Source: an archaeon
GTDB lineage: Archaea; Nanobdellota; Nanobdellia; Pacearchaeales; GW2011-AR1
Length of the DNA: 64,000 nucleotides
Assembly (NCBI GenBank): GCA_043810865.1
Contig: JBDRNS010000005.1
Location: 2,821-66,820 of the forward strand
Direction of reading: 5' to 3'
Shown here: positions 1 through 64,000 of the stretch, one piece after another
How positions within the stretch are numbered: the first letter of the stretch is position 1
Layout: each line of letters starts with the position of its first letter
The notes under the pieces: generated by a model
Told to the model about the DNA's origin: nothing
Seen by the model: the letters and a program-made list of their open reading frames with translations, nothing else
The model's database searches: none
Position numbers and translations under genes: made by a program

Positions 1-58
1 GTTCCAAAAAATCAAATCCGCGAATTGCTACAGATTAAAAATGCTTATTTGAATTAAA

Positions 59-1777
59 ATGAAAACAGATTATGAGCCATTCAAAATCGGAACTGTATTC
101 AATCCCATTCCAATAAAAGTGAAGAATAATTTTCCCGTTTTAAAGTCGGTGGAGGTTTTATTCCCGAGCAGATTAAATGCGATGGCAATAGATCCGGGCA
201 GAATTGCAAGCAACAAGAATATGGTTTATTCTGCAGGAGAAATAGTTTTCTCACTTCCGATTTTTAAAAGAATTAAAGTCAATGTAATCTCTTCTAGAGA
301 TGTTGTCATATCTGAAAATTCGAGGAGAAAACCTCTTATCAGACACGCATTTTTGATAATGAAAAAAGCAATAAGTTTTGATAACGGATTGTATATCGAA
401 GTGGAAAATTCTGGAGAAGTTAAACATCAAGGGCTTGGTTCAAGCAGCAGTTTATTAGCGGGTGTTTGTGCAGCAATAAATGAAATTTACGGGTGTCCTA
501 TCAACCAAAAAGAATTATTAAAATATGTCGCCCAAAATCACGGAGAGGAAATTGAAGGAAATAATTCAGAATTAAATCCTGTGCAGTGTATTGGTGGTTC
601 AGCAGCATCGGGGCTTTATGAGGGAGGGGTTATATTGGTTCTTGGGAAGAATTTAGTTGCAAAAACCGCAAATATTCCTCAAGATTATTCAATAGTTTTA
701 GGTTTCCCAAAAGATTTTAAAGAAATTGATTCAAAAGTGGCTCTTGAAAAAGAGTTCGAAAATATAAATAATTTTATTGAATGCGGTAAAAAATATGGAG
801 AAACCAATGCTTATAATGTTTTACATAAATTTATTCCTGCGATGATTGAATCAGACATTGAGAAGATGGGAGAGGTGATATATGATTATAGGTATAATAT
901 GGGTAGTATAAAAAATTGTTCATTTCTTTATCCAAAATTAGTTCAGGTTTGCGATAAGGTATCAATTCTTAAAAAAGAGAGGTATGCTTCGATATTATCC
1001 ATCTCCTCTGTCGGGCCATTAATATTCGCGATAACTAAAAATCCAGAAAAATGCCAAGAAATTTTTGAAAAAGAAAATCTAAAAACAGAAATATTTCAAG
1101 TATACAATGGGAAATACAGAGTAGTAAACTTTCTTAGATACGAAGATGTTTTTTGGGATGAACAATCTTCTTTTTTTTCAGATAAGCTTCCCTGTAATCA
1201 TATAATCAAAATCTTAAAAAAGTTTGATAAAAGAAAAGGCAACAAGCTTTTGGATGTCGGATGTGGGGGAGGAAGAAATTTGATATCTAGACTGGGGGAA
1301 GGTTTTGATGTTTATGGGATAGATTATTCTAATTCTATGATAAAGAAAGTCCGACAAAAACTAAGCAAGCATTTTTCTTTAGAAGAGATAAAAAAAAGAA
1401 TACTCAAGAAAAATATCTTCAGTTTATCTGAAATCGACGAAAAGTTTAATGTTGTTATTGCTTCAGGAATAATTCACCAGGCTAAATCGAAAAAAGAGCT
1501 AAAGGAAATAATTTTTTTACTGGCTAATGCACTCAAAAGGGAAGGGATTTTAGTCGGCAATTTATTTACTTCAGATTATTTGGATTCTGAAATGAATTGT
1601 ATTGGTGAGAATGTTTATATTACAAAAGAAGGTTTGTATATGACCCTTGTCACAAAAGACGAATTTTTGGAAATTTGTAAGGAGAATGGACTTTATCCAA
1701 AAACTTTCCAGGAAGAAATAAAGGATGTAGGTACAGGAAAGAGAGCAATCCTCCGTTTTGAACTGGAGAAATTTTAA
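59..1777 (+). CDS. Two-domain protein: N-terminal GHMP-kinase-fold domain (beta-RFAP-synthase-like) fused to a C-terminal class I SAM-dependent methyltransferase
   Basis: N-terminal 'FPSRLNAMAIDPGRI' and 'GLGSSSSLLAGVCAA' (GHMP motif II) then 'GGSAASGL'; C-terminal 'LDVGCGGGRN' SAM-binding motif I; 572-aa ORF. Confidence 0.5.
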   Translation: MKTDYEPFKIGTVFNPIPIKVKNNFPVLKSVEVLFPSRLNAMAIDPGRIASNKNMVYSAGEIVFSLPIFKRIKVNVISSRDVVISENSRRKPLIRHAFLIMKKAISFDNGLYIEVENSGEVKHQGLGSSSSLLAGVCAAINEIYGCPINQKELLKYVAQNHGEEIEGNNSELNPVQCIGGSAASGLYEGGVILVLGKNLVAKTANIPQDYSIVLGFPKDFKEIDSKVALEKEFENINNFIECGKKYGETNAYNVLHKFIPAMIESDIEKMGEVIYDYRYNMGSIKNCSFLYPKLVQVCDKVSILKKERYASILSISSVGPLIFAITKNPEKCQEIFEKENLKTEIFQVYNGKYRVVNFLRYEDVFWDEQSSFFSDKLPCNHIIKILKKFDKRKGNKLLDVGCGGGRNLISRLGEGFDVYGIDYSNSMIKKVRQKLSKHFSLEEIKKRILKKNIFSLSEIDEKFNVVIASGIIHQAKSKKELKEIIFLLANALKREGILVGNLFTSDYLDSEMNCIGENVYITKEGLYMTLVTKDEFLEICKENGLYPKTFQEEIKDVGTGKRAILRFELEKF

Positions 1778-1894
1778 AAAATTAAAATTATAAACAATAT
1801 ATTCTTCTCCGAAACACAAGCCCGGAGAAATCGCCAAGACAAAAAAAGATGCGGAGAAAGCAGAGAAAAACACAAGTAAAATTAATTTCAGTTT

Positions 1895-2359
1895 TTATCC
1901 TGCTAAATATCTTCTTAAATCAAGATTACGCAAACCTCTTATTACATCTTCGGGGACGAAAACATCTGTTGTTTTTATTGGAGAATCTCTTCCTAATTTT
2001 ATTCTTTGTAATGAATCTTTTTTTGGAGAAGAAAACATTTTGCCGAGATCTTCAAGATAAGGAAGGGTGCTTTTTCCCGCGTGAAGAAGGAAATCAGGGG
2101 CTAGGGGAATTATAATCTGTTTTTCTGTTAAATCGCTCCAGATGTATAAATTGCCTTCCCGTACAGTTCTTATATCTTCTCTTTTTGGGATTTTATGCAA
2201 CCACCATTCCTCCCATTTTAATCTTGGATTAATTTGAACAACATTTCTCCCATTAGTATAGCTTGTTAGATAACCTATCACTAGCTCTCTTATATCTTCA
2301 GGGTTTCTTGCATAAATGTGTGGTTCCCGATTTGAGAGATCTTTTAATTTATATAACAT
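1895..2359 (-). CDS. hypothetical protein
   Basis: 154-aa ORF with no recognisable motif; coding-like composition. Confidence 0.35.
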   Translation of the reverse strand: MLYKLKDLSNREPHIYARNPEDIRELVIGYLTSYTNGRNVVQINPRLKWEEWWLHKIPKREDIRTVREGNLYIWSDLTEKQIIIPLAPDFLLHAGKSTLPYLEDLGKMFSSPKKDSLQRIKLGRDSPIKTTDVFVPEDVIRGLRNLDLRRYLAG

Positions 2360-2656
2360 GCGAAAATATTTTCTTGAAGTTATATAAGGTTTTTGTTTTG
2401 GGTGGAATTTTGATTTTTATTTGCGTTCGCCAAAGCCAAGATAAATTCTTTCAGAATTTAGTATCGGTGCTCACGATTATTGACCTAGTTCCGTTTTATA
2501 TTTTCGACAAGGAAGGAATTTCGCTAAAAAAGTTTTAGTGCAATAATTTTCTAATCAATATCTGAACGAGAGGAAGGAAATTAAAAGCGAGCCGAAGGCG
2601 AGCTAAATTAATGCCCCCAAATTTTTATAAACTTGTTCTTATGTTTTATTTTATCA

Positions 2657-2859
2657 GCCCCAATCGCATAAGGGTATTGCACAAGATTGGAAAGCAGAAC
2701 CGAGGTTCCGCACCTCCTATGAATAAGAAAAGTTCAGCAGGAACGCACCTCCTATTGGTGAAAGGGGGTTCGGCGCCCAAAGAAACTACAATAGTTTCCG
2801 AGAGAAAAACAAACATCTTGGTCCGCAAGGACATCCAGGTTCGAGTCCTGGTTGGGGCG
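2657..2859 (+). tRNA. tRNA-Ser (anticodon GGA), type II long variable arm, interrupted by an intron of about 122 nt (2693-2814)
   Basis: 7-bp acceptor GCCCCAA/TTGGGGC; D-arm GCAT-AAGGGTA-TTGC; anticodon stem CAAGA/TCTTG; loop TTGGAA|A gives anticodon GGA; variable arm GTCC-GCAA-GGAC; T-arm CCAGG-TTCGAGT-CCTGG; discriminator G; poly-T follows. Intron boundaries approximate. Confidence 0.55.
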
Positions 2860-2868
2860 TTTTTGAAA

Positions 2869-3432
2869 ATGGAAAAAGATTACAAAAAAGAATTTATTGA
2901 AATAATTAAAAATGATAATTTTTTGACTGAACTGTTAAAAATAGTCAGGGAACTTGATTTGCCTGATTGGTTTGTTGTTGCAGGAGTTGTCAGGAACAGG
3001 GTTTGGGATTTTCTGCATGGATATGGGCAAAATACCGAACTGAGAGATGTTGATGTTATTTATTTTGATAATTCCAAGTTTAATTCTGAAGAAGATAAAA
3101 GAATTGAAAAGAAACTAAGAGAAAAAAGAAATGATATAGAATGGGATGTTTTTAATCAAGCCCGAAGACATCTTAAAAATCAGAAAAGTGTAAATTCTTC
3201 TGAAGAGGCACTTTTTTATTATAGTGAGACAGCTAATTGCATTGGTGTGAGGTTAAACAAAGACGGCAGTTTTTTTGTTTGTGCTCCTTACGGTTTTGAG
3301 GACTTGATGAATTTGATAGTTAAGCCAGTTCCAGAACCTTATCAGAACATGGAGTTGTTTAATTTGAGAACAAAAGAAAAAGGATGGTTTGAAAAGTGGC
3401 CGAAATTGAAATTAATTACTTCACCACAATAA
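2869..3432 (+). CDS. nucleotidyltransferase family protein (NTP_transf_6-like)
   Basis: 'WFVVAGVVRNRVWDFLHGYG' and 'DVDVIYFD' motifs; start taken at the internal Met (MEKDYKK) because the upstream part of the ORF is the tRNA gene. Confidence 0.45.
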   Translation: MEKDYKKEFIEIIKNDNFLTELLKIVRELDLPDWFVVAGVVRNRVWDFLHGYGQNTELRDVDVIYFDNSKFNSEEDKRIEKKLREKRNDIEWDVFNQARRHLKNQKSVNSSEEALFYYSETANCIGVRLNKDGSFFVCAPYGFEDLMNLIVKPVPEPYQNMELFNLRTKEKGWFEKWPKLKLITSPQ

Positions 3433-3463
3433 TCTTTATAAAGAAGGGATATTCTCTTTTTTT

Positions 3464-3889
3464 ATGAATAGGTTAAGTGAAGTTAGATATGAAGAAGGAA
3501 TTGCTGCGGGACATTACGATCACAGAAGAAATATTGATGACCCTTTAAAATTGTTTGATGGGTTGGAAGGAACATGGCATCCCCACGGAATAATTACATT
3601 AAAGCAGGAAGGATTGGACTTGGGAAATCACCATCATGATTACGATGAACTTTATTTTTCTCCAACAGGAGGGTTTAATGTCTGGCTTGTTGATGAGAGA
3701 GAACCAAAAGATATGTTACATTTTAGGATGACTCCCGGTTCAAGATTGCTTCTTCCAGAATATGTTGCTCACAGAGTTGTTGGGGAAATTGGTTCTGTAT
3801 TGCTGACTTATGGGAACGTTCCTTTTAATTCAAATAGAATTTTAAAGAGTTCGACTGAGTCCTTGGAACTTCTTGCAGTGGGAGAATAA
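3464..3889 (+). CDS. cupin-domain protein
   Basis: 'GNHHHDYDELYF' cupin motif 1 and 'PEYVAHRV' motif 2. Confidence 0.45.
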   Translation: MNRLSEVRYEEGIAAGHYDHRRNIDDPLKLFDGLEGTWHPHGIITLKQEGLDLGNHHHDYDELYFSPTGGFNVWLVDEREPKDMLHFRMTPGSRLLLPEYVAHRVVGEIGSVLLTYGNVPFNSNRILKSSTESLELLAVGE

Positions 3890-3916
3890 TTTATTAATTC
3901 TTTTTTCTTCGCATAA

Positions 3917-4234
3917 TTGATGAAAACCTTCAATGAACGTTGTTATGAAATTTTGAAAAAAGTTCCTGCGGGAAAAGTCACGACTTACAAAGCAATTGCG
4001 CATAAGTTAAATTCAAAAGCTTATCGTCAGGTTGGAATGGCGATGAACAAAAATCCTTACGCTCCAAAAATTCCCTGTCATCGCGTTATAAACAGCGACG
4101 GAAAAATTGGAGGATTTAATTCCGGAGTAAAAAAGAAAATTGAAATGCTGAAAAAAGAAGGCGTTGAAGTGAAAAATAATAGGATTGATTTAGGGAAGTT
4201 TGGGTTTTATTTCTCTCGCTTCGCTCGCTATTGA
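3917..4234 (+). CDS. ogt: methylated-DNA-protein-cysteine methyltransferase (MGMT/Ogt DNA-binding domain family)
   Basis: 'PCHRVI' active-site Cys motif; 'YKAIA' helix; about 100-aa single-domain form. Confidence 0.6.
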   Translation: MMKTFNERCYEILKKVPAGKVTTYKAIAHKLNSKAYRQVGMAMNKNPYAPKIPCHRVINSDGKIGGFNSGVKKKIEMLKKEGVEVKNNRIDLGKFGFYFSRFARY

Positions 4235-4358
4235 TGTGCTTCGTGCCAAACTTCGTTAAAGCACTTCGCTAAGAAAGTTTTAATGCATTAATATTTTTTT
4301 ATTAGCGAGAATTCTTGACAGCGTCTAAATTCAAGCCAGACAATCGTGAGCGTACTTC
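4211..4358. repeat. GC-box intergenic repeat, copy J (CGCTTCGCTCGC ... CGTGAGCG inverted boxes)
   Basis: GC-rich CGCTCGC/GTGAGCG boxes in an AT-rich spacer, shared with other copies. Confidence 0.4.
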
Positions 4359-4408
4359 TTTATGAAAATCATCCAAATCTTTATAAAAGATAAATCTTTT
4401 TTGATTTA

Positions 4409-4717
4409 ATGGACAAAGACGTTGGAAAGATAACAAAAGGCGAATATCAGGGAACTGTTACAGATATTGTTGTCGGAATCAGAGAATACAACGGGAAAGT
4501 CGGTGTTGATATAAGAGAATTTACAACGAGCGACAGGTACACAGGGCCGACGAAGAAGGGATTGAGGATTCCTGCTGAGAGTTTTTCAAAGTTCAAGGAA
4601 ATGATAAATTCAATTAATGAAAGCGACTTGAAACCTTCTGAAGTAAGCTCTGAGAAAACAGAAAGCAAAACAGAAATGAAAAAGCCAAAAAATCAGGAAG
4701 AACTGCCTGATTATTGA
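4409..4717 (+). CDS. PC4/Sub1-like ssDNA-binding protein with acidic C-terminal tail
   Basis: 'VGVDIREF...GPTKKGLRIPAESFSKFKEMINSINE' parallels the PC4 C-terminal domain 'IDIREYW...[24 protein letters not shown]'. Confidence 0.5.
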   Translation: MDKDVGKITKGEYQGTVTDIVVGIREYNGKVGVDIREFTTSDRYTGPTKKGLRIPAESFSKFKEMINSINESDLKPSEVSSEKTESKTEMKKPKNQEELPDY

Positions 4718-4790
4718 AGCAAAAATTTATTTCTAAATTAGTTCCACTCTGTTCGCAATCCTACATAAATTTTTGTCCCTATTTAATTTA

Positions 4791-4950
4791 TTCCCACCCG
4801 CCCACCCCCAGAAAATTAATTAATAAAAATCCCAAAAATAATTACTAAAATTACTTTTTACTACAAAATCATTCACCATCACAAAATTTGTCTCTTTTCG
4901 CCCGATTGATGAAATAAATTTAATCTAAAAATTCCGAGAAAGTTATAAAA
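4791..4950. repeat. Mosaic intergenic repeat family, copy A (CCCACCCGCCCACCC + AATTAATAA + TTTGTCTC...GATTGAT...TTTAAT module)
   Basis: Shares 'TTCCCACCCGCCCACCC...AAAATTAATTAATAA' and 'AAATTTGTCTC..CG..C..ATTGAT.A..TTTAAT' with copies B, C, D, F. Confidence 0.6.
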
Positions 4951-5018
4951 TACAGGTTGTGTTTATATTAACAGTTTAAATTAATATGCAAACGAAGTGA
5001 GCATAAATTTATGAAAAT

Positions 5019-5408
5019 TCAAAAAATCAAACTGACAATATAATCACTTATTCCTGCGCTTAAAATTCCGATTATTATTCCGAAAATTATTTTCTTTTTT
5101 TCCGCCTTGAAGTAAAAGAGCGAGGCAATCATCAAAATATAAATTGCCGACGCGAAAATTGTAAATGTCAGATTTTTGTAATAAAGAGATGTGAAAATCA
5201 AGACAACCAATCCCAATCCTGAGTGGATGTTTGCTTTTATTATGAAAATAGCGATTAAATATACTGCTCCTGCAATTGCAATCTGTGTAAGATATTCGGG
5301 CTTTGAGAGAATTGAAATTCTTGCAAGGACAAGAACAAAAAAAGGAATTCCGCCGAGAGCAACCAAATCCCTTGCAGTTTCTTTCAGATATTTTTTATAA
5401 TTTTTCAT
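5019..5408 (-). CDS. integral membrane protein (4 predicted TM helices)
   Basis: Hydrophobic segments throughout; 129 aa. Confidence 0.45.
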   Translation of the reverse strand: MKNYKKYLKETARDLVALGGIPFFVLVLARISILSKPEYLTQIAIAGAVYLIAIFIIKANIHSGLGLVVLIFTSLYYKNLTFTIFASAIYILMIASLFYFKAEKKKIIFGIIIGILSAGISDYIVSLIF

Positions 5409-6037
5409 TCTACTTGAATTTTATAATTTCCATTTATCTCAAAATCCACTACATTTCCGTTTAGCTGCATCAACTCCTCTTCAATCACCAAACTCCCATT
5501 ATAGCCGTTTATTTCCACTTTTTCGTTGTCTACTTTAAATGTGTTTTTCATGTCTGCTATGTTTATGTGGCCTGAAGTAACATATGACAACTTGTCAATT
5601 TCAACATTATCTATTTCGATAACATTGTAACCTGCGGATTTTTCGAAGGAAACTTTTGCGGAATTTCCAGCGAGGTTTGCAGGATAGCCGTTGAAAATTA
5701 TTTCAGAACTTTCTCCCTTCAATCTTTTTATTTCATCCGAGTTTAGGGATATCTCTCCCCTGAAGTTTTTCATGATGATGTAATTGTTGTTTGAATTTCC
5801 GAGATAATTTTTTTCACTTCCGACGATGAAGTTTGAATCAGAATAAGCGACGAGTTTTACTTCGTTGAAATTTCCTTTTAATGTTATTTCAGGGATTGTG
5901 AGTCCTGCGTTTATGCTGATTGTTGCTGTTTCGTTTTTGCCGCTTATGAAATCACCTGTCAGCGGAATTTTGTCTGAGAAAGCATTGTATGCGAGAAGAA
6001 CTAATATTCCTATAAGCACCATTGTTATTATTTTCAT
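5405..6037 (-). CDS. secreted/surface protein with N-terminal signal anchor
   Basis: N-terminal 'MKIITMVLIGILVLLAYNAFS'; beta-rich N/G/S/E composition. Confidence 0.45.
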   Translation of the reverse strand: MKIITMVLIGILVLLAYNAFSDKIPLTGDFISGKNETATISINAGLTIPEITLKGNFNEVKLVAYSDSNFIVGSEKNYLGNSNNNYIIMKNFRGEISLNSDEIKRLKGESSEIIFNGYPANLAGNSAKVSFEKSAGYNVIEIDNVEIDKLSYVTSGHINIADMKNTFKVDNEKVEINGYNGSLVIEEELMQLNGNVVDFEINGNYKIQVE

Positions 6038-6112
6038 AGTTATCTGATGATGTTATGAATTAAAAAGATTTGCCTTAGTAAGCTTTTTAACTTAATTCGG
6101 TTTTGTGTTTTC

Positions 6113-7855
6113 ATGGAGCAAAAAATAAGACAGCCGATAGTGACGGTTTGCGGGCATGTTGATCACGGAAAGACAAGCGTTCTTGACGCTCTTAGGGAAA
6201 GCTCTGTTACAGAAGAGGAGGCAGGAGGAATAACGCAGAAAATTTCTTTCACGCTTTTCCCGATGGAACAACTGAAAAAAGCATGCCCATTGATTGAGAA
6301 GCAGGGAATAAAATTAAACATTCCAGGTTTTTTGTTTATTGATACCCCTGGGCACGCGGCTTTTACAAATTTGAGAAAAAGGGGAGGAAGTTTGGCGGAC
6401 ATTGCAATTCTTGTCATTGACATAAATGAGGGAATAAAGCCGCAGACAGCAGAAGTAATTCAAATTTTGAAACTTAACAAGACGCCTTTTATTATTGCGC
6501 TGAACAAGATTGACAACATTTCAGGGTGGAGGGCTAGAAAAGATTTGGGACTGAAAGAAAGCATTGAATCGCAGTCGGTAAATGTGAAGCAAACATTTGA
6601 CGAAAGGTATTACACTTTAATCGGAAGTTTGAACAGTTTCGGATTTGACGCAGATTTGTTCTATAATATTTCTGATTTCACGAAGAAAATTGCGCTTGTT
6701 CCTTTAAGTGCGAGAACGAAAGAGGGGATTTCTGAGCTGATAATGGTTTTGTGCGGATTGAGTCAAAGGTATCTTGCGGGAAATTTGTTTGTCGGGAAAG
6801 ATGCTAAGGGAGTCATACTTGAAATTAAAAAAGAAAAGTCAATAAATTATGCAGAGGCGATTTTGTATGACGGCGAGTTGGAAAAGAAAAATAAAATTGC
6901 AATTGCGGATTTAAACGGCGAGCCGATTGTTACAGGAATAAGAATTCTTGAAGAGATTCAGCCGCTTTCATCAAAGTTTAAGCCGAGGGAAAAAGTTTCT
7001 GCCGCGACAGGATTAAGAATGCAGTTTATTGAAAAAGCAAATATTTTATCGGGAATGCCCTTTGTTTCTTACGATGGAGACAAGGAAAAAATAAAAAGTA
7101 TTTTTAGAAAAGAAATCTCTGAAAATATTGAAACGCAGAAGAACGGAATTATTGCTAAGGCGGATTCTTTGGGAAGTTTGGAGGCGCTGCTTGTTTTGCT
7201 GAAACAAAATAATGTTCCTGTCGTGAAAGCAGGAATTGGGGACATAAACAAGACGGATGTAATTTCTGCAAAAGCGAATCTGAAAATAAACGAGCTTGAT
7301 GCAATTGTTGTTGGTTTTAATGTAGATGTTGATGAAGATGCCAAGGAAATTCTTGGAGAAGTTAAGATAGTAAAAGAGGAGGTTATTTACAAGCTTATTG
7401 AAAATCTTGTTGCGTTCAGGGAAGAGAGAAGAAGAGAAATTGAAAAAGAAAGAATGATGTCGCTGAGTTCGTTGTGTAAATTGCAAATTCTTCACCAGCA
7501 TGTTTTCAGGAATACGAAGCCGGCGATTTTTGGGGTTAGGGTTGAAAGCGGGAAATTGATTTCTGGCTTGAATTTGTTTGATGAGAAAAATGAAAAAATC
7601 GGGAGAGTGAAGAATATTCAGACAGAAAATAAATCTGTTCGGGAGGCAGGGGAAGGACAAGAAATTGCGATTTCAATTCCCGGAATTAATTTTGAGAGAA
7701 TGCTCGGAAAGGAGAAGTTTCTTTATTCAGATATTTCAGAGAGCCAATTCAAGAAATTCAAAAAAAACAAGGATTTGCTTTCAAGCAAGGAAATTTCTTT
7801 GCTTCAGGAAATTGCGGAAATTAAACGGAAAGATAAGGCAGATTGGGGGAACTGA
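6113..7855 (+). CDS. infB: translation initiation factor aIF5B (aIF-2/IF2 homolog)
   Basis: 'GHVDHGKTS' P-loop, 'DTPGHAAF', 'NKID' GTPase motifs; 580 aa. Confidence 0.85.
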   Translation: MEQKIRQPIVTVCGHVDHGKTSVLDALRESSVTEEEAGGITQKISFTLFPMEQLKKACPLIEKQGIKLNIPGFLFIDTPGHAAFTNLRKRGGSLADIAILVIDINEGIKPQTAEVIQILKLNKTPFIIALNKIDNISGWRARKDLGLKESIESQSVNVKQTFDERYYTLIGSLNSFGFDADLFYNISDFTKKIALVPLSARTKEGISELIMVLCGLSQRYLAGNLFVGKDAKGVILEIKKEKSINYAEAILYDGELEKKNKIAIADLNGEPIVTGIRILEEIQPLSSKFKPREKVSAATGLRMQFIEKANILSGMPFVSYDGDKEKIKSIFRKEISENIETQKNGIIAKADSLGSLEALLVLLKQNNVPVVKAGIGDINKTDVISAKANLKINELDAIVVGFNVDVDEDAKEILGEVKIVKEEVIYKLIENLVAFREERRREIEKERMMSLSSLCKLQILHQHVFRNTKPAIFGVRVESGKLISGLNLFDEKNEKIGRVKNIQTENKSVREAGEGQEIAISIPGINFERMLGKEKFLYSDISESQFKKFKKNKDLLSSKEISLLQEIAEIKRKDKADWGN

Positions 7856-7888
7856 AATCTTTAAAAACCATTTCCAATACTAGTTATT

Positions 7889-8410
7889 ATGGCATTCAAA
7901 ATTAATATTTCAGAGAAATCAGGGAAGACATTCCATTTGGATATGGATAATGAGAATCTTATTGGGAAAGAATTAAAGAATAAAGTTTCAGGGAATGAAA
8001 TTTCTCCTGACTTGAGCAGTTATGAATTTGAGATTACAGGAATGAGTGATATTGCCGGTTTTCCTTCCTTGGAGAGTGTTGAAGGAATCGGTTTAAAGAA
8101 AGTTCTTTTGACTTACGGGAAAGGCATGAAGAGGAGACCTAAAAAAGAAGGGAAAAGAAAGAGAAACAAAAACAAGCCGAAGGGTTTGCGTTTGAGAAAA
8201 ACTGTAAGAGGCAAGGTAATTTCTCCGAATATTGTTCAGATTAATCTCAAGGTTTTGAAAGAAGGCGCGAAAAAATTGAATGAGATTTTTCCGGAGCAGA
8301 ATCAGAAAAAAGAAGAGGAGAAGAAGGAAGTCAAGACAGAAGAAAAAGTTGAGGAAAAGCCGGTTGAAAAAATAGAGGTTAAAAAAGAAGAAAAACAAGA
8401 ATCTCAGTGA
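7889..8410 (+). CDS. rps6e: ribosomal protein S6e with Lys-rich C-terminal extension
   Basis: 'KINISEKSGKTFHLDMD...ITGMSDIAGFP' matches the S6e N-terminus; K/E-rich tail. Confidence 0.65.
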   Translation: MAFKINISEKSGKTFHLDMDNENLIGKELKNKVSGNEISPDLSSYEFEITGMSDIAGFPSLESVEGIGLKKVLLTYGKGMKRRPKKEGKRKRNKNKPKGLRLRKTVRGKVISPNIVQINLKVLKEGAKKLNEIFPEQNQKKEEEKKEVKTEEKVEEKPVEKIEVKKEEKQESQ

Positions 8411-8868
8411 TTTAGTTTTTCAACTAGCCGTTCAATAAATTCTCTTTGCGCAGGAATTATTTTTTCCTTCGCTTCTTCAATGGAAAATAATTTTACTTTG
8501 TCAACTTCGGGAATTTTTATTTTCTTTCCTGAATTGTATGGATATTCAATTTCAATTATATTTTGTTTTAACAAACCATTCCAGTCATTTTCAAATGCCC
8601 ATGCGTGAACGATTTTTCCTGATTTTTGCCTTACTTCTCCAAGAGGAATAAATTCATTTTTGCCAGTTAATTTTATTCCTGTTTCCTCCACAAATTCCCG
8701 TTTTGCAGTATCAAATAATTTTTCTTTTTCTTTCACCTGTCCTTTTGGAATGCTCCATGCTCCAATATCCTTGTTTTTCCAAAACGGACCGCCGTGATGA
8801 ACAAGAAAAACTTTCAGGTTCTTGTCATTGATTTTATACATCAACAAACCGGATGAGATTTTATGCAT
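8404..8868 (-). CDS. NUDIX hydrolase
   Basis: Nudix box 'GQVKEKEKLFDTAKREFVEETGI' (GX5EX7REUXEEXGU). Confidence 0.65.
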   Translation of the reverse strand: MHKISSGLLMYKINDKNLKVFLVHHGGPFWKNKDIGAWSIPKGQVKEKEKLFDTAKREFVEETGIKLTGKNEFIPLGEVRQKSGKIVHAWAFENDWNGLLKQNIIEIEYPYNSGKKIKIPEVDKVKLFSIEEAKEKIIPAQREFIERLVEKLNH

Positions 8869-8918
8869 TTTGCAATTAGAATACCAAACCTTAAAAACTC
8901 TTTCTTCAAAATATCACT

Positions 8919-10130
8919 ATGGCGAAAATAAATAATGAAGTTCCTGAACTGAATGTTGGCGTAGTCGGGCATATAGATCACGGGAAGACGAGTTTGCTAA
9001 GCAAGCTTACAGGGAAATTTACAGATACGCATTCGGAGGAATTGAAAAGAGGAATTACAATTAAACTAGGTTATGCTGATATGACGATTTATAAGTGCGG
9101 CGATGAATTTTTTAGTAAAGAACAAAAAGGAAAAAAATGCGAGCCGTTCAGATACATAAGTTTTGTTGATGCTCCCGGGCATGAAATGCTTATGGCTACA
9201 ATGCTGTCAGGGGCGGCGATAACAGATGTTGCGATTCTTGTAATAGCTGCGAATGAGGGAATAAAACCGCAGACAAGAGAACATTTCATGGCATTGCAGG
9301 CAAAAAAAATAAAAAAACTTATTATTGTGCAAAATAAAATTGATTTGGTTAGCAAGGAAAAAGCAGTTAAGAATTATGGTGAAATAAAAGATTTAATCAA
9401 GGGAACGATTTATGAAAATACACCGATTATCCCTGTTTCGACTTTGCAGGAAATCAATATAAATAATTTGGTAAAAGAACTAGCGGAAGTGGAAATCCCC
9501 AAGAGAGAAACAAACACTGAACCGATTTTTTTGGTTGCGCGAAGTTTTGACATAAACAAGCCCGGAACAGAAATAAAAAATCTTAAGGGAGGAGTTCTCG
9601 GAGGAATTTTGAAGAGAGGGATTTTGAAAGTCGGTGATGAAATTGAGATAAAGCCGGGACTGGATTTGAAAAAAGGAAATCAGAATTTTTATCAAACACT
9701 TACGACAAAAATTCTCTCGCTTCACAAAGGAAACAAATCTGTTGACGAGATTTTGCCTGGAGCGAGTATTTCAATTGAGACATCTCTTGATCCTTTTCTG
9801 ACAAAATCAGATTCGCTTACCGGCTCAGTAGTTTCCCTGGAAAATGTTTTGCCAGAACTGAAAAATAACATAAAATTAAATTTTAAACTTTTCAGCGAAG
9901 TTTTTGGTTCTGCGAACAAACAGGTAATTGAGCCGCTGAAAGTCAAGGAAATGCTTATGCTTAGTGTTAATACAACAATTACTGTCGGTGTTATAGAGAA
10001 AATAAAAGGAAATGAAATTGAACTTAATCTTAATATTCCTATTGTTGCGCTTGAAGGAAGCAATGTGGGAATAGCACGAAATATAAACGGGCACTGGCGA
10101 CTGATTGGGTGGGGAGAGATAACAGGATGA
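8919..10130 (+). CDS. eif2g: translation initiation factor aIF2 gamma subunit
   Basis: 'NVGVVGHIDHGKTSL', 'DAPGHE', 'QNKIDLV'; 403 aa, EF-Tu-like. Confidence 0.85.
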   Translation: MAKINNEVPELNVGVVGHIDHGKTSLLSKLTGKFTDTHSEELKRGITIKLGYADMTIYKCGDEFFSKEQKGKKCEPFRYISFVDAPGHEMLMATMLSGAAITDVAILVIAANEGIKPQTREHFMALQAKKIKKLIIVQNKIDLVSKEKAVKNYGEIKDLIKGTIYENTPIIPVSTLQEININNLVKELAEVEIPKRETNTEPIFLVARSFDINKPGTEIKNLKGGVLGGILKRGILKVGDEIEIKPGLDLKKGNQNFYQTLTTKILSLHKGNKSVDEILPGASISIETSLDPFLTKSDSLTGSVVSLENVLPELKNNIKLNFKLFSEVFGSANKQVIEPLKVKEMLMLSVNTTITVGVIEKIKGNEIELNLNIPIVALEGSNVGIARNINGHWRLIGWGEITG

Positions 10131-10771
10131 TTAAACTTATAATTTTTGATTATGACGGAGTGATTGTTGATTCATTTGAGAATATTCATAAGATTTATCA
10201 GATTATTTGCGACAAACTTGGAAAATCCTGTCCTGAAACAATTGAAGAATTTAGAAAAATTTATGGATATAACTATTTTGAATGCTATAAAAAGTTAGGC
10301 ATAACTGGAGAAGAACACGAAAAAGCTGGGGAAATATTTAAGGAAGAAGTAATAAAGCAAGAGCCACTAATGTTTGAGGGTGTTGATAAAGTTATTAAAG
10401 AACTTGCTGAAAAATACAAATTAGCATTGGTCTCATCCACTTACAAAGAGGAAGTGATGCAGAAATTGGAGAAATTTAATTTGAAGGAATATTTCTCATC
10501 AATTGTTGGGATGGGCACCGCGACAATTTCTAAAGCAGAAGGATTTGTTAATGCTATGAAAAGGTTTGGAGTGTCCAAGGATGAAACTCTTATTATTGGC
10601 GACAGGGAAATTGATTACAATGCTGCACAAAAAGCAGGAATCAAGAATAAAATTCTTGTTGATTATGGTTGGGGTTATAATCCGGAAAATCTTGAGGGAT
10701 TTAATCAGAAAATAAAAGTTTACAAGCCGGAAGATTTGGTTAAAGCAGTTGAATTATTTGAGCAAGGTTAA
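10127..10771 (+). CDS. HAD-superfamily hydrolase (phosphatase)
   Basis: 'IIFDYDGVIVDS' motif I, 'VSST' motif II, 'GDREIDYNAAQKAG' motif IV. Confidence 0.7.
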   Translation: MIKLIIFDYDGVIVDSFENIHKIYQIICDKLGKSCPETIEEFRKIYGYNYFECYKKLGITGEEHEKAGEIFKEEVIKQEPLMFEGVDKVIKELAEKYKLALVSSTYKEEVMQKLEKFNLKEYFSSIVGMGTATISKAEGFVNAMKRFGVSKDETLIIGDREIDYNAAQKAGIKNKILVDYGWGYNPENLEGFNQKIKVYKPEDLVKAVELFEQG

Positions 10772-10802
10772 TTTTATAACCTCTTAATTTTTATAGTTCT
10801 TC

Positions 10803-11672
10803 ATGATAAAAAGAGACGGCAAAAAGAAATTTTTTTCGCACTCGAAACTTTCTGCATTTGAGCAATGCAATCTTAAATACAAATTCAGATATATCGACAG
10901 AATAATTCCTGAGATTGAAAAGACGATTGAGTCGCATCTCGGGAGTGTTGTTCACAGAACACTTGAATGGCTTTATACTCAGGTGAAGAGAAAAAGGGTC
11001 CCGGGCATCGAAGAAGTGATTTCAAAATATTCAGATATGTGGAAGGAAGATTATGAAGATGAAATTCCTATTGTAAAAAAAGGCATGACTTTGGAATATT
11101 ATTTCAACAAAGGAATTAATTTTCTCGTGAATTATTACATAGAGCACAAGCCGTTTGATGATAATACGATTGAAGTTGAGAAAGAAATTGAACTTGAACT
11201 TGACGAGGACGGAATTTACAGGATAAGGGGATTCATAGACCGGCTGGCTTACAATATTCATACGGATGAGTATGAAGTTCATGATTACAAAACGTCAAAT
11301 CATCTTCCGAGCAGCGAGGACATTGCAAATGACAGACAACTTGCGCTTTATTCAATCGCTGTAAAGGAAATTTACGGGAAAGAAAAAAAAGTAAGATTAG
11401 TTTGGCATTATCTTTCTTTCAACAAAAGAATTTATTCAAAGAGGACAAATGAGCAACTTGAAAAACTTAAAGAGGACACGCTGAATTTGATAAGGAAAAT
11501 AGAAGCGACGAAAGAATTTGCTCCGACGAAATCAGCTCTTTGCCATTGGTGTGAATACAAAAACATTTGTCCGGCGTGGGGAAACAAACCACCGGAGAAA
11601 CAAACAAGAATTGACGGTTTTGTAGAAGTCAAAAAAGAAGAAAACGGCGAGAAAATGGATATTTGGAATTAA
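10803..11672 (+). CDS. Cas4-like PD-(D/E)XK nuclease (RecB/DUF83 family) with Fe-S Cys cluster, standalone
   Basis: N-terminal Cys 'FEQCNLKY'; 'GFIDRL' / 'EVHDYKT' (D...ExK); 'QLALYS'; C-terminal 'CHWCEYKNICP' CX2CX5C. Confidence 0.6.
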   Translation: MIKRDGKKKFFSHSKLSAFEQCNLKYKFRYIDRIIPEIEKTIESHLGSVVHRTLEWLYTQVKRKRVPGIEEVISKYSDMWKEDYEDEIPIVKKGMTLEYYFNKGINFLVNYYIEHKPFDDNTIEVEKEIELELDEDGIYRIRGFIDRLAYNIHTDEYEVHDYKTSNHLPSSEDIANDRQLALYSIAVKEIYGKEKKVRLVWHYLSFNKRIYSKRTNEQLEKLKEDTLNLIRKIEATKEFAPTKSALCHWCEYKNICPAWGNKPPEKQTRIDGFVEVKKEENGEKMDIWN

Positions 11673-11890
11673 TTTAGCAAATATCCCGGGATTTCAGTTA
11701 AACCATTCATAAGTGCCATTTCATAGAATTCCTCATTTGTTCTTGCTATGTAAGTTCTTTTTTCATGAACAACTCTTCCTGCTACTGCATCTATCATCTG
11801 AAAATCTCCTTCTATACCCTGACTCTTAAATCTTTTTCCTTTGGCAAATTTTTCAGCAATACTTTGAACTTGGATACTGTCTGTTTTCAT
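11669..11890 (-). CDS. hypothetical small protein
   Basis: 73-aa ORF immediately downstream of gyrA; no recognisable motif. Confidence 0.3.
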   Translation of the reverse strand: MKTDSIQVQSIAEKFAKGKRFKSQGIEGDFQMIDAVAGRVVHEKRTYIARTNEEFYEMALMNGLTEIPGYLLN

Positions 11891-11927
11891 TTTATTAAAT
11901 CAGAAAAATTTAGATTTATAAAACTTT

Positions 11928-14375
11928 TTATTCTTCCCCGTTGAGGTCCTGCACTCTGATTAAATCAGTAACATAGTCGCCCTGATGAAGTTTTACTATT
12001 CTGACACCCTGCGCTGTGCGTCCCATAATCCTGATATTTTTCAAACTTGTTCTTATAACAATTCCTTTTGCAGTTGTTATTATTATGTTGTCATCTTCGT
12101 TGACTGAAATTGTTGTAACAACGTCGCCTGTTTTTTCGGAGACCTTCAGGTTGATTACTCCTTTTCCTCCGCGTGCTGTTTTTCTGTAATCACTGACATT
12201 TGTTCTTTTTCCAAATCCGTTTTTTGTCACAGTCAAAACAGCTTTTGTATTTAATATTTCCAAACTTACAACTTCATCGTTTGCATGCAGACGTATTCCT
12301 GTAACACCATAACTTGCTCTTCCTGTATCCCGCACGTCGTCGCTGTTGAATCTTACAGCCATTCCTTTTTTTGTTGCGAGAAGAACTTCCTGCCCTTTTT
12401 TCAAAACCTGCACATCAATCAATGCATCTGAATTGTCGTTTGGGAGATTCATTGCTCTTACTCCTGAGGCCCTTGGCTTTGAGAAATTATTCAAAGATAT
12501 TTTCTTCACAACTCCTTTTTTTGTTGCCATGAACAAAAAATCGTCGAAGTTTTTTACAGAGATTACATTTGTAATTTTTTCATTTTTCAAGTTTAGGATG
12601 TTTATGATTGCCTTGCTTTTTCCGTATCTTTCTGCTTCGGGAATTTCATACGCTTTCAGCCACAAGACCCTTCCTCTTGATGTGAAGAACATCAGATAAT
12701 CATGAGTTGAGCATGTTATCATTTGCTTTACAAAATCACCTGTTGCAAGATTGCTTCCTATGACTCCTTTTCCGCCTCTTTTTTGTTCTCTGTATGTCTT
12801 CACATCCATTCTTTTACAATACCCTTTTTCTGTTATTGTCACGACAACTTCTTTTTTCTGAACCAAATCCTTTTCGGAGATTTCAGAAATTTTGTTCAGA
12901 ACCTGCGTTCGTCTTTCATCGCCGTATTTCTTTTTGATTTCAGTTATTTCCTTTACAATTATTTTCAGGACTTCTTTTATGTCAGAAAGAGTTTTTTCGT
13001 ATTCGGCAATTTTGCTTTTTAATTCGTCCTGTTCTTTTTTAAGTTTTTCATGTTCCAGGGAGGTTAATTGCTGAAGTTTTGTTTCAAGAACCGCCTGTCC
13101 CTGTCTTTTGCTGAGAGAAAATTTTTTCATCAGAATTTCAAGAGCTTCAGCACCTGTCTTGGATTTTTTAATCAGAGAAATAATTTCATCAATGTTTTTC
13201 AGAGCGGTAAGCAATCCTGAAACAATTTCCATACGATCTTTTGCTTTTTTCAACTCGAATTTGGTCCTGTTTGTTATTATTAATTTTCTGTATTTTACAT
13301 ATTCGCTGACAATTTCTTTCAGATTCAAAACTTTTGGCTGCCCGTCGACAAGTGCAAGAATATTCACGTTAAATGAATCCTGCAGACGCGTGTATTTGTG
13401 AAGAGCATTTATAACAAATTTTGAATTTGTGCCTTTTCTTAATTCGAGCACAATCCTTATTTTTCCTTTTGATGATTCATCTCTTAAATCAGAAACATCC
13501 TTGATTTTTTTGTCCTGAACCATTTTCGCAATTTGTTCAACCAAAGTTGATTTGTTAATCATGTAAGGAATTTCTGTTATGACAATCAAGTCCCTGTTTT
13601 TTACTGCTTCGGTTGTTATTTTTCCTCTGAGCATTAGTTTTCCTTTTCCTGTTTTGTAAAGTTCTGTCATGTCTCCTGAAACAGTTCCTCCTGTGGGAAA
13701 GTCAGGCGCTTTTACTATTTGGCAAAGTTCTTCAACTGACATTTCGGGATTTTTTATAAAAGCCATAATTGCATCGCAAACTTCTGTCAGGTTATGTGGA
13801 GGAATGTTTGTTGCCATACCGACTGCTATACCTGTTGCTCCGTTGAGAATTAATGCAGGAAGTTTTCCCGGGAGAAGAAGCGGCTCTTTGAGCGAGTTGT
13901 CAAAATTCGGGACAAATTTCACAGTTTCTTTTTCAATGTCTTCTATTAATTCAAGAGCTATTTTCGTGAATTTTGCTTCAGTATATCTGTATGCAGCAGG
14001 AGGGTCACCGTCGATAGAACCGAAGTTTCCCTGCCCGAAAACAAAAGGATAGCGAAGAGAGAAATTCTGAGCCATTCTTACCAGTGCATCGTAAACAGCT
14101 ATATCTCCGTGAGGATGAAATTTACCGATAACATCTCCAACAATTCTTGCGGATTTTTTTGTCTGTGTTTCAGGTTTCAAACCCATAAGATTCATTGCAT
14201 AAAGAATTCTTCTCTGGACAGGTTTTAGTCCGTCTTCAATTGCAGGTATTGCACGCGAGACAATAACAGACATGGCGTAATCAAGATACGCTTTTTTCAT
14301 TTCTGTTGAGACCTCTGAGTTGATTACTCCTTTCTCATTTTGTCCGTTTTTGTTTTCGTCAGTCATCTTGTTCAT
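11928..14375 (-). CDS. gyrA: DNA gyrase subunit A
   Basis: 'GKFHPHGD', active-site 'AAYRYTE' Tyr region, C-terminal beta-pinwheel repeats; 815 aa. Confidence 0.9.
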
Positions 14376-14571
14376 TTTTCATGTAATTTATTTTCAAAAA
14401 TGTTTCATTGTCAATTTCAAGTTCAATCGGCTCTTTTTCTTCTTTCAGTTTTGCCAGTTCATTTATCCATTCGTCAATTTCTTCTGAGTCAAGGGAAAAT
14501 TCAATTTCTTCGGCCTCAATTATTTCTTCTGTTTCTTCTTCCATTTTAATTAACAGATTCTCCTTTTTCAT
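14359..14571 (-). CDS. small highly acidic protein
   Basis: 70 aa, about 40% Glu/Asp; coupled by overlap to gyrA and to the upstream Zn-ribbon ORF. Confidence 0.4.
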
Positions 14572-14821
14572 CGAGATATTTCATGAATTCCTCTTCGCTT
14601 AGATTTTTTTGTTTTATGTCTCTTCCTTTCCATCCGCATTTTCTGCATTCCCAGTTATCTGCTTTCTTTCCTTCTTCTCCGATTAGGACAACGCCGACAT
14701 TATCACTTCCACATTTAGGGCATGTGCGAATTTTGAACGTCTTGCCTTTTGTTTTTGATTTCTCTGAATTTGGAGAAGTTTTTCCTTTCAAAACCCAGTC
14801 AGGTGTTTTTATTTTTCCCAT
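14546..14821 (-). CDS. zinc-ribbon protein
   Basis: 'CPKCGS...x19...CRKCGW' C4 zinc ribbon; basic N-terminus. Confidence 0.45.
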   Translation of the reverse strand: MGKIKTPDWVLKGKTSPNSEKSKTKGKTFKIRTCPKCGSDNVGVVLIGEEGKKADNWECRKCGWKGRDIKQKNLSEEEFMKYLDEKGESVN

Positions 14822-15150
14822 TTTTCTTTTTCCAAATTAAAAGTATAATTTCCCTCCCCGCAAGAATATACCGAACAGCCGAGCAGGACATTTGTAAATG
14901 TTTTTTCAATTTTATTCACACAAAGTTCTCTTTCCTTGTCTAATTCAAATCCTAGTGAGCATTTAAGTCGGTTTCTTTCAACGCAATTGCAGTTTTCAGG
15001 AAGCCAGTCCTCAAAATATTTTTGTTCTTCTTCCTGTTGCTTTATTACATTTGCTGTCTGAATTTTGTTAACAGAAATCAGAGTGATTAATCCTATTATT
15101 ATCAAGACAGCTATTGCGAAACCCACGTTTTTTGTTTTTTTGTTTATCAT
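14809..15150 (-). CDS. secreted Cys-containing small protein
   Basis: N-terminal TM/signal 'VGFAIAVLIIIGLITLISV'; 6 Cys in the mature part. Confidence 0.4.
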   Translation of the reverse strand: MINKKTKNVGFAIAVLIIIGLITLISVNKIQTANVIKQQEEEQKYFEDWLPENCNCVERNRLKCSLGFELDKERELCVNKIEKTFTNVLLGCSVYSCGEGNYTFNLEKEKWEK

Positions 15151-15487
15151 TCTGCCCTCCCGTAATCGTCTTCCAGACGAACAATGTCATTTTCGTCAAC
15201 TTCCCCTATTGCTACTTCTATAAATTCCAATCCTTCACGGTAAGCTTCGGCTCTATGAACTGCTCTAACAGGAATATGAACGTAATCTCCTATTTTAACA
15301 TCTCTTTCTAAATTTCCAACAGTAACCCTGCCTTTGCCTTTAATAATAATCCATTGTTCTTCTCTTTTTTTGTGATATTGCAAACTGAGTTTTTTGTCTG
15401 GTTCTACTTTTATTATTTTGACTTTTGAATTATCTTTTTCATATAGAATGTCATATCTTCCCCACGGGCGTATGTTTTCTTCTGTCA

Positions 15488-15488
<1 letters not shown>
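15147..15488 (-). CDS. cupin (mannose-6-phosphate isomerase type II C-terminal-domain-like)
   Basis: 'PWGRYDIL...VKIIKVEPDKKLSLQYHKKREEQWIIIKGKG' cupin_2 pattern. Confidence 0.6.
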
Positions 15489-17392
<1,904 letters not shown>

Positions 17393-17395
17393 TTA

Positions 17396-17420
17396 GTAGG
17401 AGATTTTCTCCGTCGAGAAA
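17396..17420. promoter_or_regulatory. perfect hairpin GGAGA-TTT-TCTCC in the divergent gyrB/17620 promoter spacer
   Basis: 'gtaggagattttctccgtc' seen directly; function unknown. Confidence 0.2.
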
Positions 17421-17619
17421 TTTCACATTATATAAAATATTGTTTTCTTTAAAAACCTTGCTGCCAAAATTCAGCTATTTTAAGACGAGAAACGACAAAA
17501 TCTGAAAAGGTGTTTGTTTTCCGAGGTTTAATTTGGAGTGATGAAAATGATGTTTATTTTTACTATTTAATAGTGATAATAATAGTAAAATTTATAAAGC
17601 AGAAATTTATGGATTTTGG

Positions 17620-18186
17620 ATGGAAACATCAGCTGAAAGAACAGGATATGAGGAACCAACAAAAATGGAAAATCCAAGATCAAAATTAGCAAAAGTTGGG
17701 AGAGGAATTGTTTTGGCAACAGCTGCATATTTTGGCCTTTTTGGTGGAACTGCTTATGCTAATACTTCAGCTGAACAAGAAGCACTTAATTATGTTAGAA
17801 GAAATAATATTGATTTATCTGTTTTAGCTAGGGATGAAAAACCTGTTGATTTGTATTCCATGGGAGGTTCTGATACAAATAAAGTTGTAATTACTGATAA
17901 ATCATTGCCATATATTAATAGGATTGATAATTTGATACAAGAATTAAACAGAAGAAGAATTGAAAATTGGGATAATGGAAAGGGAGGAGATGCCTTTGAA
18001 ACTCTAGAGATGACTGCTGAAGATGTTGAGAGTGTTATTAATGCAATGGATGCTGGATATGATTGTTCTGACTCAAATGCAGGACCCAAAGGAAGGTTGG
18101 ATCACTTGATTACAGGTAAAGAAGCAAGAAGTTCACATTCTTGTATAGTTGATTATTTAGAAAGACAAATAGCAAACTTGAAATAA
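17620..18186 (+). CDS. secreted hypothetical protein
   Basis: Signal-like 'VGRGIVLATAAYFGLFGGTAYA' then hydrophilic domain. Confidence 0.4.
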   Translation: METSAERTGYEEPTKMENPRSKLAKVGRGIVLATAAYFGLFGGTAYANTSAEQEALNYVRRNNIDLSVLARDEKPVDLYSMGGSDTNKVVITDKSLPYINRIDNLIQELNRRRIENWDNGKGGDAFETLEMTAEDVESVINAMDAGYDCSDSNAGPKGRLDHLITGKEARSSHSCIVDYLERQIANLK

Positions 18187-18233
18187 AATGAAAAATAAGA
18201 ATTCAAACAAAGTTGAAAGGAGATTAAGATAAA

Positions 18234-18692
18234 ATGGAAAAAGAAAAAAACGGAAAGGGAGCTTTGACAAGAAGAAATTTTTTAGCAGGAATTCTAGGTT
18301 TAGTTGGGAGCGCAATGATTCCAAAAATTGCCAGAACAGAACCGAGATTTGTAGATGATATTTTATATATGGATGTTGCAAAGCCGGTTTATTATCCTTC
18401 AGAAGTAAGGTTTACAACAGAAGAAGGAGCAGAAGTAACAATAAAAGATCTTGACGGAGATGGCATAATTGACTGGGCTTGTAATAATTATGGTTGGGGG
18501 CAGAGGATTTTTAGAAGAAATAAATCCAGTGTTGGAGAAGGAAGAAGAATTGAAAAAAATGAAAGTGACCCTTGGTTTATGTTTGATGTATGGGACAGAA
18601 ATCCTGGTAAAGGAGATTTTGACTATGGTGGTAAAGCAAATGTTTTCAATTATTATCAGAGACAATTTGATCAAAGACAAAAAAATATTTAA
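18234..18692 (+). CDS. secreted hypothetical protein with twin-arginine-like signal peptide
   Basis: 'TRRNFLAGILGLVGSAMIP' RR motif followed by h-region; 'DLDGDGIID' Ca-binding-like motif. Confidence 0.45.
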   Translation: MEKEKNGKGALTRRNFLAGILGLVGSAMIPKIARTEPRFVDDILYMDVAKPVYYPSEVRFTTEEGAEVTIKDLDGDGIIDWACNNYGWGQRIFRRNKSSVGEGRRIEKNESDPWFMFDVWDRNPGKGDFDYGGKANVFNYYQRQFDQRQKNI

Positions 18693-18723
18693 CAGCTGGT
18701 TTAGGAAATCGTTTTGCTTAATT

Positions 18724-18894
18724 TTATCCCTTAACTTTCTTTTTCTTAGAAATCCACCTGACTTTTCTTCTCTGCATCGCCATGTTTTTTTTGCATTTGC
18801 TGGAACAAAGGTAATTAATGTTTCCTTTGTTTGTAACTAATGTAAGTCCGCGAGGGAATTCATATATTTTTCCACAATAAACACATTTAGGCAT
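18724..18894 (-). CDS. rpl24e: ribosomal protein L24e
   Basis: 'MPKCVYCGKIYEFPRG...LCSSKCKKN' zinc-binding L24e signature; start placed at the internal Met. Confidence 0.7.
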   Translation of the reverse strand: MPKCVYCGKIYEFPRGLTLVTNKGNINYLCSSKCKKNMAMQRRKVRWISKKKKVKG

Positions 18895-19144
18895 TTGGGA
18901 TAACCTCCAAAGGATTTGTTTCGAGCCAATATCTTTTTCTTGAAACAAGAAGAGATATGTGTGGTTCATTTCCGTGAGTTCTTATAGCATAATTTCTCCC
19001 TTTAAGATATTCAAAAACAGGTGCGATGTTTCCCCATGATGTTTGATGCATGGCTTCATAGCAAAGATTGTTTTTGTCGCTAAAGAATTCTGCAATTTTT
19101 CTTTCTAATTTCTCCATCTCTTCCTGAAATTTTTTATCTTTCAT
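18887..19144 (-). CDS. hypothetical protein
   Basis: 85-aa ORF between rps28e and rpl24e. Confidence 0.3.
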   Translation of the reverse strand: MKDKKFQEEMEKLERKIAEFFSDKNNLCYEAMHQTSWGNIAPVFEYLKGRNYAIRTHGNEPHISLLVSRKRYWLETNPLEVIPNA

Positions 19145-19440
19145 TATGTGTAGGCACCTTTTGTGACTTTTGATTTTATTTTTCTTGCTTCAATTTCTGT
19201 TTCCCTTAACATTAAGTAGTCGCCGACTTTTACCGCGCCTTTTACATTTCTTCTAATTACTCTTCCCTGATCTCTGCCTTCCATAACCTGGCACCTGACT
19301 TGCGTGATTTCTCCTCTGAAACCTGTTCTTCCTATTATTTCCTCGACGAGTGCGGGCACTGCTTCTCCTGAAACAATTTTCGCGCTTCCTTTACTTCCTC
19401 CTGATTGTTTCTGCTGCTGGGGTTTTTGTGTTTTCGCCAT
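19144..19440 (-). CDS. rps28e: ribosomal protein S28e with N-terminal extension
   Basis: '[51 protein letters not shown]' matches the S28e core. Confidence 0.8.
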
Positions 19441-19441
19441 T

Positions 19442-19642
19442 TTAATTTTGGTTTTGATACTGGTTTAAAGTTTTAAATTTATTTAAAGGCATTATTTTAT
19501 AATTTGCCTGAAATTTTCCAGAAACATTTTCCTGCTCTTCTAATCTAATTTCTCTGGCAGTTCTAACATCTTTTAAACTTCCTCTCGCTATCATCCATTC
19601 TATTCCATCCCTGTGTATTCCTGTTAAAACATATTCTGTCAT
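19442..19642 (-). CDS. hypothetical small protein
   Basis: 66-aa ORF inserted between rpl7ae and rps28e. Confidence 0.3.
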
Positions 19643-19643
19643 T

Positions 19644-19949
19644 TTATTTCAAAGAATTAATATCTTTTTGTGCGTCTCCTGATTCAATTACTGCGACACT
19701 TGATGTTGAGACAGGAATTCCTGCGGCAATTCCGAGTTTTTGCTTGCTGTCTGCCTCCTGGCACGGAATATTTTTTTCCTTGCATAAAACAGGAATGTGC
19801 TGGACAATTTCTTTTGGTTCCACATCTTTCGCGTAAGCGACAAGTTTTGCAGTTCCGCGTTCAATTGCTTTTGTAACTTCGTTTGTGCCTTTTTCTATTT
19901 TTCCTGTTTTCCTTGCCTTTTCGATTATTGAATAAATATCTATAGCCAT
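19644..19949 (-). CDS. rpl7ae: ribosomal protein L7Ae (K-turn binding)
   Basis: '[43 protein letters not shown]'. Confidence 0.85.
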
Positions 19950-20067
19950 TTTAATAAATCTTAGAACGAGTCCCTCGCGAAAGAGTTTCGTTCATCGGAT
20001 ATTTTAGTGAAAAGAAATGAGTTTTTAAAGTTTGCGTGTTAAAATTTTTGTTTCTTTTGTTTAAATT

Positions 20068-20161
20068 CTCTCACTCCAAAGTCGCTCGTTATTAATGAAT
20101 TGTTAACATTGAATCTTCATAATATCATTAATATCTAAATCGTGAGCAAAGCGAGCGCATG
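20068..20161. repeat. GC-box intergenic repeat, copy G (CTCCAAAGTCGCTCGT ... ATCGTGAGCAAAGCGAGCGC inverted boxes)
   Basis: 3' box is the reverse complement of the 'GCGTTCGCTTCGCTCACGA' box of copy D; 5' box matches the copy F tail. Confidence 0.5.
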
Positions 20162-20192
20162 TCTTTAGAAAGTTATCACGGGAAATTTATAA

Positions 20193-21317
20193 TTAATTTC
20201 TCCACCTTACCTCAACATCATCTGTTCTTTGTCTTGGTTTTATGTCCAAATCCTGCGCGCTTTTTCCAGAGAACTTTATTCCTGCTCTGAACATGATTTC
20301 TCCGAGGAATGCAATCATTGTGCCATTATCAACGAGAAGAGAATTTTCAGGAACAAAGAATTTTGCTCCTCTTTCCCTGCACATAATCCTGCACATTTCC
20401 TGAAGGCGTTTGTTGCATCCTACTCCTCCTCCTAACAATAATTCGGTTTTTCCTGTATGTGCAAGAGCACGTTCTGCAACTTCAACAAGCATTGCAAAGA
20501 CGGTTTCTTGCAGAGAATATGATAAGTCCTCGAGAGTGTAATTTGTCTCGCTATTATTCCCTCCGCCGGCGCCCCGACCACCCGCCCCCTTAGAAGTTGC
20601 TAATTGAGAAACAATTTTTTGATTAATATTCCTCCCCTGATTTTTTTGAGCAGGTAAATTTTTATTTATTTTTTCTAATTTTTGTTTCAGATTTGTTAAA
20701 ATTCCTGAGAGTGCAATGTCCATGCCTTTTACTTTGTATGGAAGTTCAATATAATTTTTTCCTTTTAATGCAAGAGATTCTATTTCCGGACCACCGGGAA
20801 ATCCCAATCCAGAATATCTTGCGAAAGTGTCAATAAAATTCCCAATACCTGTGTCGAGAGTTTCACCGAAAATTCTGTATTTTCCCGACGCGTATGCAAT
20901 TATTTGTGTGTTTGCTCCGGATGTGTAGAGCATTACCGGATTTTTGGCTCCTGTTGTTTTTCCGATTTCAAGATGCGCGATGCAATGATTTACAGGAACT
21001 AACGGCTTGTTTAATTTCAAAGCCAAAGATTTTGCAAATTTTATTCCTTCGAGCAAACAGGGAGACAAGCCAGGGCCTTGTGAAAAAGCAATTGCGTCAA
21101 TTTCATTTTCTTTAATTCCTGAATTTTTTATCGCTTTATTGTAAATTTTTTTGGAAATCAAGTTGTGATGTTTTGCAGCTTCTGTAGGAATTATCCCTCC
21201 TTTTTCTGTCGTGTAAGTGTCTTTTACATTTGCCAAAACCTGCGAGTTTTTTACAATTCCAATTCCAAAAGTATGCGCGGTTGATTCAATTCCCAGAATT
21301 ATTTTCCCAGTTTTCAT
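20193..21317 (-). CDS. kae1: tRNA N6-adenosine threonylcarbamoyltransferase Kae1, with a low-complexity Gly-rich insertion
   Basis: '[16 protein letters not shown]', 'HxxAH' ('HCIAHLEIG'), '[12 protein letters not shown]'; insert '[16 protein letters not shown]'. Confidence 0.8.
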
Positions 21318-22038
21318 TTGCTTCGTCATATGTCTCTTTGCTTCCGATGTCATACCACTTTCCATCTAATTTGAAAGAATATAATTTTTTCCCTTTTGAA
21401 AGAAAATACATAATAAGATATCCTGGGCCGTCTTTTGAATTGTCTGTTTTCATGTATTCTTCTATATCCTTGATATTTTCTTTTTTGAATACATAAATTC
21501 CCGTTGATATCAAAGTTGATTTGGGATTTTCCGGTTTTTCTTCCATTGAAATTATTTCATTATTCTCAACTTCAAGGACACCAAATTTTCTTGCTTTCTC
21601 TAGGGATTTCAAATCGTAAACTCCAACAACCATATTTTTTTTATCCCTGAAAAAATCAACAATTTTGTCCAGGTCGGAACCAAACAGATTATCTCCGAGA
21701 ATAACTAAGAAATCATCATTTATTTTTTCTTTTTCAATTGCGAACCATAAGTCACCCAAGCCGCCGAGTCGTGTTTCATTTGTCGTTGTTCCGTCATTAA
21801 CTATCTTAACCGGTTTTTTGAAGTTTTCTTTGTTTTGATTGAACCACCAAACAAAGTCCATGTAGAACTTGTCATTTGTTACTATGAGTATTTCGTCTAT
21901 TTCCTTTACTTTCCCGATTTTCTCGATAGCATAGTTCAGAACGGGTTTTCCAGAAACAGGGAGGAGACATTTTGGCTTGTCCAGCGTCAGAGGATAAAGC
22001 CGTGTCGCGTATCCTGCGCATAGAATCACTGCTTTCAT
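21286..22038 (-). CDS. sugar-phosphate nucleotidyltransferase (glucose-1-phosphate thymidylyl/uridylyl-transferase family)
   Basis: '[28 protein letters not shown]' G-x-G-T-R motif. Confidence 0.7.
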
Positions 22039-22123
22039 AACCAGTCATAAAAAAACAAAGTTAAAAAGTTTATGAATGTGAATAAAATTAATATAAAATA
22101 ATAAAAATAAAAAATGTTAAGCC

Positions 22124-22285
22124 CTATCTTCTTTTCTTCTTTTTAGCAGGCTTTTTCTTTTTTGTCATCTTTTTCTTCTTTCCGCCACGAGCCATTCTTG
22201 CTTCGCAGACGTTACCCTTTCCATCAACATAGTAAAGATGTCCAGGTTTTCTTTTGACAACATTTTTGACAACTACTTTTCCCAT
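22124..22285 (-). CDS. very small Lys-rich basic protein (53 aa), candidate nucleic-acid-binding protein
   Basis: Hand translation 'MGKVVVKNVVKRKPGHLYYVDGKGNVCEARMARGGKKKKMTKKKKPAKKKKRR'; not in the ORF track (under 60 aa). Confidence 0.35.
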   Translation of the reverse strand: MGKVVVKNVVKRKPGHLYYVDGKGNVCEARMARGGKKKKMTKKKKPAKKKKRR

Positions 22286-22309
22286 TTTACCTCCTTTTAT
22301 TTTATGATT

Positions 22310-22672
22310 TTAACAAACTAACGGTATATTTAAATCTTTCTTATCGACGAAGAAATTAGTAATTTTCCTGTTCTTATTGTTCAATGGTATTTCAATTAAT
22401 TTGTTAAATGGTTTTTTTGAATTTACATTTAAGTTAAATGGTTTTATGATTCTTGTTTCCAAAACTTTATTTTTTTCGCTGAGCCAGATTGCAAGAAACG
22501 GAAAAAACACAAATAAGGAATGTATTTGCATTTGTGTTTTTTTGTGGAATTCAAACAACAAATTTTCTGTATTTCTGGATTTGAACATTAATCCCAAGAA
22601 TTTTCCAAGAAAAGAAACCTTTTTCACAGGAATTTTTATTGTTTTATTTTTAAAAGAGATTTTTATTTCCAT
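22310..22672 (-). CDS. hypothetical protein
   Basis: 120-aa ORF. Confidence 0.3.
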   Translation of the reverse strand: MEIKISFKNKTIKIPVKKVSFLGKFLGLMFKSRNTENLLFEFHKKTQMQIHSLFVFFPFLAIWLSEKNKVLETRIIKPFNLNVNSKKPFNKLIEIPLNNKNRKITNFFVDKKDLNIPLVC

Positions 22673-23037
22673 TTTTTAAGCTTTCATATTTTTTATAGTA
22701 GAGGTTTACATTTTTATCGCAGACAAAATCATGATGCTTGAATCCGCCGCCGAATGTTTTTGGGATATGCATTAATTCGTGCAGAATTACCTTTATTTTT
22801 TCTTTTTCATTCATCTTATCAAACCTCTCAGAAATGAATTCAAGCGCGTAATGCGCTTTTACGTCAAGGGCTTTTTGCATTAATTTTTCCCAGAGCATGA
22901 CAACGGGCAATTGTTCCCCTTGATGAACTTCCGAAACTTCTGAAGCATTTTACTCTGTCAAGTTTTATGTGGGGAAACAATGCACGAGAAATTTCTTCCG
23001 CAGTTTTTTGCAAGTCAGGAGCAGATTCATATTTCAT
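22650..23037 (-). pseudogene. DUF45/YgjP-type zinc metallopeptidase (HExxH), apparently frameshifted
   Basis: The upstream frame reads 'MKYESAPDLQ...FRSFGSSSRGTIARCHALGK*'; the -1 frame continues '...VVMLWEKLMQ...VILHELMHIPKTFGGGFKHHDF'. Both halves match the same family. Confidence 0.45.
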
Positions 23038-23038
23038 T

Positions 23039-23524
23039 TTAAAATAAATTAATCCATTTTTTCATTTCTTTTAATACTTCATCTGATTTTGTGCTGATTA
23101 ATTTCAAAACATCTTTTTTAGTAAACCACCTGATTTCCGCGACTTCTTCTCTGCTATAACTAAAATTATTGATATCTTTATCCAGTTTTAAATAAAACCA
23201 TTGAGTGAAATGGTTGTAATTCCCTTTCACTAGTTCTTTAATTCCTTTTTTTGGTTTGATATTTTTTAATTCTAATTCTTCTTCAGCTTCTTTAATAATA
23301 TTACTTTCATAAGTTTCTTTATCTTCAACAGTTCCTGCTACAGCCGGTCCCCATTTTCCAGGGTTTTGTTTTTTAGTTAATGCTCTTCTTGCCAGGAGTA
23401 TTTTGCCTTTTGAATTAGTTATCCATAACGCTGAGACCCTGTAAATGTCTTTTTTGTAATTTAATTTTTCTCTATCTTTTACCTTTATAATCTCATCATT
23501 TTCATTAACGATTGGTATTTTCAT
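23039..23524 (-). CDS. NUDIX hydrolase
   Basis: Nudix box 'GTVEDKETYESNIIKEAEEELEL'. Confidence 0.6.
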   Translation of the reverse strand: MKIPIVNENDEIIKVKDREKLNYKKDIYRVSALWITNSKGKILLARRALTKKQNPGKWGPAVAGTVEDKETYESNIIKEAEEELELKNIKPKKGIKELVKGNYNHFTQWFYLKLDKDINNFSYSREEVAEIRWFTKKDVLKLISTKSDEVLKEMKKWINLF

Positions 23525-23739
23525 TTTATTTCAACAATTTTATTTTTGCTGTTTAATCCTGAATTTATTTTAACCGGCTTATTAAAATACTTTTGTAATA
23601 ACTTGACTAGTGCAATATTTGCTCTGTTGTTAATTGGCTTTTCTTTTATCCAAACTTCATATTCCATTTCATTTATTCTACTAATTTTTTCTTGCGAGGA
23701 GTTTGGGTGAAGTTTAATGCGGAGTTTCATCTTTTCCAT
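23521..23739 (-). CDS. DUF167 (YggU-like) small protein
   Basis: 'LRIKLHPNSSQEKI...EVWIKEKPINNRANIALVKLLQKYF...VKINSGLNSKNKIVEI'. Confidence 0.5.
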   Translation of the reverse strand: MEKMKLRIKLHPNSSQEKISRINEMEYEVWIKEKPINNRANIALVKLLQKYFNKPVKINSGLNSKNKIVEIK

Positions 23740-24200
23740 GGTTCTTTGTAATGGCGTCCAAGTGCATTGTAGATTTCCCTCTCTGTTTTTCCAGCAATCC
23801 GATGTCCTGTTTTTCTGCTGAACAATCCGTGCTGTGTAAGTTTCATTCCTTTCATTCTTGCAACAACTCTTAATCCAATTCCGGAGCCCTTTTTGCTTGA
23901 ATACGCGAGAAGTTCTGCACCCCATTCTTCGGGATTTGTGTAGTAAAGTTCAACTTTAATTCCTTCAATTTTCCAGGTTGATTCGCGCTCGCCACCCTGC
24001 AAATATTTGTATTTTTTCTTCAGAAATTCTTCAAGTTTTCTTCTATTTTTTGGAATAAGCACAATGTCAATGTCTTTTGGATTTTCTTCTTTTCTCCGTA
24101 TGCTTCCGACAATTTGAATTCTTCTGCAGTAAGGTTTTAACTGGGCGATAATTTTTTTTGAGAGTGCAAGAACATGATTGCCCCTTTTTTTCCCAGACAT
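23727..24200 (-). CDS. minimal DNA polymerase X-like protein (Pol-beta palm + thumb only, 157 aa)
   Basis: 'IVGSIRRKEENPKDIDIVLIP' parallels Pol-beta 'CGSFRRGAESSGDMDVLL'; 'GSGIGLRVVARMKGMKLTQHGLF' parallels '[25 protein letters not shown]'; C-terminal 'TEREIYNALGRHYKEPWKR' parallels 'SEKDIFDYIQWKYREPKDR'. Confidence 0.6.
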   Translation of the reverse strand: MSGKKRGNHVLALSKKIIAQLKPYCRRIQIVGSIRRKEENPKDIDIVLIPKNRRKLEEFLKKKYKYLQGGERESTWKIEGIKVELYYTNPEEWGAELLAYSSKKGSGIGLRVVARMKGMKLTQHGLFSRKTGHRIAGKTEREIYNALGRHYKEPWKR

Positions 24201-24239
24201 AAATCTTTAAAAGAGTTTGTGCTTATAAATTTTCTTAGA

Positions 24240-24860
24240 ATGATAATTATTTTTATCGGGATTCAGGGGAGCGGGAAAGGGACACAGGCAAAACTGCTTG
24301 CAGATAAACTTAAAATCCCGGGCATTTCCACCGGCGATGTTCTCAGAAGCGTGGAGGGAAAACTGAAAGAAAAAGTTGATAATGTGATGAACAGAGGAGA
24401 ACTTCTTTCTGCTGACTTAGTCATGGAATTGCTTAAGGAAAGAATTTCAAACAAAGATTGCAAAAACGGATTTATACTCGACGGGTTTCCGAGAGATCTT
24501 GAGCAGGCGGAGAAATTTGATGCAAATCTTGATGCGGATTTTATTATTGAACTTGAAATTTCAGACAAGGAGGTTTTCAGGCGACTGGAAGGAAGACGTT
24601 TGTGTCCGAAGTGCGGGAGAGGATATAATGTTGTAACATCTCCAAAGCCCAAGAAAGATAATCTGTGTGATATTGACGGTGCTGAACTTGTCAGGAGAGC
24701 AGATGATACAGAGGATTCCATAAAAAAGAGAATAGAAATTTATCATGAAGAAACCGAGCCGATTTTGAAACGCTACAAGGATAAAATTATAAAGATAAAC
24801 GGTGAGCAAAAGATTGAAAATATTTTTGAAGATATTCTTGAGAAACTGAGAATAAAATAA
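24240..24860 (+). CDS. adk: adenylate kinase (long form with zinc-binding lid)
   Basis: 'GIQGSGKGTQ' P-loop, 'GFILDGFPR', lid 'CPKCGRGYN...CD'. Confidence 0.85.
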   Translation: MIIIFIGIQGSGKGTQAKLLADKLKIPGISTGDVLRSVEGKLKEKVDNVMNRGELLSADLVMELLKERISNKDCKNGFILDGFPRDLEQAEKFDANLDADFIIELEISDKEVFRRLEGRRLCPKCGRGYNVVTSPKPKKDNLCDIDGAELVRRADDTEDSIKKRIEIYHEETEPILKRYKDKIIKINGEQKIENIFEDILEKLRIK

Positions 24861-26057
24861 TTATCGTGTTATGATTTCCAGTGCATCCCTGTGTTTCAGC
24901 TTGTAATCTTTTCCCAAAGCTTTTTTGCTGCGTGCATCAATTGCTTTTATGAAATTTTTCCCGAAGTCGGTGTGAAGGAAATATGCAAAGTTCAGTGCAG
25001 TGGAATTTTGAGGTAGAAGAAAGCAATCAGGGAGGACATTTCCTTTTGAGTCCGCGAGTTTATTTGCTCCGGCGGGAAAAATTGCAATGTATTTTAATAA
25101 TTCAAAAACAGCTTTGTTTAAGATGTTCTGAACTCCTGTGCCAAACTCGTATTTTTCCAGCACACTTTCTTTTATTTTTTCAAGGGCGTTTTTTTGTTTT
25201 TCATTTAGAGATTTCAAAATTTTGAAATCTTTTTCTCCGGGAATGTATTCAATCAATCCTGTTTTTGCCGCCTGCCTTAATGCAAGTTCTGAATCAGCAC
25301 TACAAGGGATAATTATTTGTTCAGGGAATTTTTCCTTTAGTTTTTTATAATTCACAATCCCAAGTTCAGTATCAATTTTATTTGCAGCAATAATCATCGG
25401 CTTGGTTTCTTTTCTTAATTTTGATGCAAATGCAAGAATTTCATTTTCTTTCCATACAGAAGGTTTTTGCGAGAAATTTAATTTCAGCAAGACATCTTTT
25501 ACATGCTCTTCTTTGACTTTCAATCCTGAGAATTGCTTTGCAACTGCTTCTGAGAAATTTCCTTCAATTTCTGCTTTTTTTGAGAAACTTTTCCATGCTT
25601 TCATGAAAATATTGTAATACCATTTATTCAGTTCATCTTCAAGAAATAAAATATCTTTTGAGACATCATAGCTGCCATGTGTTAAAGGTTTCCCTTCTTC
25701 ATTTGTTTTTCCGGAGCAGTCAACAATGTGGATAAAAACATCGGCGTTTCTTAAATCGTCGAGGAACTGGTTTCCAAGCCCTTTGCCTTCGCTGGCTCCC
25801 GGAACCAAACCGGCAACGTCCATTAAATCAACAGGAACAAATCTCCAGTGATTTATGCAGAAGCCATGATTTGGATTGCATTGTGTTTTGAATTCCTTGT
25901 CTATGCATTCCACTTTTACATATCCCATTCCGTGGTTTGGTTTTATTGTTGTGAAAGGATAAGATGCGATTTCAACTTCTGCCAAAGTCGCTGCCTTGAA
26001 AAAAGTGCTTTTTCCTACAGAAGGTTTTCCGACAAGTCCAATTAACATAGTATTCAT
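24861..26057 (-). CDS. Obg-family GTPase (YchF/OLA1-like) with C-terminal TGS-like domain
   Basis: '[16 protein letters not shown]', '[11 protein letters not shown]', 'DVAGLVPGA'; 398 aa. Confidence 0.7.
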
Positions 26058-26177
26058 CTGAAGAGTAATTATTTAAATTTATTTCTTAAGTTAGTTCATT
26101 AACAATTCCACACAAAAATTTATTCTGCTTAATTTGTTTCCTTCTACTCACGACCTAATTTTTTCTCTTATTAAATT

Positions 26178-26420
26178 GTTCCCACCCACCTCAAAAACAA
26201 ATTAATTAATAATGAAATTCTTGAAGAATAATAATCTCTACCACAAAGTTGCTTGCCCACCCAAAGAACTTTTTTAACTAATTTTCACCCACCCGAAATT
26301 TGTCTCACTCGCAAACTCACCCGAATTGATAATTTAAAATTTAATAGAGAAAGTTTTTTAGTAGGAACATTAGAGGTTGCAGGATTACTAGAAAATTGCT
26401 TATTTAGATTAGAAGAATCT
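26178..26420. repeat. Mosaic intergenic repeat family, copy B
   Basis: 'GTTCCCACCCACC...AATTAATTAATAA', 'AAATTTGTCTCACTCGCAAACTCACCCGAATTGATAATTTAAAATTTAATAGAGAAAGTTTTTTAG', '...TTAGAAGAATC'. Confidence 0.6.
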
Positions 26421-26440
26421 GTTAAAATTTTTTAAGAAAT

Positions 26441-26719
26441 TTATTCACAAAATTTTTCTTTTACTTCTTCATCTCTTAAGTCATTCCAGCCAGAAGGCAT
26501 TTGCACTGCGAAACCTGTCGGAGTAATTTTTAGAATTTTATCCTTGTTGCACTGAATCTCGTAATCCTCGCAAAAATTGTTTTTGTCGCAAATTGCTTTT
26601 GTGTGGGAATGGAAATAATTTTCAGACGCTTCTGCAGTGATAATTTTTATTGCACTGAATGTTAAAATCCCGATTAGGACTGTTAAAAATACAATTACTG
26701 CAAAATTTATTTTTTTCAT
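26441..26719 (-). CDS. small secreted protein
   Basis: N-terminal TM 'INFAVIVFLTVLIGILTFSAI'; 4 Cys. Confidence 0.4.
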   Translation of the reverse strand: MKKINFAVIVFLTVLIGILTFSAIKIITAEASENYFHSHTKAICDKNNFCEDYEIQCNKDKILKITPTGFAVQMPSGWNDLRDEEVKEKFCE

Positions 26720-26754
26720 AAAAATGAAACAGAAAAAGTGTTTTTAAAGGTTAT

Positions 26755-27081
26755 CTAAATATCATCAAGCTCGGATTTTATCTTCTGGACTTTTGAGAGC
26801 TTGTCTGATAATCTTTCTTCTCTCATGCCTATATTCTTTTTCTTTTCTTTAAGCGCGGCTTCGCGTTCAAGAAGTGCCGCGATTCTTTTTTGCAATTCCT
26901 TTTCAAACGCCATAAAGTTTCTCAAACTTTTGTCGGAATTCTTAATCTGGTCTCCAAGGCGCTTTTTTTCCTTGTTTATGTTTGCAATTTCCCTGTTAAG
27001 ATCAAGAAGAGCTTCTCGTATCATTCCTTTTTTGCCCTTTTTTGTTTTTGCAACTCTTTTTTTCACACTCTTTTTTTTCAT
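26755..27081 (-). CDS. basic coiled-coil protein
   Basis: K/R/E-rich heptad-like 108-aa ORF. Confidence 0.35.
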   Translation of the reverse strand: MKKKSVKKRVAKTKKGKKGMIREALLDLNREIANINKEKKRLGDQIKNSDKSLRNFMAFEKELQKRIAALLEREAALKEKKKNIGMREERLSDKLSKVQKIKSELDDI

Positions 27082-27104
27082 TATTAAGTTAAACCTAAAG
27101 GATT

Positions 27105-28364
27105 TTATAAAGATTTTCTTTTAATTTTTCTTGTGGCTGACTGGATTCTGGAACTTCCTTTTTTGTAGGAATCTCTGCTTATGTATCCTTCCGAATACGC
27201 TTCTTTCAACGCGCCGAGTTTTAGCTTTAATTCGCGACTTATTTCCGCCGACTTGAGCGCTTTCGGATAAATTTCTCTTCTCCATTTTCTCAACTTTTTT
27301 TCGACGGTTTTCCTGTTCTTTTTGTTTTTTATTTTTCTTAGTTCGCTTCTCTGTTCTTTTTGCTGTTTTTTTATTTCGTTGATTACCTTGTCTTTTGCAC
27401 CCCTGAATTCCGCGAGAATTATTTTCTTTTGCTTTTCTGTTTTTGCTTTTCTCAACAGCTCTCTTTTTTGCTGGTCTATATTTTCTGAATAGAATTTTAT
27501 TTCAGATGAATGCTGTCTTTTGAGTTCTGTAAAAAGCTTGTTTCTTTCATTTACAATGTAGATTATTATGATTACCATTATCAGCAAGAACACGGCAACC
27601 ATGAGCGTGAAGAAATTCATTTCAGAAAGCGGAGGAATTATTCTTCTTTCAACGACGCTGAACAAATAACTTGAAGTGCTTGTTCTGTCCTCTGATTTTG
27701 CGACAACTGCAAATACATAATTTCCTGAAGGGGTGTTTTTTGGAATCGGAATTGTTTTTGTTACAGATGATTTTGAGCCGACGCTGATTGTGTTTGTCTC
27801 TGAATTTATTATCTCTCCTTTTGTATTCAAGATTTTGTAAACAATTTCAATTTGGTGGTTTCTTGTATCTTTTATGTTGAAGAAATTTATTCCGGCAGTT
27901 ATTTCCCCGTTTCTGTTCACTTCCTTGTATTTTGGACTAACGTCGAGATTTATTGCGAATATGGGGTCCTTTGACTGAATTTCAAGGATAACAGGAATTA
28001 TTTCTTCGCTGATTCCTGAGATTTTCAGAGAGCCGACATAAACATCCGGCATTATGTTTGTATTGTTAAATATGGCTTTAACTTCTGCTGACTCATCAAT
28101 TTCCAGATGAAATGATTTCTCCCCGACAAAAATAAGATTTTCCAAATCAATAATTTCTACGGTGAAATCTTTCGCTTCATTTAAGTTTATTACTTTGAAA
28201 CTTGTTGTCAAATCCTCGTTTTGTTTTACCACTGATTTTAAGAATATGTGGTCTACATAGAAGTTTTTGTCTTCTTTTGAATAGAAATTATAGTATACAA
28301 AACCGATTGCAATTATTATTACAAATGCAACTGCTAAAATCAGGAAAATATTTTTCTTCACCAT
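27105..28364 (-). CDS. bitopic surface protein: extracellular beta-rich domain between two TM helices, cytoplasmic K/R-rich coiled-coil tail
   Basis: TM1 'IFLILAVAFVIIIAIGFVYY', TM2 'FFTLMVAVFLLIMVIIIIYIV', then about 150-aa Lys-rich tail. Confidence 0.5.
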   Translation of the reverse strand: MVKKNIFLILAVAFVIIIAIGFVYYNFYSKEDKNFYVDHIFLKSVVKQNEDLTTSFKVINLNEAKDFTVEIIDLENLIFVGEKSFHLEIDESAEVKAIFNNTNIMPDVYVGSLKISGISEEIIPVILEIQSKDPIFAINLDVSPKYKEVNRNGEITAGINFFNIKDTRNHQIEIVYKILNTKGEIINSETNTISVGSKSSVTKTIPIPKNTPSGNYVFAVVAKSEDRTSTSSYLFSVVERRIIPPLSEMNFFTLMVAVFLLIMVIIIIYIVNERNKLFTELKRQHSSEIKFYSENIDQQKRELLRKAKTEKQKKIILAEFRGAKDKVINEIKKQQKEQRSELRKIKNKKNRKTVEKKLRKWRREIYPKALKSAEISRELKLKLGALKEAYSEGYISRDSYKKGSSRIQSATRKIKRKSL

Positions 28365-28381
28365 CTTTTATTTTATAATGA

Positions 28382-29428
28382 TTATTTCCTTTTATAGTTT
28401 TTCGCTATGATGATTAGCACTATTAATATCAGAATCGCTGCGAGCAGTTCTATTACAATTATGAAATTCGGGGCTTTTATTTCCGGGCTGTAAACACTGA
28501 ACTGGGCGCTTGCTGTTGCGATTCCTCCAGAATAAATTACTTCTGCTCCAAGAAGATAATCTCCAATAGGAAGGGAAGTTGAGTCAAATATTTTCTCATA
28601 ACTTTTTTCTTTTAAGACGGCGAGAGTTTCAGATTCTGTCAGGTAAATATTTCCGTCGAAGTCCTTTATTACGTATTCCATAACAACGTCCTGTTTTTCC
28701 TGAAGTCCTGCCTGAATCAAAGTTATCTGGCTTGTGAGAACATTTCCTTCCCTGATTCTTTTATTTGTTTCAGATAAGTCCACAGATATGTCAAACAAAC
28801 TTAATTCTGAGCCAACGTTTAATGCGAAGGGAACTTCAAGTTTTCTGCTTCCTGAAGTGAACACAATTTTGCCGGCATATATTCCCGGTTCGTTCGGAGG
28901 GATTATCAAAAACGGGAGAGTTTTTGTTTCGTATCCTGAGAGGGAAAATACTGTCTCTTCGAATAATAAAATTCCGTAAAGATTAGTCAAACTTATAACT
29001 ATGCTCAAGCTTTCTTCTCCAAGATTCGATAAAGAAATTTTTCCAGCGTCTTCAATTCCTGCTGTTGCAGGGATGTTAAATGAATTTGGGATTGCTCTCA
29101 GGACTGAAAAAGGAACAGTGGTTACTCCTGCCCCTCCACCTCCGCCACCACCTGTGCTGCCTCCTGGAGTTCCAGTATCACTTACTTCATTTTGACAAGT
29201 TGATGAACATCCGTCGCCATTTGCTGTTCCTCCGTCGTCGCACTGTTCTCCTGTGTCAATAATTCCGTCGCCGCAGATTAAATTTCTGAAGAAAAATCCT
29301 TCTGTGTAAGTGTCAGGACTTATAACAATGTTTGAATCTCCTCCTGAGTTTATCGAGAAAATATCTGCATTTACAAACTGCGAAAAAGCTATCGCGAGAA
29401 AGACAACCAAAAAGATTTTCAGCCCCAT
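28382..29428 (-). CDS. surface protein with Myxococcus-type cysteine-rich repeat, Gly linker and C-terminal TM anchor
   Basis: Signal 'LVVFLAIAFSQFVNA'; 'CGDGIIDTGEQCDDGGTANGDGCSSTCQ'; 'GGSTGGGGGGGAG'; C-terminal 'IIVIELLAAILILIVLIIIAKNYKRK'. Confidence 0.6.
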   Translation of the reverse strand: MGLKIFLVVFLAIAFSQFVNADIFSINSGGDSNIVISPDTYTEGFFFRNLICGDGIIDTGEQCDDGGTANGDGCSSTCQNEVSDTGTPGGSTGGGGGGGAGVTTVPFSVLRAIPNSFNIPATAGIEDAGKISLSNLGEESLSIVISLTNLYGILLFEETVFSLSGYETKTLPFLIIPPNEPGIYAGKIVFTSGSRKLEVPFALNVGSELSLFDISVDLSETNKRIREGNVLTSQITLIQAGLQEKQDVVMEYVIKDFDGNIYLTESETLAVLKEKSYEKIFDSTSLPIGDYLLGAEVIYSGGIATASAQFSVYSPEIKAPNFIIVIELLAAILILIVLIIIAKNYKRK

Positions 29429-29502
29429 TTAAACTACATGTAATCTGCATTTAAATTTTTTCTTGTCGCAAGTTTTATAAATCGATTTGCGACTTTATCT
29501 AT

Positions 29503-29925
29503 ATGGGACTAAAAAACGCGATGAAAAAAGCGAAGAACCGAAAGAAGTTCAGATGGAAGGATAGAAAATACAAAGTGAAGACACTCAATCTTTATGCTAA
29601 GTCAGATCCTCTTGAGGGAAAGAGCCAGGCGAAGGGAATTGTTTTGCAGAAAATCCAAAAGGAAGCGAAACAGCCAAATTCAGCGATGAGAAAATGCTGC
29701 AAGGTTCAACTGAAAAAAAACGGGAAGCAGATTACTGCATTTATTCCGGGAAATCTTGCGCAGAAATTTATTGATGAACATGATGAAGTCATGGTTGAGA
29801 GAATCGGCGGAAAACAGGGAAGAAGCAAGGGAGACATTCCAGGAGTTAGGTTTCAAGTAATTAAAGTAAATGACCAGCCATTGCATTTGCTGTGGTTGGG
29901 AAAGATAGAGAAGGGAAGGAGATAA
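29503..29925 (+). CDS. rps12: ribosomal protein S12 (S23e)
   Basis: '[26 protein letters not shown]...GVRFQVIKV'. Confidence 0.85.
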
Positions 29926-30536
29926 TGGAACAAAAGCAAATTCAAATTTTCAAGGCATTTGATTTGTATGACTTGTCGGGAATTGAAATAAAGGACAAGG
30001 GGTTGAAGTCAGCGATAAATCTTGAGCCGAAACTTGTTCTTCAGAGTCATGGGAGAAATGTTCAGAGATTTGTGCAGAGCAAGATTAATATAATAGAACG
30101 ATTAATGAACAAGTTTTCTGTTGCAGGGCACAGGGGAAGAAAGCACAAGCTGATGATGGGGCATGCATCCGGGAAATATTCAAAGAACATGAAAATTATT
30201 CTTGAGGCATTTAAAATTGTAGAAAAGAGAACGGGGAAAAATCCTGTGCAGGTTCTTGTTACTGCGATTGAAAATGCGGCGCCGAGGGATGAAATAACTG
30301 TTATTGAATACGGGGGGGCGAGATATCCTCAGGCAGTTGATGTTTCTCCTTTAAGGAGAGTTAATGTTGCATTGAGAAATATTGTTCACGGCGCGGGAGA
30401 CAAAGCGTTCAACAAAAAGAAGAATATTGTTCAGAGTTTGGCAGAGGAAATTATTTTGGCGAGTGAAAACAACGGTGAGAGTTTTGCGGTGAGAAAAAAG
30501 AATGAGACAGAGAAGCAAGCCGATAGCGCGCGTTAA
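29925..30536 (+). CDS. rps7: ribosomal protein S7 (S5e)
   Basis: 'VNKFSVAGHRGRK...' S7 family; follows rps12 in the conserved order. Confidence 0.8.
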   Translation: MEQKQIQIFKAFDLYDLSGIEIKDKGLKSAINLEPKLVLQSHGRNVQRFVQSKINIIERLMNKFSVAGHRGRKHKLMMGHASGKYSKNMKIILEAFKIVEKRTGKNPVQVLVTAIENAAPRDEITVIEYGGARYPQAVDVSPLRRVNVALRNIVHGAGDKAFNKKKNIVQSLAEEIILASENNGESFAVRKKNETEKQADSAR

Positions 30537-30817
30537 TTTCTCAGATAATCCCAGACAACATTTTCTTCGTCAGGATACAAGACAAGCATCTCACATTTAT
30601 TTTCGTAATTATATCCTTCTGAGATTTTATTTTTTATCTCTTCTTCACTTTCATTTTCCATGAGAAATTTTTTCCCATCTTTTTCTAAGACGTGTTCATT
30701 AATTATGTAATCTCTTTCCATGCAATTAAATTTATTCTTAAATAGATTTATTCCTTGCTTTGTTACACATAAGCCTGAAAATCCAATTATTTTAAGATTA
30801 GGATTTTTTTCTCTCAA
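30533..30817 (-). CDS. hypothetical protein
   Basis: 94-aa ORF, start overlaps the stop of the upstream ORF. Confidence 0.3.
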   Translation of the reverse strand: MREKNPNLKIIGFSGLCVTKQGINLFKNKFNCMERDYIINEHVLEKDGKKFLMENESEEEIKNKISEGYNYENKCEMLVLYPDEENVVWDYLRN

Positions 30818-31188
30818 TTTTGAGGTGATTGCAGAAATTTGCTCAAGTGTTTTTTGTAGAATTCTCTTTCTTCAAAGAATTTTTCTATATGGTAAATGTG
30901 GATTCCAATTTCCTTATCTCTTGAATTATCAAAAATAGTTTCTTTGCTAAGTTCGGATTCTGCAAGCTCTCCATTTATCAGTTTTTCCCACCCTATTTTA
31001 TTCAGAGGAATTACGATGCACATTCCTGTGATTTTGTTATTTTCTTCAAAAATGATTCCAAATTCGGGATTTTTCTGAAACCATGAATCAAGTATTCTCG
31101 GAGTTACGGGATTTGGAGTAGGGTATACTTTTCTGTCGAGTTCAAGCAGTTTATCATAATCTTTCCTGTTTATTGCTCTTACATTCAT
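30814..31188 (-). CDS. hypothetical protein
   Basis: 124-aa ORF. Confidence 0.3.
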   Translation of the reverse strand: MNVRAINRKDYDKLLELDRKVYPTPNPVTPRILDSWFQKNPEFGIIFEENNKITGMCIVIPLNKIGWEKLINGELAESELSKETIFDNSRDKEIGIHIYHIEKFFEEREFYKKHLSKFLQSPQN

Positions 31189-31248
31189 AAAGTTTGGAAG
31201 TAAAATGACTTATAAATTTTTCTTTTAATATCTTCTTATTTAATTTAA

Positions 31249-31374
31249 ATTGCGTTCGCTTAACTCACTATTGATAATTTTAAATCTTTTTATTGTAATT
31301 TGTTCCCACCCGCCCACCCTTCAAGAAAATTTTAATAAAGAGTATTTTTTAGCAAGGAGGTTAGAAGTTGCATG
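31249..31374. repeat. Mosaic intergenic repeat family, copy C
   Basis: 'GCGTTCGCTTAACTCACTATTGATAATTTTAAAT', 'GTTCCCACCCGCCCACCC', 'TTTTAATAAAGAGTATTTTTTAGCAAGGAGGTTAGAAGT'. Confidence 0.6.
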
Positions 31375-31496
31375 AAATTTATTTTCTTTTTTTAAATTAT
31401 TCCTACTTTACTCGTAAAAGCAATTATTGATAGCGAGATAAATAAGGCGAGCAATGTTTCAACAAAATTTATAACCCTTTCTTTCTTTTTGGTTTT

Positions 31497-33176
31497 ATGA
31501 AAAAAGAGATTGCGAAGATTATCAAGAAATCTTTGGGAAGTTTTGTAAGTTTAGAAGATATTGAAAAAGTTATTGAAATTCCTCCTTCTAGTGATTTGGG
31601 AGATTATGCGTTTCCGTGCTTTTTTCTTGCAGGCAAATTTAAAAAAAATCCTAATGAAATTGCGCAGGAACTTTCTAACAGAATAAACAAAAAAAATTTT
31701 GACGGCGTTAAAGTTGTTAATGGTTATGTGAATTTCTTTATTGACAGAAATAAATTTACGAATAAAGTTATCTCCGATATCCTGGGGAAAAAGGATAATT
31801 TTGGTAAGATGAAGTCCGGAAAGAAAAAAGTTATGGTAGAATTTTCGCAGCCGAATACACACAAGGCATTTCATGTCGGACATATAAGGGGGACTTCGCT
31901 CGGAGAGAGTTTAGCGAGGATTTTTGAATTTCGGGGGAACAAGGTTTTGAGGGTAAACTACAGCGGAGATACGGGTATGCATGTTGCAAAATGGATTTGG
32001 TGCTACAAAAAATATCATTCAGGAGAAAAACTCAGAAATGAAGAGTCGTGGATTGCAGGAATTTATGCCGAGGCGGTGAGAAAAATAGGGGAGAATGAGG
32101 GGTTTAAAGAAGAAGTTGATGAAATAAACAGGAAACTTGAAAGCAAGAAAGACAAGAAATTAAATGAACTCTGGAAAAAGACAAGAAAACTTTCAATCAA
32201 TTCCTGGGAGGAAATTTACAAAGAGCTTAATACAAAATTTGACGTTCATTTTTTTGAAAGTGAAATGGAAAGAAGAGGGAAGGAAATTGCGCAGGAGCTT
32301 TTGAAAAAAAGAATCGCAGTGAAAAGCGACGGCGCTGTGATTATGGACTTGAAAAAATACAATCTTGGCGTCTGGGTTTTGCTTAGAAGCGACGGCACGG
32401 TTTTGTATTCTGTAAAGGATCTGGCTTTGGCAAAAATGAAAATTAAGAAATATAAGGCAGGAAAATATCTTGTTGTGGTTGGAGATGAGCAGAACCTGCA
32501 TTTTCAGCAACTGGTGAAGACATTGGAACTGATGAAATTATCCAAAAAAGAAATTTATGATTTCATAACTTACGGGATGATACGCCTGCCTACAGGAAAG
32601 ATGTCATCGCGAACAGGAGATAATATTCTTTATTCTGATTTCATGAAAGATATTACAAACTATACGAAGAGCGAAATCAAAAAGCGCGAGAAGAAAATAT
32701 CTGAAAAAGAACTTGAACAAAGAGCAAGAAAGATTTCGATTGCCGCGATAAAATATTCCATGCTTAAACAAAGTTCAAACAAGAACATAATTTTTGACAA
32801 AAAAGAGGCACTGAATTTTGAAGGTGATACAGGAGTTTATATTCTGTATAGTTATGTCCGTGCGGCAAGCATTTTGAGAAAAATAAAAAACAAAAAAAAG
32901 AAATCCTCAAGAATTACCGGAGAAAAAGAATTTGAACTCGCAAAAAAACTTTCGCAGCTCCCGGAAATTGTTTTTAATTCTTATAAAAATTTAAATCCTG
33001 CGCTGATGGCAAATTATTCTTACCAACTCTCGCAAATTTTCAATGAGTTTTATCATTCATGTCCTGTAAAAAATTCTGACAATGAATCTTTCAGAATCAA
33101 TCTTGTAAAGTCATTTGAAATTGTTTTAAGAAATTCCTTAAATCTTTTGGGAATTGAAATCTTGGAGAAAATGTAA
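31497..33176 (+). CDS. argS: arginyl-tRNA synthetase
   Basis: 'PNTHKAFHVGHIRGT' HIGH region, Arg-specific anticodon-binding C-terminal domain; 559 aa. Confidence 0.85.
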   Translation: MKKEIAKIIKKSLGSFVSLEDIEKVIEIPPSSDLGDYAFPCFFLAGKFKKNPNEIAQELSNRINKKNFDGVKVVNGYVNFFIDRNKFTNKVISDILGKKDNFGKMKSGKKKVMVEFSQPNTHKAFHVGHIRGTSLGESLARIFEFRGNKVLRVNYSGDTGMHVAKWIWCYKKYHSGEKLRNEESWIAGIYAEAVRKIGENEGFKEEVDEINRKLESKKDKKLNELWKKTRKLSINSWEEIYKELNTKFDVHFFESEMERRGKEIAQELLKKRIAVKSDGAVIMDLKKYNLGVWVLLRSDGTVLYSVKDLALAKMKIKKYKAGKYLVVVGDEQNLHFQQLVKTLELMKLSKKEIYDFITYGMIRLPTGKMSSRTGDNILYSDFMKDITNYTKSEIKKREKKISEKELEQRARKISIAAIKYSMLKQSSNKNIIFDKKEALNFEGDTGVYILYSYVRAASILRKIKNKKKKSSRITGEKEFELAKKLSQLPEIVFNSYKNLNPALMANYSYQLSQIFNEFYHSCPVKNSDNESFRINLVKSFEIVLRNSLNLLGIEILEKM

Positions 33177-33251
33177 AACAAAACTTATTTAAATGGTTTT
33201 TGTGTTGTATAAATGCCTTCTAAAAGGCATAGTGAAAGGAGGTGTTTAGTG

Positions 33252-33473
33252 ATGGCAAAAAGAAATGGCGGAAAAGTATTGAACCTTGTTGCATGGTTTA
33301 CAGGTGTTGTAGTTTCACTTGCAGTAGGATTCGGTCTTATTAATGGAACACTTATGTTACCAGGATGGCTTGGAGGAGCTACTCAAGGTGGAATGTGGTT
33401 GACAATGTTTGTCGGATGGGTGGTTGTTATAACAACACTGATCAGTGCAGTACTGGCAGTAATGAACCAATAA
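33252..33473 (+). CDS. small membrane protein (2 TM helices)
   Basis: 'VLNLVAWFTGVVVSLAVGFGLI' and 'MWLTMFVGWVVVITTLISAVLAV'. Confidence 0.4.
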   Translation: MAKRNGGKVLNLVAWFTGVVVSLAVGFGLINGTLMLPGWLGGATQGGMWLTMFVGWVVVITTLISAVLAVMNQ

Positions 33474-33561
33474 AAATACCTTTTATTTTTACTAATTCTT
33501 TTTTATTTTATTTAAGATAAGTTGTTTAGAAATTTATCCTTTCTGATTGATTAAACATTTT

Positions 33562-33656
33562 GCGCTCACTTCGTTCACGATTAATAAGGGTATTAATTAA
33601 AAAATTACCTGTTTTGTGTTAACAATTAGATTATACGGGTGAAGCGAGACAAATTT
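33562..33656. repeat. GC-box intergenic repeat, copy H
   Basis: 'GCGCTCACTTCGTTCACGA' 19-mer is identical to the reverse complement of a 19-mer in copy I (60468-60490); 3' box 'GGGTGAAGCGAGACAAATTT'. Confidence 0.55.
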
Positions 33657-33731
33657 AAATAAACTATATTGAACGAAATGTATTTATTAAACAAAATATT
33701 CTAAATAAATAAAATTTATGCAGAAGAATAA

Positions 33732-33974
33732 TCAAAAATTTTCATCAAGAAAATTAATTATGTCTTCTGATTCGCCGATGTATTTGTTTCCAACTTTTAG
33801 AACAGGAACTGTATGAACTCCTGAATTTTTGAAAAGTTCTTTTCTTATTTTTGCATCTCTTTCGTAAGGAACATTTATTTTTTCAAATTGCAATTCACGT
33901 TCTTTTAATTTCTGCCGAACTTTTTCACAAAAAGGGCACTGCTCGAATTGGAAGAGAGTTAGTTTTTGTTTCAT
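33732..33974 (-). CDS. glutaredoxin
   Basis: 'CPFC' active site, 'TVPVL..G..IG' motif; 80 aa. Confidence 0.75.
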   Translation of the reverse strand: MKQKLTLFQFEQCPFCEKVRQKLKERELQFEKINVPYERDAKIRKELFKNSGVHTVPVLKVGNKYIGESEDIINFLDENF

Positions 33975-34059
33975 TGTTAATTAAGGGATAATTTAAATGA
34001 TTTTTAAGATATTATCTTTAACTTCATAAAGTTTTTAAGCATTTTGTGAATGAAAATAA

Positions 34060-34359
34060 ATGGGCGATACGGATTTGGGTGATTTTTCAGAGGGATTAAA
34101 AAGCATTCGCTATTTTATTTCTTTACAGGTGTGGACAGATAGAAATGAGTCCAGAATTAATGATGTAGTTCTTGCAGATAGTGATAGGAATGCAATTCAA
34201 CAATCTCTCTTTTATGTGAATGATTTGGCTTCAAGAGGGTATTTAAATTTAGCAACAAGAGTTTTGTATCAATTAAGAAGACCTAATGGTGAAGTATTCT
34301 ATGCAGATATTAATGCATGTCCAAGAAGTTTAGATTCTATTTCTGGCGGGGGCGGTTAG
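34060..34359 (+). CDS. hypothetical protein
   Basis: 99-aa ORF. Confidence 0.3.
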   Translation: MGDTDLGDFSEGLKSIRYFISLQVWTDRNESRINDVVLADSDRNAIQQSLFYVNDLASRGYLNLATRVLYQLRRPNGEVFYADINACPRSLDSISGGGG

Positions 34360-34367
34360 TGATGATT

Positions 34368-35174
34368 TCATTTCACGCTTTTCATTTCTTTCCATGCCAA
34401 ATCAAAAAGTTGCTCAAGTGCCTGTGCGAAGAATTCTGTGTTTATCCAGACGCCTGTGTCATAGTTTGGGTGGAATTTTTCATCGTCAAGAAGCATGAAC
34501 ATTATCTGGTTTGAATCAACTATCACAAAACGCGCTTTCATTTTGTCCATGTTTTTCATTTCGGCAACTTTCTTGAAATCGCGCGCGACTTTTACATTGT
34601 TGTTATCTATTGGTGCGGCAATTCTAATTTTTATTCCGCGTTTTTTGCATTTTTCCAAACTCGGCATAAGTGATTCCATTTTTCTGTTCAAACCCTCTTT
34701 TGTCGTAACAATTACTATTGATTTTTCCGCATTTCTAATCATCATGTCAATGTGGTTATACAAATTTTGCCTTCCTCTTAAGCCCCCTGACAAATCCGAG
34801 GGCTCGACAAATTTTATTCCCTGATGAAACAAAGTGTTTAGTTCTTCAATAACTTCGTCTCCTTTCAATGACTCAAGCCGTTTTGTTCTTTCCTGCGCGT
34901 CTTTTGCAAGATTTCTTTTTACTCTTTCAACAACCTCTTCTGGTTTGAGGGCCACGAACTTGATTGGCTTTCCGAGTTTCATCACAATGAAACCTTTCTT
35001 ATCCAAGCTTTCGAGGATATCATATGTTCGGCTTCTTGGAACATCAGAAATATTGCTTAATTCACCTGCTGTGCTTGTTCCTCTTGATAGCAATGCGGTC
35101 CAAACCTTTACTTCATAGAGATTTAAGTCAAAAATTTTCCTTAATCGGCTTAAAAATTCTTCCTTGACTATCAT
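34368..35174 (-). CDS. TrmB-family transcriptional regulator
   Basis: N-terminal wHTH 'LYEVKVWTALLSRGTSTAGELSNISDVPRSRTYDILESLDKKGFI' plus C-terminal sensor domain. Confidence 0.7.
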   Translation of the reverse strand: MIVKEEFLSRLRKIFDLNLYEVKVWTALLSRGTSTAGELSNISDVPRSRTYDILESLDKKGFIVMKLGKPIKFVALKPEEVVERVKRNLAKDAQERTKRLESLKGDEVIEELNTLFHQGIKFVEPSDLSGGLRGRQNLYNHIDMMIRNAEKSIVIVTTKEGLNRKMESLMPSLEKCKKRGIKIRIAAPIDNNNVKVARDFKKVAEMKNMDKMKARFVIVDSNQIMFMLLDDEKFHPNYDTGVWINTEFFAQALEQLFDLAWKEMKSVK

Positions 35175-35254
35175 TTTATTTGTTGAGTGTTTTTCCTTTT
35201 AAAGATTGTTATGATGCAAGAGTAAAGTGAAGGTATTACCTGTTGGTAGTTATT

Positions 35255-38074
35255 TTACCTGTTTATCACTATTTTTCCTCTTTTATCTTTCACTTTAAAG
35301 TCATTACTATTTTTAAACTTTTCTTCGCCGATTAGTTTATCGTCGGTTAAAAAACGAATTTCGCGGGAGTTTGTTCTCTTTTTTATGAAATTCTCAAACT
35401 TCCGGAGCATTTGTTTCGTTTCGTTATCTGTGATTATCAAAAGTTTTATAGTGTTTTCTTTGACTAATCCGAGTTTTTTTCTGAATTCCTGAATCTGCCT
35501 GCTTAATTCCCGAGCATAGCCCTCTGCTTCAAGTTCTGGCGTGATTTGAGTGTCAAGGTTAACCAAAATATGGCTTCCGCCAATTTTTATTTCTACTTCT
35601 TTAACATTCAATTGAGATTTAATCACTTCCCCAAAATATCCTAAGGATTTAGCAAATTCTTTATCAGGGGTTGAGATAATTATTTTCTTTAAAGGCCATC
35701 TTACATTAATCTTTTTTTCATCTCTTATCATTAAACCAGTGGAAATTACATCCATCAAAGTAATTGAGAAATATTTCTCTAACTTTTTATCAATTTTTTT
35801 CTTTTCAACTTTCGGCCATTTTGAAAGATGCACGGAGTTTTTTGAAAATTCCTGATAAATGTGCTCGGTTATATACGGCGCGAACGGAGCCAAAATCAGG
35901 GAAATTTTTTCCAGAACTTCACCAACAATTTTTTTATTGTCTTCCCTGTCACGCGTGAATTTTATGTAATTTCTTGAGAAATCATTTATTATAAAATTTT
36001 GCAATTCAAGAAATGCCTTGTCCAGAGCATAGTCATCAAGTTTTTCTGTGACTTCTTTTATTGTTGAGTTCAGTCGTGAGAGAATCCATTTGTCTTCAAT
36101 TTGAATCTTTAATTTTTTGTTTTCTTGTTGCCTGTAATAATTGTTGCAGTTATATAAAATCGTCAGGAACGGAATAACTGAATCCTTCATTAGATTGAAT
36201 GAGAATCTCTTTGAATCTCCAGGGCTGGTTGTGAAAAACTGCAGTCGTATTGCATCAACACCTGCTTTTTCAATCATCTCTTTTGGATTTATTATGTTGC
36301 CTTTTGATTTTGACATTTTCTCTCCTTTTTCGTCGACAACATGCCCTGCGCAAATCACGCTTTTGTAAGCGTTGCTGTTAAATAACAAGACACCGAGAAC
36401 GTGAAGAGTGTAAAACCAACCTCTTGTTTGGTCTATTGCTTCAGAAATATAACTATACGGGAAATGTTTTTCGAACAATTTTTTATTTTCAAAAGGATAG
36501 TGGAACTGCGCAAAGGAAGCTGAGCCGGAATCATACCAACAGTCAATTACATCCGGGACGCGCGCCATTTCTTTTTTGCATCTTGAACATTTTAATTTTA
36601 TTTTGTCAATCCATGGCTTGTGCAAATCCATTTCTTTTTCAGAGAATTTTTTTACAGATTTCTTTTTCAGTTCTTCAATGCTCCCGATGATTTCTTCGTT
36701 TCCGCAGGAACATTTCCAGACAGGGAGAGGTGTTCCCCAAAACTTGAATCTTGACAAAGCCCAGTCCTTTGCGCCTTCAATCCAGTTTCCGAATCTTCCT
36801 TCTTTGATGTGCTCGGGAACCCATTTTATTTTCCTGTTGAATTTTACAAGTTCATTTCTAAACTTGCTGACTTTTATGAACCATGAATTTATTGCGTAAT
36901 ACAACAAAGGTGTTGAACATCGCCAGCAGAAAGGATAAGAATGCGTGATTTTTTCTTTTTTGAAAAGCAGATTGCGGGATTTTAAGTCATCGATGATTTC
37001 TTTTTCAGCACTTTTTACGAATTTTCCGACGAACTTTGGAACAATATCAAGAAATTTTCCATCTTCGCCGACGGTATGAATTCTTGGAAGATTATACTTT
37101 ATTCCCAGATTATAATCATCTTCGCCGTACATCACGGCTGTGTGAACAATCCCTGTTCCTTCTTCTGTTGAAACAAAGTCGGCAGGAATTATTTTGTGCG
37201 AGTTTTCATTTTGCAATTCTTTGATGTCATACAACGGCTCATATTCCAAACCAACCAAATCCTTTCCTTTTAATTTTTCAATAATTTTTCCGTCTTTAAC
37301 CAAGTCCTTTTTTTCTTTTCCAATAATTATTTTATCTCCGCCAGGAAGTTTTACTTTTACATAATCAATATTTTTCCCGACAGCTAAAGCAACATTTCCG
37401 GGAAGAGTCCAGGGTGTTGTTGTCCATGCAAGTACATATTCATCTTTCTTATTTTTTAATCTGAAAGCCACATAAACAGAGTCCTCTTCAATATCTTTGT
37501 AGCCGAGCGCGACTTCGTGACTGCTTAACGGCGTTTGACAGCGAGGGCAGTATGGGACAACTTTGTGTCCTTCATATAAAAGTTTCTTTTTGTAAAGTTC
37601 TTTTAGGCTCCACCAGACGCTTTCGACGTATTCGCTGTCAAGAGTTACGTAAGGATTTTCCAAATCAACCCAATAGGAAATTTTTTTTGTAAACCAGTTC
37701 CATTCTTTAATGTATTCCCAGACGGACTCTTTTGCTTTTTGATTGAATTTTCCTATGCCATATGAGAGAATATCTTTTTTGTTCTTCAAACCTAGTTGTT
37801 TTTCAATTTGCACTTCAACAGGCAAACCGTGGCAATCCCAGCCGGCTTTTCTCGGCACTGAAAATCCCTGCATGTATTTGAATTTGCAAATAATATCCTT
37901 GAAAGTTCTTGCTTCCATGTGGTGCAATGCAGGCGGAGCGTTTGCCGTCGGCGGACCTTCAAGAAAAGAAAACAACGGTTTTTGGGAATCATATTGCATT
38001 GCTTTTTTTATTTCCTTCTCATGCTTTTTCCAGACGTTCTCTGACTGTTCTTCTACTTTTTTGAAGTCGTACAT
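35255..38074 (-). CDS. ileS: isoleucyl-tRNA synthetase (class I aaRS with CP1 editing domain)
   Basis: 'WTTTPWTLPGNVALAV' editing motif, 'KMSKSKGN', Zn 'CPRCQTP'; 939 aa. LeuRS not fully excluded. Confidence 0.65.
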   Translation of the reverse strand: MYDFKKVEEQSENVWKKHEKEIKKAMQYDSQKPLFSFLEGPPTANAPPALHHMEARTFKDIICKFKYMQGFSVPRKAGWDCHGLPVEVQIEKQLGLKNKKDILSYGIGKFNQKAKESVWEYIKEWNWFTKKISYWVDLENPYVTLDSEYVESVWWSLKELYKKKLLYEGHKVVPYCPRCQTPLSSHEVALGYKDIEEDSVYVAFRLKNKKDEYVLAWTTTPWTLPGNVALAVGKNIDYVKVKLPGGDKIIIGKEKKDLVKDGKIIEKLKGKDLVGLEYEPLYDIKELQNENSHKIIPADFVSTEEGTGIVHTAVMYGEDDYNLGIKYNLPRIHTVGEDGKFLDIVPKFVGKFVKSAEKEIIDDLKSRNLLFKKEKITHSYPFCWRCSTPLLYYAINSWFIKVSKFRNELVKFNRKIKWVPEHIKEGRFGNWIEGAKDWALSRFKFWGTPLPVWKCSCGNEEIIGSIEELKKKSVKKFSEKEMDLHKPWIDKIKLKCSRCKKEMARVPDVIDCWYDSGSASFAQFHYPFENKKLFEKHFPYSYISEAIDQTRGWFYTLHVLGVLLFNSNAYKSVICAGHVVDEKGEKMSKSKGNIINPKEMIEKAGVDAIRLQFFTTSPGDSKRFSFNLMKDSVIPFLTILYNCNNYYRQQENKKLKIQIEDKWILSRLNSTIKEVTEKLDDYALDKAFLELQNFIINDFSRNYIKFTRDREDNKKIVGEVLEKISLILAPFAPYITEHIYQEFSKNSVHLSKWPKVEKKKIDKKLEKYFSITLMDVISTGLMIRDEKKINVRWPLKKIIISTPDKEFAKSLGYFGEVIKSQLNVKEVEIKIGGSHILVNLDTQITPELEAEGYARELSRQIQEFRKKLGLVKENTIKLLIITDNETKQMLRKFENFIKKRTNSREIRFLTDDKLIGEEKFKNSNDFKVKDKRGKIVINR

Positions 38075-38148
38075 TTTATTATTTTGTGATTTTAATTAAT
38101 AAAACTTATGTTTCAATAAATTTATAAGCAACCTGTTTTTATGATAAC

Positions 38149-38403
38149 ATGAATTGGATAATTCTGCTTGGTTTTGCAGCAGCAATATGCACCACTATCT
38201 CGTTTCTGCCTCAGGTTATAAAAACAGTAAGAACAAAACATACAAAGGACTTGTCTCTTATTATGTATTCAGTTGTTGCAATAGGATTTGTTTTATGGCT
38301 TACTTATGGAATTATTATTTCTGATTTGCCGTTGATTCTTGCAAATACAATATCTCTTTTGCTAGCTTTAACAATTCTTGTTTTTAAAATCAGATATAAG
38401 TAA
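38149..38403 (+). CDS. SemiSWEET (PQ-loop) sugar transporter half-unit
   Basis: 84 aa, 3 TM helices, PQ motif 'FLPQVIKTVRTK'. Confidence 0.6.
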   Translation: MNWIILLGFAAAICTTISFLPQVIKTVRTKHTKDLSLIMYSVVAIGFVLWLTYGIIISDLPLILANTISLLLALTILVFKIRYK

Positions 38404-38443
38404 ATATCAAAATCTTTAAAAAGCTGTAATTTTACGAATTATC

Positions 38444-38620
38444 ATGTGTGCCGGAAAACCTATGTCCATCGGGGGGAAAGCGCTTGAAAGCATGGCTACA
38501 GAAGGAAGAAGTGTGCACGGTTTTGGTGGAAAGAGCCATAATCACGGTTATAGTGATGGTTCTTATGAATTAGGTTCATATAAGGGCTCAACAAATTATT
38601 CTTCTGGCGGTTACGACTGA
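38444..38620 (+). CDS. small Gly/Ser/Tyr-rich ORF (58 aa), uncertain
   Basis: 'MCAGKPMSIGGKALESMATEGRSVHGFGGKSHNHGYSDGSYELGSYKGSTNYSSGGYD'; locally elevated GC. Confidence 0.2.
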   Translation: MCAGKPMSIGGKALESMATEGRSVHGFGGKSHNHGYSDGSYELGSYKGSTNYSSGGYD

Positions 38621-39321
38621 TTTTTTAATTCTTTCAGAAATTCTTCCTCGGCAAAATGCAATTTTCCAGGAATTATAATGCAGAATGGTTTTTTGATTTC
38701 TTTTTCTTCAAGTTCTTTAATTTTGCTATAAAAAATTTCTGAATTTTCTGTTCCAAGTTGCGAGCATAAAATCAGTTTGTCAATTTTTATTTTATATTTT
38801 TCCAAAGCTTTTTTTAGTTTGATTAAAGCATCGTGAGTTTCAAGCCCTATGTCGACGAGAATTAATGTGTGGGCGTCTATTTCCAGATTATCTTTGATAA
38901 CTTCTGCGAAACTTTCCGCTTCGTGTTTCGGAATGCTTGTAATTTTTCCGAATTTGTAAATCTGCAAGCCGGTTTCTGCAACAGCGTCAAGAATTGATGC
39001 GTTGTGGATTATTTCATATTTTATTCCTTTTTTTCTTGCTTCATTCAGCAATGAAATATGTGTTGTGGCTGTTAGAGGAGAACCATAAACAAGCAATCCA
39101 ATATTTTCTTTTTCTGCATTTTCCAGGACATTAAAACTTTCAACCATTTCCCTGTCTGCAGGAATTATTTTTTTTCCGATGATTTTTTCCAGTTCTTCAA
39201 AGTTGTAAGGAAAATCGACTGTATAATTTTCAAGAAAAATCTTGCCGCATTTTTTCAGCGCTTCAATACCTGATTTTGAAATGCTGTTTAAATTCAAACC
39301 AAGTCCGATGAGGTGTAACAT
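38611..39321 (-). CDS. dphB: diphthine synthase (Dph5)
   Basis: 'MLHLIGLGL...', tetrapyrrole-methylase fold, 'GSPLTATTH'. Confidence 0.8.
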   Translation of the reverse strand: MLHLIGLGLNLNSISKSGIEALKKCGKIFLENYTVDFPYNFEELEKIIGKKIIPADREMVESFNVLENAEKENIGLLVYGSPLTATTHISLLNEARKKGIKYEIIHNASILDAVAETGLQIYKFGKITSIPKHEAESFAEVIKDNLEIDAHTLILVDIGLETHDALIKLKKALEKYKIKIDKLILCSQLGTENSEIFYSKIKELEEKEIKKPFCIIIPGKLHFAEEEFLKELKNQS

Positions 39322-39346
39322 AAGAAATAATCTGATTTGTTGTTTA

Positions 39347-39778
39347 TTAATTATGCGGAATGAGATGTTTTTTTATAGTGCCGTCAACTTCCTGCATGAT
39401 TTTGAATTCTTCTCTCATTATTTCTACGGGGGTTATTCTTTTATCTCCATTTTCACCATCAATTTCTTTAAGAATTAACTCAAGCTGTTTTCCATGACTT
39501 TGTTCGTCATAAGACTGATTTGTAACTAAATATCTTCCATTATCTTCTCTTACAGTGTAATCTCCTGCTTTTATTATTGCGAATTGTTTTAGTGTACTGA
39601 CATATTCTGTAGGCACTGTATATCCTTTAAGTATAGAAAGTCCGTCAAATCCCGGGAGATTCAAAACTTCCTGTGCAGAAACCGACGGCGCAACTGCAGC
39701 ATATCCTAATGCTCCTGCCAAGCCCTTAAGAAAATTTCTTCTTGATGTTGGTTTCATCAAATTTCTTGCGAAAAACAA
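39347..39778 (-). CDS. secreted protein with twin-arginine-like signal peptide
   Basis: 'SRRNFLKGLAGALGYAAVAPSVSAQE'. Confidence 0.5.
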   Translation of the reverse strand: MFFARNLMKPTSRRNFLKGLAGALGYAAVAPSVSAQEVLNLPGFDGLSILKGYTVPTEYVSTLKQFAIIKAGDYTVREDNGRYLVTNQSYDEQSHGKQLELILKEIDGENGDKRITPVEIMREEFKIMQEVDGTIKKHLIPHN

Positions 39779-40024
39779 TTTTTAAATCTTTCTGTTTTGT
39801 TATTATTATAGAATTAATACAGATTAAGGATGTGTCTTTTTTGAGTGGAAAGAAACATATAAAAACTTTTCATCATTAAATTTTTGGTAATAATAAAGAG
39901 GTAGACAACCGATGAAAAAGAAAGGAGCAAAGGGAAAGAAATCTAAGAAATAAGTTAACTCTTTTTAATTTTATTTTTCTTTTTATTTTTCTTTTTATTT
40001 TTTAAGTTTTTGTTTTTTATAAAT

Positions 40025-40288
40025 TGCGTTCGCTTCGCTCACGAATTGATAATTTAATTTTAATAGAGAAAGATTTTTGAGTTGAGAGATTGAAATTAAT
40101 TTTTTGTTTTTAACTTTTAATTTTGTTCCCACCCGCCCACCCCTAAAAATAGTTAATAAAAAAGATTTTTTAGCATAGGGTTAGAATCCCAATAATTTGA
40201 TTAACTATCCAGAAGTTCTTTTTGTTAACATTAAGCCAATAAGCGAGCACGAAGTGCGAGCGAAGAAAGGTGGGTGGAGCGAAAGAAA
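40025..40288. repeat. Mosaic intergenic repeat family, copy D (most complete copy)
   Basis: 'GCGTTCGCTTCGCTCACGAATTGATAATTTAATTTTAATAGAGAAAGATTTTT', 'GTTCCCACCCGCCCACCCC', 'AGTTAATAAAAAAGATTTTTTAGCATAGGGTTAGAATCC', terminal 'GCGAGCACGAAGTGCGAGCGAAG...GGTGGGTGGAGCG'. Confidence 0.65.
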
Positions 40289-40293
40289 TGTTT

Positions 40294-40542
40294 TTATTTC
40301 TTTTTCTTAATTTTCAGACATCTGCTTGTTATGATTATTATGAACAGAAAAGTAAATAGGAGATAATCGTTCCTAAAAAATAAACTCGCAATTGCGCCGA
40401 GCAAACTTGCGAGAATTATTAACTTGAAGTATTTTTGTCCTTGCGCAAGTTCTTCTCTTGTGAATTTTGCGAGCAGATTTCCGATGGGTATTCCGAGAAT
40501 AAGAATGAAAATTCCGATTAAAAACTGAGTTAGTTGTTGCAT
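40294..40542 (-). CDS. small membrane protein
   Basis: Two hydrophobic helices; 82 aa. Confidence 0.4.
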   Translation of the reverse strand: MQQLTQFLIGIFILILGIPIGNLLAKFTREELAQGQKYFKLIILASLLGAIASLFFRNDYLLFTFLFIIIITSRCLKIKKKK

Positions 40543-40610
40543 AAGATAAAATATGAAATCAGGTTTATAATATTTTTGAAATATATTTTGGAGTGAAGTA
40601 ATGGTTATAA

Positions 40611-41456
40611 ATGGAGAAATTATTTATTCTTATGATTAATGAAAGTGAAGAAGAGGTTGCTAAATCTGTTGTAACTGAATTATATAGGGAAGGTTTTATT
40701 CAAACTTTATATAATACTGAAAGTGAAAAACATCAGGGAGAGGGTTGGACTTTAAAGAGCGGAATTTGGAGTCCTTGGTTCTTGAATTTAAGACCCCTTG
40801 GAGATTCTCCTCAACTTGCAAATTATATTTCTTCTGCTATGAATAGGATGATTAGGGGAAATGTGCCGGGACTAACAAAGATGGTTGGAATTGAAATGGC
40901 GGGAGTTCCTTTGGTTGCGTCTATTGGTACTGTTACAGGTTATGGTTGTGAGTTTATTCCTTATGCTTATACAAGACCCTTTCCGGGAGGGGAAAAACCA
41001 AGAACTCCTGAGGAAGCTGTAGAAATTTTAAGTAGAATGGGGGCACCAAATTATAAATACGGACAAAAAGAATTAGTTGAAGGAAGTTTAAGGGAGGGAG
41101 ATGTTTTGTGTATAACAGATGATATGGTGACTAACTTTGGCAGCAAATTAATTGCAAGACACATTCTTGAACATGAAATTCAAAGAAGAGGAATATATTT
41201 AGAAAATGTAAAGATAGATGATGTTGCAGTTGTTTTAGACAGAGAACAAGGCGGAGCAGAAGAAGCTAAGAAATATGGAATGAGATTACACTCTTTAGTT
41301 AAATTTAAAACACAAGGTCTGGAGTATCTTGAAGAAGCGATGCATCCTGGAGAATTTGTTTTAATTGCAGATTATCAGCAAAATCCTGAAAGATATCAAA
41401 ATAGAGATATGCAGAAAGAAGTCCTGGAAATGGCTGCAAAAGTAAGAGGAAATTGA
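40611..41456 (+). CDS. pyrE: type I phosphoribosyltransferase, orotate-PRTase-like
   Basis: PRPP-binding 'VLCITDDMVTNFGS'; directly upstream of pyrF. Confidence 0.55.
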   Translation: MEKLFILMINESEEEVAKSVVTELYREGFIQTLYNTESEKHQGEGWTLKSGIWSPWFLNLRPLGDSPQLANYISSAMNRMIRGNVPGLTKMVGIEMAGVPLVASIGTVTGYGCEFIPYAYTRPFPGGEKPRTPEEAVEILSRMGAPNYKYGQKELVEGSLREGDVLCITDDMVTNFGSKLIARHILEHEIQRRGIYLENVKIDDVAVVLDREQGGAEEAKKYGMRLHSLVKFKTQGLEYLEEAMHPGEFVLIADYQQNPERYQNRDMQKEVLEMAAKVRGN

Positions 41457-41457
41457 A

Positions 41458-42246
41458 ATGATGCAAATAATTCCAATAAGTAAAAGCATAATACCTGCAT
41501 GTGATGTTCCAGATATAGATACTTATGAAAGAATTTTGAATGGCACAGCTGATAATCCTAGAGTGGGGGGGTATAAAATAGGATTCCAACTTGCACTAAA
41601 ATATGGGCTCCCATTAATTGCTTCTGAAACCAGGAATGTAACAGATAAGCCATTAATCTATGATCATCAAAAAGCAGGAACAGATATCCCTGATACAGGA
41701 AAAGGGTTTATGGATGTTGTTAAAAAATCTGGTTTTGATGCAGTGATATTATTCCCTCAATCAGGACCTGTAACTGAATATGAATGGATAAGGGCAGCGC
41801 AAGATGTTGGATTGGGAGTTATTGTTGGAGGGGAGATGACCCACCCAAGATTTTTAAGAACTGACTTACGTAATAGAGATTATACTCAAATTTTTGAAGA
41901 GCTTGGAATCGAAAGAGATTTATCTGGTTTTATGGGATTTACATCTCCTGACGATATATATGAGTTAGCGGCTAGAATGGGTGTAACTAATTTTGTTGTG
42001 CCTGGAAATAAACCAGATTCAATAAAACATTACAAGAGTTTAGTGGAAAGATTTGTTGAAAATCCAGTATTTTTTGCTCCGGGGCTTATTGAGCAAGGCG
42101 GAGAAATTACAGAGGCAGGAAAAGTTGCAGGTGAAAGATTCCATGCAATAGCTGGGAGAGGTATTTACTGGAACAAAAGAGAAAAGAGATATAATACTGC
42201 TGAAGAAGTTGAAGAAGTTGCTTTGGATTTAACAAGCAAACTTTAA
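41458..42246 (+). CDS. pyrF: orotidine-5'-phosphate decarboxylase (long type)
   Basis: 'YDHQKAGTDIPDTG' (DxKxxDIPnT motif). Confidence 0.65.
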   Translation: MMQIIPISKSIIPACDVPDIDTYERILNGTADNPRVGGYKIGFQLALKYGLPLIASETRNVTDKPLIYDHQKAGTDIPDTGKGFMDVVKKSGFDAVILFPQSGPVTEYEWIRAAQDVGLGVIVGGEMTHPRFLRTDLRNRDYTQIFEELGIERDLSGFMGFTSPDDIYELAARMGVTNFVVPGNKPDSIKHYKSLVERFVENPVFFAPGLIEQGGEITEAGKVAGERFHAIAGRGIYWNKREKRYNTAEEVEEVALDLTSKL

Positions 42247-42270
42247 AACATCTGCGATTTTCTTTTTTTA

Positions 42271-43098
42271 ATGTATCAAAAATATCTTGTTGTTGCGAGC
42301 AAACTTGACAAGGCAGGAATAAATATCACGACGCAGCTTTCGCAGTTTAGGGAAAATCCTGTTCTTTCAGGAATGAAAAAATCAGCTGGTTTTGATTTTT
42401 ATCTTGTTGATGAAGAAATTATTTACACAGAAAATCTTGATTTGGAGAAAATAAACAAGTATGATTTTGTGATTTTTGCTTCAAAGCATAAATCAAGAAA
42501 AGGAGAGAAGGCACTGACTGTTCACGCGCCGGGAAATTTTAGGAACAATGAACTTGGCGGAGAGAAGGGAAAAGTTTGCAGAAGTTCGGCTGTTTTTATG
42601 AAACAAATTTTTGAAAAATTGAAACAGAATGCGGATGAACATTCGCTGAAAGATTACAATGTTTTTATGGAAGCAACTCACCACGGGCCGCTGATTGATA
42701 AGCCGTGTGTTTTTATTGAAGTGGGAGGAACGGAAACAGAATGGAATGACAGGAGAGCATGTTTTGTCGTCGCTAAAACAATTTCAGACATAATCAATGA
42801 ATTCAGGGAAAATCCTTACAATGAAATCGCGATTGCAATTGGCGGAGGACATTATTGCCTGAATTTCAATAAAATTCAAATGAATTCGAATGTTGCGATT
42901 TCGCATGTAGTTCCAGATTATGTTTTTCCGTTGACAGAAGAAATGGTTAAGGAAGCGATTGCAAAAACCGAGGAAGAAGTTGATTTCTTTTTGCTTGACT
43001 GGAAAGGACTTGGAAATTCTGAGAAAAGAGAAGAAATAACTGATATTCTCAAGAAATTTTATTTGCAGTATAAGAAGACGAGCGAGGTTGGGAAGTGA
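42271..43098 (+). CDS. dtdA: archaeal-type D-aminoacyl-tRNA deacylase (DTD2)
   Basis: N-terminal 'VVASKLDKAGINI', 'EATHHGP', 'GGGHYCLNF'; 275 aa. Confidence 0.65.
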   Translation: MYQKYLVVASKLDKAGINITTQLSQFRENPVLSGMKKSAGFDFYLVDEEIIYTENLDLEKINKYDFVIFASKHKSRKGEKALTVHAPGNFRNNELGGEKGKVCRSSAVFMKQIFEKLKQNADEHSLKDYNVFMEATHHGPLIDKPCVFIEVGGTETEWNDRRACFVVAKTISDIINEFRENPYNEIAIAIGGGHYCLNFNKIQMNSNVAISHVVPDYVFPLTEEMVKEAIAKTEEEVDFFLLDWKGLGNSEKREEITDILKKFYLQYKKTSEVGK

Positions 43099-43521
43099 TT
43101 AATTTCTAATTGCTATTTCTTCATGACGGTTTTCTATAATATAGATTTTTCTTGTTCTTTGTTTACCATTTCTTGTTCCGTTACTTATCTCATCTGTTCT
43201 AAAATGCAAAGAACCAAATTTTGGACCACCATTGCTGTAATTGACAAATCCTAAACCAAAAAGAGACGGAATTAATTCTTTTCCATATTCAACAGAGCCA
43301 ACAAAATTTGCATCTCTTAGTGCTTGCGCCATTGGTTTTAAACTTTTGAAAGTAACTCTTTCTCTTTTTCCTAATATTAAGTCCCTAAATACTCTTGCAC
43401 CTTCCTGTTGTCTTTGTTCTGTGTCATAATGATTTCCTGCTATCATGCCTCTGGCTTTTCCTAATCTGTAACATCCTTCGAAATGTGGCAACACTGCTTC
43501 TTCAAGTACTTCATAATTCAT
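43099..43521 (-). CDS. hypothetical protein
   Basis: 140-aa ORF. Confidence 0.3.
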   Translation of the reverse strand: MNYEVLEEAVLPHFEGCYRLGKARGMIAGNHYDTEQRQQEGARVFRDLILGKRERVTFKSLKPMAQALRDANFVGSVEYGKELIPSLFGLGFVNYSNGGPKFGSLHFRTDEISNGTRNGKQRTRKIYIIENRHEEIAIRN

Positions 43522-43570
43522 CTCATCTCCAAAAAATAATCCTTTTTAAATTTTTATCTTTTGAAGAATA

Positions 43571-45205
43571 CTATTTTATTTTTCTCAAATGCTCAAAACC
43601 CTCTTTTGCGACCAGCAAACCAAGAACAAACATTCCTAAAGAAATAACTGCAAGAATGTAATTTCCTGAAGAGAAATATCCTTCTGTTCTAAAAGTAAGA
43701 TAAAGAAGTGCAGACATCGTGGTCACTAAAACCAAAAGTGCAGGGATTACAATAAACTTGACTTTTATTTTCTTTGACAAAAAATAAGATGAAACAGCAA
43801 TCATTGTTATGGATGCAATTAATTGATTTGAAGTTCCGAAAAGTCGCCATAGTGCTTCGTAGGAATTTGTAACTGCCAAAAGCCATGCAGGAATAAGAAT
43901 TAAAATTGTTATCAGAATTTTATTTTTTCTTAACTTTGGCATCAGGGTTTCTGAAATTATGAATCTGCTCAAACGTGCAGAGGTGTCTACTGATGTTAAA
44001 ATAAACTGATTTACCATAAAGGCGCCGAGAAGAGATGCAATAGTTATTGTCAGGAACGGAATTCCAATACTGCCGACGATGTTTCCGTAGCCGGATGAAA
44101 ATAAAATTATCCAGCCCTTTCCCAGTTCTGTCTGGAAAGTTCCCTCGCCTATTCCCCACTTTAGCCCTGCAACAGCGACGAGCGTAACGAAAACAGCGAG
44201 AGTTCCTTCACCAATCATACTTCCGTAACCGACTGCTTTCCCATGGGACTCTTTTGCAAGTTGCTTGCTTGTTGTTCCACTTGCAACCAAACCGTGAAAT
44301 CCTGAAATCGCGCCGCATGCAACTGTTATGAATAAAATCGGCCACAAAGGAAAGACAGAATTGGAGATATACTGCGGCGCATTTATCAACGGGCGAACGA
44401 GCAAAATTCCCAAAATTCCAAGGAACAAAATTATTGACATTTGGATTGCACTTAGATAATCGCGAGGGCGAAGAAGAATCCAGACAGGAATTACAGAAGC
44501 AATGCCGGCATATAACAGAATAATTGTGATTAAAATATTTTTCAGCAAGACGGGATTAATAAAAGACAAGTCAACAGGGTATTTTACACCAATCCAAACA
44601 GAGGTAAAAATCAGGATAAGTGCTGCAGCAGAAGAAATTTTATAATTCCATTTGTATTTTTCAACTCCTACACCAAGAATAACTGCAAGAAGCGTTATTG
44701 TTGCCAGAGGAATTATCAAGTCCGGTTTGTAAATAATGCTGTCTGCTGTCGAGACGCTGAATACAGTTATAATTAAGATTAATGTTACGAGAATCATCAC
44801 TGCAAACAAAGTTCCTGCTCTTGAATTCAAACTTCTTTTCGCAATTTTTGAAACGCTTTCCGCCTTGTTTCTTACAGATGCAATCAGGGAAGTGTAGTCA
44901 TGCATTGCTCCGATGAAAACGCTCCCGATTCCCACCCAAAGAACGACGGGAAGCCAGCCGAAATAACTTACAGCTAAAATCGGGCCTATAATCGGACCTG
45001 CGCCGGCGATTGATGCGAAATGATGTCCTATCAAAAACGGTTTTTCTGCAGGAGAAAAATCAATATTGTCTCTTTTTGTCACGGCAGGTGTTTTATTTTT
45101 GTCGCTAATTTTCAGCCGTTTCTCTATAAATTTTCCGTAAATTCTGTAGCCGAGAAAAAACCACAAACCAACAATTAAAACAATCCAGACGGAATTCATA
45201 CTCAC
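43571..45205 (-). CDS. cstA: carbon starvation protein A family transporter
   Basis: Polytopic membrane protein; 'IGHHFASIAGAGPIIGP' CstA signature. Confidence 0.75.
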   Translation of the reverse strand: MSMNSVWIVLIVGLWFFLGYRIYGKFIEKRLKISDKNKTPAVTKRDNIDFSPAEKPFLIGHHFASIAGAGPIIGPILAVSYFGWLPVVLWVGIGSVFIGAMHDYTSLIASVRNKAESVSKIAKRSLNSRAGTLFAVMILVTLILIITVFSVSTADSIIYKPDLIIPLATITLLAVILGVGVEKYKWNYKISSAAALILIFTSVWIGVKYPVDLSFINPVLLKNILITIILLYAGIASVIPVWILLRPRDYLSAIQMSIILFLGILGILLVRPLINAPQYISNSVFPLWPILFITVACGAISGFHGLVASGTTSKQLAKESHGKAVGYGSMIGEGTLAVFVTLVAVAGLKWGIGEGTFQTELGKGWIILFSSGYGNIVGSIGIPFLTITIASLLGAFMVNQFILTSVDTSARLSRFIISETLMPKLRKNKILITILILIPAWLLAVTNSYEALWRLFGTSNQLIASITMIAVSSYFLSKKIKVKFIVIPALLVLVTTMSALLYLTFRTEGYFSSGNYILAVISLGMFVLGLLVAKEGFEHLRKIK

Positions 45206-45238
45206 CTCTGAAAGAAAAAAGAAGAAGAGTTTATATTT

Positions 45239-46039
45239 TTAACTAAAATACCTCACACCATTTCTGAAGATTTGCATGCCTAGATATTCTGACGGAATTT
45301 CTTTTCCTTCTCTTGTAAGTTGTTCTTTTAATAGTGTCCAATGAGGATGTTGTGTGAAATTAATTGCTCTTTCCGGATGAGGCATCATTCCAAGCAATCT
45401 CCCTGATTCGTCGGAAAGTGCGGCGATATCGTCAAGAGAACCATTTGGATTTGCAGGCAAATCTTCTGCTTTGCAAATTTCTCCGCGAGCATATCTTGCG
45501 GCAATCAAATTTTTTTCATTAACCATTTTTAAAGTTTCAGGAGTCGCATATAATTTTCCTTCCCCATGTGCAATCGGGAAACTTGCTTTTTCCAATCCGC
45601 GAGTCCAGACACTGTGATTTCCAAATCTCAAATCAACCCATCTTGCATTATATCTTGGGAAATCATTATCAACAAGTGCAACTTGTCTTTCTCCATAATT
45701 TTTGTTTTGAGCAGGAAGCAATCCTAAGTTTACCATTACCTGAAAGCCATTGCAAATTCCAAGAACAAGCTTGTCTTCTTCAATAAATTTAAGAAGTTCT
45801 TCCCACAAATGATTTTTAATTCTGTTTGCCAAAGCATTACCTGCTGCTGTGTCATCGCCGTATGAAAAACCTCCGGGAAATGCCATTATTTGGTAATCAG
45901 ATAACTTTCTATGTCCGTCGATTAAATCGTTAATGTGAATTAATTCTCCTTCTGCTCCTGCCTGCTTAAATGCAAATTTTGTTTCTTCATCACAATTGAT
46001 TCCATATCCTGTTAAGACCAATGCTCTTGGTTTTGCCAT
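45239..46039 (-). CDS. purQ: phosphoribosylformylglycinamidine synthase I (glutaminase subunit)
   Basis: Class I GATase 'GICNGFQ', 'HGEG' region. Confidence 0.8.
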   Translation of the reverse strand: MAKPRALVLTGYGINCDEETKFAFKQAGAEGELIHINDLIDGHRKLSDYQIMAFPGGFSYGDDTAAGNALANRIKNHLWEELLKFIEEDKLVLGICNGFQVMVNLGLLPAQNKNYGERQVALVDNDFPRYNARWVDLRFGNHSVWTRGLEKASFPIAHGEGKLYATPETLKMVNEKNLIAARYARGEICKAEDLPANPNGSLDDIAALSDESGRLLGMMPHPERAINFTQHPHWTLLKEQLTREGKEIPSEYLGMQIFRNGVRYFS

Positions 46040-46040
46040 T

Positions 46041-49013
46041 TTAAAAATTTCTAAAAGTTGATTTATATGAATTTAACATGTGATTAAAGTTTGTGTCTAC
46101 AACTGTGTCTCCATTTTTTTCATTGACAATAAATCTGCAGTCCTTTCTTACAACACCGATTTTTGCAATGTAAGTTCCTTCCATTGCTTTTTCAAATTCA
46201 GAAACATATTCAGGATTTACTGTGACAACTAATCTTCCCTGGCTTTCTGAGAAGAGTGCGTAATCATTTCTGTTCTCTGAATTTTCCAATTCACTTAATG
46301 AAATTTCCATTCCTAATTTCCCCCCCATCGCTGTTTTTGCAAGAGCGATTCCTAATCCTCCTTTTTCAACACTTTGCGCAGAAGCGATTAATCCTCTGCT
46401 TAATGCCTGCGAGAATTTATTGTAAAGCATTCTGTTTTCTTCTGCGTTAACTACCGGAACATTATTTCCCACAAATCTTTCGCCTCTTATTTGTTCGCCC
46501 TGCATTGCAAAATATTCAGAGCCACCGAGTTCTCTTCTGTCTTTTCCTAAAACATAAACAATGTCTCCAGGCATTTTTGCATCAAGGGAAATTGCTTTTC
46601 TTACATCATCCATAACTGTAATTGAAGAAACAAGTAGCGTCGGTGGAATGGAAATTTTTACAGGATTTCCTTCTTCATCAAACCCCTTGAAATCATTGAA
46701 CATGCTGTCTTTTCCTGAAATAAAAGGAGTTTCAAATGCTACTGCAGTGTCATAGCATGCCTGAACAGCTCTTTTTAATTGCCATAATCTTTTTGCTTCA
46801 TCTGAACTGCACCAGCAGAAATTATCCAGCAAGGCAATGTTTTCTAATCTTGCACCGACGGAGACGGCATTTCTTACAGCAGTATCAATTGCGGCTGCCG
46901 CCATATTATATGTGTCAATATCTCCGTAACTTGGACATAATCCATGGGACAAAATAACTCCTTTGTTTGAATCAAGAACAGGGCGAACTATTGTTGCGTT
47001 TCCGTTTACTCTTCCTTTTCCCTGCAGTGGTTTCAGGACAGAGCCCCCCTGAACTTCGTGGTCATACTGTTGTGAAATAAATTCAGAGCTTGCAATATTT
47101 TCTCTTCCTAACATTGAGTGCAAAATTTCTGTCAGGTTTTTCGGCTGGGAAAATTCAGGTTCTTCATGAATTTGTTTTGTAAATGTTGTCTCCATAGGCC
47201 TTTGAGGCAGTCCATTGTGAAGAAAATCCATATCAAGATCCATTACTCTTTCACCTTCGTAATCAACAACACAATTTCCAGAGTCAGTAAATTCTCCAAT
47301 CACTGTTGCTTCAACCCCTCTCCTTTCCATTAAGTCCGAGAATTCATTCCATCTATTTTTTGGAACAGACAAAGTCATTCTTTCCTGTGATTCTGAAATC
47401 CAGGTTTCCCAAGGTTGTAATCCAGGATATTTGAGAGGAACTTTGCTTAAGTCAACATAACATCCTCCTGATTCTTTTGCCATTTCTGCAACAGAACATG
47501 ACAAACCTCCTGCACCATTATCTGTAATGCTGTTGTATAGTCCGAGATCTCTTGCTTCTTTTATAATCGCATCACTTAATTTTTTTTGAGTTATTGGGTC
47601 GCCGATTTGAACAGCTGTTGCAGGGCTTCCTGAGTCCATTGCTTCTGAAGAAAAAGTTGCTCCGTGTATTCCGTCTTTTCCGACTCTTCCTCCAACCATA
47701 ACCACGAGGTCTCCCGGCATTGCTCTTTTTTCGTATGAATTCCTTCCTGCGCTTTCTTTCGGCATTAAGCCCACTGTTCCGACGAAAACCAACGGCTTTC
47801 CCCTATATCTTTCATCAAAATAAGCAAAGCCCTGAGGGGTTGGGATTCCTGACTGATTTCCTCCCACATTAACACCCCTTACAACACCTTCAAGGATTCT
47901 TCTTGGGGAAAGCATTCTCTGGGTTTGATTTTCTCCTTTGTATAAAACTCTTTCATCATCGGGAAAACCAAAACAAAAACCATATACATTAATTACTGGT
48001 TTTGCCCCCAGTCCTGCACCGATTGCATCTCTGTTAACTCCGACGATTCCTGTAACAGAGCCGCCGAAAGGATCCAGAGCAGAAGGAGAGTTATGCGTTT
48101 CAACTTTGTGTGTGATATAATGTTCATTATCAAACTTAATTATCCCTGAGTTATCTGTAAAAACAGAAACACAGAAATCTTTTTCACCTTTTCTTCTTCT
48201 AATTTCTTCAGTGGCCCCTTTTATGAATGTGTTGAATAGTCCGTCGGTGAATTCGTCCATCGGGTTTGCAAAAATTGTGTGCTTACAATGCTCACTCCAT
48301 GTTTGCGCCAGAGCTTCCATTTCCAAATCTGTCGGGTTTCTTCCAAGCATTGCAAAATGATTTCTTATTGCATGTATAGAAGTTAAATCAAGAGCAAGAG
48401 GACCTCTTCGTGTTCCGTCGGGATTTGCAATTCCTTTTTTCCCGATTATTGCAAGTTCTTCGTCAGGTGCATGAAGAATGTCAACTAAATCAGCTCCTGG
48501 TTTTTCTAAAATCCTGACGCTTGGAACAATAACGTCCATTCCATCGTCGGCAGAGAACTCTGCATAACTTTTAACATGAATTCTTTGTATTAATGGATTT
48601 GCCAATGACCCTCCAACTCTTTTGGCATCTTCTTCTGTTAAATCGCCTGATAAAAAAGTTAATTGGGAAGTGTGAACAACTTGTCCGTCAAATTTTTTTC
48701 TTAATGCGTCACTAATTCCTTCTCTTGCAGTGTTTCCAACATTGTCTGTAACTCCCGGAAGAAGACCTGTTTCAACAGCGAAGCTGAATTCAGGTTTAAA
48801 CGAATTATCAACTCTTCCTTCCTGAAAAACAGGATTAGTTAACATACTTCTAACCTGTTCTAATTCTTTCCCTGTCAAATCATTTTCAACAGTGTAAACA
48901 TCAACTATTTTTACTCCTGTAATTCCAGAAAAACCAGCGGATTCAAGTTCTCTTTTTCTCGCGCTTGCTCTTGCATCAGATATTGTTCGCGCAACTCCTA
49001 TCCTGTGAGCCAT
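46041..49013 (-). CDS. purL: FGAM synthase II fused to an N-terminal PurS-like domain
   Basis: 990 aa; first about 80 aa PurS-like, then duplicated AIR-synthase-like PurL domains ('DNGAGGLS', 'GGSVTGIVG'). Confidence 0.8.
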   Translation of the reverse strand: MAHRIGVARTISDARASARKRELESAGFSGITGVKIVDVYTVENDLTGKELEQVRSMLTNPVFQEGRVDNSFKPEFSFAVETGLLPGVTDNVGNTAREGISDALRKKFDGQVVHTSQLTFLSGDLTEEDAKRVGGSLANPLIQRIHVKSYAEFSADDGMDVIVPSVRILEKPGADLVDILHAPDEELAIIGKKGIANPDGTRRGPLALDLTSIHAIRNHFAMLGRNPTDLEMEALAQTWSEHCKHTIFANPMDEFTDGLFNTFIKGATEEIRRRKGEKDFCVSVFTDNSGIIKFDNEHYITHKVETHNSPSALDPFGGSVTGIVGVNRDAIGAGLGAKPVINVYGFCFGFPDDERVLYKGENQTQRMLSPRRILEGVVRGVNVGGNQSGIPTPQGFAYFDERYRGKPLVFVGTVGLMPKESAGRNSYEKRAMPGDLVVMVGGRVGKDGIHGATFSSEAMDSGSPATAVQIGDPITQKKLSDAIIKEARDLGLYNSITDNGAGGLSCSVAEMAKESGGCYVDLSKVPLKYPGLQPWETWISESQERMTLSVPKNRWNEFSDLMERRGVEATVIGEFTDSGNCVVDYEGERVMDLDMDFLHNGLPQRPMETTFTKQIHEEPEFSQPKNLTEILHSMLGRENIASSEFISQQYDHEVQGGSVLKPLQGKGRVNGNATIVRPVLDSNKGVILSHGLCPSYGDIDTYNMAAAAIDTAVRNAVSVGARLENIALLDNFCWCSSDEAKRLWQLKRAVQACYDTAVAFETPFISGKDSMFNDFKGFDEEGNPVKISIPPTLLVSSITVMDDVRKAISLDAKMPGDIVYVLGKDRRELGGSEYFAMQGEQIRGERFVGNNVPVVNAEENRMLYNKFSQALSRGLIASAQSVEKGGLGIALAKTAMGGKLGMEISLSELENSENRNDYALFSESQGRLVVTVNPEYVSEFEKAMEGTYIAKIGVVRKDCRFIVNEKNGDTVVDTNFNHMLNSYKSTFRNF

Positions 49014-49056
49014 TTGCTAAAAATAATAATTTCTTTTTAAGAATTATTGTGATGAA

Positions 49057-49178
49057 CGCCCCGACCAGGAATCGAACCTGGATGTCCAAAAGGACCGCGA
49101 GTTCAGTGCAGTTCTTAGAAGGTGCGGAACCTCGGTTCTGCGTTCGAGTCGCGTGCAGTACCATTGTGCCATCGGGGC
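49057..49178 (-). tRNA. tRNA-Ser (anticodon CGA), type II, with about 41-nt intron (49102-49142)
   Basis: Acceptor GCCCCGA/TCGGGGC, anticodon stem CGCGA/TCGCG, loop CTCGAA|C, variable arm GTCC-TTTT-GGAC, T-arm CCAGG-TTCGATT-CCTGG, discriminator G; intron has central GCAG/CTGC helix (BHB-like). Confidence 0.6.
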
Positions 49179-49253
49179 TGAATATTTTAATAAAGGACAA
49201 TTTATAACTTTTATTACCAAAAAACTTATAAAAAACTTTACGATTGTTAATTT

Positions 49254-49862
49254 ATGGTTTTTGAACTTCCTCCCTTGGAATATCCGTATGAGTCACTTGA
49301 GCCGTATATAGATAAGGAAACAATGGTTATTCATCATGACAAACATCACAAAGCGTATGTTGACAAACTTAATGCGGCGATTGAAGGGCATGAAGAATTG
49401 CAGGACAAACCGATTGAAGAAATCCTGAAAAATATTAATTCTGTTTCAGAGCAAATCAGAACTGCTGTGAGAAATCACGGGGGAGGGCATTTTAATCATT
49501 CATTTTTTTGGACTTGTCTGAAAAAAGATGTCAAGCCAAATGGAGAAATCCTTGCTGCGATAATAAGAGATTTTGGAAGTTACGAACAATTCGCAGAACA
49601 ATTCAAAAATGCTGCTGTTACGCAGTTTGGAAGTGGTTGGGCTTGGCTTGTCTTAAATCCAGCGACGAGAAAACTTGAAATTATGCAAACACACGACCAA
49701 GAGTCGCCAATATCCTCGGGAAAAATTCCTTTGCTTGTCGTAGATGTCTGGGAGCATGCTTATTATTTAAAATACCAAAACCGGCGCCCGGAATATGTTG
49801 AGGCATTCATGAAGGTAATTAATTGGGAAAAGGTTGATGAGAATTTTGTTAAATCTATATGA
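49254..49862 (+). CDS. sod: Fe/Mn superoxide dismutase
   Basis: 'HHDKHHKAY', 'DVWEHAYY'. Confidence 0.9.
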   Translation: MVFELPPLEYPYESLEPYIDKETMVIHHDKHHKAYVDKLNAAIEGHEELQDKPIEEILKNINSVSEQIRTAVRNHGGGHFNHSFFWTCLKKDVKPNGEILAAIIRDFGSYEQFAEQFKNAAVTQFGSGWAWLVLNPATRKLEIMQTHDQESPISSGKIPLLVVDVWEHAYYLKYQNRRPEYVEAFMKVINWEKVDENFVKSI

Positions 49863-49866
49863 TAAA

Positions 49867-50085
49867 ATGCAAAAACAATTAATCACGAAAAATACAAACT
49901 TAATGGAACTCGTTGAAAAATATCCAGAGGTTGTTGAAATTTTAATGGGTTATGGTTTGCATTGTGTCACATGCACTTTTTCGCAGTTTGACAGTTTGGA
50001 AAATGGAGCGAAATTGCACGGAATGTCAAAAGATGACTTTGAAATGATGCTGAAGGATTTGAATAAATTGATTAAGGATTATTAA
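49867..50085 (+). CDS. DUF1858 redox-disulfide protein (CxxC)
   Basis: 'ELVEKYPEVVEILMGYGLHCVTCTFSQFDSLENGAKLHG'. Confidence 0.55.
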   Translation: MQKQLITKNTNLMELVEKYPEVVEILMGYGLHCVTCTFSQFDSLENGAKLHGMSKDDFEMMLKDLNKLIKDY

Positions 50086-50332
50086 TTGGGGGTTTGGGAT
50101 AGTGGGGCATTTCAAGCTCTCCTGTTTCAGGATTTAATCGTGCAGTTTTTTTACAATAGTCACCTAATTCAGGATCGTTTCTTGCTGCGGATCTTCTGCT
50201 ACAGTAATCACGGAGTTGTATGTGATATTCAATTACAGATGTTAAACCTTGATTTTTGGGAGCATAATTTGTCACACATCCTGCCATTAAAAGTGCAAGT
50301 CCCACCAAACCTAATTTTGTTCTTGTTTTCAT
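50072..50332 (-). CDS. small lipoprotein (bacterial-type lipobox)
   Basis: 'LALLMAGC' lipobox; 3 further Cys. Confidence 0.45.
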   Translation of the reverse strand: MKTRTKLGLVGLALLMAGCVTNYAPKNQGLTSVIEYHIQLRDYCSRRSAARNDPELGDYCKKTARLNPETGELEMPHYPKPPINNP

Positions 50333-50486
50333 TTTATTTTCCTGATTTTGTTATTTTTAAGAATTTATATGGTAAAAATTTGAATGAATTTATCAGAGAG
50401 ATTTAAGATTAGTAAAACATAAATGAACACAATAAAACTTTTAAATGTCTGTTTTTACTCATAAAAGCTAATTAGTAAAAAGTAAA

Positions 50487-50828
50487 ATGGATATAGTAAT
50501 AAAACCACAATATGATATTTTAGATACGATAAAAGATGCTTATGCTACTTTTAGTGATGTTGTTATGTCTTACGCTATAGGACTACAAATGGCGGCACAA
50601 GATGTCAAGAATGTTGTCAAGCCAGTGGGGCTTGCATTAATACTTGTATCATCTTTTGCATTTGGAGGTTGCCCTTCTGGAAATAGTGTGGATTATCAGA
50701 GGTCGCAAGTCAGACAGGAAGAGCAGGGCCCTAATAGAGTTAATATACCTTCTACATACCAACTACCAATTACAGATGGTATCGGTGGAGATTCATGCAG
50801 CGGATGTCTTCCTCCTGCTCGGAAGTGA
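50487..50828 (+). CDS. hypothetical protein
   Basis: 113-aa ORF; internal 'AFGGC'. Confidence 0.3.
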   Translation: MDIVIKPQYDILDTIKDAYATFSDVVMSYAIGLQMAAQDVKNVVKPVGLALILVSSFAFGGCPSGNSVDYQRSQVRQEEQGPNRVNIPSTYQLPITDGIGGDSCSGCLPPARK

Positions 50829-50869
50829 TTAAATTTATTCTTCTTTAATTTAATCTTTACCTAAAGTTT

Positions 50870-51021
50870 GCCTCACTCGTAAACTCGTTCGGGATTGATA
50901 AAAAATTTAATAAAAAAAGATTTTTTAGCGGTGAGATTAGAAGTGCAGGTAATTGATTAACATTTATTCGGAGTTTTTTTATTAACAATTTACTTCAATC
51001 GTGAGCAGAGCGAACGCAAAG
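50870..51021. repeat. Mosaic intergenic repeat family, copy E
   Basis: 'GCCTCACTCG...CGTTCGGGATTGATAAAAAATTTAATAAAAAAAGATTTTTTAGCGGTGAGATTAGAAGTGCAGG'; 3' 'CAATCGTGAGCAGAGCGAACGC' is the reverse complement of the copy D 5' box. Confidence 0.6.
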
Positions 51022-51048
51022 TTTTTTAACAAGTTGAAAAATTAAAAA

Positions 51049-52035
51049 TCAAATAATCCCTTCTTTCAAGATATCATTCCAGCTTTTTACATCCAAAGCC
51101 ACGAGAGCTTCTTTAAATGTCAGAATTGGTTTGTTGTATTTTGCATAATCATCAAGTGCAATTCGCGGGCAGGCGAGCTCTATGAATGCGTCAATTTTGT
51201 AAAAGTTCATAATTTTGTCAGGTGTGAGTTCAGACATTGTAATTAAGATTGGTTTTTTATTTTTTTCTTTTAACTTGTCAAGCAGATATTTAGGATTTCC
51301 AAATTTTTGCCCTGGTTTTATTTCAACAATTATTCCAACTGTTTTTGCATCTTTTAATTTTTGGATTGAGATTGCCCTTTGCTTCAGAATTTTTTCTCTT
51401 AAACCAGCCATGCTTCTGACATTGTCATTGTAAACATCAACCAAAATAACTGGTTTTTCAACTGAGAGAACAGCGCCCATTGAATGAAATTGATTTCCTA
51501 TAATTACAAAGCAATCAACGTTTTTTTCAATTGCTTTCAAGCCGAGATACTGGCAGCCGACAATGTGCCCTTCATATTCCACAAGTCCGAGTTTTTTTGA
51601 CAGCAAGACATTTTTCCCATTTTGTTCATAAAATGATTTTATTTTTTCCACATCATGTTTGTGCTGAATTGAGTAACTTAATCCAAGAGTTTTGAATTCT
51701 TTTAATTCATTAAGAGATTTTTTCAAGATTGGTTCAAGGTTAAGTTCATCTTTTACTTCAATGTAGAGAACAGGAAAATTAACATGAACAAATTCTGCGT
51801 GTCCGAAATGAACAATCAAATCAACTCCCAAGTCCTTGGCTTCCTGAACAGCGACGCTGCACGCGCCCCAGGATGTTTCTCCTGAAAAGATAACTTCTAT
51901 TCTGAGTTTTTCAATTGTGTTTGCAATTTCTTCTGCATTTTGCTTTATTCCCTCTGCTAACTGAACAAGAACTTTTTTTGGTTTTCTTTTTTTAAGCTCT
52001 GATACGAGTTTTGGGATTTCAAAGTTGAGAGGCAT
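51049..52035 (-). CDS. dph2: 2-(3-amino-3-carboxypropyl)histidine synthase (Dph2)
   Basis: 328 aa; 'GETSWGACSV...GVDLIVHFGHAEF' and conserved Cys in three pseudo-repeats. Confidence 0.65.
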   Translation of the reverse strand: MPLNFEIPKLVSELKKRKPKKVLVQLAEGIKQNAEEIANTIEKLRIEVIFSGETSWGACSVAVQEAKDLGVDLIVHFGHAEFVHVNFPVLYIEVKDELNLEPILKKSLNELKEFKTLGLSYSIQHKHDVEKIKSFYEQNGKNVLLSKKLGLVEYEGHIVGCQYLGLKAIEKNVDCFVIIGNQFHSMGAVLSVEKPVILVDVYNDNVRSMAGLREKILKQRAISIQKLKDAKTVGIIVEIKPGQKFGNPKYLLDKLKEKNKKPILITMSELTPDKIMNFYKIDAFIELACPRIALDDYAKYNKPILTFKEALVALDVKSWNDILKEGII

Positions 52036-52084
52036 AGTATTTTATCTTCAATATATTTTTAAAGTGTTTGCTTTAGTTTGATTT

Positions 52085-52366
52085 ATGAAATTATCAAATA
52101 TTTTGGCTGTGGGATTAGCGATTGCTGGTGTGGGTGTTTTTGGGAGTTGTGTTACCATGACTGCTCAGGAAAGATATTATCAATGTGTTGAGAGAGTTTC
52201 TGAAGATATGAGAAACATAAGAGAAGGGATTCAGTTTAATTTAAGAAGAGTCGGGAGTTCTCAAAGTTCTGCTAAAATATTTAATGGAAGATATGGAGAG
52301 GTTTATGCCCGTGCTTGTGAAGAAGAATATGGTGATTTTCAGAGAGAGTTGAAGAATTCTGATTAA
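52085..52366 (+). CDS. small lipoprotein, possible paralog of 50072-50332
   Basis: 'GVGVFGSC' lipobox; 'CVTMT' start and Cys spacing like 50072 'CVTNY'. Confidence 0.4.
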   Translation: MKLSNILAVGLAIAGVGVFGSCVTMTAQERYYQCVERVSEDMRNIREGIQFNLRRVGSSQSSAKIFNGRYGEVYARACEEEYGDFQRELKNSD

Positions 52367-52926
52367 ATCTTTCCAACCAAATCCAAACCCGGCTTTAATG
52401 TTTTGCTTCCTGGTTTCCAATTTGCAGGGCAAACTTCTCCGCCGTGCTCTCTTGTAAATTGCGCGGCTTGTATTTTTCTGATTAGTTCATCTGCGCTTCT
52501 TCCAATACTGTTATCATGAATTTCAAATGCTTTCAAAATTCCGTCGGGGTCAATTATAAAAGTTCCTCTCAAAGCCAAACCCTCTTCTCTTATGTATGTT
52601 CCGAAAAGACGTGAGAGTTTTCCTGTCGGGTCTGCAAGCATTGGGAAATTAACTTTTTTTATTGCAGGCGAATTATCATGCCATGCCTTGTGAACAAATT
52701 CTGTGTCTGTTGAAACACTTAGAATTTCTGTGTTTAACTTTTTAAATGTCTCATAATTATTTGCGAGTTCTTCAAGTTCTGTCGGGCAGACAAATGTGAA
52801 ATCTGCAGGATAAAAGAAAACAACAATCCACTTGTCCTTATAGTCAGCGAGCTTTATGTTTTTTATTTTCTCTTCATGAAATGCCTTTGCTTCAAATTCC
52901 GGGACTTTTTCATTTATGCGTATCAT
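52363..52926 (-). CDS. 2-Cys peroxiredoxin (AhpC/TSA family)
   Basis: Peroxidatic 'FTFVCPTE', resolving 'EVCPANW'. Confidence 0.85.
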   Translation of the reverse strand: MIRINEKVPEFEAKAFHEEKIKNIKLADYKDKWIVVFFYPADFTFVCPTELEELANNYETFKKLNTEILSVSTDTEFVHKAWHDNSPAIKKVNFPMLADPTGKLSRLFGTYIREEGLALRGTFIIDPDGILKAFEIHDNSIGRSADELIRKIQAAQFTREHGGEVCPANWKPGSKTLKPGLDLVGKI

Positions 52927-52965
52927 TTTAATTTAGAATGGTTAATGTTTAAAAGTTTTGTTGTT

Positions 52966-53235
52966 CTAAAACTCAATCTTAACATCGCTGTTTTTTATTC
53001 TGCACTGGCATGCAAGCCGGTGTTTTTTGTCGCGTTCCAAATCCATTTCTTTTTCTGTTAGTTCTGATAAATTATTTTCTCCTGATATAACATCAATCAT
53101 ACATGTTCCGCAAGTTCCTTTTGAGCAATTGAACGGAACGCCGAGTTCTTCACATGCTTCACGAATTTCATTTCCTTCCTGAATTTCAACGAAATCATTT
53201 GTTAGGTTATTTATTATTTTTGGCATAAAAAACAA
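52966..53235 (-). CDS. fdx: [2Fe-2S] ferredoxin
   Basis: 'CSKGTCGTCM...LACQC' Cys spacing. Confidence 0.6.
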   Translation of the reverse strand: MFFMPKIINNLTNDFVEIQEGNEIREACEELGVPFNCSKGTCGTCMIDVISGENNLSELTEKEMDLERDKKHRLACQCRIKNSDVKIEF

Positions 53236-53256
53236 AGAAAAAGGTTTTATATAAAA

Positions 53257-53541
53257 TTAACTCTTTAGTCGGGGGTTTGGGAATCTTTTGTTTTTTAGGA
53301 AATTTCTTACTAAGTCCCCTTCTACACTTCCTTCAGTTACAGGACTAACTACTGAAATGTCAACGCCATTTTCTTCTCTTATTCTGTAATTTCTAATATA
53401 ACCAATAACTTCTGTTTCTTGAGTTCTTTGAACATATAAATCTACTCCTCTATGAAGAACAACCAATAAATTTCTTTCGTTGTGGTGCAGTATTCTCTCT
53501 TTTAATCCAGGAAGATGACGATATTCAATTGTTTTAGCCAT
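53257..53541 (-). CDS. hypothetical protein
   Basis: 94-aa ORF. Confidence 0.3.
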   Translation of the reverse strand: MAKTIEYRHLPGLKERILHHNERNLLVVLHRGVDLYVQRTQETEVIGYIRNYRIREENGVDISVVSPVTEGSVEGDLVRNFLKNKRFPNPRLKS

Positions 53542-53591
53542 ATTATTTTCTAGAAGGTTTATTTATAAGAATTTATGTTTTACATCAGTTA

Positions 53592-54539
53592 TTACTCTTT
53601 GTTGATATATTCATAAGCGCTGTAAGCTGCTGTGCAACCGTCGGCGACTCCTGTGATTAATTGTTTAAACGGTTTGTCTGTCACGTCGCCTGCCGCGAAA
53701 ATTCCAGAGATGTTTGTTTCAGATGTCATGTGATTTATTATGATTTCATTTTTTTTATTTAGTTTTACGCCGAGCGGTTTTGCCAAATCAGAAAGAATAA
53801 TGTGCCCGATTGCGATGAAAATTCCTTCCAATCTTAATTCTTTGCTTCCTTTGTATTGTTTGTCCAGAATAACTGACTCGACATTATTTTTTCCTTTAAC
53901 TTCAACAATGTTTGTGTTGTTTATTACTTCTATTTTTTTGTTGTTTTTTATTCTTTGCAAGTTTATTGGTTCTGGATGTATCTGGGAACCCCGGTAAATT
54001 ATGTAGACATTTTTTGCGTGTTCGCTTAAAAGAAGAGCGTCTTTTGCCGCGCTATCCGAGCCGCCCACTACTGCAATTGTTTTGTTTTTGTAGAGCGGAC
54101 CGTCGCATAAAGCACAGTAACTTATTCCTCTGTTCTCAAATTCCCTGCTTCCTTTTACATTTTCAGGAAGTTTTCTCCATTTTGTTCCTGTCGCAAATAA
54201 AATAGTTTTTCCTTCATAAGAATTTTTGTTTGTTTTTATAGAGAACAAATTTTTTTCTTTTTTTATATTTTCAACTTTTTCATTTTTTATTTCAACCAAA
54301 TCATAACTTCGCGCGTGCTCTTCAATTTTTTTTGCGAGTTCAAATCCTGAGAGTTTTATGAAGCCAGGATAGTTTTCAACTATGTTTGTTGTTGTTATTA
54401 CGCCGCCGACAGGCAGTTCTGTTCCGTGTGTAAAACCCAAAACCAGAGTTTTCATTCCCAGACGTGCAGAATACATTGCTGCTGCCAGTCCTGTTCCGCC
54501 TGCGCCGATTATGATGAAGTCGAATTTTTTTTCTGCCAT
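53592..54539 (-). CDS. trxB: thioredoxin-disulfide reductase
   Basis: 'FDFIIIGAGGTG' FAD motif, 'CALCDG' redox CxxC, 'VVGGSDSA' NADPH motif. Confidence 0.85.
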   Translation of the reverse strand: MAEKKFDFIIIGAGGTGLAAAMYSARLGMKTLVLGFTHGTELPVGGVITTTNIVENYPGFIKLSGFELAKKIEEHARSYDLVEIKNEKVENIKKEKNLFSIKTNKNSYEGKTILFATGTKWRKLPENVKGSREFENRGISYCALCDGPLYKNKTIAVVGGSDSAAKDALLLSEHAKNVYIIYRGSQIHPEPINLQRIKNNKKIEVINNTNIVEVKGKNNVESVILDKQYKGSKELRLEGIFIAIGHIILSDLAKPLGVKLNKKNEIIINHMTSETNISGIFAAGDVTDKPFKQLITGVADGCTAAYSAYEYINKE

Positions 54540-54579
54540 TCTCTTAAAAAGAGTGATTTGTTTTTAAAAGTTTGCAGAT

Positions 54580-55941
54580 TTATAATCTTCTCTTGTAAAA
54601 AATCAAGGAAAACATTATTACATATCTACTTATTATGCTTGCAATTATTGCCCCATAAACTGCAAATAATTGCCCGTTGACAAGGAAAGTTTTTATGAAA
54701 GTATATGTAAGAATTACATTAAGGATTGTTGAAAGAATTAAAATTTTTGAAATCATTCTTGGTTTTCCTCTTGATATAAAATATGTTTCATAAAGAGATA
54801 TAATTGGATTGGAGATAATCACAATGGAAAAAATTCTTAAAATACCTGATGATACTGCGTAAGAACTTCCATAGATAATATTTATAATTAAAGGAGAAAA
54901 GATTATTAATAAAATCACAGAAATTAAGGATAGTAAAATTGTTACGCCTAAAAACTTATTAAAATCCCTTTCAATTTCTCTTTTTCCCAGCTTGCTGAAT
55001 ACCGGAAGCAGTGCAGCAGAAAAGGTTATTAATGCAATGATTCCTCCGACAAGCCCAAAGACAGCTCTGTAATAACCAACAAAATCTGCCAGGACAAAGT
55101 GCCCCAAAAACAAAATGTCTATTTCCCCGAAGAATAATCCTGATATGGCTATTGAAGGCATTGCAATCATAAATTTATTAATTTTTTTATTTTCACTTTC
55201 TGTTAGTTTTTCTTCTTTATGTCTTAGAAAATCAAATTTTTCTCTGGAAAAAAAGTAAATTATGGTAGTAGCAAATAATAATGAACCAGTTAGCCCAATG
55301 ATTATGAGTGAAATATTTATCTCATTGGAAAGAGAGTATTTTAGTCCAAGAATTATTAAAACGGGAACAATAATGACTCTTATTACCTGAAACAGGGTTT
55401 CTTTCCAGAAGATATTTTTAAAACTGTTTGAAGAAAACATTATGTCTTCCAAGATCTCAGAGATTCCGAGTAGAATAAGATATAATGCTCCTGCGATAAA
55501 ACCAAGGAATAAGGGCTTTTCAAATATATTATTTGCGAGATATCTCGAAACCAAAATTAAGGTAATCATTGAGGCGAACACAAGAAAAATTTTGATTTTT
55601 AAAAAATAAACAGCATATGCTTTAGCCTTAGCTTTTTTATTTCTTCCGAGTTCTTTTGAGATAAATCTTACAAAAGCGCTTCCGATTTCCAAATCAGAGA
55701 ACAGAGCAAAAACCATTATTACTGCAAGAACAATGCTATACAATCCGAAGAGCTCAGGCATCAAAAGTCTTGCAATTATTATTGTGAATATTAGGGAGCC
55801 AATCCTTGTAGCAAAAGAAGTAAGCATCATGAAAAAACTGTTTTTTATTTCAAGTCCTTCGCTTCCTGAAAAATCCTTTTTTCTTATTCTGTTGATAAAT
55901 TCTTTCAGAATAAACTCCTCTTTTTTCAGTAATTTGTTCAT
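54580..55941 (-). CDS. MOP-superfamily polysaccharide flippase (Wzx-like)
   Basis: 453 aa, about 12 TM helices. Confidence 0.6.
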   Translation of the reverse strand: MNKLLKKEEFILKEFINRIRKKDFSGSEGLEIKNSFFMMLTSFATRIGSLIFTIIIARLLMPELFGLYSIVLAVIMVFALFSDLEIGSAFVRFISKELGRNKKAKAKAYAVYFLKIKIFLVFASMITLILVSRYLANNIFEKPLFLGFIAGALYLILLGISEILEDIMFSSNSFKNIFWKETLFQVIRVIIVPVLIILGLKYSLSNEINISLIIIGLTGSLLFATTIIYFFSREKFDFLRHKEEKLTESENKKINKFMIAMPSIAISGLFFGEIDILFLGHFVLADFVGYYRAVFGLVGGIIALITFSAALLPVFSKLGKREIERDFNKFLGVTILLSLISVILLIIFSPLIINIIYGSSYAVSSGILRIFSIVIISNPIISLYETYFISRGKPRMISKILILSTILNVILTYTFIKTFLVNGQLFAVYGAIIASIISRYVIMFSLIFYKRRL

Positions 55942-55978
55942 AATGTGAATAAGAAAAAAATGTTTTTATAGCTGTTGA

Positions 55979-56593
55979 TTATTCAAGCGGGACTTTGGAA
56001 TCTTCGTTGTCTCTTGAAGCCCATGTTTTTATTTTTCCATAAACTCTTTTAAGAGGATTGTAATCCGGTGTTGCTCCTGAAAAACCTTTTAGCCCTAATC
56101 TAACTGTATCTGAAACCGGTCCTGAAAGCCCATAAGCCAAATCTTTATACCATCTTTCATCAGGGGTTTGAGATAAAATTAACCTGAATTCCAAATCATT
56201 TTTAACAAGATTTTCTTTTTTTGCAAAGTGTAGCGCTAGTTGGAATCTCATGAAATGCAGTTGGTAAGTGGAAATACCAAAATTATTAAGATTACTTTCT
56301 GTTTCTGAAAGTTTTATAATGTGTCTTACTTTGTCTATTGTATCTTCTCCTTCATTAATTCTTATCCTGCTTTCATCAACCCCTTCTTTAAGAAGTCTTT
56401 GTCTTATTCTTTCTCTTTGCGAGGTTTCGTATACCTGATTTCCCAAAGTTCCTTCAATAACCCATAAGCCATTATAATTCTGGATTTCACCGTATTCTTT
56501 TTCTATTTCATTTATGGCACACCATGTTCTCCATCTATCTATTTCAAGTGTTGGTCCTGTTGGTATTACTACTCCTCCATATTTTTCTTCCAT
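55979..56593 (-). CDS. hypothetical protein (possibly DUF218/YdcF-like)
   Basis: 204-aa ORF; weak 'GGVVIPTGP' motif. Confidence 0.3.
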   Translation of the reverse strand: MEEKYGGVVIPTGPTLEIDRWRTWCAINEIEKEYGEIQNYNGLWVIEGTLGNQVYETSQRERIRQRLLKEGVDESRIRINEGEDTIDKVRHIIKLSETESNLNNFGISTYQLHFMRFQLALHFAKKENLVKNDLEFRLILSQTPDERWYKDLAYGLSGPVSDTVRLGLKGFSGATPDYNPLKRVYGKIKTWASRDNEDSKVPLE

Positions 56594-56632
56594 AAAAAAT
56601 CTACAAAATAGGGGTTTTTAAAAATTGCGAAA

Positions 56633-56703
56633 ATGGTCCTAGGAGGAGTCGAACCTCCCCTTCCTCGGTGTAAACGAGGTGTTCTACCGATAGACTATAG
56701 GAC
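56633..56703 (-). tRNA. tRNA-Val (anticodon TAC)
   Basis: Acceptor GGTCCTA/TAGGACC, anticodon arm CCTCG-TTTACAC-CGAGG, T-arm GGAGG-TTCGACT-CCTCC, discriminator A; 71 nt, no intron. Confidence 0.7.
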
Positions 56704-56793
56704 CTTAAAAGTAAAATTGTTTATCTGTTAAAAAGGTTTTCTGTCACCACTCTTTCCCAAAAACTTTTAAAGGGTTCTTCTCCTTGATTTATC

Positions 56794-58626
56794 ATGGCTA
56801 ATAAAGAATCAGAAAATTTAGAGCAGGAAATTCCGGGAATGAATCTTGATAGCCGATATTCTGCAAGAAATCCTCTCCCAAAAGTTTCTACAGAAGCGCA
56901 GAAAGAAATGGAGAAGACGAAAAAAGAACTTGAGAAACTTAAGAATGCGATTGTTAAGAAGTATGATTTTATTCAGGCAATCGGAATTTTGCCGCCGCAG
57001 ACATTGAAGTCGTTTGTAGAGGATGAACTTGGCGAGAAAGGCAGAGAAATTCCCGAGGCGGAATTTGAAAAACTTCTGAAGAAAATTCACCTTTACATAA
57101 TTGTTCCTGAGGAAAAATTCAAAGAGATACCAAAAATAAAAAAAGAAATTGTCGGGGAAGTTGAGAAGTCAAAACAAAATGTCTGGCTTCATATCAAGAC
57201 ACCAGTTGATGTTTGGGAGACATGTCTTGACAGCAAGTTTGAACTTGTAAGTGCTATAGCAATGTCTTTTCCTCTTTATGACAAAGGAATTCTTAGCGCG
57301 TTGAGAGTTGCGGAGATTCACAAGTCACTTGTTTTGCAGAAATTTGAGAGGTATGTTGTTTCATATGTCCTCGGCGGAAGCTTGGTGAGGGGAGATGTGA
57401 CAAAAGAATCAGATGTTGATGTTTTTATAATTATTAATGATACCGACGTGAAAAGAATGCCGAGGATTGAACTTAAAGAACGACTGAGAAGCATAATTTT
57501 TCAGTATATTTCCGAAGCATTGGGGCTTGCGGGAATTAAGAAAAATCTTTTGAATGTTCAGGTTTATTTGCTTACAGATTTTTGGGAGGCGGTTAAGGAT
57601 GCGCATCCGGTTATGTTTACTTTTATCAGGGACGGTGTGCCGATTTATGACAGGGGAACTTTTATGCCGTGGAAAGCGCTTTTGAAAATGGGAAAACTGA
57701 AACCAAGTCCAGAGGCAATTGATTTGTTCATGTCTTCAGGAGACAAGACAGTTAAGAGAGCGAAGCTTGCACTGATGGATATTCTTGTTCATGATATTTA
57801 TTGGGGAGTCATAACTCCGAGCCAGGCATTGCTTATGCTTTACGGCTCGCCTCCGCCGACGCCAAAACAAATTGTGAAAGACATGGATAAAATTTTTGTT
57901 GAGAATGAAAAAATGCTTGAGAAAAAATACGTGAATATTCTTGAGAAAATTGTCGGGTTGTATAAAGATTACGAGCACGAGAAGTTGAAAGAGATTAAGG
58001 GTGCTGAAATTGACAAATTGCTTAAGGATACTGAGGACTATATTAAACGCCTCAAGGAATTGAGAGAGCAGATTGAAAAAAGAACGCAGGAAAAAACAAT
58101 CGGGCAGATTTACGACGATGTCTTCGGGCTTTTGGAAAATATATTCGGGAAGAAAACAAAGGACAAGCTTACGGAAGAATTTGAGAAGGAACTTGTCAAA
58201 ACAGGAAAACTTCCGCAGCAATCAACAAAAATTCTTAATAACATAGTTAATGCGCGTGCAGAGTTCAGGAAAGGAAAATCAAATTCGCAGAAAATTGATG
58301 ATGCGAGAAAGGAAGCGGCAATTCTTATCAATGATTTGATTGATTATTCACAAAGAAAAGAATTACTTGCCGTCGAGAAATCCAGAATAAAAATGAAATA
58401 TTCTGAAAACGGCAAGGAGAAACTTGCTGAACTTCTTGTCTGCAACGGGAAAAGTTTTTTGATTGTTGGAAATGTGATAAAGAAAATAACAAGCAAAATC
58501 GAAAATTCAAATATCAATGAACTTTCAAAAGCGGTTGAAGAAAGCAAAGGAAAGCCGACGGAAATTAATCCCAAAGTTTTTGAACTTGTGAAAAAAGAAA
58601 TCGGGGATTTTGAGATTGTGCTGTGA
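56794..58626 (+). CDS. large Pol-beta-superfamily nucleotidyltransferase-domain protein with helical C-terminal region (paralog of 61656-62651)
   Basis: 'VLGGSLVRGDVTKESDVDVFIIIND' (GS-x10-DhDh); conserved downstream 'LTDFWEAV..HPVMFTFIRDGVPIYDRGTF..KALLKMGKLKPSPEAI'. Confidence 0.5.
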   Translation: MANKESENLEQEIPGMNLDSRYSARNPLPKVSTEAQKEMEKTKKELEKLKNAIVKKYDFIQAIGILPPQTLKSFVEDELGEKGREIPEAEFEKLLKKIHLYIIVPEEKFKEIPKIKKEIVGEVEKSKQNVWLHIKTPVDVWETCLDSKFELVSAIAMSFPLYDKGILSALRVAEIHKSLVLQKFERYVVSYVLGGSLVRGDVTKESDVDVFIIINDTDVKRMPRIELKERLRSIIFQYISEALGLAGIKKNLLNVQVYLLTDFWEAVKDAHPVMFTFIRDGVPIYDRGTFMPWKALLKMGKLKPSPEAIDLFMSSGDKTVKRAKLALMDILVHDIYWGVITPSQALLMLYGSPPPTPKQIVKDMDKIFVENEKMLEKKYVNILEKIVGLYKDYEHEKLKEIKGAEIDKLLKDTEDYIKRLKELREQIEKRTQEKTIGQIYDDVFGLLENIFGKKTKDKLTEEFEKELVKTGKLPQQSTKILNNIVNARAEFRKGKSNSQKIDDARKEAAILINDLIDYSQRKELLAVEKSRIKMKYSENGKEKLAELLVCNGKSFLIVGNVIKKITSKIENSNINELSKAVEESKGKPTEINPKVFELVKKEIGDFEIVL

Positions 58627-58684
58627 TAAAAGATAGTTGTAAACTGAACAAAACATTTAAATATAATTCCCATTTTATTCTTCT

Positions 58685-58897
58685 ATGAAATTAAATATTG
58701 AAATAACAAAAGGTGAGAAATTTTTTATTGCGAGAGTTCCTGAATTGGGAGTTACAACGCAAGGAAGAACAGTGGAGGAAGCAAAGAAAAATCTTAAGGA
58801 AGCAGTTCAACTGCATCTTGAATCAGTGGTTGAATATATGATAGAAAAAGGTAATGTTAAAATTGATAATAACAAGATAATTTCTTCAAAAAATTAA
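58685..58897 (+). CDS. hicB: HicB-family antitoxin (UPF0150)
   Basis: 'KLNIEITKGEKFFIARVPELGVTTQGRTVEEAKKNLKEAVQLHLE'. Confidence 0.7.
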   Translation: MKLNIEITKGEKFFIARVPELGVTTQGRTVEEAKKNLKEAVQLHLESVVEYMIEKGNVKIDNNKIISSKN

Positions 58898-58898
58898 A

Positions 58899-59117
58899 AT
58901 GTCTAAGTTGCCAAGAATTTCTGGCGTAGAGATTATAAAAATTTTGACTAAATTCTTTGGTTTTAGAACATTAAGGCAAAGAGGAAGTCATGTAACTCTT
59001 ACTAATGATTTGGTTTTTCTCACTGTTCCTTTACATTTGGAATCAGATAAGGGAACATTACTAGCAATTTTAAAAGACGCAAATATCTCAAGAGATGATT
59101 TTTTGGAATATGTTTGA
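58899..59117 (+). CDS. hicA: HicA-family mRNA interferase toxin
   Basis: 'GFRTLRQRGSHVTLTN...TVPLHLESDKGTLLAILKDANISRDDFL' (YcfA/HicA fold motifs); 2 nt after hicB. Confidence 0.75.
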   Translation: MSKLPRISGVEIIKILTKFFGFRTLRQRGSHVTLTNDLVFLTVPLHLESDKGTLLAILKDANISRDDFLEYV

Positions 59118-59138
59118 AGTCAAATTCTTTAATAAGGA

Positions 59139-59423
59139 TTAAAGTTTTTCATTTGGGAGCGGCTCTTTCATACCCTGAAGTTTTTCTATTGTTCCTTCAT
59201 TTACTTTTGTTGCAAATTTTGCCAATTTTGAAAGTCCGAAAAATACGGCTGCAATTACGAGAAGAACCAAACCTACTTTCCAACTAAAAAGAAAAGATAT
59301 AACTGCAATAATAAGAAAAATTATAGATAACGCGAAAAGTATAACACGGCTTATTCTGTTTTTTGCATTAGAAACCTGAACGTGCATTGCTGTTAAGTCC
59401 AATGCAGTGTTTTTTATGCTCAT
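59139..59423 (-). CDS. small membrane protein (2 TM)
   Basis: 'ISRVILFALSIIFLIIAVISFLFSWKVGLVLLVIAAVFFGL'. Confidence 0.4.
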   Translation of the reverse strand: MSIKNTALDLTAMHVQVSNAKNRISRVILFALSIIFLIIAVISFLFSWKVGLVLLVIAAVFFGLSKLAKFATKVNEGTIEKLQGMKEPLPNEKL

Positions 59424-59494
59424 TGTTTTTTCAAGAGAAGATGCTTTTTATATTTTATGAGAAGTTTTAAAAACTAAATTTCTTCTCTCATACA

Positions 59495-59761
59495 ATGGTT
59501 AAAGGTAAAGTTATTCAGTTTCGCAGAGGAAGGCACAAAATTCATGAAAAGCATTTTTTAATTGAAATTCCAAATGTTGCAACAAAAAAAGATGCGGAGA
59601 AATTTGTCGGCAAAAACGTGGAATGGATTTCTCCCGGAAAGTTAAAAAAAGTTATCAAAGGAAAAATCGCGGCGCCGCACGGGAATAAAGGTGTTGTTCG
59701 CGCGATTTTTGAGAAGGGCTTGCCTGGACAGGCGATAGCGACGGAGGTTGAGATAAATTAA
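59495..59761 (+). CDS. rpl35ae: ribosomal protein L35Ae
   Basis: 'KGKIAAPHGNKGVVRAIFEKGLPGQAIATEVEI'. Confidence 0.8.
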   Translation: MVKGKVIQFRRGRHKIHEKHFLIEIPNVATKKDAEKFVGKNVEWISPGKLKKVIKGKIAAPHGNKGVVRAIFEKGLPGQAIATEVEIN

Positions 59762-59762
59762 A

Positions 59763-60299
59763 ATGGGGCTTAGAAAGGCAGCGTCGTATTCAAAGAAGAA
59801 AGTTGTTCCTTATACGAGAATTAGCAAGAAGAAACAGAAGTCATTTATCAAGACAGTTCCGCAGCAGAAGATTGTTAAGTTTTCTATGGGAAATGAGCAG
59901 TTTTTTAGGGAAGGGAAACTGCCTTATGAGATTACAGTTATCACGACGGAGAAAGTTCAGATAAGAAACAATGCTCTTGAGGCGTGCAGACAGTATCTTA
60001 ACAAGCAGTTTGACAAGGCAATTCCCAAAGAATATTATTTCAGGATAATTCCGTTTCCGCACCATATTCAGAGGGAGAACAAAATGCTTACCGGGGCAGG
60101 GGCGGACAGAATGCAGACAGGAATGCAATTGTCTTTCGGGAAAGCGACGAACAAGGCGGCAATTTTGAAAAGGAATGACAGGATTTTTTTCGTGGCTGTT
60201 GCAAACAAAAAAGCGGAACAGCTTGTAAGAAATCTGGTGAAAAAGGTTCACCCTAAACTCCCGTGCAAGATAAAAATTATTTCTGAAGTCAAAAAATAA
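59763..60299 (+). CDS. rpl10e: ribosomal protein L10e (L16 family)
   Basis: L10e/L16 core 'KLPYEITVITTEKVQIRNNALEACRQYLNKQ...AGADRMQTGMQLSFGKATNKAAILKRNDRIFFVAVANKKAEQLVRNLVKK'; 178 aa. Confidence 0.75.
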   Translation: MGLRKAASYSKKKVVPYTRISKKKQKSFIKTVPQQKIVKFSMGNEQFFREGKLPYEITVITTEKVQIRNNALEACRQYLNKQFDKAIPKEYYFRIIPFPHHIQRENKMLTGAGADRMQTGMQLSFGKATNKAAILKRNDRIFFVAVANKKAEQLVRNLVKKVHPKLPCKIKIISEVKK

Positions 60300-60340
60300 T
60301 TTTCAATGTGAAACAAACAGGATTATTTATTTGTCTGCTC

Positions 60341-60493
60341 GTTTCACTCGCAGATATTAATATAAATTATTAAATAAATAATTCTTTAGTCCATAAATCA
60401 CTACCGGTTGATTTCTTTTAATTTGAATTGTCAATGATGAGCGAAGCGAGGGAAATTATTGATAACAAACTCGTGAACGAAGTGAGCGCGAGA
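60341..60493. repeat. GC-box intergenic repeat, copy I
   Basis: 'TTGTCTGCTCGTTTCACTCGCAGATATTAAT' and 'GATGAGCGAAGCGAGGG...CTCGTGAACGAAGTGAGCGCGAG' (reverse complement of the copy H box). Confidence 0.55.
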
Positions 60494-60553
60494 AATTTTT
60501 AAGTAAAGTTTTGAGTATATAGAAATTTATAAATCCTGATTTTTATTTAAGAT

Positions 60554-60970
60554 ATGTTCTTTAGGAGTTTGCTGAACAGAGACGGAAACAGAGGAAATGA
60601 TTCTTTAGAGCAGGGTAATTCAAGATATCCTTTGGGAGAACTAAGAAGACACGTTGAAAGGAGAATTGAAATTGTTTATGTTGATTCTTTTATTGAGTCA
60701 GAAAAAAGAAAAAGAGAGATTAGGAGAGAATTGAACACTCTTGTTTTCCCGCCTTTTAAGGATGGTTTTTATTTAGGTTCCATGAATGGAGGGATTCCTA
60801 CTTTTGGTTTGGTTTATTTTAATCGCAAATATCCTGACGAATCAAGACAATACGTTTTGTCAATAGAGGATGAAAACGGAAAAGAAATTTACAGGAACCA
60901 CATTTCTCAGGAAAGGGTAAGACAATTTAATCATAGTTTGGTAAGGAATTCTCATTTGCACCTTAATTGA
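60554..60970 (+). CDS. hypothetical protein
   Basis: 138-aa ORF. Confidence 0.3.
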   Translation: MFFRSLLNRDGNRGNDSLEQGNSRYPLGELRRHVERRIEIVYVDSFIESEKRKREIRRELNTLVFPPFKDGFYLGSMNGGIPTFGLVYFNRKYPDESRQYVLSIEDENGKEIYRNHISQERVRQFNHSLVRNSHLHLN

Positions 60971-61022
60971 TTATACTACCAAGTAGTAACACTATGGAAA
61001 GATTTATAAAGTTGGAATTTGT

Positions 61023-61655
61023 GTGATTTTTATGGCTGAAGATAATCAAAAGGAGCTTACTCCTGAGGAAATGAGAGAAGAAATGAGAAAATCAAGAATG
61101 CAGGATTTAGAAAATGAATTCTATTTGGGTCTTGTTGGAGCTAATGCATTAAAAAGGAGCCCTGAATTATATGGAAAGATTGCAACTGAAATTGGTAATT
61201 CTTTATACTCTCAATTTATGACTGGCGATGATGCAGAAAAATTAAGGAAGAAGATGAGTAAGCAAGAAATGAGGGAGAGAGATGTTCTTGGAATTGCAGA
61301 TATGCCTGAATCTCCTTCAAATTATGCGGTTATGAAATTTGGTATAAGTGCTGTTCATAATGCTGTTGCAGGATTGCCTCTTGGGAATCTTGAAAATATA
61401 GTTAGGAAAGTTGCACCAGAAGTTAAATTAGAAATTCCAGAGCAATTAAGATTATATTCCGGAAATGAAGAAAAATTAAGTGAGGAAATTAGGGCAGATG
61501 TTAACAAATATAAGAATTTGGTTCTTACTGCAGTAACAGAGAGTGCTGCATATAAGTTAATTGATGCGCATAGATATGACGGATTAAATGCTACAGCAGA
61601 AGAGCTTGGAAAGAAATATAATCCAAAAGAAAGAGTTCTTGAAGTGAGAGAATAA
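61023..61655 (+). CDS. hypothetical protein
   Basis: 210-aa ORF, charged N-terminus. Confidence 0.35.
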   Translation: MIFMAEDNQKELTPEEMREEMRKSRMQDLENEFYLGLVGANALKRSPELYGKIATEIGNSLYSQFMTGDDAEKLRKKMSKQEMRERDVLGIADMPESPSNYAVMKFGISAVHNAVAGLPLGNLENIVRKVAPEVKLEIPEQLRLYSGNEEKLSEEIRADVNKYKNLVLTAVTESAAYKLIDAHRYDGLNATAEELGKKYNPKERVLEVRE

Positions 61656-62651
61656 TTATTTCTGACTTATAATTTCATTGACAAGTTTTGCCATTACCTG
61701 CAAAAATTCTTCTGCACGTTCTTGCCATTCATCTATTTCAACGCCTTTCAAGTCGTTTATTTCGCGATGGACAATTTTTTTGTGCAGCATTAACAAATCT
61801 CTGTACCAAAGAACGTATTTCATTTTCAGCATGTTTTTATTTACAAAATTTTCCTTCAAATCGAGAGCGATGTTTTCCGGAGAGGAAGGCATTATTCCAA
61901 GAGCAATCAAAGCGGCTTGCGCGGAATCAACCATTGCCCAATACAATCCTTCGACAGAACTCATTTCTGCTGTCTTGCTGTTTAAGATATGAATGGGTGC
62001 ACGTTCAAGCAAACTGTGAACTGATTCAGGTGTTGCTTTTATTTTTCCCGCCAGAAGAAGATATTTCAACGGTTCAAAAAATCCGCCGAAGTCAATAAGT
62101 GATTCTCCGTCGCGAATTATGTTTATAACAACAGGATCTCCTCTTAACAAGTCCTCCCACCAGGTTGTCAGTTTTATCGTGTTTATGTGCAGGTCCTTTT
62201 TGTAAGGATTTTTTCTGACAAGTTTTTCAAGTTCTTCCCTGTACCATGCGATGAGTTCCTGATCCCATCTTATTGTTGCGTCGTCGATAATAATCATTAT
62301 GTCTATGTCAGAACCGCGCGTGTTTTCCTGTTTTGCCGTCGAGCCAAAGAGGATAACTGATTTTATTATTTTATTGAACTGCTGATATGCTTTTGTTGCA
62401 AAGTCAAGTGCAATCTCGGGTTCTGTTCTTAACTGTAATGTCGGCGTGTCTCTTACACTTTCAACTTTTCTCTTTTTCTCTTTTTTTATTTTGTGGTGAA
62501 TTGCAGGAGATTTTATTTTTTTGTGTTTTTTCACACGCACTTTTTTATGCTTGTGATGTCTTTGCTTTTTTTTAGAGCTTTTGCTTTTATGTCTCTTAGA
62601 TTTTTCCAAACCTTTTTTCAATTTTGAAAGAAATTTGTCCTCTTTGTCCAT
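61656..62651 (-). CDS. Pol-beta-superfamily nucleotidyltransferase-domain protein with highly basic His/Lys-rich N-terminus (paralog of 56794-58626)
   Basis: 'ILFGSTAKQENTRGSDIDIMIIIDD'; 'LTTWWEDLLRGDPVVINIIRDGESLIDFGGFFEPLKYLLLAGKIKATPESV' aligns with the 56794 protein. Confidence 0.5.
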   Translation of the reverse strand: MDKEDKFLSKLKKGLEKSKRHKSKSSKKKQRHHKHKKVRVKKHKKIKSPAIHHKIKKEKKRKVESVRDTPTLQLRTEPEIALDFATKAYQQFNKIIKSVILFGSTAKQENTRGSDIDIMIIIDDATIRWDQELIAWYREELEKLVRKNPYKKDLHINTIKLTTWWEDLLRGDPVVINIIRDGESLIDFGGFFEPLKYLLLAGKIKATPESVHSLLERAPIHILNSKTAEMSSVEGLYWAMVDSAQAALIALGIMPSSPENIALDLKENFVNKNMLKMKYVLWYRDLLMLHKKIVHREINDLKGVEIDEWQERAEEFLQVMAKLVNEIISQK

Positions 62652-62726
62652 TTACACCTCTTTATTATATATCTTACAACATATATTATGTATTTTTAGT
62701 TTTTAAATTTTGTTTATTTGTATCAT

Positions 62727-62940
62727 TCGCTTTGCTCGTTCGGATTGATGATTAAAATTTTTTTGTTAATCTGTTCCCCGCCCACCCACCTCTCAAAAAT
62801 AATTAATAAGAAAAGATTTCTTAGCGATGATATTAGAATCACAAACAATTTGTTTTGTTTTTGTAAATTAGGTTCGCTCCAAAGTCGCCCGTGATTATCT
62901 GGCTCGGTTCCAGACATTCGTCAAGGAATTTCGCTTAAAG
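62727..62940. repeat. Mosaic intergenic repeat family, copy F
   Basis: 'CGCTTTGCTCGTTCGGATTGATGATTAAAATTT', 'GTTCCCCGCCCACCCACC', 'AATAATTAATAAGAAAAGATTTCTTAGCGATGATATTAGAATC', 'GGTTCGCTCCAAAGTCGCCCGTGATTA'. Confidence 0.6.
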
Positions 62941-63039
62941 AAATATTAATACATTAAATTTATCTGTGGAAAATTCGAGCAGAGCCGGATTTGGAATTGT
63001 ATTAATAGTGAGCGGTAGCGACGGAAATTTTCATAAAAT

Positions 63040-63981
63040 TTATTCCATCGGCGTTCCGCCCATTCTGCTTCCGCCTCTTTGCTGTCTTTGTCCGCCGAGT
63101 TCTGCCGGAAGATTTGAAAATCCTGCGCCGAATGTTTCGTAATTTATCGGAGGGAGCATGCCGCCGTAACCACCGAAGTAACCCTGTGTCAAGCCAACTG
63201 CCTGATTCCAATACGGTGCTGTTCCTGAATAAAACGGAGAGCCAAGTGCTTCAAATGTAGGCCCTATAGGAGATGTTTTTTGGAACTGCCACCAGTGCGC
63301 TGCCTCGACAATTTGTCTTACATCGTCAACTTTTCCGCCTTTTTTTCTAAGAGCATCCATTACTTCCTTGAAATCAACGTTTCCCATTCCCATCGGAAGT
63401 TCTACATTTTCCATTCCGAAATTATCTGAAAGATGGACATGCTTCAGGAACGGCGCAACTTTTTCCGCTTCTTTGATAATTTCCTCGCTTGTAAAACCAA
63501 ACTGCCTCAACTGATTTATGTGCCCGACATCCCATGTGACGCCGATTAATTTTTCCGCTTGTTTTTTTGCATCTGATGCAGACATGCCTTTTTCTGTAGC
63601 TTTCATGATAAACTGTTTTCTTGAGCCCTCAACCATTTTTTTTACATCTTCTGCTCTTGAGAGTCCGAAGCCGGCAGGAGGATTTTCAATGCTGATTATC
63701 GGTGATTTGTCCTTGAATTTATCATAAGCGGCGAATGCTGCGTTTCCGAAACTTTGCGCTGATTTTTCAAGAGCGAATGTTTCAGCCGGCTTGTAAATTT
63801 CAGGGTTAAGAGGACGTAAATCCTCCATAAGTTTTTGCATAGCAAATGAGGATTGATTTCTATTATGCGCTTCACCTAACCTTTTTCCAAATTCCTTAGA
63901 TATTTTCTTCAAACCTTCTCTTTTTTCTTCTGTTCCATATTTATATGCGCGATTAAAGAGTGTTTGAAGATGGGAATACAT
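63040..63981 (-). CDS. xylose-isomerase-like TIM-barrel (sugar-phosphate isomerase/epimerase family) protein with Gly-rich C-terminal tail; N-terminus may extend past the window edge
   Basis: 'WDVGHINQL', 'KHVHLSDN' metal-site motifs; C-terminal 'GYFGGYGGM...GGQRQQRGGSRMGG'. Confidence 0.45.
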   Translation of the reverse strand: MYSHLQTLFNRAYKYGTEEKREGLKKISKEFGKRLGEAHNRNQSSFAMQKLMEDLRPLNPEIYKPAETFALEKSAQSFGNAAFAAYDKFKDKSPIISIENPPAGFGLSRAEDVKKMVEGSRKQFIMKATEKGMSASDAKKQAEKLIGVTWDVGHINQLRQFGFTSEEIIKEAEKVAPFLKHVHLSDNFGMENVELPMGMGNVDFKEVMDALRKKGGKVDDVRQIVEAAHWWQFQKTSPIGPTFEALGSPFYSGTAPYWNQAVGLTQGYFGGYGGMLPPINYETFGAGFSNLPAELGGQRQQRGGSRMGGTPME

Positions 63982-64000
63982 ATCTTTTATTTGTTCCTCG

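Follow-up and report, generated by a model that had tools for sequence, protein, structure and literature searches.

A tRNA-Ser(GGA) gene of a DPANN archaeon with a long mosaic intron and a probable relaxed-type splice junction

In the canonical archaeal tRNA intron at position 37/38, nucleotides 32–35 are paired with the four bases of the intron just before a 3-nt bulge, the last base of which is nucleotide 38, and the other bulge is formed by nucleotides 36 and 37 together with the first intron base. A different class of sequence that bears on this work, the REP/MITE-type elements of bacteria, consists of palindromic intergenic repeats. Archaeal tRNA introns have been described as “less than 100 nt” (PMC4033280) and as 11–129 nt long with medians of 12–25 nt (PMC4090602). 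DPANN lineages including Pacearchaeota and Woesearchaeota have an α4-type EndA with an extra L3 loop and more disrupted tRNA genes, and their tRNA sets are incomplete under standard prediction (PMC5829648). The mechanism by which archaeal tRNA introns are gained or moved has been described as unknown (PMC4090602), and families of introns that have undergone “transposition” are reported for the Thermoproteales (Fujishima et al. 2010, as summarised in PMC4033280 and PMC4090602). Outside the Archaea, the transcripts of Mimiviridae end at hairpin-forming palindromes (PMC4402537).

Here we describe a tRNA-Ser(GGA) gene in a 64,000-nt stretch of DNA (called the window here). We consider it very probably a functional gene with a relaxed-type intron at the canonical position, spliced by EndA and lengthened by partial duplication and mosaic assembly. 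The intron resembles canonical EndA-cut 37/38 introns in its position, in its two opposite 3-nt bulges, in a central helix made by nucleotides 32–35 and in its archaeal host. It differs from them in having a central helix of effectively 3 bp, an inner helix that is local and sits at a multi-branch junction rather than closing the whole intron, and a length of 122 nt compared with medians of 12–25 nt (PMC4090602). The euryarchaeal tRNA-Trp(CCA) intron that harbours a C/D sRNA is likewise long and located at 37/38 of an archaeal tRNA. Unlike it, the intron described here has no C/D boxes or detectable guide function, and its length comes from duplication and a mosaic make-up. As a tRNA intron it belongs to a kind already known, at the long end; what is new is a lineage-specific splice geometry and a 5′ module shared across domains.

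The tRNA gene and its annotation

When introns of up to 250 nt were allowed, ARAGORN called 2657–2859 (+) as tRNA-Ser(GGA) with a 122-nt intron at 37/38 (output “tggaa-Intron-atctt”, tRNA-Ser(gga)), and the call was repeated on the whole window. Removal of the insert in silico gave a complete tRNA: ARAGORN folds the spliced 81-mer into a type II cloverleaf with a 7-bp acceptor stem, a 3-bp D stem, a CAAGA/TCTTG anticodon stem, a CCAGG/CCTGG T arm, a 14-nt variable arm and a discriminator G. CCA is not encoded at the 3′ end of the gene. The tRNA identity, the exon boundaries and the length and position of the intron, all of which an earlier note had proposed from reading the DNA, are thus confirmed. 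Exon 1 is 100% identical to the 5′ exons of the intronless orthologues L005, L009, L022 and L032, and also to that of L007. Given the identity to intronless orthologues, the gene body is under selection. The coordinates of all features are collected in Table 1.

Table 1. Positions of the features in the window. A slash between nucleotides marks an exon–intron boundary.
Feature	Position	Strand	Description and basis
TATA-box-like element TTTTTATAAA	2622–2631	+	26–35 nt upstream of the tRNA 5′ end; putative promoter
Exon 1	2657–2692	+	Acceptor 5′ strand, D arm, anticodon stem 5′ strand (2682–2686); ARAGORN intron mode
Exon 1, anticodon loop	2687–2688, 2689–2691, 2692	+	U32 U33, anticodon GGA, A37
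Intron, 122 nt, position 37/38	2693–2814	+	ARAGORN; junction covariation in 34 related introns
5′ module GCAGAACCGAGGTTCCGCACCTCC	2694–2717	+	P1 (2694–2711, GCAGAACC/GGUUCCGC, A·C mismatch) plus CCUCC tract
Partial module copy 2, AGCAGGAA-CGCACCTCCTAT	2736–2755	+	Hairpin core deleted; holds repeat copy 2 (2744–2755)
AGGGGGTTCGGCGCC	2763–2777	+	Degenerate inverted copy of GGTTCCGCACCTCCT (2704–2718)
Hairpin P3, GAAACUA-CAA-UAGUUUC	2782–2798	+	Present in all folds
Central-helix 3′ strand and 3′ bulge	2809–2815	+	ACAA (2809–2812), then A2813 C2814/A2815
Exon 2	2815–2859	+	A38, anticodon stem 3′ strand (2816–2820), variable arm (2821–2834); ARAGORN
Exon 2, remainder	2835–2851, 2852–2858, 2859	+	T arm, acceptor 3′ strand, discriminator G
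TTTTT run	2860–2864	+	Adjoins the tRNA 3′ end; putative archaeal terminator
NTP_transf_6 nucleotidyltransferase	2869–3432	+	Not part of the RNA; likely true start ATG 2869; Pfam PF06042
Sister tRNA-Ser(CGA)	49057–49178	-	Rfam tRNA, 41.6 bits; ARAGORN; alignment
Parts of tRNA-Ser(CGA)	49178–49143, 49142–49102, 49141–49118, 49101–49057	-	Exon 1, intron (41 nt), module, exon 2

The host is archaeal. The window encodes an archaeal aIF5B-type IF2, gyrase A/B and class I aminoacyl-tRNA synthetases, and its DNA has a GC content of 33–39%. It contains a second intron-bearing tRNA-Ser, for the anticodon CGA. When the 3′ exon common to both Ser genes was searched in species-representative genomes, all 33 matched loci (33/33) belonged to MAGs of Pacearchaeota, Woesearchaeota or Nanoarchaeota, which identifies the host as a DPANN archaeon from this group.

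Neither default ARAGORN nor Rfam at its gathering threshold called a tRNA at 2657–2859. Run on the whole window, these two gave two tRNAs, a tRNA-Val at 56634–56704 (-) and the intron-bearing tRNA at 49057–49178 (-). A permissive Rfam search of 2500–3000 produced an 18.7-bit tRNA-like match to the 3′ part of the gene (2785–2859) and otherwise noise. A real tRNA-Ser gene is therefore invisible both to default tRNA finders and in the deposited annotation. This is one concrete reason for the incomplete tRNA sets of DPANN (PMC5829648), and the remedy is intron-aware scanning with a higher length limit.

The GenBank protein of the downstream gene has 237 residues, all of which (237/237) are identical to the translation of 2719–3432. 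The deposited coding sequence thus starts at an ATG inside the intron and reads through exon 2. Taken at face value, this would make the region protein-coding, as the N-terminal 50 residues of the nucleotidyltransferase: ATG 2719 is in frame with that gene and is the start that the deposited protein uses. The homologues, however, measure approximately 190 aa, Pfam PF06042 spans residues 25–181 of the 187-aa form that starts at 2869, and the 50-residue extension passes through a perfect tRNA 3′ half. The same standing has to be given to a self-splicing group I intron; its core is absent, 122 nt is too short against the usual core of more than 200 nt (P3–P9), and no Rfam intron family matched at either the gathering or a permissive threshold. 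We give these two readings next to no credence. The public annotation missed the tRNA-Ser(GGA), and the 50 N-terminal residues that it adds to the nucleotidyltransferase are an artefact, as the earlier note had said of the extended reading frame.

Exact-protein look-ups for the neighbouring gene and for P0001 matched no contig. A homologue with 59% identity is encoded on contig L001, where synteny is not conserved.

A relaxed bulge-helix-bulge at the splice junction

The earlier note had found no canonical BHB partner (CTGC) at the 3′ junction. A partner for the anticodon loop is nevertheless present there, the ACAA at 2809–2812. U32 pairs with A2812, U33 with A2811 and G34 with C2810, and G35 lies opposite A2809 without pairing. 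The resulting 3-bp helix sits between two 3-nt bulges on opposite strands, A36 A37/A2693 and A2813 C2814/A2815, which places the 3′ splice site between 2814 and 2815. In the constrained fold, the hairpin P1 (GCAGAACC-GA-GGUUCCGC, 2694–2711) begins right after the 5′ bulge. The 3′ strands of P1 and of the central helix are 97 nt apart; the hairpin is local, which puts the 5′ site at a multi-branch junction. With 3 rather than 4 bp in the central helix, and with P1 discontinuous with it on the 3′ strand, the junction does not conform to the strict hBHBh′ motif. What is present is the relaxed motif, with two 3-nt bulges, a short helix between them and a register that covaries among relatives. On this point, that the splice motif is relaxed rather than strict, the constrained fold and the register of related introns agree with the earlier note.

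We compared the junctions of all distinct intron-bearing tRNAs of the collected DPANN loci (34 introns, 14 anticodons) using fixed-length junction sequences. In the canonical register, 92.8% of the cells were paired, compared with 31–50% when the partner was slid by 1–3 columns. None of 500 shuffles reached the covariation score. Pair 32:−3 is formed in all 34 introns (UA in 21, CG in 13), pair 33:−4 in 33 and pair 34:−5, which shows compensatory changes, in 31; pair 35:−6 is formed in 17 of the 34. Altogether, compensatory changes are seen in three of the four central-helix pairs. Given this level of pairing, and covariation that follows the anticodon, the geometry in the window, 3 bp plus a G·A, is normal for the lineage. 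It is the common junction form in these DPANN, and it fits the L3-loop EndA and the disrupted tRNA genes published for them (PMC5829648).

The following path to the mature tRNA can be proposed. Transcription would begin under the TATA-like box that precedes the gene and stop at the T run. The precursor would have, next to its anticodon stem, the 3-nt bulge A2813 C2814/A2815 and the 3-bp central helix, then the second 3-nt bulge on the other strand (A36 A37/A2693) and P1. EndA, which in DPANN lineages including Pacearchaeota and Woesearchaeota has the L3 loop, would cut within both bulges. An RtcB-type ligase would join the exons, and CCA would be added later. Judging from the 34 introns, the working motif in the lineage is a 3-bp central helix with a local hairpin beside the 5′ bulge. 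This combination is a testable substrate definition for the L3-loop EndA.

Folding energies alone would favor a different structure. The unconstrained minimum free energy (MFE) structure of the 203-nt precursor has −68.4 kcal mol−1 (z = −3.4) and does not form the anticodon arm; the fold with cloverleaf and junction has −64.0 kcal mol−1 and is less stable by 4.4 kcal mol−1. The greater stability of the non-tRNA fold, the missing strict BHB, the existence of intronless orthologues and the occurrence of the 5′ module as a dispersed repeat outside tRNAs would all suit a pseudogene, in which a repeat element inserted into the anticodon loop, expanded through duplication, and left a precursor that can no longer be spliced. 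We regard this as quite improbable. Neither exon is damaged, and the sequence of exon 1 matches that of orthologues that look functional at 100%. The 3′ strand that pairs with U32, U33 and G34 has been retained, and three base pairs with a mismatch at 35:−6 are found in 17 of the 34 related introns. The other tRNA-Ser of the window carries the same kind of intron, and a TATA-like box and a T run are in place. Intact exons and a geometry that matches half of the related introns thus speak for a gene that is still spliced.

Length and make-up of the intron

Related tRNA-Ser genes carry introns of 0, 15, 26, 35, 36, 41, 49, 55, 58–60, 73, 74, 80, 90, 97 and 161 nt at the same position, the longest being that of L007. 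Against these relatives and the published range of 11–129 nt, an intron of 122 nt is long and not unique. The earlier note had called it unusually long. This is right in so far as 122 nt comes close to the published maximum (PMC4090602), but the 161 nt of L007 show that it is not the longest. The same or nearly the same exons thus occur with introns of 0–161 nt, so the presence and length of the intron are highly fluid in this lineage. In the collected DPANN loci, a sample biased by locus choice, 38 of 77 tRNAs have introns.

The 12-nt direct repeat CGCACCTCCTAT occurs twice in exact form, at 2709–2720 and 2744–2755. With up to one mismatch, it has 3 matches in the whole window compared with 0.04 expected. 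The similarity extends further upstream, where AGCAG-AACCGAGGTTC-CGCACCTCCTAT (2693–2720) corresponds to AGCAG-GAA-CGCACCTCCTAT (2736–2755). The internal duplication that the earlier note had described is therefore real, and it is part of a partial duplicate of the 5′ end of the intron. The GC hairpin GGGGGTTCGGCGCCC (2764–2778), also described there, is present and folds locally in the constrained fold. In the unconstrained MFE structure, AGGGGGTTCGGCGCC instead pairs over a long range with GGTTCCGCACCTCCT, of which it is a degenerate inverted copy. The last 41 nt of the intron, comprising P3 and the strand that pairs with the anticodon loop, are approximately 80% identical to the end of the L007 intron, and the 5′ parts of the two introns are unrelated. 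The intron is a mosaic of a 24-nt 5′ module, its partial tandem duplicate and degenerate inverted copy, and a 41-nt 3′ segment. Its length would then be a product of history, through mosaic assembly and partial duplication, with the 3′ segment supplying the strand that pairs with the anticodon loop.

The related introns follow a recurrent plan. The 5′ half consists of the 5′ bulge, P1, a short linker and a pyrimidine tract (ACCUCC, CUUCC or UCUCC); the 3′ half consists of a loop or insert, a GGAGG-like purine partner beside the central helix, and the 3′ bulge. P1 hairpins start at intron nucleotide 2–3 in nearly all of the longer related introns, and their sequences differ between genomes. In L028 and L034, P1 is lengthened on both strands (GCAGAAGAACC...GGTTCTTCCGC), as is expected of a real helix.

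With 122 nt, the intron is within the length range of the tRNA-Trp introns that bear C/D boxes (PMC4090602), and the earlier note had suggested that it could host a box C/D guide RNA in the same manner. The scan for boxes that it had called for came back empty: no RUGAUGA, UGAUGA, UGAUG or one-mismatch C box and no CUGA D box was found anywhere in the 122 nt. No Rfam snoRNA or sRNA matched the intron even at E ≤ 10. The absence of the boxes leaves the guide-RNA reading unsupported, and we consider it highly improbable. Once spliced out, the intron would probably have no further function.

The 5′ module inside and outside tRNA genes

The 5′ module has the form G-CAGAACC-loop-GGTTCCGCACCTCC, with its inner helix next to the 5′ splice bulge. 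An exact 22-mer is common to the introns of tRNA-Ser(GGA) and tRNA-Ser(CGA), with 0 expected by chance. By hand count on the pairwise alignment, the two genes agree at 28/31 (90%) of the positions with which their introns begin, and at 27/36 (75%) in the 5′ exons. We also slid the Ser(CGA) splice sites along a GAAC direct repeat; no register beat a 1-bp central helix, but the intron does form a GCAG/CUGC inner helix.

A metagenome scan with the pattern CAGAACC-N(2–9)-GGTTCCGCACCTYC gave at least 163 occurrences on at least 120 contigs. Among the matches listed, 8 of 163 were located in tRNA calls on the same strand. These are introns of Ala, Arg, Asn, Gly, Thr and Ser tRNAs, and in every one of them the module starts at intron nucleotide 2–3 (A37/N-G-CAGAACC). 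The layout of a hairpin plus CCUCC is also seen in Asp, Gly(GCC) and Pro introns. Variants of the module are often common to different tRNAs of one genome, for example the Ser and Gly tRNAs of L031. Similar intron sequence is thus present in tRNAs of different identity, as in a transposed or shared intron family, and the module may be a structural module that spreads between tRNA genes. The earlier note had overlooked both the sharing with the second tRNA-Ser of the window and the wide spread of the module. As far as the summaries of the Thermoproteales families go, near-identical intron sequence across tRNA identities is a common trait, seen here in Ser(GGA)/Ser(CGA), in Ser/Gly of L031 and for the module in six identities. 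By the same summaries, the present cases differ in belonging to another phylum (DPANN), in being all at the canonical position and in sharing the 5′ module alone rather than the whole intron; the module of the window also occurs outside tRNA genes and outside the Archaea.

Outside these tRNA calls, the occurrences form three groups. The contigs of one group are AT-rich and of freshwater origin. They encode a MutS beside a family-B DNA polymerase, a collagen-repeat protein and an EsV-1-7 repeat protein, and they contain many copies of the octamer AAAATTGA. A scan of a collection of viral contigs found the module in GVMAG-named contigs, including one of 223 kb with approximately 10 copies; these AT-rich contigs are giant-virus MAGs. 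The giant-virus contigs carry the module in multiple copies and in intergenic positions. A stop codon precedes it on the same strand in 49 cases and on the opposite strand in 16, and convergent inverted pairs (16, compared with 4 divergent pairs) bound units of 77–435 bp. No consistent target-site duplication flanked the 16 inverted-repeat units, and a limited examination of the module contigs revealed no transposase.

Another set of contigs is GC-rich. They encode TypA and a LolCE-like permease, which indicates that they are bacterial. Here, stop codons are followed by a near-identical repeat, over 250 nt long, of which the module is a part; in the more distant copies, the hairpin, CACCUCC and the following stem are kept and nothing else. 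In low-GC, DPANN-like contigs, the module occurs after stop codons when it is outside tRNAs. Three such contigs have it at the 3′ end of a gene that is uL22-like by sequence, where it encodes a QNQGSAPP tail, and 23 nt are identical at the three gene ends while the flanks have diverged. Perfectly paired variants of the stem are rare in the viral contigs (1 and 0, compared with 26). It is the exact module sequence, including the A·C mismatch, that persists. A T-loop-like hairpin (GAGG/CCUC around UUCCGCA) and an h45-like hairpin (GUAGG/CCUAC) were also considered as the conserved fold; each forms in some loop variants only, and neither was accepted. Rfam returned no family at the module, either for 17 module-bearing loci at the gathering threshold or for 5 at E ≤ 1, and a full-text literature search for the sequence and its complement returned no paper.

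The giant-virus form with its flank (GTAGGCAGAACCTGCGGTT-CCGCACCTCCCTA) beats all of 2000 shuffles in a comparison with the 33 nt that end E. coli 16S rRNA, and the module copy of the window gives p ≈ 0.003 against the E. coli 16S 3′ end; the comparison was made post hoc and is a lead rather than a result. The module may be an RNA mimic of the 16S 3′ end. Applied to the window, this would mean that the intron is spliced normally and then has a function of its own, either as a stable, probably circular excised RNA that mimics the anti-Shine-Dalgarno end of 16S rRNA through its two CACCUCCU tracts or by binding a factor specific for the 16S 3′ end. Such a function is compatible with the best explanation given above, a functional and spliced tRNA-Ser(GGA). 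Pointing to it are the likeness to the last 30 nt of 16S rRNA, the better conservation of the module than of the exons between the two Ser genes (28/31 compared with 27/36), its identity at the three uL22 gene ends with diverged flanks, the near absence of perfect-stem variants and the recurrence of CCUCC-type tracts in introns of many tRNAs. However, most related introns contain, beside the central helix, a GGAGG-like partner for the CCUCC, so that a purely structural role is sufficient for the tract. The tract is also variable (CUUCC, UCUCC, CCCUCC), many orthologues have no intron, and the 16S comparison is post hoc. On this evidence, we find a separate function of the intron unlikely.

The module may also be a REP/MITE-like repeat persisting in 3′ UTRs and in introns that can be spliced out. 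Like REP/MITE elements and the palindromes of Mimiviridae, the giant-virus module is multicopy, lies just after stop codons and forms convergent inverted pairs. Dispersed inverted copies of the REP/MITE type are seen in the giant-virus contigs, whereas the window has only 2 copies of the module, both in tRNA introns and with a structural role at the splice site. Unlike REP/MITE elements, the module had neither a target-site duplication nor a transposase in the contigs examined. A tentative reading, somewhat doubtful on balance, brings these observations together: the 24-nt module would be a sequence-constrained element that crosses domains and resembles the last 30 nt of SSU rRNA, and it would have seeded or reshaped DPANN tRNA introns, supplying the inner helix at the splice site. 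If this is true, seeding by the module would connect a concrete repeat element with the way in which introns have spread among archaeal tRNA genes. The 24 nt in any case are a specific sequence with which to study how such introns are gained and moved. The module also has a likeness, presumably, to the terminal repeat of IS5; the outer end of the giant-virus units is the CAGAACC side, the wrong orientation for that repeat.

Serine tRNA introns in the window and its relatives

The window holds a second intron-containing gene, tRNA-Ser(CGA), and its intron starts with the same module as that of tRNA-Ser(GGA), the 24-nt element made up of hairpin P1 and a CCUCC tract. In the canonical register, where nucleotides 32–35 of the anticodon loop pair with the 3' end of the intron, the central helix consists of just one pair (C32-G), and a GCAG/CUGC inner helix forms instead. 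The motif GAAC is present at both intron junctions as a direct repeat. Thus, judged from the sequence, the splice sites could shift along GAAC and the product would be identical.

The Nanoarchaeota MAG H14-bin003_1 carries a tRNA-Ser(GGA) gene (L007) whose intron exceeds the published range for archaeal tRNA introns of 11–129 nt (PMC4090602). The final 41 nt of this intron match the last part of the window tRNA-Ser(GGA) intron at approximately 80% identity. The same MAG also has a tRNA-Ser(CGA) gene with a 90-nt intron (L004). The L007 intron shares its start, ATGCCCAACTT...GTTCGG[C/T]GCTCA, with the intron of a tRNA-Gly(GCC) gene (L022) from a different MAG. This sharing across two tRNA identities and two MAGs suggests that the DPANN lineage of the window has at least two families of intron modules.

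Features and their coordinates
Feature	Position	Strand	Remarks
tRNA-Ser(CGA)	window 49057-49178	-	41-nt intron
tRNA-Ser(GGA)	L007:1195-1436	+	161-nt intron
Nucleotidyltransferase (GenBank)	window 2719-3432	+	237 aa
GHMP-kinase/methyltransferase ORF	window 59-1777	+	572 aa
RT-16 RNA	L047:8874-9010	+	Rfam RF03019, 79 bits

Occurrence of the module outside tRNA introns

In contigs of giant-virus MAGs (L044, L068, L078, L118, L157-L181 and others), the module is multicopy and intergenic, with most copies directly 3' of stop codons. Convergent inverted pairs are frequent there and bound units of 77–435 bp. Interspersed with the copies are further short palindromic modules rich in GC, for example GTAGGGGCAAGCCCCTAC, GAAGCTTCCAGCTTCACCGG and TGCAACGGATCT. 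Tandem arrays are present in L103, with a period of 31 nt, and in L120, with one of 38 nt.

High-GC bacterial contigs (L046, L058, L061, L063, L065, L097 and others) share a repeat that is nearly identical among them, exceeds 250 nt and begins 3' of stop codons. Within it, the module precedes a CGCGA...ACGCG stem around a GC hairpin; Rfam returned no match for this repeat. In three metagenome contigs (L060, L100 and L102), the module lies within the 3' end of a uL22-like gene, presumably ribosomal protein uL22 from the look of its sequence, and encodes a QNQGSAPP... tail immediately ahead of the next gene. The 23-nt module is identical in all three, with diverged flanking codons.

The module resembles the last ~30 nt of 16S rRNA in a post hoc comparison with the E. 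coli rrsH 3' end (L155:80-113). The similar segment, GAACCUGCGGUU ... CACCUCCUU, corresponds to the 3' strand of h45 and the anti-Shine-Dalgarno tail.

At L047, a module copy adjoins an oppositely oriented tRNA gene, and an RT-16 RNA is located approximately 1 kb away.

Protein annotation near the window tRNA

The GenBank nucleotidyltransferase starts inside the tRNA-Ser(GGA) intron and reads through exon 2; its true start is likely ATG 2869, giving 187 aa. The 572-aa ORF joins a GHMP-kinase N-terminal domain to a SAM-dependent methyltransferase domain at its C-terminus.

Follow-up and report, generated by a model that had tools for sequence, protein, structure and literature searches.

Repeat elements in the long intergenic gaps

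The DNA analysed here is a 64-kb stretch, hereafter the window, in which 11 of the roughly 19 long intergenic gaps hold repeat elements made of GC-rich boxes (at least 20) and other modules, all of which occur far above chance. The gaps with elements lie at 2360-2610, 4235-4408, 4718-5018, 19950-20192, 26058-26440 and 31189-31496 in the first half of the window, and at 33474-33731, 39758-40293, 50829-51048, 60300-60553 and 62652-63039 in the second; together they cover 3316 bp (5.2% of the window), and a further eight gaps of 90 bp or more hold none. A preliminary description had proposed such a family in the long spacers, and this is borne out, as all four modules that it listed were found in their places. 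Its further observations, namely the mosaic make-up, the inverted ends and the independence from the orientation of neighbouring genes, hold as well. The copies that it listed are real, but the gap at 2360-2610 (element A0) had been missed; of the copies as then described, F consists of two pairs and H is short (33555-33660), and the inverted GC boxes at the element ends are more precisely always outward-facing inverted pairs.

The individual modules are readily told from chance. More specifically, GTTCCCACCCGCCCACCC has three matches with at most three mismatches, against 0.01 expected, and a variant at 62773; GCGTTCGCTTCGCTCACGA has six against 0.00, including the start of D (40026, +), the end of E (50999, -) and a 19-mer that is identical at 33562(+) and 60471(-), in elements H and I; and AAAGATTTTTTAGC-N7-TTAGAAG has three against 0.05. 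Identity between copies extends over 19 nt at most, and among longer matches the best reaches 88% over 26 nt. It had been named in advance as a result speaking against a family that only the short GC boxes are shared, with no extended collinear similarity; such similarity is indeed absent, and what the copies share is short modules only, those other than the GC boxes included. A box HMM built from 18 boxes revealed no further significant box in coding DNA. None of the elements matches an Rfam 15 covariance model at E <= 5 (only two tRNAs reach the gathering score), and literature searches yielded no description of them, in line with the earlier failure to recognise a described element. The family is a real, undescribed one of small paired units in the long gaps of a tiny DPANN-type archaeon.

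The GA hairpin

The GC box, previously regarded as similar to a terminal inverted repeat (TIR), is a strand-specific hairpin that reads 5'-CGU-GA-RC-GAA-GY-GA-ACG-3' on the purine strand, with an invariant tandem G·A and a triloop, and starts with CGUGA, GGUGA or AGCGA. In 25 boxes from the window and other contigs, 89.6% of the cells are paired against 77.0 +/- 2.2% in shuffles (0/500) and the covariation score is 0.487 against 0.266 (0/500), but as the metagenome boxes were chosen by a pattern that fixes the inner hairpin, and the covariance-model alignment was fitted to the structure, the only independent evidence is that of the window copies and the outer pairs. Changes on both sides occur at all five stem pairs, and pairing falls to 15-46% when partners are slid. 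Pair 9-15 is A-U in 17 boxes, G-C in eight and broken in none, and G7, A8, G16 and A17 are invariant. Longer stems add further compensating pairs, as in GCC/GGC at 2586-2604 and GCAC/GUGC at 40242-40262. The ratio of G·U to A·C is 11:1 in an alignment not fitted to the model (39:10 in the fitted one), an excess from which it follows that only one strand can fold. The strict form of the hairpin occurs seven times in the window against 0.73 expected, each time within an element; a generic regular expression for it is not enriched over the window (35 against 29.7 expected).

T-runs of at least four follow only some of the GA hairpins, with a spacer of 3-7 nt, and the arrangement of an intrinsic terminator, in which a T-run directly follows a Watson-Crick GC-rich stem, is not found. 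A scan for bacterial-type terminators over 44500-64000 flagged no GA hairpin. In DNA, C(GAA)G triloops with sheared G·A pairs have far greater stability than in RNA (PMC13037366), so that the structure could act in single-stranded DNA.

Unit layout and the first module

Each unit runs from an AT-rich centre through a variable covarying hairpin or G-quadruplex (G4) motif, AUYAAU and the GA hairpin to AAAUUU. Units always come in divergent, outward-facing pairs, the left one on - and the right one on + in every element, and 16 of the 17 covariance-model hits in the window fall in the 5.2% held by elements. The two arms of a pair differ in sequence, each keeping its own hairpin, and are not copies of each other; they show no complementarity beyond the boxes, and whole-element folding yields no long hairpin (z = -0.2).

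The stem sequence of the first hairpin varies from copy to copy, and covaries among seven units from seven contigs. In the structure-fitted alignment of 57 covariance-model matches (52 distinct), 87.0% of the cells are paired against 65.3% in shuffles (0/500), with two-sided changes in 118 cells against 36 (0/500). The compensating, helix-preserving changes that characterize structured RNA are therefore present, together with strand asymmetry. The C-rich box, read on the strand of the hairpin, is GGGUGGGCGGGUGGG, a G-quadruplex motif. There are four such motifs against 0.03 expected, and the three within elements share the strand of the adjacent hairpin and take the slot of the first hairpin.

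The individual elements

Element A0 has a left unit (2441-2552, -; covariance-model hit of 29.9 bits) with a degenerate 3′ hairpin, whose 5′ part overlaps the right unit (2527-2612, +; 38.1 bits, also found by the strict hairpin search). In the right GA hairpin, AGC-GA-GCC-GAA-GGC-GA-GCU (2586-2604, +), the stem is longer by one compensating C-G pair. This hairpin is located directly upstream of the promoter of a tRNA-like gene. The left unit of A1 (4205-4297, -) gives the hit of 88.2 bits (E = 5.8e-16); it comprises a variable hairpin at 4236-4264 (GUGCUU...AAGCAC), the AUCAAU linker and a GA hairpin at 4213-4229, and is alignable with units of six other contigs, with compensating stem changes. 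Its partner (4274-4360, +; 33.1 bits) consists of a hairpin GAAUU...AAUUC, an ACAAU linker and a truncated GA box, CGUGAGCGUAC, and the palindrome TTAATGCATTAA lies between the two units at 4280-4291. A2 carries the G-quadruplex motif GGGGGUGGGCGGGUGGG (4790-4809, -; a C-rich box on +, found by motif search), a degenerate left box with ATTGATGA (4883-4913, -; box HMM E = 0.0077) and a right unit with the half hairpin ACGAAGUGAGC (4951-5011, +; 27.8 bits and box HMM).

In G, the left box (20062-20099, -; box HMM E = 0.002) contains a GA hairpin, GCGAC-UUU-GGAGU, read from the sequence, and the right unit (20103-20165, +; 24.3 bits, strict hairpin search) contains CGU-GA-GC-AAA-GC-GA-GCG at 20141-20157. 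B has three C-rich boxes, G-rich on the - strand, at 26178-26190, 26253-26262 and 26285-26294 (within 26160-26294). They are followed, within 26296-26383, by a left box at 26296-26332 (sense on -, box HMM) with ATTGATAA, and by an AT-rich centre, TTTAATAGAGAAAGTTTTTTAG, with a UUAGAG module, which scores 6.3 bits on the promoter matrix with a predicted start at 26370. The left unit of C (31245-31348, -; 25.9 bits) combines a G4 motif at 31305-31319, AUCAAU and a GA hairpin at 31253-31269. The AT-rich centre of C (31327-31374, +; 9.2 bits on the promoter matrix, predicted start on TTAGAAG) holds the conserved GUUAGAAGUUGC and corresponds to the fourth module of the preliminary description. The right box, GCGAG...GGCGAGC (31431-31462, +), lies directly upstream of the ArgRS promoter, and GCGAGCA and the promoter are kept at the orthologous place in contig L123.

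H consists of a left unit (33555-33628, -; 33.2 bits, strict hairpin search) with a GA hairpin at 33563-33579, and of a right side (33625-33657, +) in which AUUAGAUUAUAC (9.7 bits on the promoter matrix, predicted start at 33625) precedes a degenerate box, GGGUGAAGCGAGAC, found by the box HMM. D is the copy at which the preliminary description was placed. Its left unit (40019-40093, -; 39.5 bits, strict hairpin search) has a GA hairpin at 40027-40043 and an AUCAAU that appears as ATTGATAA on the + strand at 40045-40052. The G-quadruplex motif GGGGUGGGCGGGUGGG (40128-40143, -) and the AT-rich centre TTAATAAAAAAGATTTTTTAGC, followed by GGGUUAGAAUCCC and UUGAUUAAC (40150-40204, +; 4.3 bits on the promoter matrix), lead to the right side (40242-40279, +), where an extended GA hairpin with two extra compensating stem pairs, AGC-GA-GCAC-GAA-GUGC-GA-GCG (40242-40262), is joined by a G-rich run, GGUGGGUGG.

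E has a left unit (50862-50940, -; 21.4 bits) with a double GA hairpin, CCGAACGAG-UUUA-CGAGUGAGG, read from the sequence, a centre at 50903-50943 (10.4 bits on the promoter matrix) and a right unit (50957-51024, +; 24.6 bits, strict hairpin search) whose GA hairpin at 51000-51016 is followed by GCAAAG and six T. The left unit of I (60328-60388, -; 20.1 bits, strict hairpin search) has its GA hairpin at 60336-60352; the right side (60361-60492, +; 29.0 bits) has a hairpin at 60436-60452 (AUGAUGAGC-GAA-GCGAGG) and a second GA hairpin at 60472-60488 (+, strict hairpin search), followed by five T. In the first pair of F (62716-62839), the left unit (62716-62820, -; 20.3 bits) has a G-rich run at 62773-62790 and a box at 62723-62751, and the AT-rich centre carries UUAGAAUCAC on the + strand. 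The second pair comprises a left unit (62863-62963, -; 27.4 bits) ending in GGCGAC-UUU-GGAGCGAAC at 62871-62894 and a right unit (62940-63031, +; 34.9 bits) ending in AGUGAGC-GGUA-GCGACGG and then AAAUUUU.

Distribution among relatives

The same box and unit are present, in the same context, in about 25 AT-rich metagenome contigs, and the covariance model detects divergent unit pairs in L183, L174 and L143 as well. One relative, L123, has elements at syntenic sites, and elements at two sites are common to the window and a relative whose ArgRS is only 69% identical. L123, L129, L135 and L183 derive from 0.1-um fractions of Hainich groundwater. The syntenic gaps of L119 are empty, and against the 17 covariance-model hits in the 64-kb window there are none in 37 kb of L119 and L121; the elements are located where gene content differs between relatives. 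A scan with the C-box returned mostly high-GC Streptomyces hits from the genome collection and only three DPANN contigs (L020, L041 and L113), while the three hits in the viral collection are all unrelated.

Predicted promoters and putative transcription

According to a promoter matrix trained on the genome's own leaderless promoters, with TATA 30 nt before ATG, the AT-rich centre looks like a promoter: it scores 4-10 bits in six copies, with the predicted +1 placed on the conserved RTTAGAAG. This +1 falls within a possible small hairpin around UUAGAA, and for the best-defined units the gene-trained matrix yields no consistent upstream promoter. On the gene map, a co-oriented upstream gene is missing for roughly half of the hairpins, for example in both boxes of C, on the left in A1 and I, and on the right in G, D and F, so that many hairpins would have to be served by a separate promoter. 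At most gene ends in the window there is no element. Energetically, the putative transcripts are predicted to fold no better than shuffles (z from -1.1 to +1.3), and with z around 0 the energy-only test of structured RNA is uninformative. The earlier suggestion of structured small-RNA genes is supported by the covariation in two hairpins and by the strand asymmetry, but not by folding energies or Rfam.

Several more specific readings were considered and rejected. A TATA upstream of the box with a start at ATTGATAA is contradicted by sites of less than 2 bits on the genome-trained matrix, and small peptides or type I toxins starting from ATTGATRA or UUAGAA by open reading frames that differ from copy to copy and lack proper start codons. 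Complementary GC tags in the style of split tRNAs are not compatible with the identical 19-mers of H and I, which point the same way with respect to their units, so that the RNAs would not be complementary. The defining features of a k-turn, a hammerhead, a CRISPR repeat or a replication-origin ORB are absent.

Interpretation and alternatives

The elements look more like short non-coding RNA units than jumping DNA. The reading that we prefer, though it falls somewhat short of an even chance, is that pairs of short structured RNA units are transcribed outward from a shared centre. Each element would be a divergent pair, or sometimes two, of structured non-coding units read outward from an AT-rich, partly palindromic centre with TATA-like sequences (TTAATGCATTAA or TTTAATAAAAAAAG-ATTTTTTAGC). 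From there a putative transcript would pass through a first structured module, either a hairpin with a copy-variable stem or the G-quadruplex motif GGGUGGGCGGGUGGG, then a single-stranded AUYAAU linker, then the highly conserved 15-19 nt hairpin with its tandem sheared G·A platform and GAA-type triloop, and finally (C)AAAUUU(U). The predicted RNAs would be some 40-120 nt long. The 3′ hairpin and A/U tail may together serve as a 3′-end module (a stop signal, nuclease block or protein handle), in which case the transcripts would end ahead of the flanking, tightly packed leaderless genes.

The same structures might instead act in DNA, as an interspersed element of the REP/BIME/REPIN or Correia type, a serious but rather unlikely alternative. 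Hairpins and G4s would then form in single-stranded DNA during replication, in transcription bubbles or during transposition, and serve as recognition targets for a nuclease, transposase or primase whose gene lies elsewhere in the genome, with the AT-rich centre as a passenger. The C(GNA)G triloop with sheared G·A is a classic ultra-stable DNA mini-hairpin, and such mini-hairpins serve phage priming sites and the hairpin promoters of phage N4 (PMC13037366). The inverted ends, mosaic make-up and strictly intergenic location are as in BIMEs, and the strongly differing copy density and the position of elements at differences in gene content between relatives are equally in keeping with it. However, there are no near-identical copies and no recent burst, the arms of a pair are not mutual copies, no transposase, RAYT or HUH gene occurs among the 29 window ORFs scanned, elements at two sites are common to a relative with an ArgRS of only 69% identity, G·T wobbles are tolerated, and T-runs and TATA-like sequences are located as transcription units would need. 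Still less probable is that the hairpins are purely cis-acting 3′-end, terminator or insulator signals for neighbouring protein genes, without independent small RNAs, such that each gene's transcript crosses the element as far as the distal hairpin in sense orientation. Between convergent or tandem genes, that hairpin does share its orientation with an upstream gene 100-270 nt away, A/T tracts follow hairpins, and the genome is very compact with leaderless genes; but the hairpins lacking a co-oriented upstream gene, the T6-T7 runs that in several cases precede the distal hairpin, the conservation of the variable first hairpin and AUYAAU linker, and the many gene ends without an element do not fit.

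The MITE-like element suggested by the preliminary description is not supported, and a classical MITE, derived by deletion from a DDE transposon and bounded by terminal inverted repeats, is very improbable. Inverted boxes do end every element, and the elements are intergenic, multi-copy and 100-310 bp long. Both flanks read (C)AAATTT, which is conserved and palindromic and therefore indistinguishable from a target-site duplication. On the other hand, the copies are alike only in short modules with no whole-length collinearity, the arms differ, the whole element does not fold into a hairpin, and no cognate transposase was found among the 29 window ORFs searched, which include the largest. Moreover, the supposed TIR contains covarying pairs and invariant non-complementary GA dinucleotides, which argues for selection on a single-strand hairpin and not on a duplex binding site. 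The latter point bears equally on the notion, to which we give very little credence, that a dimeric transcription factor controls promoters in the AT-rich centres by binding the boxes as double-stranded operators. Although the boxes are quasi-palindromic and have TATA-like sequences at a distance of 10-20 bp, one would expect a symmetric duplex site to be fully palindromic, while here GA/GA is invariant and non-complementary; furthermore, G·U is tolerated and A·C avoided, stem length varies by inserted compensating pairs, and a G4 motif can replace the hairpin.

Significance

Among cellular genomes, those of DPANN archaea are some of the smallest and most compact, and to our knowledge almost nothing is known of the non-coding RNA and gene control of these archaea. 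In the window, a single family of structured units takes up about 5% of the 64 kb; it is kept by compensating changes and is common to many uncultivated relatives. If the units are RNAs, they would form a new, abundant class of RNA with a putative protein partner. It is possible, albeit doubtful, that they represent a hitherto undescribed class of RNAs, small, structured and very abundant, in Pacearchaeota/Woesearchaeota-like DPANN archaea, encoded in back-to-back cassettes of promoter, structured RNA and GA hairpin, with interchangeable G-quadruplex or hairpin 5′ modules and an invariant GA hairpin as a lineage-specific protein handle; such cassettes could also be bidirectional insulators between leaderless, abutting genes. 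Should they function in DNA instead, the family would be an archaeal equivalent of REP/BIME elements, with mini-hairpins and G-quadruplexes as its chemical basis. Either way, the covariance model is a handle for annotation in thousands of metagenome-assembled genomes and provides a defined target for metatranscriptomics.

Comparison with known systems

As in bacterial REP/BIME/REPIN sequences, short GC-rich hairpin-forming repeats are confined to intergenic DNA in alternating or inverted, mosaic arrangements; those sequences, to which the elements can be likened, are often found at gene ends and are believed to influence both termination and the stability of RNA. The differences are that the hairpin described here folds on one strand only, owing to the tandem G·A, that the GTAG and CGTC head tags are absent, that no RAYT gene was seen among the window ORFs scanned, and that pair members are not mutual copies and do not pair into one long hairpin as the two REPs of a REPIN doublet do (whole-element z = -0.2). 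Besides, the units contain, in addition to the GA hairpin, either another covarying hairpin or a G4, as well as a promoter-like AT-rich centre, and the host is a DPANN-type archaeon. The Correia elements of Neisseria and the pneumococcal BOX elements are likewise abundant, modular intergenic repeats of 100-300 bp with inverted ends, and include promoter-like and terminator-like sequences and RNA structures. They have near-identical copies and defined TIRs (with a TA duplication in Correia), whereas the copies here share short structured modules only, with compensating changes. Archaeal MITEs, such as the SM elements of Sulfolobus, are also short, non-coding and multi-copy with inverted ends, but differ in having near-identical copies tied to known IS elements.

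At the RNA level, archaeal C/D-box sRNAs and k-turns are similar in being small, abundant intergenic units of about 55-60 nt with a tandem G·A core. Here, however, the outer pairs beside GA·AG are Watson-Crick and covarying, so that there is no 3-nt bulge, and C (RUGAUGA) and D (CUGA) boxes are lacking, with a single AUGAUGA at 60436. The hammerhead core CUGANGA...GAAA differs too, as AUC-GU precedes GA and A14 is G in several copies. The d(GCGAAGC)-type mini-hairpins of the phage G4 and ssiA priming sites and the N4 hairpin promoters are likewise built on a C(GAA)G triloop with sheared G·A pairing, and GCGAAGC itself is present in many boxes (PMC13037366). Those mini-hairpins are single sites in single-stranded phage or plasmid DNA, whereas here the hairpin is present in dozens of chromosomal copies, each with conserved flanking modules.

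Extent and genomic setting of the repeat family

The elements named A to I, copies of a repeat lying in long intergenic gaps, belong to a genuine family of repeat modules: the three longest motifs of the preliminary description occur far more often than in shuffled sequence (3 matches against 0.01 expected, 6 against 0.00 and 3 against 0.05), the inverted pair it saw at the start of D and the end of E was borne out in a motif search, and its identical 19-mer is present in H (33562, + strand) and I (60471, - strand). Elements fill 11 of the approximately 19 gaps of at least 90 bp (3316 bp, 5.2% of the window), including a copy at 2360-2610 that had not been listed. An HMM of the GC-rich module, or GC box, built from 18 boxes (consensus aaaTTTg-CTCRC-TTCG-CTCAC-n-ATTGATAA), detected no further significant copy in the coding DNA of the window. 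Only short modules are common to the copies, with a longest identity of 19 nt and a best longer match of 88% over 26 nt.

The surrounding DNA is AT-rich (GC approximately 35%) and archaeal, with genes for aIF5B, aIF2-gamma, gyrase A/B, IleRS, ArgRS, PurL, Kae1 and diphthamide synthase and an intron-bearing tRNA; the nearest relatives of the ArgRS are 69-71% identical and labelled Nanoarchaeota or Pacearchaeota. Protein genes are tightly packed and leaderless, and most of them carry the motif aaaayTTTAWAA, which begins 30 nt ahead of the ATG (e.g. 3434-3463, 4379-4408 and 31467-31496), a spacing that served as a ruler and as the basis of a genome-trained promoter matrix. From this regular layout, nearly all mRNAs of the window are predicted to be leaderless. 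Exceptions are genes 61656-62651 and 43571-45199, which have a leader and a GAGGTG Shine-Dalgarno sequence, and gene 19644-19949, where a strong predicted promoter (19950-20000, - strand, 12.5 bits) precedes a leader of approximately 50 nt containing the hairpin GAACGA...UCGUUC; odd among leaderless genes, this leader may serve in regulation. Among the best promoter matches of the window is one (38415-38444, + strand, 16.4 bits) directed at an ATG at 38444, the start of a small unlisted ORF; the syntenic place in the related contig L119 holds a 43-aa gene (17430-17561).

Other features of the window include a Cas4-like PD-(D/E)XK nuclease (10803-11672) and two nucleotidyltransferase-domain genes (NTP_transf_2/Pol-beta; 56794-58626 and 61656-62651) near a tRNA-Val gene and element F. 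The intron-bearing tRNA 49057-49178 (region 49046-49181, - strand) has a second, longer copy at 2654-2870 (+ strand). The two match at 83% over 70 nt and at 80% over 51 nt, the insert of the longer one being much larger. This longer copy overlaps a mechanical ORF (2611-3432) and was called by neither ARAGORN nor Rfam; it may represent a pseudogene, or else a tRNA whose intron is unusually long or accompanied by an additional one.

A strand-specific GA hairpin

On its purine strand, the GC box forms the hairpin 5'-(C)GU-GA-RC-GAA-GY-GA-AC(G)-3', in which a three-base loop is closed by two inner pairs, followed by a tandem G·A/A·G step and then by 2-3 outer pairs. With 9 boxes of the window and 16 of other contigs aligned (25 in total), G7, A8, G16 and A17 are invariant, 89.6% of the cells in the five stem pairs are paired (77.0 +/- 2.2% when shuffled, 0/500), covariation scores 0.487 where shuffles give 0.266 (0/500), and all five pairs show two-sided changes; sliding the partners lowers the paired share to 15-46%. 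Seventeen boxes have A-U as the inner pair and 8 have G-C, with no break in any box, and in two window copies the stem is lengthened by matching inserted pairs (GCC/GGC, 2586-2604; GCAC/GUGC, 40242-40262). A strict search found seven hairpins in the window against 0.73 expected, every one within an element, and the longer boxes E-left, G-left and F-middle read as the same hairpin with UUU(A/G) loops. Since G·U outnumbers A·C by 11:1 and the GA steps become pyrimidine mismatches on the opposite strand, only the purine strand can fold; with folding so restricted, a cruciform was ruled out, as was a symmetric protein site on double-stranded DNA.

Units, divergent pairs and the G-quadruplex variant

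A metagenome scan with one box variant plus ATTRAT returned 78 loci, of which approximately 25 are AT-rich contigs (26-37% GC), many from groundwater, with the box in the same context as in the window, aaaTTttGG-TTCACTTCGTTCAC-n-ATTRAT. Seven loci align over approximately 90 nt and define a unit composed of an AT-rich stretch with TGCATTAA; UUUCUNAGCGAA; a first hairpin whose stem varies by locus with complementarity kept (e.g. AAAUUC/GAAUUU, AACAUUC/GAAUGUU, GCGUCG/CGACGC, GUGCUU/AAGCAC); GAGYA-AUYAAU; the GA hairpin; and AAAUU. RNAalifold predicts the first hairpin on both strands, the wobble pairs being consistent with the purine strand. A covariance model of the unit, run on the window and 42 loci, gave 57 matches; in their alignment, which is fitted to the model, 87.0% of cells pair (65.3% shuffled) and 118 cells carry two-sided changes (36 shuffled, 0/500). 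In the window, 16 of 17 matches lie in elements, and strand follows side without exception: left units read on the - strand, right units on the + strand. Paired units overlap in their 5' parts about a palindrome at the centre (element A1, TTAATGCATTAA; element F, TTAATACATTAA). The module iv described earlier is a variant of this centre, and the first hairpins of paired arms differ from each other. The same divergent pairing is found in three other loci (L183, L174 and L143).

Read on the strand of the neighbouring hairpin, the C-rich box is GGGUGGGCGGGUGGG, by sequence a textbook three-tetrad G-quadruplex motif. Four such motifs occur in the window against 0.03 expected, three of them in elements; in C and F the G-rich box fills the slot that the first hairpin takes in other units. 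The fourth, GGGATTCAGGGGAGCGGGAAAGGG (24258-24281, + strand), lies inside the adenylate kinase gene, outside the repeat family. The C-box 17-mer is found unchanged in three MAG contigs of Woesearchaeota or Pacearchaeota (L020, L041 and L113), where it is intergenic and adjoins box-like motifs. In L041 (5703-6270, Pacearchaeota) and L113 (approximately 1060-1180, Woesearchaeota), the exact C-box is followed by AAGAAA(A)ATCAA(T)GT and the box-like units are made of CCCAC and CTCAC half-sites; judging from these more distant genomes, the family seems to extend beyond the GC-box subtype and to be more diverse. Within the Kae1/TsaD gene (- strand), a C-rich run CCACCCGCCCCC is followed by TTAGAAGTTGC (20553-20603, + strand), the 11-mer that element C has at 31361-31371; here it lies antisense in coding DNA, and it may be chance or an embedded module.

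The copy flagged initially, D (40019-40296), combines a GA hairpin (40027-40043, -), ATTGATAA (40045-40052, +), a first AT-rich centre (40053-40100), a G-quadruplex motif (40128-40143, -), a second centre with TTAATAAAAAAGATTTTTTAGC (40150-40174), GGGUUAGAAUCCC (40178-40190), an extended GA hairpin (40242-40262, +), a G-rich run (40267-40279, +) and T5 (40291-40295). Just to its left lie a 13-codon lysine-rich ORF (39913-39954, + strand, MKKKGAKGKKSKK), with GAGGT 8 nt upstream, and then a T-rich tandem tract of repeated TTTTTCTTTTTATTTTT (39960-40015).

Gain and loss among relatives

Two relatives are syntenic with parts of the window. In L119 (ArgRS 71% identical; window 31.5-45 kb), every gap is at most 112 bp and holds no element, whereas L123 (69%; window 24.8-33 kb) carries elements with boxes where the window has B and C; its GCGAGCA box and promoter ahead of ArgRS align with those of the window, and at B only motifs are in common. 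Despite the element-free region, L119 has one GA-type hairpin (TGC-GA-GC-GATT-GC-GA-GTG, 9388-9405, - strand) in the variable S7-ArgRS gap, the hot spot that holds element C in the window. Element sites coincide with gene-content differences between relatives, and slow gain and loss of elements is evident. The initial proposal of a MITE-like mobile family or structured small-RNA genes survives in part: covariation upholds structured units, but a classical, recently active MITE is unsupported, because the copies share short modules only and neither near-identical copies, a whole-element hairpin, a separable target duplication nor, among 29 ORFs scanned, a transposase was found.

Possible roles

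The reading that we tentatively favour is that the units act as RNA. The reasons are the tolerance of wobble pairs, the placing of TATA-like and T-rich sequences at positions that suit transcription units, the constant outward orientation of the units and the conservation of the single-stranded linker. On the gene map, about half of the hairpins lack a co-oriented upstream gene, so that as RNAs they would need promoters of their own. In six copies the AT-rich centre reaches 4-10 bits on the genome-trained matrix, ranking in the top 0.3-0.08% of positions, with a predicted +1 exactly on the conserved RTTAGAAG, and A/T tracts lie 3' of the hairpins, with four to six T in some. From such features we infer that the units would be transcribed, and their probable start sites. 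Other results speak against transcription: each direction of the centre has two or three TATA-like sequences to choose from, and in the best-defined units the matrix gave no consistent upstream promoter; folding energies of the putative transcripts were no better than those of shuffles, under a nearest-neighbour model that credits tandem G·A steps and triloops little; a bacterial-type terminator scan of 44500-64000 left the GA hairpins unflagged; and Rfam matched no element even at E <= 5. A purely cis-acting terminator or insulator for neighbouring genes appears improbable.

A role in single-stranded DNA, possibly tied to REP/BIME-like mobilisation, is rather unlikely and yet stays a serious rival to action as RNA, because sheared G·A pairs with a C(GAA)G triloop are much less stable in RNA than in DNA; such triloops serve phage priming sites and the hairpin promoters of phage N4 (PMC13037366).

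Among known kinds, the bacterial REP/BIME/REPIN, Correia and BOX elements come closest. One paper reports REP-like hairpins from bacteria and archaea at large; its text mentions neither DPANN nor Nanoarchaeota (PMC12306157). The present family differs from the elements named in its strand-specific GA hairpin, the interchange of G-quadruplex and hairpin, a second covarying hairpin, divergent pairs arranged about a promoter-like palindrome, and the lack, across the 29 ORFs scanned, of any sign of a mobilising enzyme.

Follow-up and report, generated by a model that had tools for sequence, protein, structure and literature searches.

A C-rich box that recurs within the intergenic repeats of an archaeal chromosome segment is best read as the complement of a strand-polar (YGGG)4 quadruplex core, which would act as DNA within a family of mosaic repeats and whose four G3 runs appear to be kept. 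We put the probability of this reading, which rests on sequence comparison, at roughly 0.5.

The stretch of DNA analysed here (64,000 nt; hereafter the window) is about 90% coding and has a G+C content of 35.2%, rather than the approximately 33% given in a first-pass annotation of the same sequence. Its genes are archaeal, and include those for diphthamide synthase, Kae1, an L7Ae/L30e-type protein and an intron-containing tRNA. Relatives of its arginyl-tRNA synthetase at 65-71% identity carry the labels Nanoarchaeota or Pacearchaeota. Hence, the window is a chromosome segment of a DPANN archaeon.

Location and chance expectation of the motif

Exact copies of the 15-mer CCCACCCGCCCACCC lie on the plus strand at 4793-4807 (with the C run reaching 4809), 31305-31319 and 40128-40142 (with the run reaching 40143), and a variant, CCCCGCCCACCCACC, lies at 62776-62790. 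The region 26058-26440, called copy B in the first-pass annotation, carries CCCACCCACC at 26181-26190 and additional CCCACCC heptamers at 26256 and 26288. A partial reverse copy of the motif, GGTGGGTGGAGCG, is found on the plus strand at 40269-40281. All of the coordinates previously reported for the motif and its variant were confirmed, as were the degenerate versions in copy B and the opposite-strand sequence. Each box is described below with the strand on which the G-rich form is read.

4791..4809, minus strand: C-box / G4 core of element r1, an exact copy with a final run of C5; predicted three-tetrad quadruplex
26179..26190, minus strand: truncated C-box of r3 (TTCCCACCCACC), with one CCCR unit missing; CCCACCC half-boxes follow at 26256 and 26288
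31303..31319, minus strand: C-box / G4 core of r4, an exact copy; predicted three-tetrad quadruplex
40126..40143, minus strand: C-box / G4 core of r5, TTCCCACCCGCCCACCCC on the plus strand and GGGGTGGGCGGGTGGGAA on the minus strand; predicted three-tetrad quadruplex on the minus strand
40269..40281, plus strand: partial reverse-complement box GGTGGGTGGAGCG at the right end of r5, adjoining the purine-rich right terminal box
62774..62790, minus strand: variant C-box of r7 (TTCCCCGCCCACCCACC), with three full runs plus CC and a permuted loop order; only a two-tetrad fold is predicted

As an oligonucleotide, the G strand of the motif is d(AGGGGTGGGCGGGTGGGAAC), and natural variants take the forms GGGCGGGTGGGCGGG and GGTGGGTGGGCGGGG (the latter from 62776).

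Allowing up to two mismatches to CCCACCCGCCCACCC brought no match in the window beyond the three exact copies, as compared with none (mean 0.00) in 100 dinucleotide-preserving shuffles. Recurrence on this scale is unlikely by chance, as had been claimed, but carries no independent weight as evidence, since all copies belong to a single family of repeated elements. The window holds four canonical quadruplex motifs (G3+N1-7 x4, either strand), whereas a second-order Markov model predicts 0.05. The CCCACCCGCCCACCC motif accounts for three of them, and the fourth lies within an ORF (24258-24281). The full motif is confined to repeat elements in the window; the heptamer CCCACCC also occurs outside them, at 10107 (minus strand), 30987, 41840 and 44931. 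A literature search for the exact 15-mer returned no paper, and shorter strings were found solely in papers unrelated to prokaryotic repeats.

Anatomy of the repeat family

The motif is a module (the C-box, TT-CCCA-CCCG-CCCA-CCC) of mosaic repeats that are non-coding and 90-310 nt long; we defined this family, which has about ten members, by BLAST of long spacers against the window, MAFFT alignment and an nhmmer profile. These elements are bounded by inverted-repeat boxes and sited in long intergenic spacers. We counted ten, r1 to r10, starting at 4738, 20066, 26133, 31250, 40024, 50867, 62717, 60330, 33560 and 2420, respectively, and together they fill most of the window's spacers longer than 200 nt. 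A full unit consists, in order, of TTTGY, a pyrimidine-rich box, ~10 nt of A/T, TTAATAAAAAAGATTTTTTAGC, GAGATTAGAA, a short A/T-rich stretch and a purine-rich right box, to which the left box is reverse-complementary (compare the r5 left box, TTGCGTTCGCTTCGCTCACGAATTG, with the reverse complement of the r6 right box, TTTGCGTTCGCTCTGCTCACGATTG). Matches to the boxes lie on both strands, and the right ends of elements gave weak hits on the reverse strand.

2420..2607, not oriented: r10, terminal boxes only, with a GGGTGGAA half-box just upstream (2400-2407)
4738..5007, plus strand: r1, flanked by convergent genes
20066..20159, not orientable: r2, short, terminal boxes only
26133..26420, plus strand: r3 (copy B), composite of a degenerate C-box unit and a unit with a CTCACTCGCAAACTCACCCG box
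31250..31455, plus strand: r4, flanked by divergent genes (a 124-aa ORF and arginyl-tRNA synthetase)
33560..33653, not oriented: r9, short, terminal boxes only
40024..40285, plus strand: r5, with left box TTGCGTTCGCTTCGCTCACGAATTGATAA, a first unit without a C-box, a C-box unit (TTTGTT-C-box, ~10 nt, TTAATAAAAAAGATTTTTTAGC, GGGTTAGAA) and a right box, GCGAGCACGAAGTGCGAGCGAAG plus GGTGGGTGG
50867..51020, plus strand: r6, a full unit without a C-box, with CTCACTCGTAAACTCGTTCGGG in the slot and a right box, CGTGAGCAGAGCGAACGCAAA, reverse-complementary to the r5 left box
60330..60492, not oriented: r8, terminal boxes only
62717..63027, plus strand: r7, composite of a C-box unit followed by an r2-like unit

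The make-up of the elements is thus mosaic: r5 consists of two tandem units, r3 and r7 are composite, and r2, r8, r9 and r10 are barely more than two terminal boxes. The C-box lies ~10 nt upstream of the conserved A/T block and occupies the slot of the left-type box in r1, r3, r4, r5 and r7. In r6, r3b and r5a, the same slot is filled by CTCACTCGYAAACTC... or GCGTTCGCTTCGCTCACG, neither of which is quadruplex-capable, and hence the basic role of the slot may not need a quadruplex. Since the C-box and the CTCACTCG-type box share this slot, the C-box appears to derive from the box native to the family, with a gain in C (compare CTCACTCG with CCCACCCG).

DNA folds of whole elements were no better than those of shuffled sequences (z = -0.67 for r6, -0.05 for r9 and -1.09 for r2). 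We found no consistent target-site duplication at the element boundaries read in the window, and no transposase among 20 flanking or large window ORFs that were scanned. A search of Rfam 15 at gathering score, covering the window and 26 related loci, returned tRNAs only, and a relaxed threshold over r5 returned nothing credible. Two RNA candidates were rejected: a split-tRNA leader or trans-pairing complement, since no tRNA halves adjoin the elements, and a C/D-box small RNA, since no box C/D pairs were seen by eye.

Gene order around the arginyl- and isoleucyl-tRNA synthetase genes is common to the window and two relatives, represented by a JGI contig (L161) and by Hainich groundwater contigs (L163 and L164), in which the arginyl-tRNA synthetase is 68-71% identical to that of the window. 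At the sites where the window has r4 and r5, the spacers in these contigs are 40-50 nt long, and across the 15-21 kb that they cover, the contigs contain no C-box, type-1 box or quadruplex motif. Because these relatives are distant, the absence of the elements indicates lineage-specific gain or loss and not recent mobility. A further candidate for synteny, L154, had been suggested by a C-rich run at 20555-20599; the run is a Gly-rich coding stretch, and tblastn detected no synteny.

Predicted quadruplex formation

Read on the complementary strand, the C-box is (YGGG)4, a quadruplex motif of three tetrads joined by one-base loops. The canonical arrangement of four runs of at least three G, separated by loops of 1-7 nt, is present in the copies at 4793, 31305 and 40128, but not in those at 62776 (runs of 2, 3, 3 and 4) and 26181; that is, two of the five C-box copies in the window are without a full fourth run. 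With quadruplex energies included, ViennaRNA predicted a three-tetrad fold on the minus strand for each of the three exact copies and a two-tetrad fold only for 62776. The predicted fold energy was ~-40 kcal/mol with the quadruplex term and ~-6 kcal/mol without it. The three exact copies are a classic three-tetrad, single-base-loop motif, in line with the first-pass annotation, whereas the variants at 62776 and 26181 lack four full G3 runs. Single-base loops in quadruplexes confer higher stability when the base is a pyrimidine. We infer that the quadruplex would fold in vivo.

Conservation of the core in other genomes

The 17-mer TTCCCACCCGCCCACCC is identical at 17/17 positions in r1, r4 and r5, with aligned flanks that are 52-65% identical (P = 1e-5 to 7e-4 per pair). 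This excess of identity is noteworthy because an A/T-rich genome should let C runs decay. Consistent with the first-pass annotation, the motif thus holds a fixed position in the repeat family, lying in the same slot and being more constrained than its surroundings.

We scanned contigs for the exact 17-mer. High-GC genomes dominate among the matches listed, and Woesearchaeota and Pacearchaeota MAGs (L020, L041 and L113) are also among those matches. The 17-mer is found in at least about 20 other low-GC, DPANN-like metagenome contigs, many of them from similar groundwater samples, and is always intergenic there; the number expected in low-GC DNA, estimated from base composition, is far below 1. 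In two Woesearchaeota genomes (L113 and L123), the core is kept at apparently orthologous sites with differing flanks. A search of viral contigs gave three matches, which were uninformative.

Among the matches listed, the same core is embedded in repeats of several unrelated kinds. In Dehalococcoidia, ..GCGTYTTCTT stands before it, and AGAAAGTTT and REP-like hairpins come after it; in Streptomyces, it is part of tandem units of ~100 nt each; and in Thermoanaerobaculia, it is flanked by GGAATTN heptamers. At three Rhodobacterales loci, the core forms the loop of G+C-rich hairpins whose stems differ (z = -4 to -8). We rejected the loop of a flanking hairpin or cruciform as a general feature of the box, since the DPANN copies have a mean z of only -0.29.

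Variation in runs and loops

Foreign primary copies of the core were ascertained by exact 17-mer match and are consequently silent on variation. We therefore searched the same loci for secondary copies, which alone are free of that bias, allowing up to three substitutions at any position, in family context; 20% of changes would be expected to fall in loops. In Dehalococcoidia- and Streptomyces-type contexts, 30 changes were in loops (3 positions) and two in runs (12 positions; p = 3e-19). The low-GC loci gave 14 loop and eight run changes (p = 1e-5), a weaker result since this set includes some coding hits (L154). Two DPANN examples, CCCGCCCACCCGCCC in L113 and CCCGCCCTCCCGCCC in L147, have all three loops changed and every run kept, with recognisably similar flanks. 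On the G strand, the loop base is almost always T or C, and rarely A.

When loops of 1-4 nt were permitted, a few copies in family context proved to have loops of 2-3 nt while retaining all four runs; such copies break the strict period-4 register. Variation that preserves the runs is what a quadruplex predicts; it is predicted less well by a reader of C triplets, and not by plain sequence inheritance. We conclude that selection most likely keeps the four G3 runs and not the exact sequence, as judged from these substitution patterns.

Orientation and strand composition

The orientation of the C-box is unrelated to that of the flanking genes. Among the low-GC cases, 11 have their nearest upstream gene on the same strand as the C-box and 12 have it on the opposite strand, at distances of a few nt to >600 nt, and each of the four gene arrangements is represented. 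We rejected an archaeal promoter (BRE/TATA), given that the nearest start is ~35 to >600 nt away, on either strand, and in all four gene arrangements.

Copies within a contig share one orientation in the window (5/5), L159 (2/2), L147 (3/3), L113 (2/2) and L041 (at least 2/2). Six of the six orientable window elements are on the plus strand; for r2, r8, r9 and r10, no orientation can be assigned, since a flip leaves inverted terminal boxes looking alike. Co-orientation is not strict in bacterial loci (L119, L124, L125, L022 and L042). Replication origin (ORB) repeats were also rejected, the sequence being dissimilar and the copies extending over 58 kb in one orientation.

Plain GC skew of the loci is confounded by the coding strand. 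Hence, we used an orientation-corrected measure, in which third codon positions of plus- and minus-strand genes are compared so that strand composition is separated from coding-strand effects. On the plus strand of the window, third positions have more G than C (+0.226; bootstrap CI 0.19-0.26) and more T than A (-0.108), whatever the gene orientation, and the skew is uniform over four 16-kb bins. When loci are oriented by the C-box, its strand has more T than A in 9/9 independent low-GC loci; among mid/high-GC loci, it has more G than C in 21/27. As a rule, the leading strand is G- and T-rich. Applying this rule to a DNA fragment without a mapped origin, we infer that the C-rich form is on the leading strand and that the quadruplex-forming strand, which is C/A-rich overall, is the leading-strand template. 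Since polarity tracks strand composition instead of gene direction, the elements' role, or the way in which they spread, is probably tied to replication strand identity. A transcript-level role agrees less well with such an orientation than does a replication-linked role at the level of DNA.

Discussion

We propose that the G-rich minus strand would fold into a parallel G-quadruplex whenever it is single-stranded, that selection would retain the four G3 runs and leave the loop bases free, and that the role of the elements, or their mode of spread, would be linked to replication strand identity. Candidate roles include a signal for the fork or a helicase, a mark for strand-specific insertion of elements, and counter-selection of the opposite orientation; strand-specific spread would resemble single-strand transposition. 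A structural or regulatory role had been suggested at the outset. The structural part of that suggestion gains comparative support, whereas pausing, protein recognition and recombination do not.

Other explanations are also possible. The motif could be a passive passenger that recurs with a repeat multiplied by MITE-like or REP-like spread, the (CCCR)n sequence having arisen by slippage of a CTCACTCG-type terminal box and the quadruplex being incidental. The C-box does align with the type-1 box of the same slot with mainly T-to-C differences; the unit loss and permutation at 26181 and 62776 are typical of slippage; elements without a C-box are equal in number to those with one; and the syntenic relatives are devoid of elements. 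However, a passenger in an AT-rich genome would be expected to undergo C-to-T decay, as opposed to remaining identical at 17/17 positions between flanks that are 52-65% identical. Nor would it be expected to vary in its loops while preserving its runs in several unrelated repeat families, or to persist at apparently orthologous sites in L113 and L123 where the flanks differ. We consider passive spread rather unlikely on this balance. A protein that reads period-4 C triplets, whether in duplex DNA, in the C-rich single strand or in RNA, would also yield conserved triplets and variable spacers, and the repeats would in effect be arrayed binding sites, with YYCRC boxes facing either way. KH-type domains bind C triplets in eukaryotes, YYCRC-like units are directly repeated over a short span in each of the two box types, and the 5′ TT and the A-rich 3′ side are conserved along with the box. 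Such a binding site is nonetheless unlikely: copies with 2-3 nt loops lose the register and retain four runs, the presence of the core in archaea and several bacterial phyla would require a common reader, the preference for particular loop bases agrees with quadruplex stability, and a candidate protein was not found.

Functions at the level of the transcript are very unlikely. An element of this kind could be a promoter/terminator cassette, whose units each contain TATA-like boxes plus an A6-GA-T6 block, from which oligo-T terminators would arise on both strands, or a small RNA, with either a minus-strand RNA quadruplex or a plus-strand C-rich RNA. TATA-like A/T blocks flank the box, the TTAATAAAAAAGATTTTTTAGC block is conserved, a good TATA box and an ATG come after the G-rich strand in L113, L123 and L142, and several DPANN copies lie 5-36 nt past a stop codon or tRNA with a T-run before them. 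Against this, distance and orientation to gene starts or ends are not fixed, no Rfam family matches, folds of entire elements do not surpass those of shuffled sequences (z = -0.05 to -1.1), the DPANN copies have no general flanking stem (mean z = -0.29), and polarity tracks strand composition and not transcription. Finally, the active structure could be an i-motif of the C-rich plus strand, an alternative raised in the first-pass annotation. The C-box has four C3 runs, as an i-motif requires by definition, and the skew would make the C-rich strand the lagging-strand template and thus the more exposed single strand. However, i-motifs built from C3 runs and one-base loops rank among the least stable at near-neutral pH, and the T or C loop bases of the G strand agree with the stability rules for quadruplexes. 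The i-motif is therefore the weaker of the two structural readings, and as the active form it is highly improbable.

The closest precedent for the quadruplex core that we favour is the recurrent potential quadruplex sequences (rPQS) of Methanomicrobiaceae, in which identical or near-identical quadruplex motifs are interspersed many times through the genome, all of them intergenic and many between convergent genes (Chashchina et al. 2021, PMC8044849). The orientation of rPQS is uncorrelated with that of neighbouring genes, and the authors argued for a role at the DNA level; folding was shown in vitro, and no pattern relative to origins was found (PMC8044849). The rPQS have runs of G4-6 and a central loop of 3-5 nt, followed directly 3′ by a complementary C-rich tract of 10-12 nt that competes as a hairpin or triplex (PMC8044849). 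Like rPQS, the window motif is multi-copy, intergenic and oriented independently of genes. The window motif differs in that its loops are all 1 nt and its flanks A/T-rich, with the sole complementary tract 125 nt away, in r5. It is, moreover, a module of a larger mosaic repeat with inverted-repeat boxes, in a DPANN host of 35% G+C, and its copies show a strand-composition polarity.

Several other repeat classes share features with the window elements. REP/BIME sequences are likewise short non-coding modules of variable order, intergenic and high in copy number, and the Dehalococcoidia and Streptomyces cores adjoin REP-like G+C-rich hairpins. REPs are defined by a stable palindromic hairpin, whereas the window elements fold no better than shuffles. 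MITEs resemble the elements in length (90-310 nt), in being non-coding and present in multiple diverged copies, in being absent from syntenic relatives, and in the imperfect terminal inverted repeats of ~20-26 nt (TTTGCGTTCGCTYYGCTCACGA ... TCGTGAGCRRAGCGAACGCAAA). No target-site duplication or parent transposon was found (at the element boundaries read and in the 20 ORFs scanned, respectively), and all orientable window copies face one way, which is not predicted for cut-and-paste MITEs. IS200/IS605 elements, according to work by Ton-Hoang et al. in 2010, reportedly transpose as single strands with an orientation bias relative to the replication strand, the active strand being on the lagging-strand template. 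The C-rich plus strand of the window would have the same orientation (6/6 elements on the plus strand; 9/9 low-GC loci). IS200/IS605 elements have subterminal hairpins and not inverted terminal repeats, together with a fixed 4-5 nt target, and the window elements differ in having neither hairpins nor a fixed target. No Y1 transposase was identified among the 20 window ORFs scanned.

Short G-rich signals offer a further comparison. At the Neisseria gonorrhoeae pilE locus, Cahoon and Seifert (work of 2009 and 2013) are said to have described a quadruplex, GGGTGGGTTGGGTGGGG, with an adjacent small-RNA promoter, for which structure rather than sequence matters genetically. The window motif is of a nearly identical class, that of G3 runs and pyrimidine loops of 1-2 nt, and likewise has an intergenic position beside promoter-like sequence. 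The pilE quadruplex, however, is single-copy and drives pilin recombination, whereas the window motif is multi-copy with no linked recombination system. Like KOPS (GGGNAGGG) and Chi, the window motif is G-rich, strand-polar and spaced at intervals of roughly 10-20 kb. It differs from these 5-8-mers, which are scattered through genes and have their G-rich form on the leading strand: it is restricted to intergenic DNA, belongs to a larger repeat and is G-rich on the opposite strand.

Support for functional G-quadruplexes in prokaryotes, as opposed to by-products of base composition, is thin, and for DPANN archaea there is almost none. The mosaic repeat family, which is previously undescribed and makes up most of the long spacers of an otherwise compact genome, provides a natural test set in a 35% G+C genome where composition cannot produce the motif. 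This set holds loop variants, variants with broken runs (62776 and 26181), non-quadruplex boxes in the same slot, and a measurable polarity. The parts that go beyond known quadruplex repeats are the recurrence across phyla and the polarity, if they hold in an unbiased census. If the polarity were to hold genome-wide, it would tie replication strand identity to a defined non-B DNA structure in organisms whose replisome is of the MCM type. A broader possibility, which we regard as unlikely, is that (YGGG)4 with a 3′ AA is a widespread, selected quadruplex element that has been repeatedly recruited into prokaryotic intergenic repeats with its C-rich strand on the leading-type strand, encompassing DPANN archaea, Dehalococcoidia, Streptomyces, Thermoanaerobaculia and the hairpin loops of Rhodobacterales. 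If so, it would be a replication-linked structural signal, acting for example in strand-specific insertion of repeats, in pausing of the fork or a helicase on the leading-strand template, or in lagging-strand priming on CCC.

The C-box core in other genomes

The C-box, the 17-mer core of the intergenic repeats whose complement is a G-quadruplex motif, is present on all of the Woesearchaeota-like contigs of two related pairs, L113 and L123, and L135 and L155. Within each pair the 17-mer is identical and the flanks have slightly diverged, and the position of the C-box looks equivalent.

The same core lies in different surroundings in bacteria. In Rhodobacterales (loci L064, L098 and L114), the 17-mer followed by CA forms the loop of G+C-rich hairpins with stems of 13–17 bp (duplex z −4 to −8). 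Since the stem sequences are unlike across the three species, the stems co-vary around a constant 17-mer loop. In Thermoanaerobaculia-like loci (L126/L129, L156, L157, L048 and L148), the 17-mer stands between GGAATTN heptamers and AACGTT-type hexamers, which form short tandem repeats; some of these loci carry an additional C-rich box ~40 nt downstream of the 17-mer.

The Streptomyces and Dehalococcoidia occurrences were located as follows:

L042, 3020–3460: Streptomyces tandem array, repeat unit ~100 nt
L013, 2110–2400: Streptomyces tandem array, repeat unit ~100 nt
L108, 260, 790, 3275 and 5568: conserved Dehalococcoidia module, also found at about 25 other Dehalococcoidia loci

Each Streptomyces repeat contains TTTCCCACCCGCCCACCCGTG, or the variants CCCGCCCGCCCACCC and CCCACCCGCCCGCCC in which the single bases between the C3 runs are changed, beside G+C-rich hairpins. 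The genomes of S. longispororuber JCM 4784 and Streptomyces sp. G45 each carry many such array loci. The Dehalococcoidia module has a set order: AACATGGGCGTTGTTCTT, (CCCN)3CCC, tAGGAAAGT and the hairpin CAGGGGGACACCCCCTG. Every module of L108 lies 3′ of a gene (tautomerase, FtsH, DUF1385) and on the gene strand.

Repeat members lacking a C-box and other G- or C-rich runs

Five members of the repeat family in the window have terminal boxes and no C-box:

2420–2607
20066–20159
33560–33653
50867–51020
60330–60492

Their terminal boxes are of the TTTGCGYTCRCTTCGYTCACGA type, together with its reverse complement, and are built from YYCRC units. A T-rich tandem repeat at 39955–40021 (about 4–5 copies of a 12-nt, TTTTCTTTTTAT-like unit) directly adjoins the upstream side of repeat element r5.

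Two further runs lie outside the repeats:

24258–24281, plus strand: canonical quadruplex motif GGGATTCAGGGGAGCGGGAAAGGG, within overlapping ORFs
20555–20599: C-rich run in the minus-strand Kae1/TsaD ORF (G4Hunter −1.88)

The former is the only canonical quadruplex motif in the window besides those of the repeats. The latter belongs to coding sequence and has no connection with the repeat family: it encodes a Gly-rich insertion in Kae1/TsaD, whose Pfam match spans 311 residues against a 264-position model. Locus L154 has a similar run.

Genes and strand composition of the window

Rfam identified the following tRNA:

49057–49178, minus strand: intron-containing tRNA, 122 nt

An inverted, paralogue-like copy lies on the plus strand at 2654–2723 and 2820–2870 (complementarity 83% and 80%), with an intervening sequence ~100 nt longer; both ARAGORN and Rfam missed it. 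The true start of the ORF called at 2611–3432 is probably downstream of this copy. The window also encodes a full-length DNA gyrase A subunit (11928–14375) in this DPANN archaeon.

At third codon positions across 1–64000, the plus strand has an excess of G over C of 0.23 and of T over A of 0.11, a very strong asymmetry. Because this asymmetry is the same throughout the window, whichever way genes point, it suggests one replication direction over all 64 kb.

Follow-up and report, generated by a model that had tools for sequence, protein, structure and literature searches.

The window, by which we mean the whole 64,000-nt stretch of DNA that was analyzed, is from a cellular archaeal genome, has 35% G+C, and encodes aIF5B, aIF2-gamma, Dph2, Kae1, GyrA/B, ArgRS, IleRS, and PurL/Q. 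It contains two tRNA-Ser genes, one for each of the anticodons GGA and CGA, that are predicted to be interrupted by introns (Table 1). Both genes were missed when ARAGORN was run on the window without its intron mode, the sole call then being an intronless tRNA-Val(UAC) at 56634-56704. At the gathering threshold, Rfam returned tRNA matches only, both in the window and in L022, an archaeal locus described below. The junction of the tRNA-Ser(CGA) intron is ambiguous by up to 3 nt (34/35 to 37/38) because GAAC is repeated.

Table 1. Predicted tRNA-Ser genes of the window, their introns, and the repeat-derived and splicing features within them.
Feature	Position	Strand	Evidence
tRNA-Ser(GGA) gene	2657-2859	+	ARAGORN intron mode; spliced cloverleaf
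tRNA-Ser(GGA) 5' exon	2657-2692	+	
tRNA-Ser(GGA) intron, 122 nt, position 37/38	2693-2814	+	
24-nt module GCAGAACCGAGGTTCCGCACCTCC, canonical form, from intron base 2	2694-2717	+	Exact 22-mer match; family alignment
Second, partial direct module copy GCAGGAA-CGCACCTCCTAT, without the CCGAGGTTC hairpin half	2737-2755	+	Direct repeat and local alignment
tRNA-Ser(GGA) intron 3' end, ACAA + AC	2809-2814	+	BHB register
tRNA-Ser(GGA) 3' exon	2815-2859	+	
tRNA-Ser(CGA) gene	49057-49178	-	ARAGORN intron mode; Rfam RF00005 tRNA model, 41.6 bits; spliced cloverleaf
tRNA-Ser(CGA) 5' exon	49143-49178	-	
tRNA-Ser(CGA) intron, 41 nt, position 37/38	49102-49142	-	
24-nt module GCAGAACCGAGGTTCCGCACCTTC, one substitution (CCTTC for CCTCC)	49118-49141	-	22-mer match; family alignment; BHB register
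CUGC, 3' strand of outer helix h', pairs with GCAG at 49138-49141	49108-49111	-	RNAfold MFE; in register with family
tRNA-Ser(CGA) intron 3' end, ACUG + AA	49102-49107	-	BHB register; RNAfold
tRNA-Ser(CGA) 3' exon	49057-49101	-	

As a preliminary description of this DNA had reported, the two introns share 22 identical nucleotides. Within the window, exact copies of this 22-mer, GCAGAACCGAGGTTCCGCACCT, lie at two sites (2694-2715 on the plus strand and 49120-49141 on the minus strand), with no further match there at up to 3 mismatches and a chance expectation of 0.00 matches in 100 shuffles. Pairwise alignment of the two genes lengthens the identity to 26 of 27 positions, through CACCT[C/T]CTA, and the repeat begins at intron base 2 in both. 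Removal of nucleotides 2693-2814 and 49102-49142 turns both genes into canonical class II cloverleaves; therefore the common segment is intron, not exon. We thus give next to no credence to the idea that the similarity is due to chance or that the segment is exonic under another tRNA model, the latter being a case that the preliminary description had raised against itself; no matches are expected by chance, and the spliced sequences are canonical tRNA-Ser.

The repeat also accounts for the shared spurious peptides GAEPRFC that the preliminary description had noticed in the ORF track. The peptide is the reverse-complement translation of the repeat (GGT GCG GAA CCT CGG TTC TGC). It is in frame with an 80-aa ORF at 48965-49207 (+) that has a TTG start, runs antisense to tRNA-Ser(CGA), and contains EGAEPRFC; this ORF is spurious. 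A mechanical ORF of 273 aa at 2611-3432 (+) spans tRNA-Ser(GGA), intron included, without a stop and is translated there as QNRGSAPPMNKK. Its Pfam NTP_transf_6 match begins only at residue 111, and the true start of the gene is probably the in-frame ATG at 2869-2871, 10 nt past the tRNA, the longer frame likely being an over-extension by gene callers. For annotation, this means that default tRNA finders miss genes of this kind and that gene callers give spurious ORFs across them.

The longer of the two introns, that of tRNA-Ser(GGA), contains a direct repeat of CGCACCTCCTAT (2709-2720 and 2744-2755), the downstream member of which lies in a partial second copy of the module with a local alignment score that was matched by 3 of 2000 shuffles. 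An inverted second arm in this 122-nt intron was not significant (488 of 2000 shuffles) and a repeat search found none. Rfam at E<=10 matched no family besides tRNA in this intron. A resemblance to the preQ1-I riboswitch was rejected, Rfam having given no support. We also rejected a C/D box sRNA within the introns; by sequence, the C box (RUGAUGA) is absent from both, and Rfam at E<=10 gave nothing. Inspection of the module by eye showed neither the tandem G-A motif of a K-turn nor a pair of C/D boxes. Pairing of the module with the D arm, as in the RNAfold centroid, or with the T loop was rejected as well, being only 5-8 bp long and not conserved in the other module-bearing tRNAs.

We looked for relatives of the module in one exact-match scan each of 185,579 species genomes, using an 18-mer from the module, and of JGI metagenomes, using a 20-mer. 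Except for six bacterial chance matches, all matches were on low-G+C contigs. Those from species genomes are labelled Woesearchaeota or Pacearchaeota, and the metagenome contigs are without a taxon label. Of 25 archaeal copies, 23 head a tRNA intron at 37/38, all in sense orientation. These counts overstate the number of independent genomes because some loci are duplicates: L007/L019/L021, L012/L020, L016/L025/L028, and L013/L024 are near-duplicate metagenome loci, and L006 and L014 are one 23,798-bp contig in two collections (JALUUW010000069.1 and Ga0256830_1000779). The intron copies begin at intron base 1-3, with the exception of one Lys-UUU copy that begins about 8 nt in. The host tRNAs are Ser(GGA, CGA), Gly(UCC, CCC), Arg(UCU), Lys(CUU, UUU), Thr(CGU, probably UGU), and Asn(GUU), amounting to 10 anticodons and six amino acids, and one MAG (CAYLOQ01) has the module in three different tRNAs. 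In the family alignment, positions outside the search words (G1 and CCTCC) are near-invariant and variation is free past position 24, so we set the module at 24 nt; it is often followed by TAT. Among orthologues of tRNA-Ser(CGA), the module is identical at 23-24 of 24 positions and the 5' exons are 65-73% identical, a comparison biased by the fact that the loci were found by exact 18-mer and 20-mer searches.

Fuzzy matching and nhmmer on 218 kb of archaeal loci revealed only two more distant copies, namely a diverged form in tRNA-Val(UAC) of L009 and a spacer variant in L040. Other introns in the same genomes are without the module. A tRNA-Gly(UCC) intron of 165 nt in L023 (5687-5922, minus strand) is built of four tandem 41-nt units (GGTTCCGCACCTCCTATTAATGGAAGTTCAGCGAACTAACA), and 41 nt is also a typical intron length. 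We rejected rolling-circle copying of a circular intron as the source of these units, as no circular permutation of the neighboring 42-nt intron yields them. Two ARAGORN intron-mode calls deserve mention as mislabelled. The "tRNA-Phe(AAA)" in L007 (7807-7917, minus strand) is a tRNA-Gly(CCC) with a module intron, and the "tRNA-Leu(CAA)" in L009 (3593-3725, plus strand) looks like a tRNA-Gly(GCC) with an unrelated intron.

The distribution across tRNAs bears on the origin of the serine pair. The exons of tRNA-Ser(GGA) and tRNA-Ser(CGA) are clearly paralogous, with near-identical T and variable arms, and the shared segment could for this pair alone stem from paralogy, that is, from one ancestral intron carried through a tRNA-Ser duplication that was followed by an anticodon change. 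As a sufficient explanation this is contradicted by the module at the head of class I introns (Gly, Arg, Lys, Thr, and Asn), which are not derivable from tRNA-Ser. The anticodon stems of the two genes also differ at 3 of 5 base pairs versus 1 of 24 bases in the module, and we regard paralogy alone as a very improbable account. Nor is the sharing a matter of serine isoacceptors or of a local duplication, the latter a case that the preliminary description had raised against itself; the module heads introns for six amino acids and has copies outside tRNAs and in viruses. The two introns are homologous, as that description had proposed, and a transposition-like spread, which it had also considered, is the best explanation.

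A common plan of bulge-helix-bulge (BHB) introns emerged from 17 distinct intron-bearing genes. After a single first base, the intron has GCAG, which supplies the 5' side of the outer helix h', then the remaining module sequence and a variable linker; next come YUGC or UUUUGC, supplying the 3' side of h', a tetranucleotide complementary to nt 32-35, and two final bases. The central 4-bp helix is thus formed by nt 32-35 of the anticodon loop and intron positions n-5 to n-2, with the splice sites in the two flanking 3-nt bulges. All four central pairs are present in the genes with anticodons UCC, CUU, UUU, and GUU and in one of the two UCU genes, and elsewhere mostly three of four. At the level of the family the strict hBHBh' motif is seen, Gly(UCC) having 4/4 central pairs and a 6-bp h' and Lys(CUU) 4/4 and 3 bp. 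In a test on 15 of the genes (two near-duplicates were dropped), nt 32-35 and positions n-5 to n-2 were paired in 50 of 60 cells compared to 40.0 expected with permuted partners (0 of 20000 permutations reached 50), and nt 34-35 alone in 21 of 30 compared to 13.4 (5 of 20000), figures that overstate independence in that the set includes orthologues. The BHB register thus holds throughout the family, with the central helix co-adapted. The tails are purine-rich (GAAG, GGAG, AGAG, and AGAA) and, in most of the host tRNAs, pair with anticodon loops of the form C/U-U-Y-Y; in the remaining hosts they are only partly adapted, as would be expected of recent transfers. RNAfold predicts a GAGGU/ACCUC hairpin in every member of the family.

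In tRNA-Ser(CGA), the first four bases of the module, GCAG, make up the 5' strand of h'. The preliminary description had taken the GCAG/CTGC pairing for the central helix of a plausible BHB; in the family register it is the outer helix, and the central helix uses nt 32-35 and n-5 to n-2. The gene has a 4-bp h', and the claim was optimistic given the central helix, where ACUG makes only 1 of 4 pairs with nt 32-35 (CUCG), the worst of the family. A 3-bp central helix is possible if the register is shifted by one base. In tRNA-Ser(GGA), ACAA pairs with nt 32-34 (UUG) to give 3 of 4 central pairs and no outer helix h' forms in register. By these predictions the two genes of the window are the weakest BHB members of the family, with a relaxed motif alone possible for tRNA-Ser(CGA). 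Splicing of the tRNA-Ser(CGA) intron would not be assured given its poor central helix, and splicing of both would depend on how relaxed the endonuclease of this clade is.

We then compared orthologous loci. Six Leu/Arg(CCU)/Gly(UCC)-SecF loci were obtained through SecF homologues (65-90% identity) and hence selected without reference to the repeat. In these, tRNA-Gly(UCC) is intronless in five and has a 16-nt intron in one, and the module is absent from the 35 kb that they comprise. The 16-nt intron has only the 3' UUUGUGAAGAA in common with the module-bearing introns. Overall, tRNA-Gly(UCC) has the module at three loci, the 16-nt intron at one, and no intron at five, and one of the relatives without the module has a SecF that is 90% identical to that of the module-bearing L027. 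Similarly, tRNA-Val(UAC) is intronless in the window, and its counterpart in L009 has an intron of 64 nt that contains a diverged module. From the polymorphism of Gly(UCC) and Val(UAC) we conclude that gain or loss of the module-bearing intron takes place on short time scales and that these tRNA genes can dispense with it.

Two of the loci used in these comparisons have further peculiarities. L070, whose SecF is 90% identical to that of L027, has a 297-aa LAGLIDADG-family ORF (1529-2422, plus strand) downstream of tRNA-Arg(CCU) and ahead of its tRNA-Gly(UCC), which is intronless. In L009, a second copy of the intron and 3' half of tRNA-Val(UAC) follows some 970 bp further downstream, preceded by 5' sequence of unrelated origin (2443-2581 and 3409-3547, both plus strand). 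Either part of the gene was duplicated or an integrating element left an att-like repeat.

Two archaeal copies lie outside tRNA genes, in the S19-L22-S3-L29-SUI1-S17 operon of L022. They were rejected as BHB introns, having neither YUGC nor a central-helix partner downstream. The same operon was taken from relatives through SUI1 homologues (L041, and L042/43 and L044/45 with SUI1 88-96% identical). In the SUI1-S17 spacer, the 24-mer is found only in L022, and five relatives (L041, L042/43, and L044/45) are without it. The second copy lies within an N-terminal extension of L22, which reads MEEKIEDN-QNRGSAPP-MNKEK in L022 versus MEEKIEDKKKIEK in L042, an in-frame 24-nt insertion that is lacking from the relatives covering the site (L042/43 and L044). 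Thus, insertion polymorphism is found at sites both within and outside tRNA genes. At the same spot in the SUI1-S17 spacer, L040 (4289-4366, plus strand) has another hairpin variant in inverted orientation, GCGGAACCTCCTGCGGGTTCTTGC, and next to it CCAGTTCCAGCTTCCCAACAGGAAGTTG. Palindromic units of giant viruses likewise contain the string TTCCAGCTTC.

The archaeal copies have one arm only; a second, inverted arm was not found in the window or at any of the archaeal loci. No consistent target-site duplication flanks them, and GAAC flanks only the tRNA-Ser(CGA) intron of the window. No transposase domain was found among the ORFs scanned against Pfam, a minority of those in the fetched loci.

The module is also present in IMG/VR contigs. 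One of these, L029, is from a polinton-like virus; it encodes a Pox_A32 ATPase and an HNH endonuclease and gives a weak, sub-threshold VLTF3 match (E 0.008). Its copy, CAGAACCGAGGTTCCGCACCTCCTTTT, adds 27 nt in frame to the gene of a membrane protein of 72 aa, and four homologues of this protein and the syntenic locus L030 lack the insertion. No target-site duplication was seen when L029 was compared to the empty site of L030. Where the ORF ends, the inserted module pairs with a downstream GGTGCGGAA sequence in a predicted hairpin some 16 bp long (2160-2290, minus strand; RNAfold z = -2.9). This hairpin resembles a terminator, in keeping with the "hairpin rule" of giant viruses.

Other viral contigs with the repeat carry NCLDV major capsid protein, RFC, a TBP-like protein, and an mRNA cap methyltransferase, and are from giant viruses. 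Here, the variants GCAGAACCTACGGTTCCGCACCTCCCT and GCAGAACCAAGGTTCCGCACCTCCTT are multicopy and have the form GCAGAACC(TAC/AA)GGTTCCGCACCTCC. We found 52 good copies with nhmmer in 214 kb of giant-virus loci, including seven facing pairs that bound units of 76-486 nt as inverted ends; one of these units, positions 2737-2884 of L035, is a 148-nt palindrome. Most of the variation falls in the loop of 2-3 nt that separates GAACC from GGTTC, and a compensatory stem change (GAAAC...GTTTC) is seen in one copy. With the stem kept, the loop variable, and a compensatory change, the GAACC..GGTTC hairpin suggested in the preliminary description is supported. GGTAG precedes nine viral copies and no archaeal copy. 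Rfam gave only sub-threshold miRNA-precursor matches on the giant-virus unit, a reading that we rejected as such matches mean merely a long hairpin. At the giant-virus loci (L035-L039 and L046-L069), the repeat often adjoins TTCAATTTTA, the reverse complement of AAAATTGA, a motif known as an early promoter in Mimiviridae, and it adjoins GTAGGGGCAAGCCCCTAC-type palindromes as well. The units are mosaics of several small hairpin modules.

The 3' half of the module resembles the 3' end of the small-subunit rRNA, where helix 45 is followed by the anti-Shine-Dalgarno tail ending in GAACCUGCGGUUGGAUCACCUCCUUA. The module ends in CACCUCCU after GAACC..GGUU and matches 17-18 of 23 positions, counted by eye, of the bacterial or archaeal 16S 3' end. 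A rare viral variant present in two copies, GAACCTGCGGTT, has 12 consecutive matches. The module might mimic the rRNA and serve as a decoy or competitor for factors or mRNAs. We consider this very improbable. The likeness was seen post hoc, and the palindrome GGAACC/GGTTCC by itself imposes part of it. In structure, the predicted hairpin is no equivalent of helix 45, and the copies are far closer to one another (24/25) than to rRNA. Furthermore, viruses of eukaryotes have no use for an anti-Shine-Dalgarno sequence.

We also weighed whether selection maintains the module as a functional RNA element, either in the pre-tRNA or in the circular intron after excision, its spread and invariance then being the outcome of function and not of selfish mobility. 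Such an element might bind a protein as a hairpin, clamp the fold so that the BHB is presented, or act as a regulatory RNA. The sharp boundary of conservation at position 24, against variable flanking intron bases and exons, would fit selection, as would the single orientation of all 23 tRNA copies and the register at intron base 1-3 in all but one. So would the use of GCAG as the outer BHB helix and the GAGGU/ACCUC hairpin predicted throughout the family, in which the C-to-U change of the tRNA-Ser(CGA) copy of the window retains a G-U pair. Yet the tRNA-Gly(UCC) orthologues of six relatives work without the module, five of them without any intron, and other introns of the same genomes do without it. 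The element is also found in a coding region, in an operon spacer, and as a DNA palindrome in viruses of eukaryotes. No Rfam family matches it even at E<=10, and the estimate of its conservation is biased by the exact-match searches. We therefore judge a functional element to be unlikely, if less so than the alternatives above.

The explanation that we favor, and hold to be probable but far from certain, is that a mobile, REP- or MITE-like hairpin repeat seeded or colonized a spreading family of BHB introns of about 40 nt in Woesearchaeota/Pacearchaeota (DPANN). The module would be one copy of a repeat that is mobile as DNA, a short GC-rich hairpin similar in type to REP sequences or the ends of MITEs, and we infer that it spread by DNA transposition. 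In the transcript, its GCAG would pair with YUGC near the 3' end of the intron to form the outer helix h', and the next four intron bases would form the central helix with nt 32-35 of the anticodon loop. The archaeal splicing endonuclease would then cut at the two splice sites, one in each bulge beside this helix. What remains of the module, folded as the GAACC/GGUUC or alternatively the GAGGU/ACCUC hairpin, would be an apical passenger. In compact archaeal genomes, the repeat may survive mainly where it is spliced out, as these introns presumably are. The two serine introns of the window would have been gained by such spread and not inherited from a common tRNA-Ser ancestor. Some observations count against a mobile repeat. 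For the archaeal copies, neither a second inverted arm nor a target-site duplication nor, among the scanned ORFs, a transposase came to light. The location of 23 of 25 archaeal copies in tRNA introns, in one orientation and a near-constant register, is far from random insertion and calls for strong selection, targeting, or movement of whole introns. The high identity of the module compared to the divergent 5' exons of tRNA-Ser(CGA) could reflect selection for an RNA function. Finally, there is no obvious route by which a near-identical 24-mer would come to be in both DPANN archaea and viruses of eukaryotes. Taken as a whole, the interpretation in the preliminary description is partly supported.

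More tentatively, and with more doubt than belief, we suggest that this is an archaeal counterpart of introners, in which a short hairpin DNA repeat, near-identical in DPANN archaea and in giant or polinton-like viruses of eukaryotes, creates BHB introns de novo. The repeat would land in tRNA anticodon loops with its own outer helix (GCAG...YUGC), and its generic purine-rich tail would pair with a C/U-U-Y-Y anticodon loop. If true, it would be the first candidate donor element for the gain of archaeal tRNA introns, and it would imply either horizontal transfer of a repeat across domains or an unrecognized ecological link between the archaea and the hosts of giant viruses. One module can be traced in four settings, namely tRNA introns, the empty and filled sites of a ribosomal-protein operon, an insertion in a virus gene, and palindromes of giant viruses. 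This makes the gain of archaeal tRNA introns directly testable.

Several known systems resemble parts of this picture. Eukaryotic introner elements are mobile DNA repeats that create or populate introns, with ends that supply what is needed for splicing. Unlike these, the introns described here would be removed from tRNA by protein-only BHB endonuclease and ligase, not by the spliceosome, and their creation de novo by the repeat would be the step in common. REP/RAYT and other IS200/IS605-derived elements have an imperfect palindrome after a conserved tetranucleotide (GTAG) and come with a Y1/HUH transposase gene. Our repeat has a conserved stem, a variable loop, and one compensatory variant, with GGTAG before nine of the viral copies and before no archaeal copy. 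Palindromes that are short, GC-rich, non-coding, and multicopy are also the hallmark of MITEs, REP sequences, and Rickettsia palindromic elements, which show insertion polymorphism and are tolerated in frame in variable regions of proteins, and MITEs common to viruses and cells have been reported. The repeat is MITE-like in being multicopy and polymorphic for insertion and in having terminal inverted repeats that bound units at giant-virus loci (for MITEs in general, see PMC11602168). It differs from MITEs, REP sequences, and Rickettsia elements in that the archaeal copies are solo units of 24-27 nt with one arm and no target-site duplication and are overwhelmingly in tRNA introns.

Among archaeal introns, that of tRNA-Trp carries a C/D box sRNA (mentioned in PMC12558985). 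The module is comparable as a conserved sequence within a 37/38 BHB intron but has no C (RUGAUGA)/D (CUGA) box pair and no Rfam match, and it is not tied to one tRNA. Our searches of the literature on tRNA introns in Woesearchaeota or DPANN returned nothing on such a repeat, and a search with the module sequence gave unrelated primer matches only. The closest precedent is in Thermoproteales, where very similar BHB introns in different isoacceptor tRNA genes led to the inference that introns were gained by transposition (Fujishima et al. 2010, as summarized in PMC4090602). In that summary, the BHB requirement defines the permitted places of insertion, and the mechanism of transposition is described as unknown (PMC4090602). 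As in Thermoproteales, near-identical intron sequence is found here in tRNAs of unrelated identity, with presence/absence polymorphism among orthologues. The differences are that the clade is DPANN, all copies in tRNAs are at the canonical 37/38 position, and only a 24-nt 5' module is conserved. The module is also found outside tRNAs and in viruses and thus offers a candidate donor, none being mentioned for Thermoproteales in PMC4090602. We class the feature as a family of transposed tRNA introns in which, in this case, a mobile core can be recognized, and its distribution across domains is surprising.
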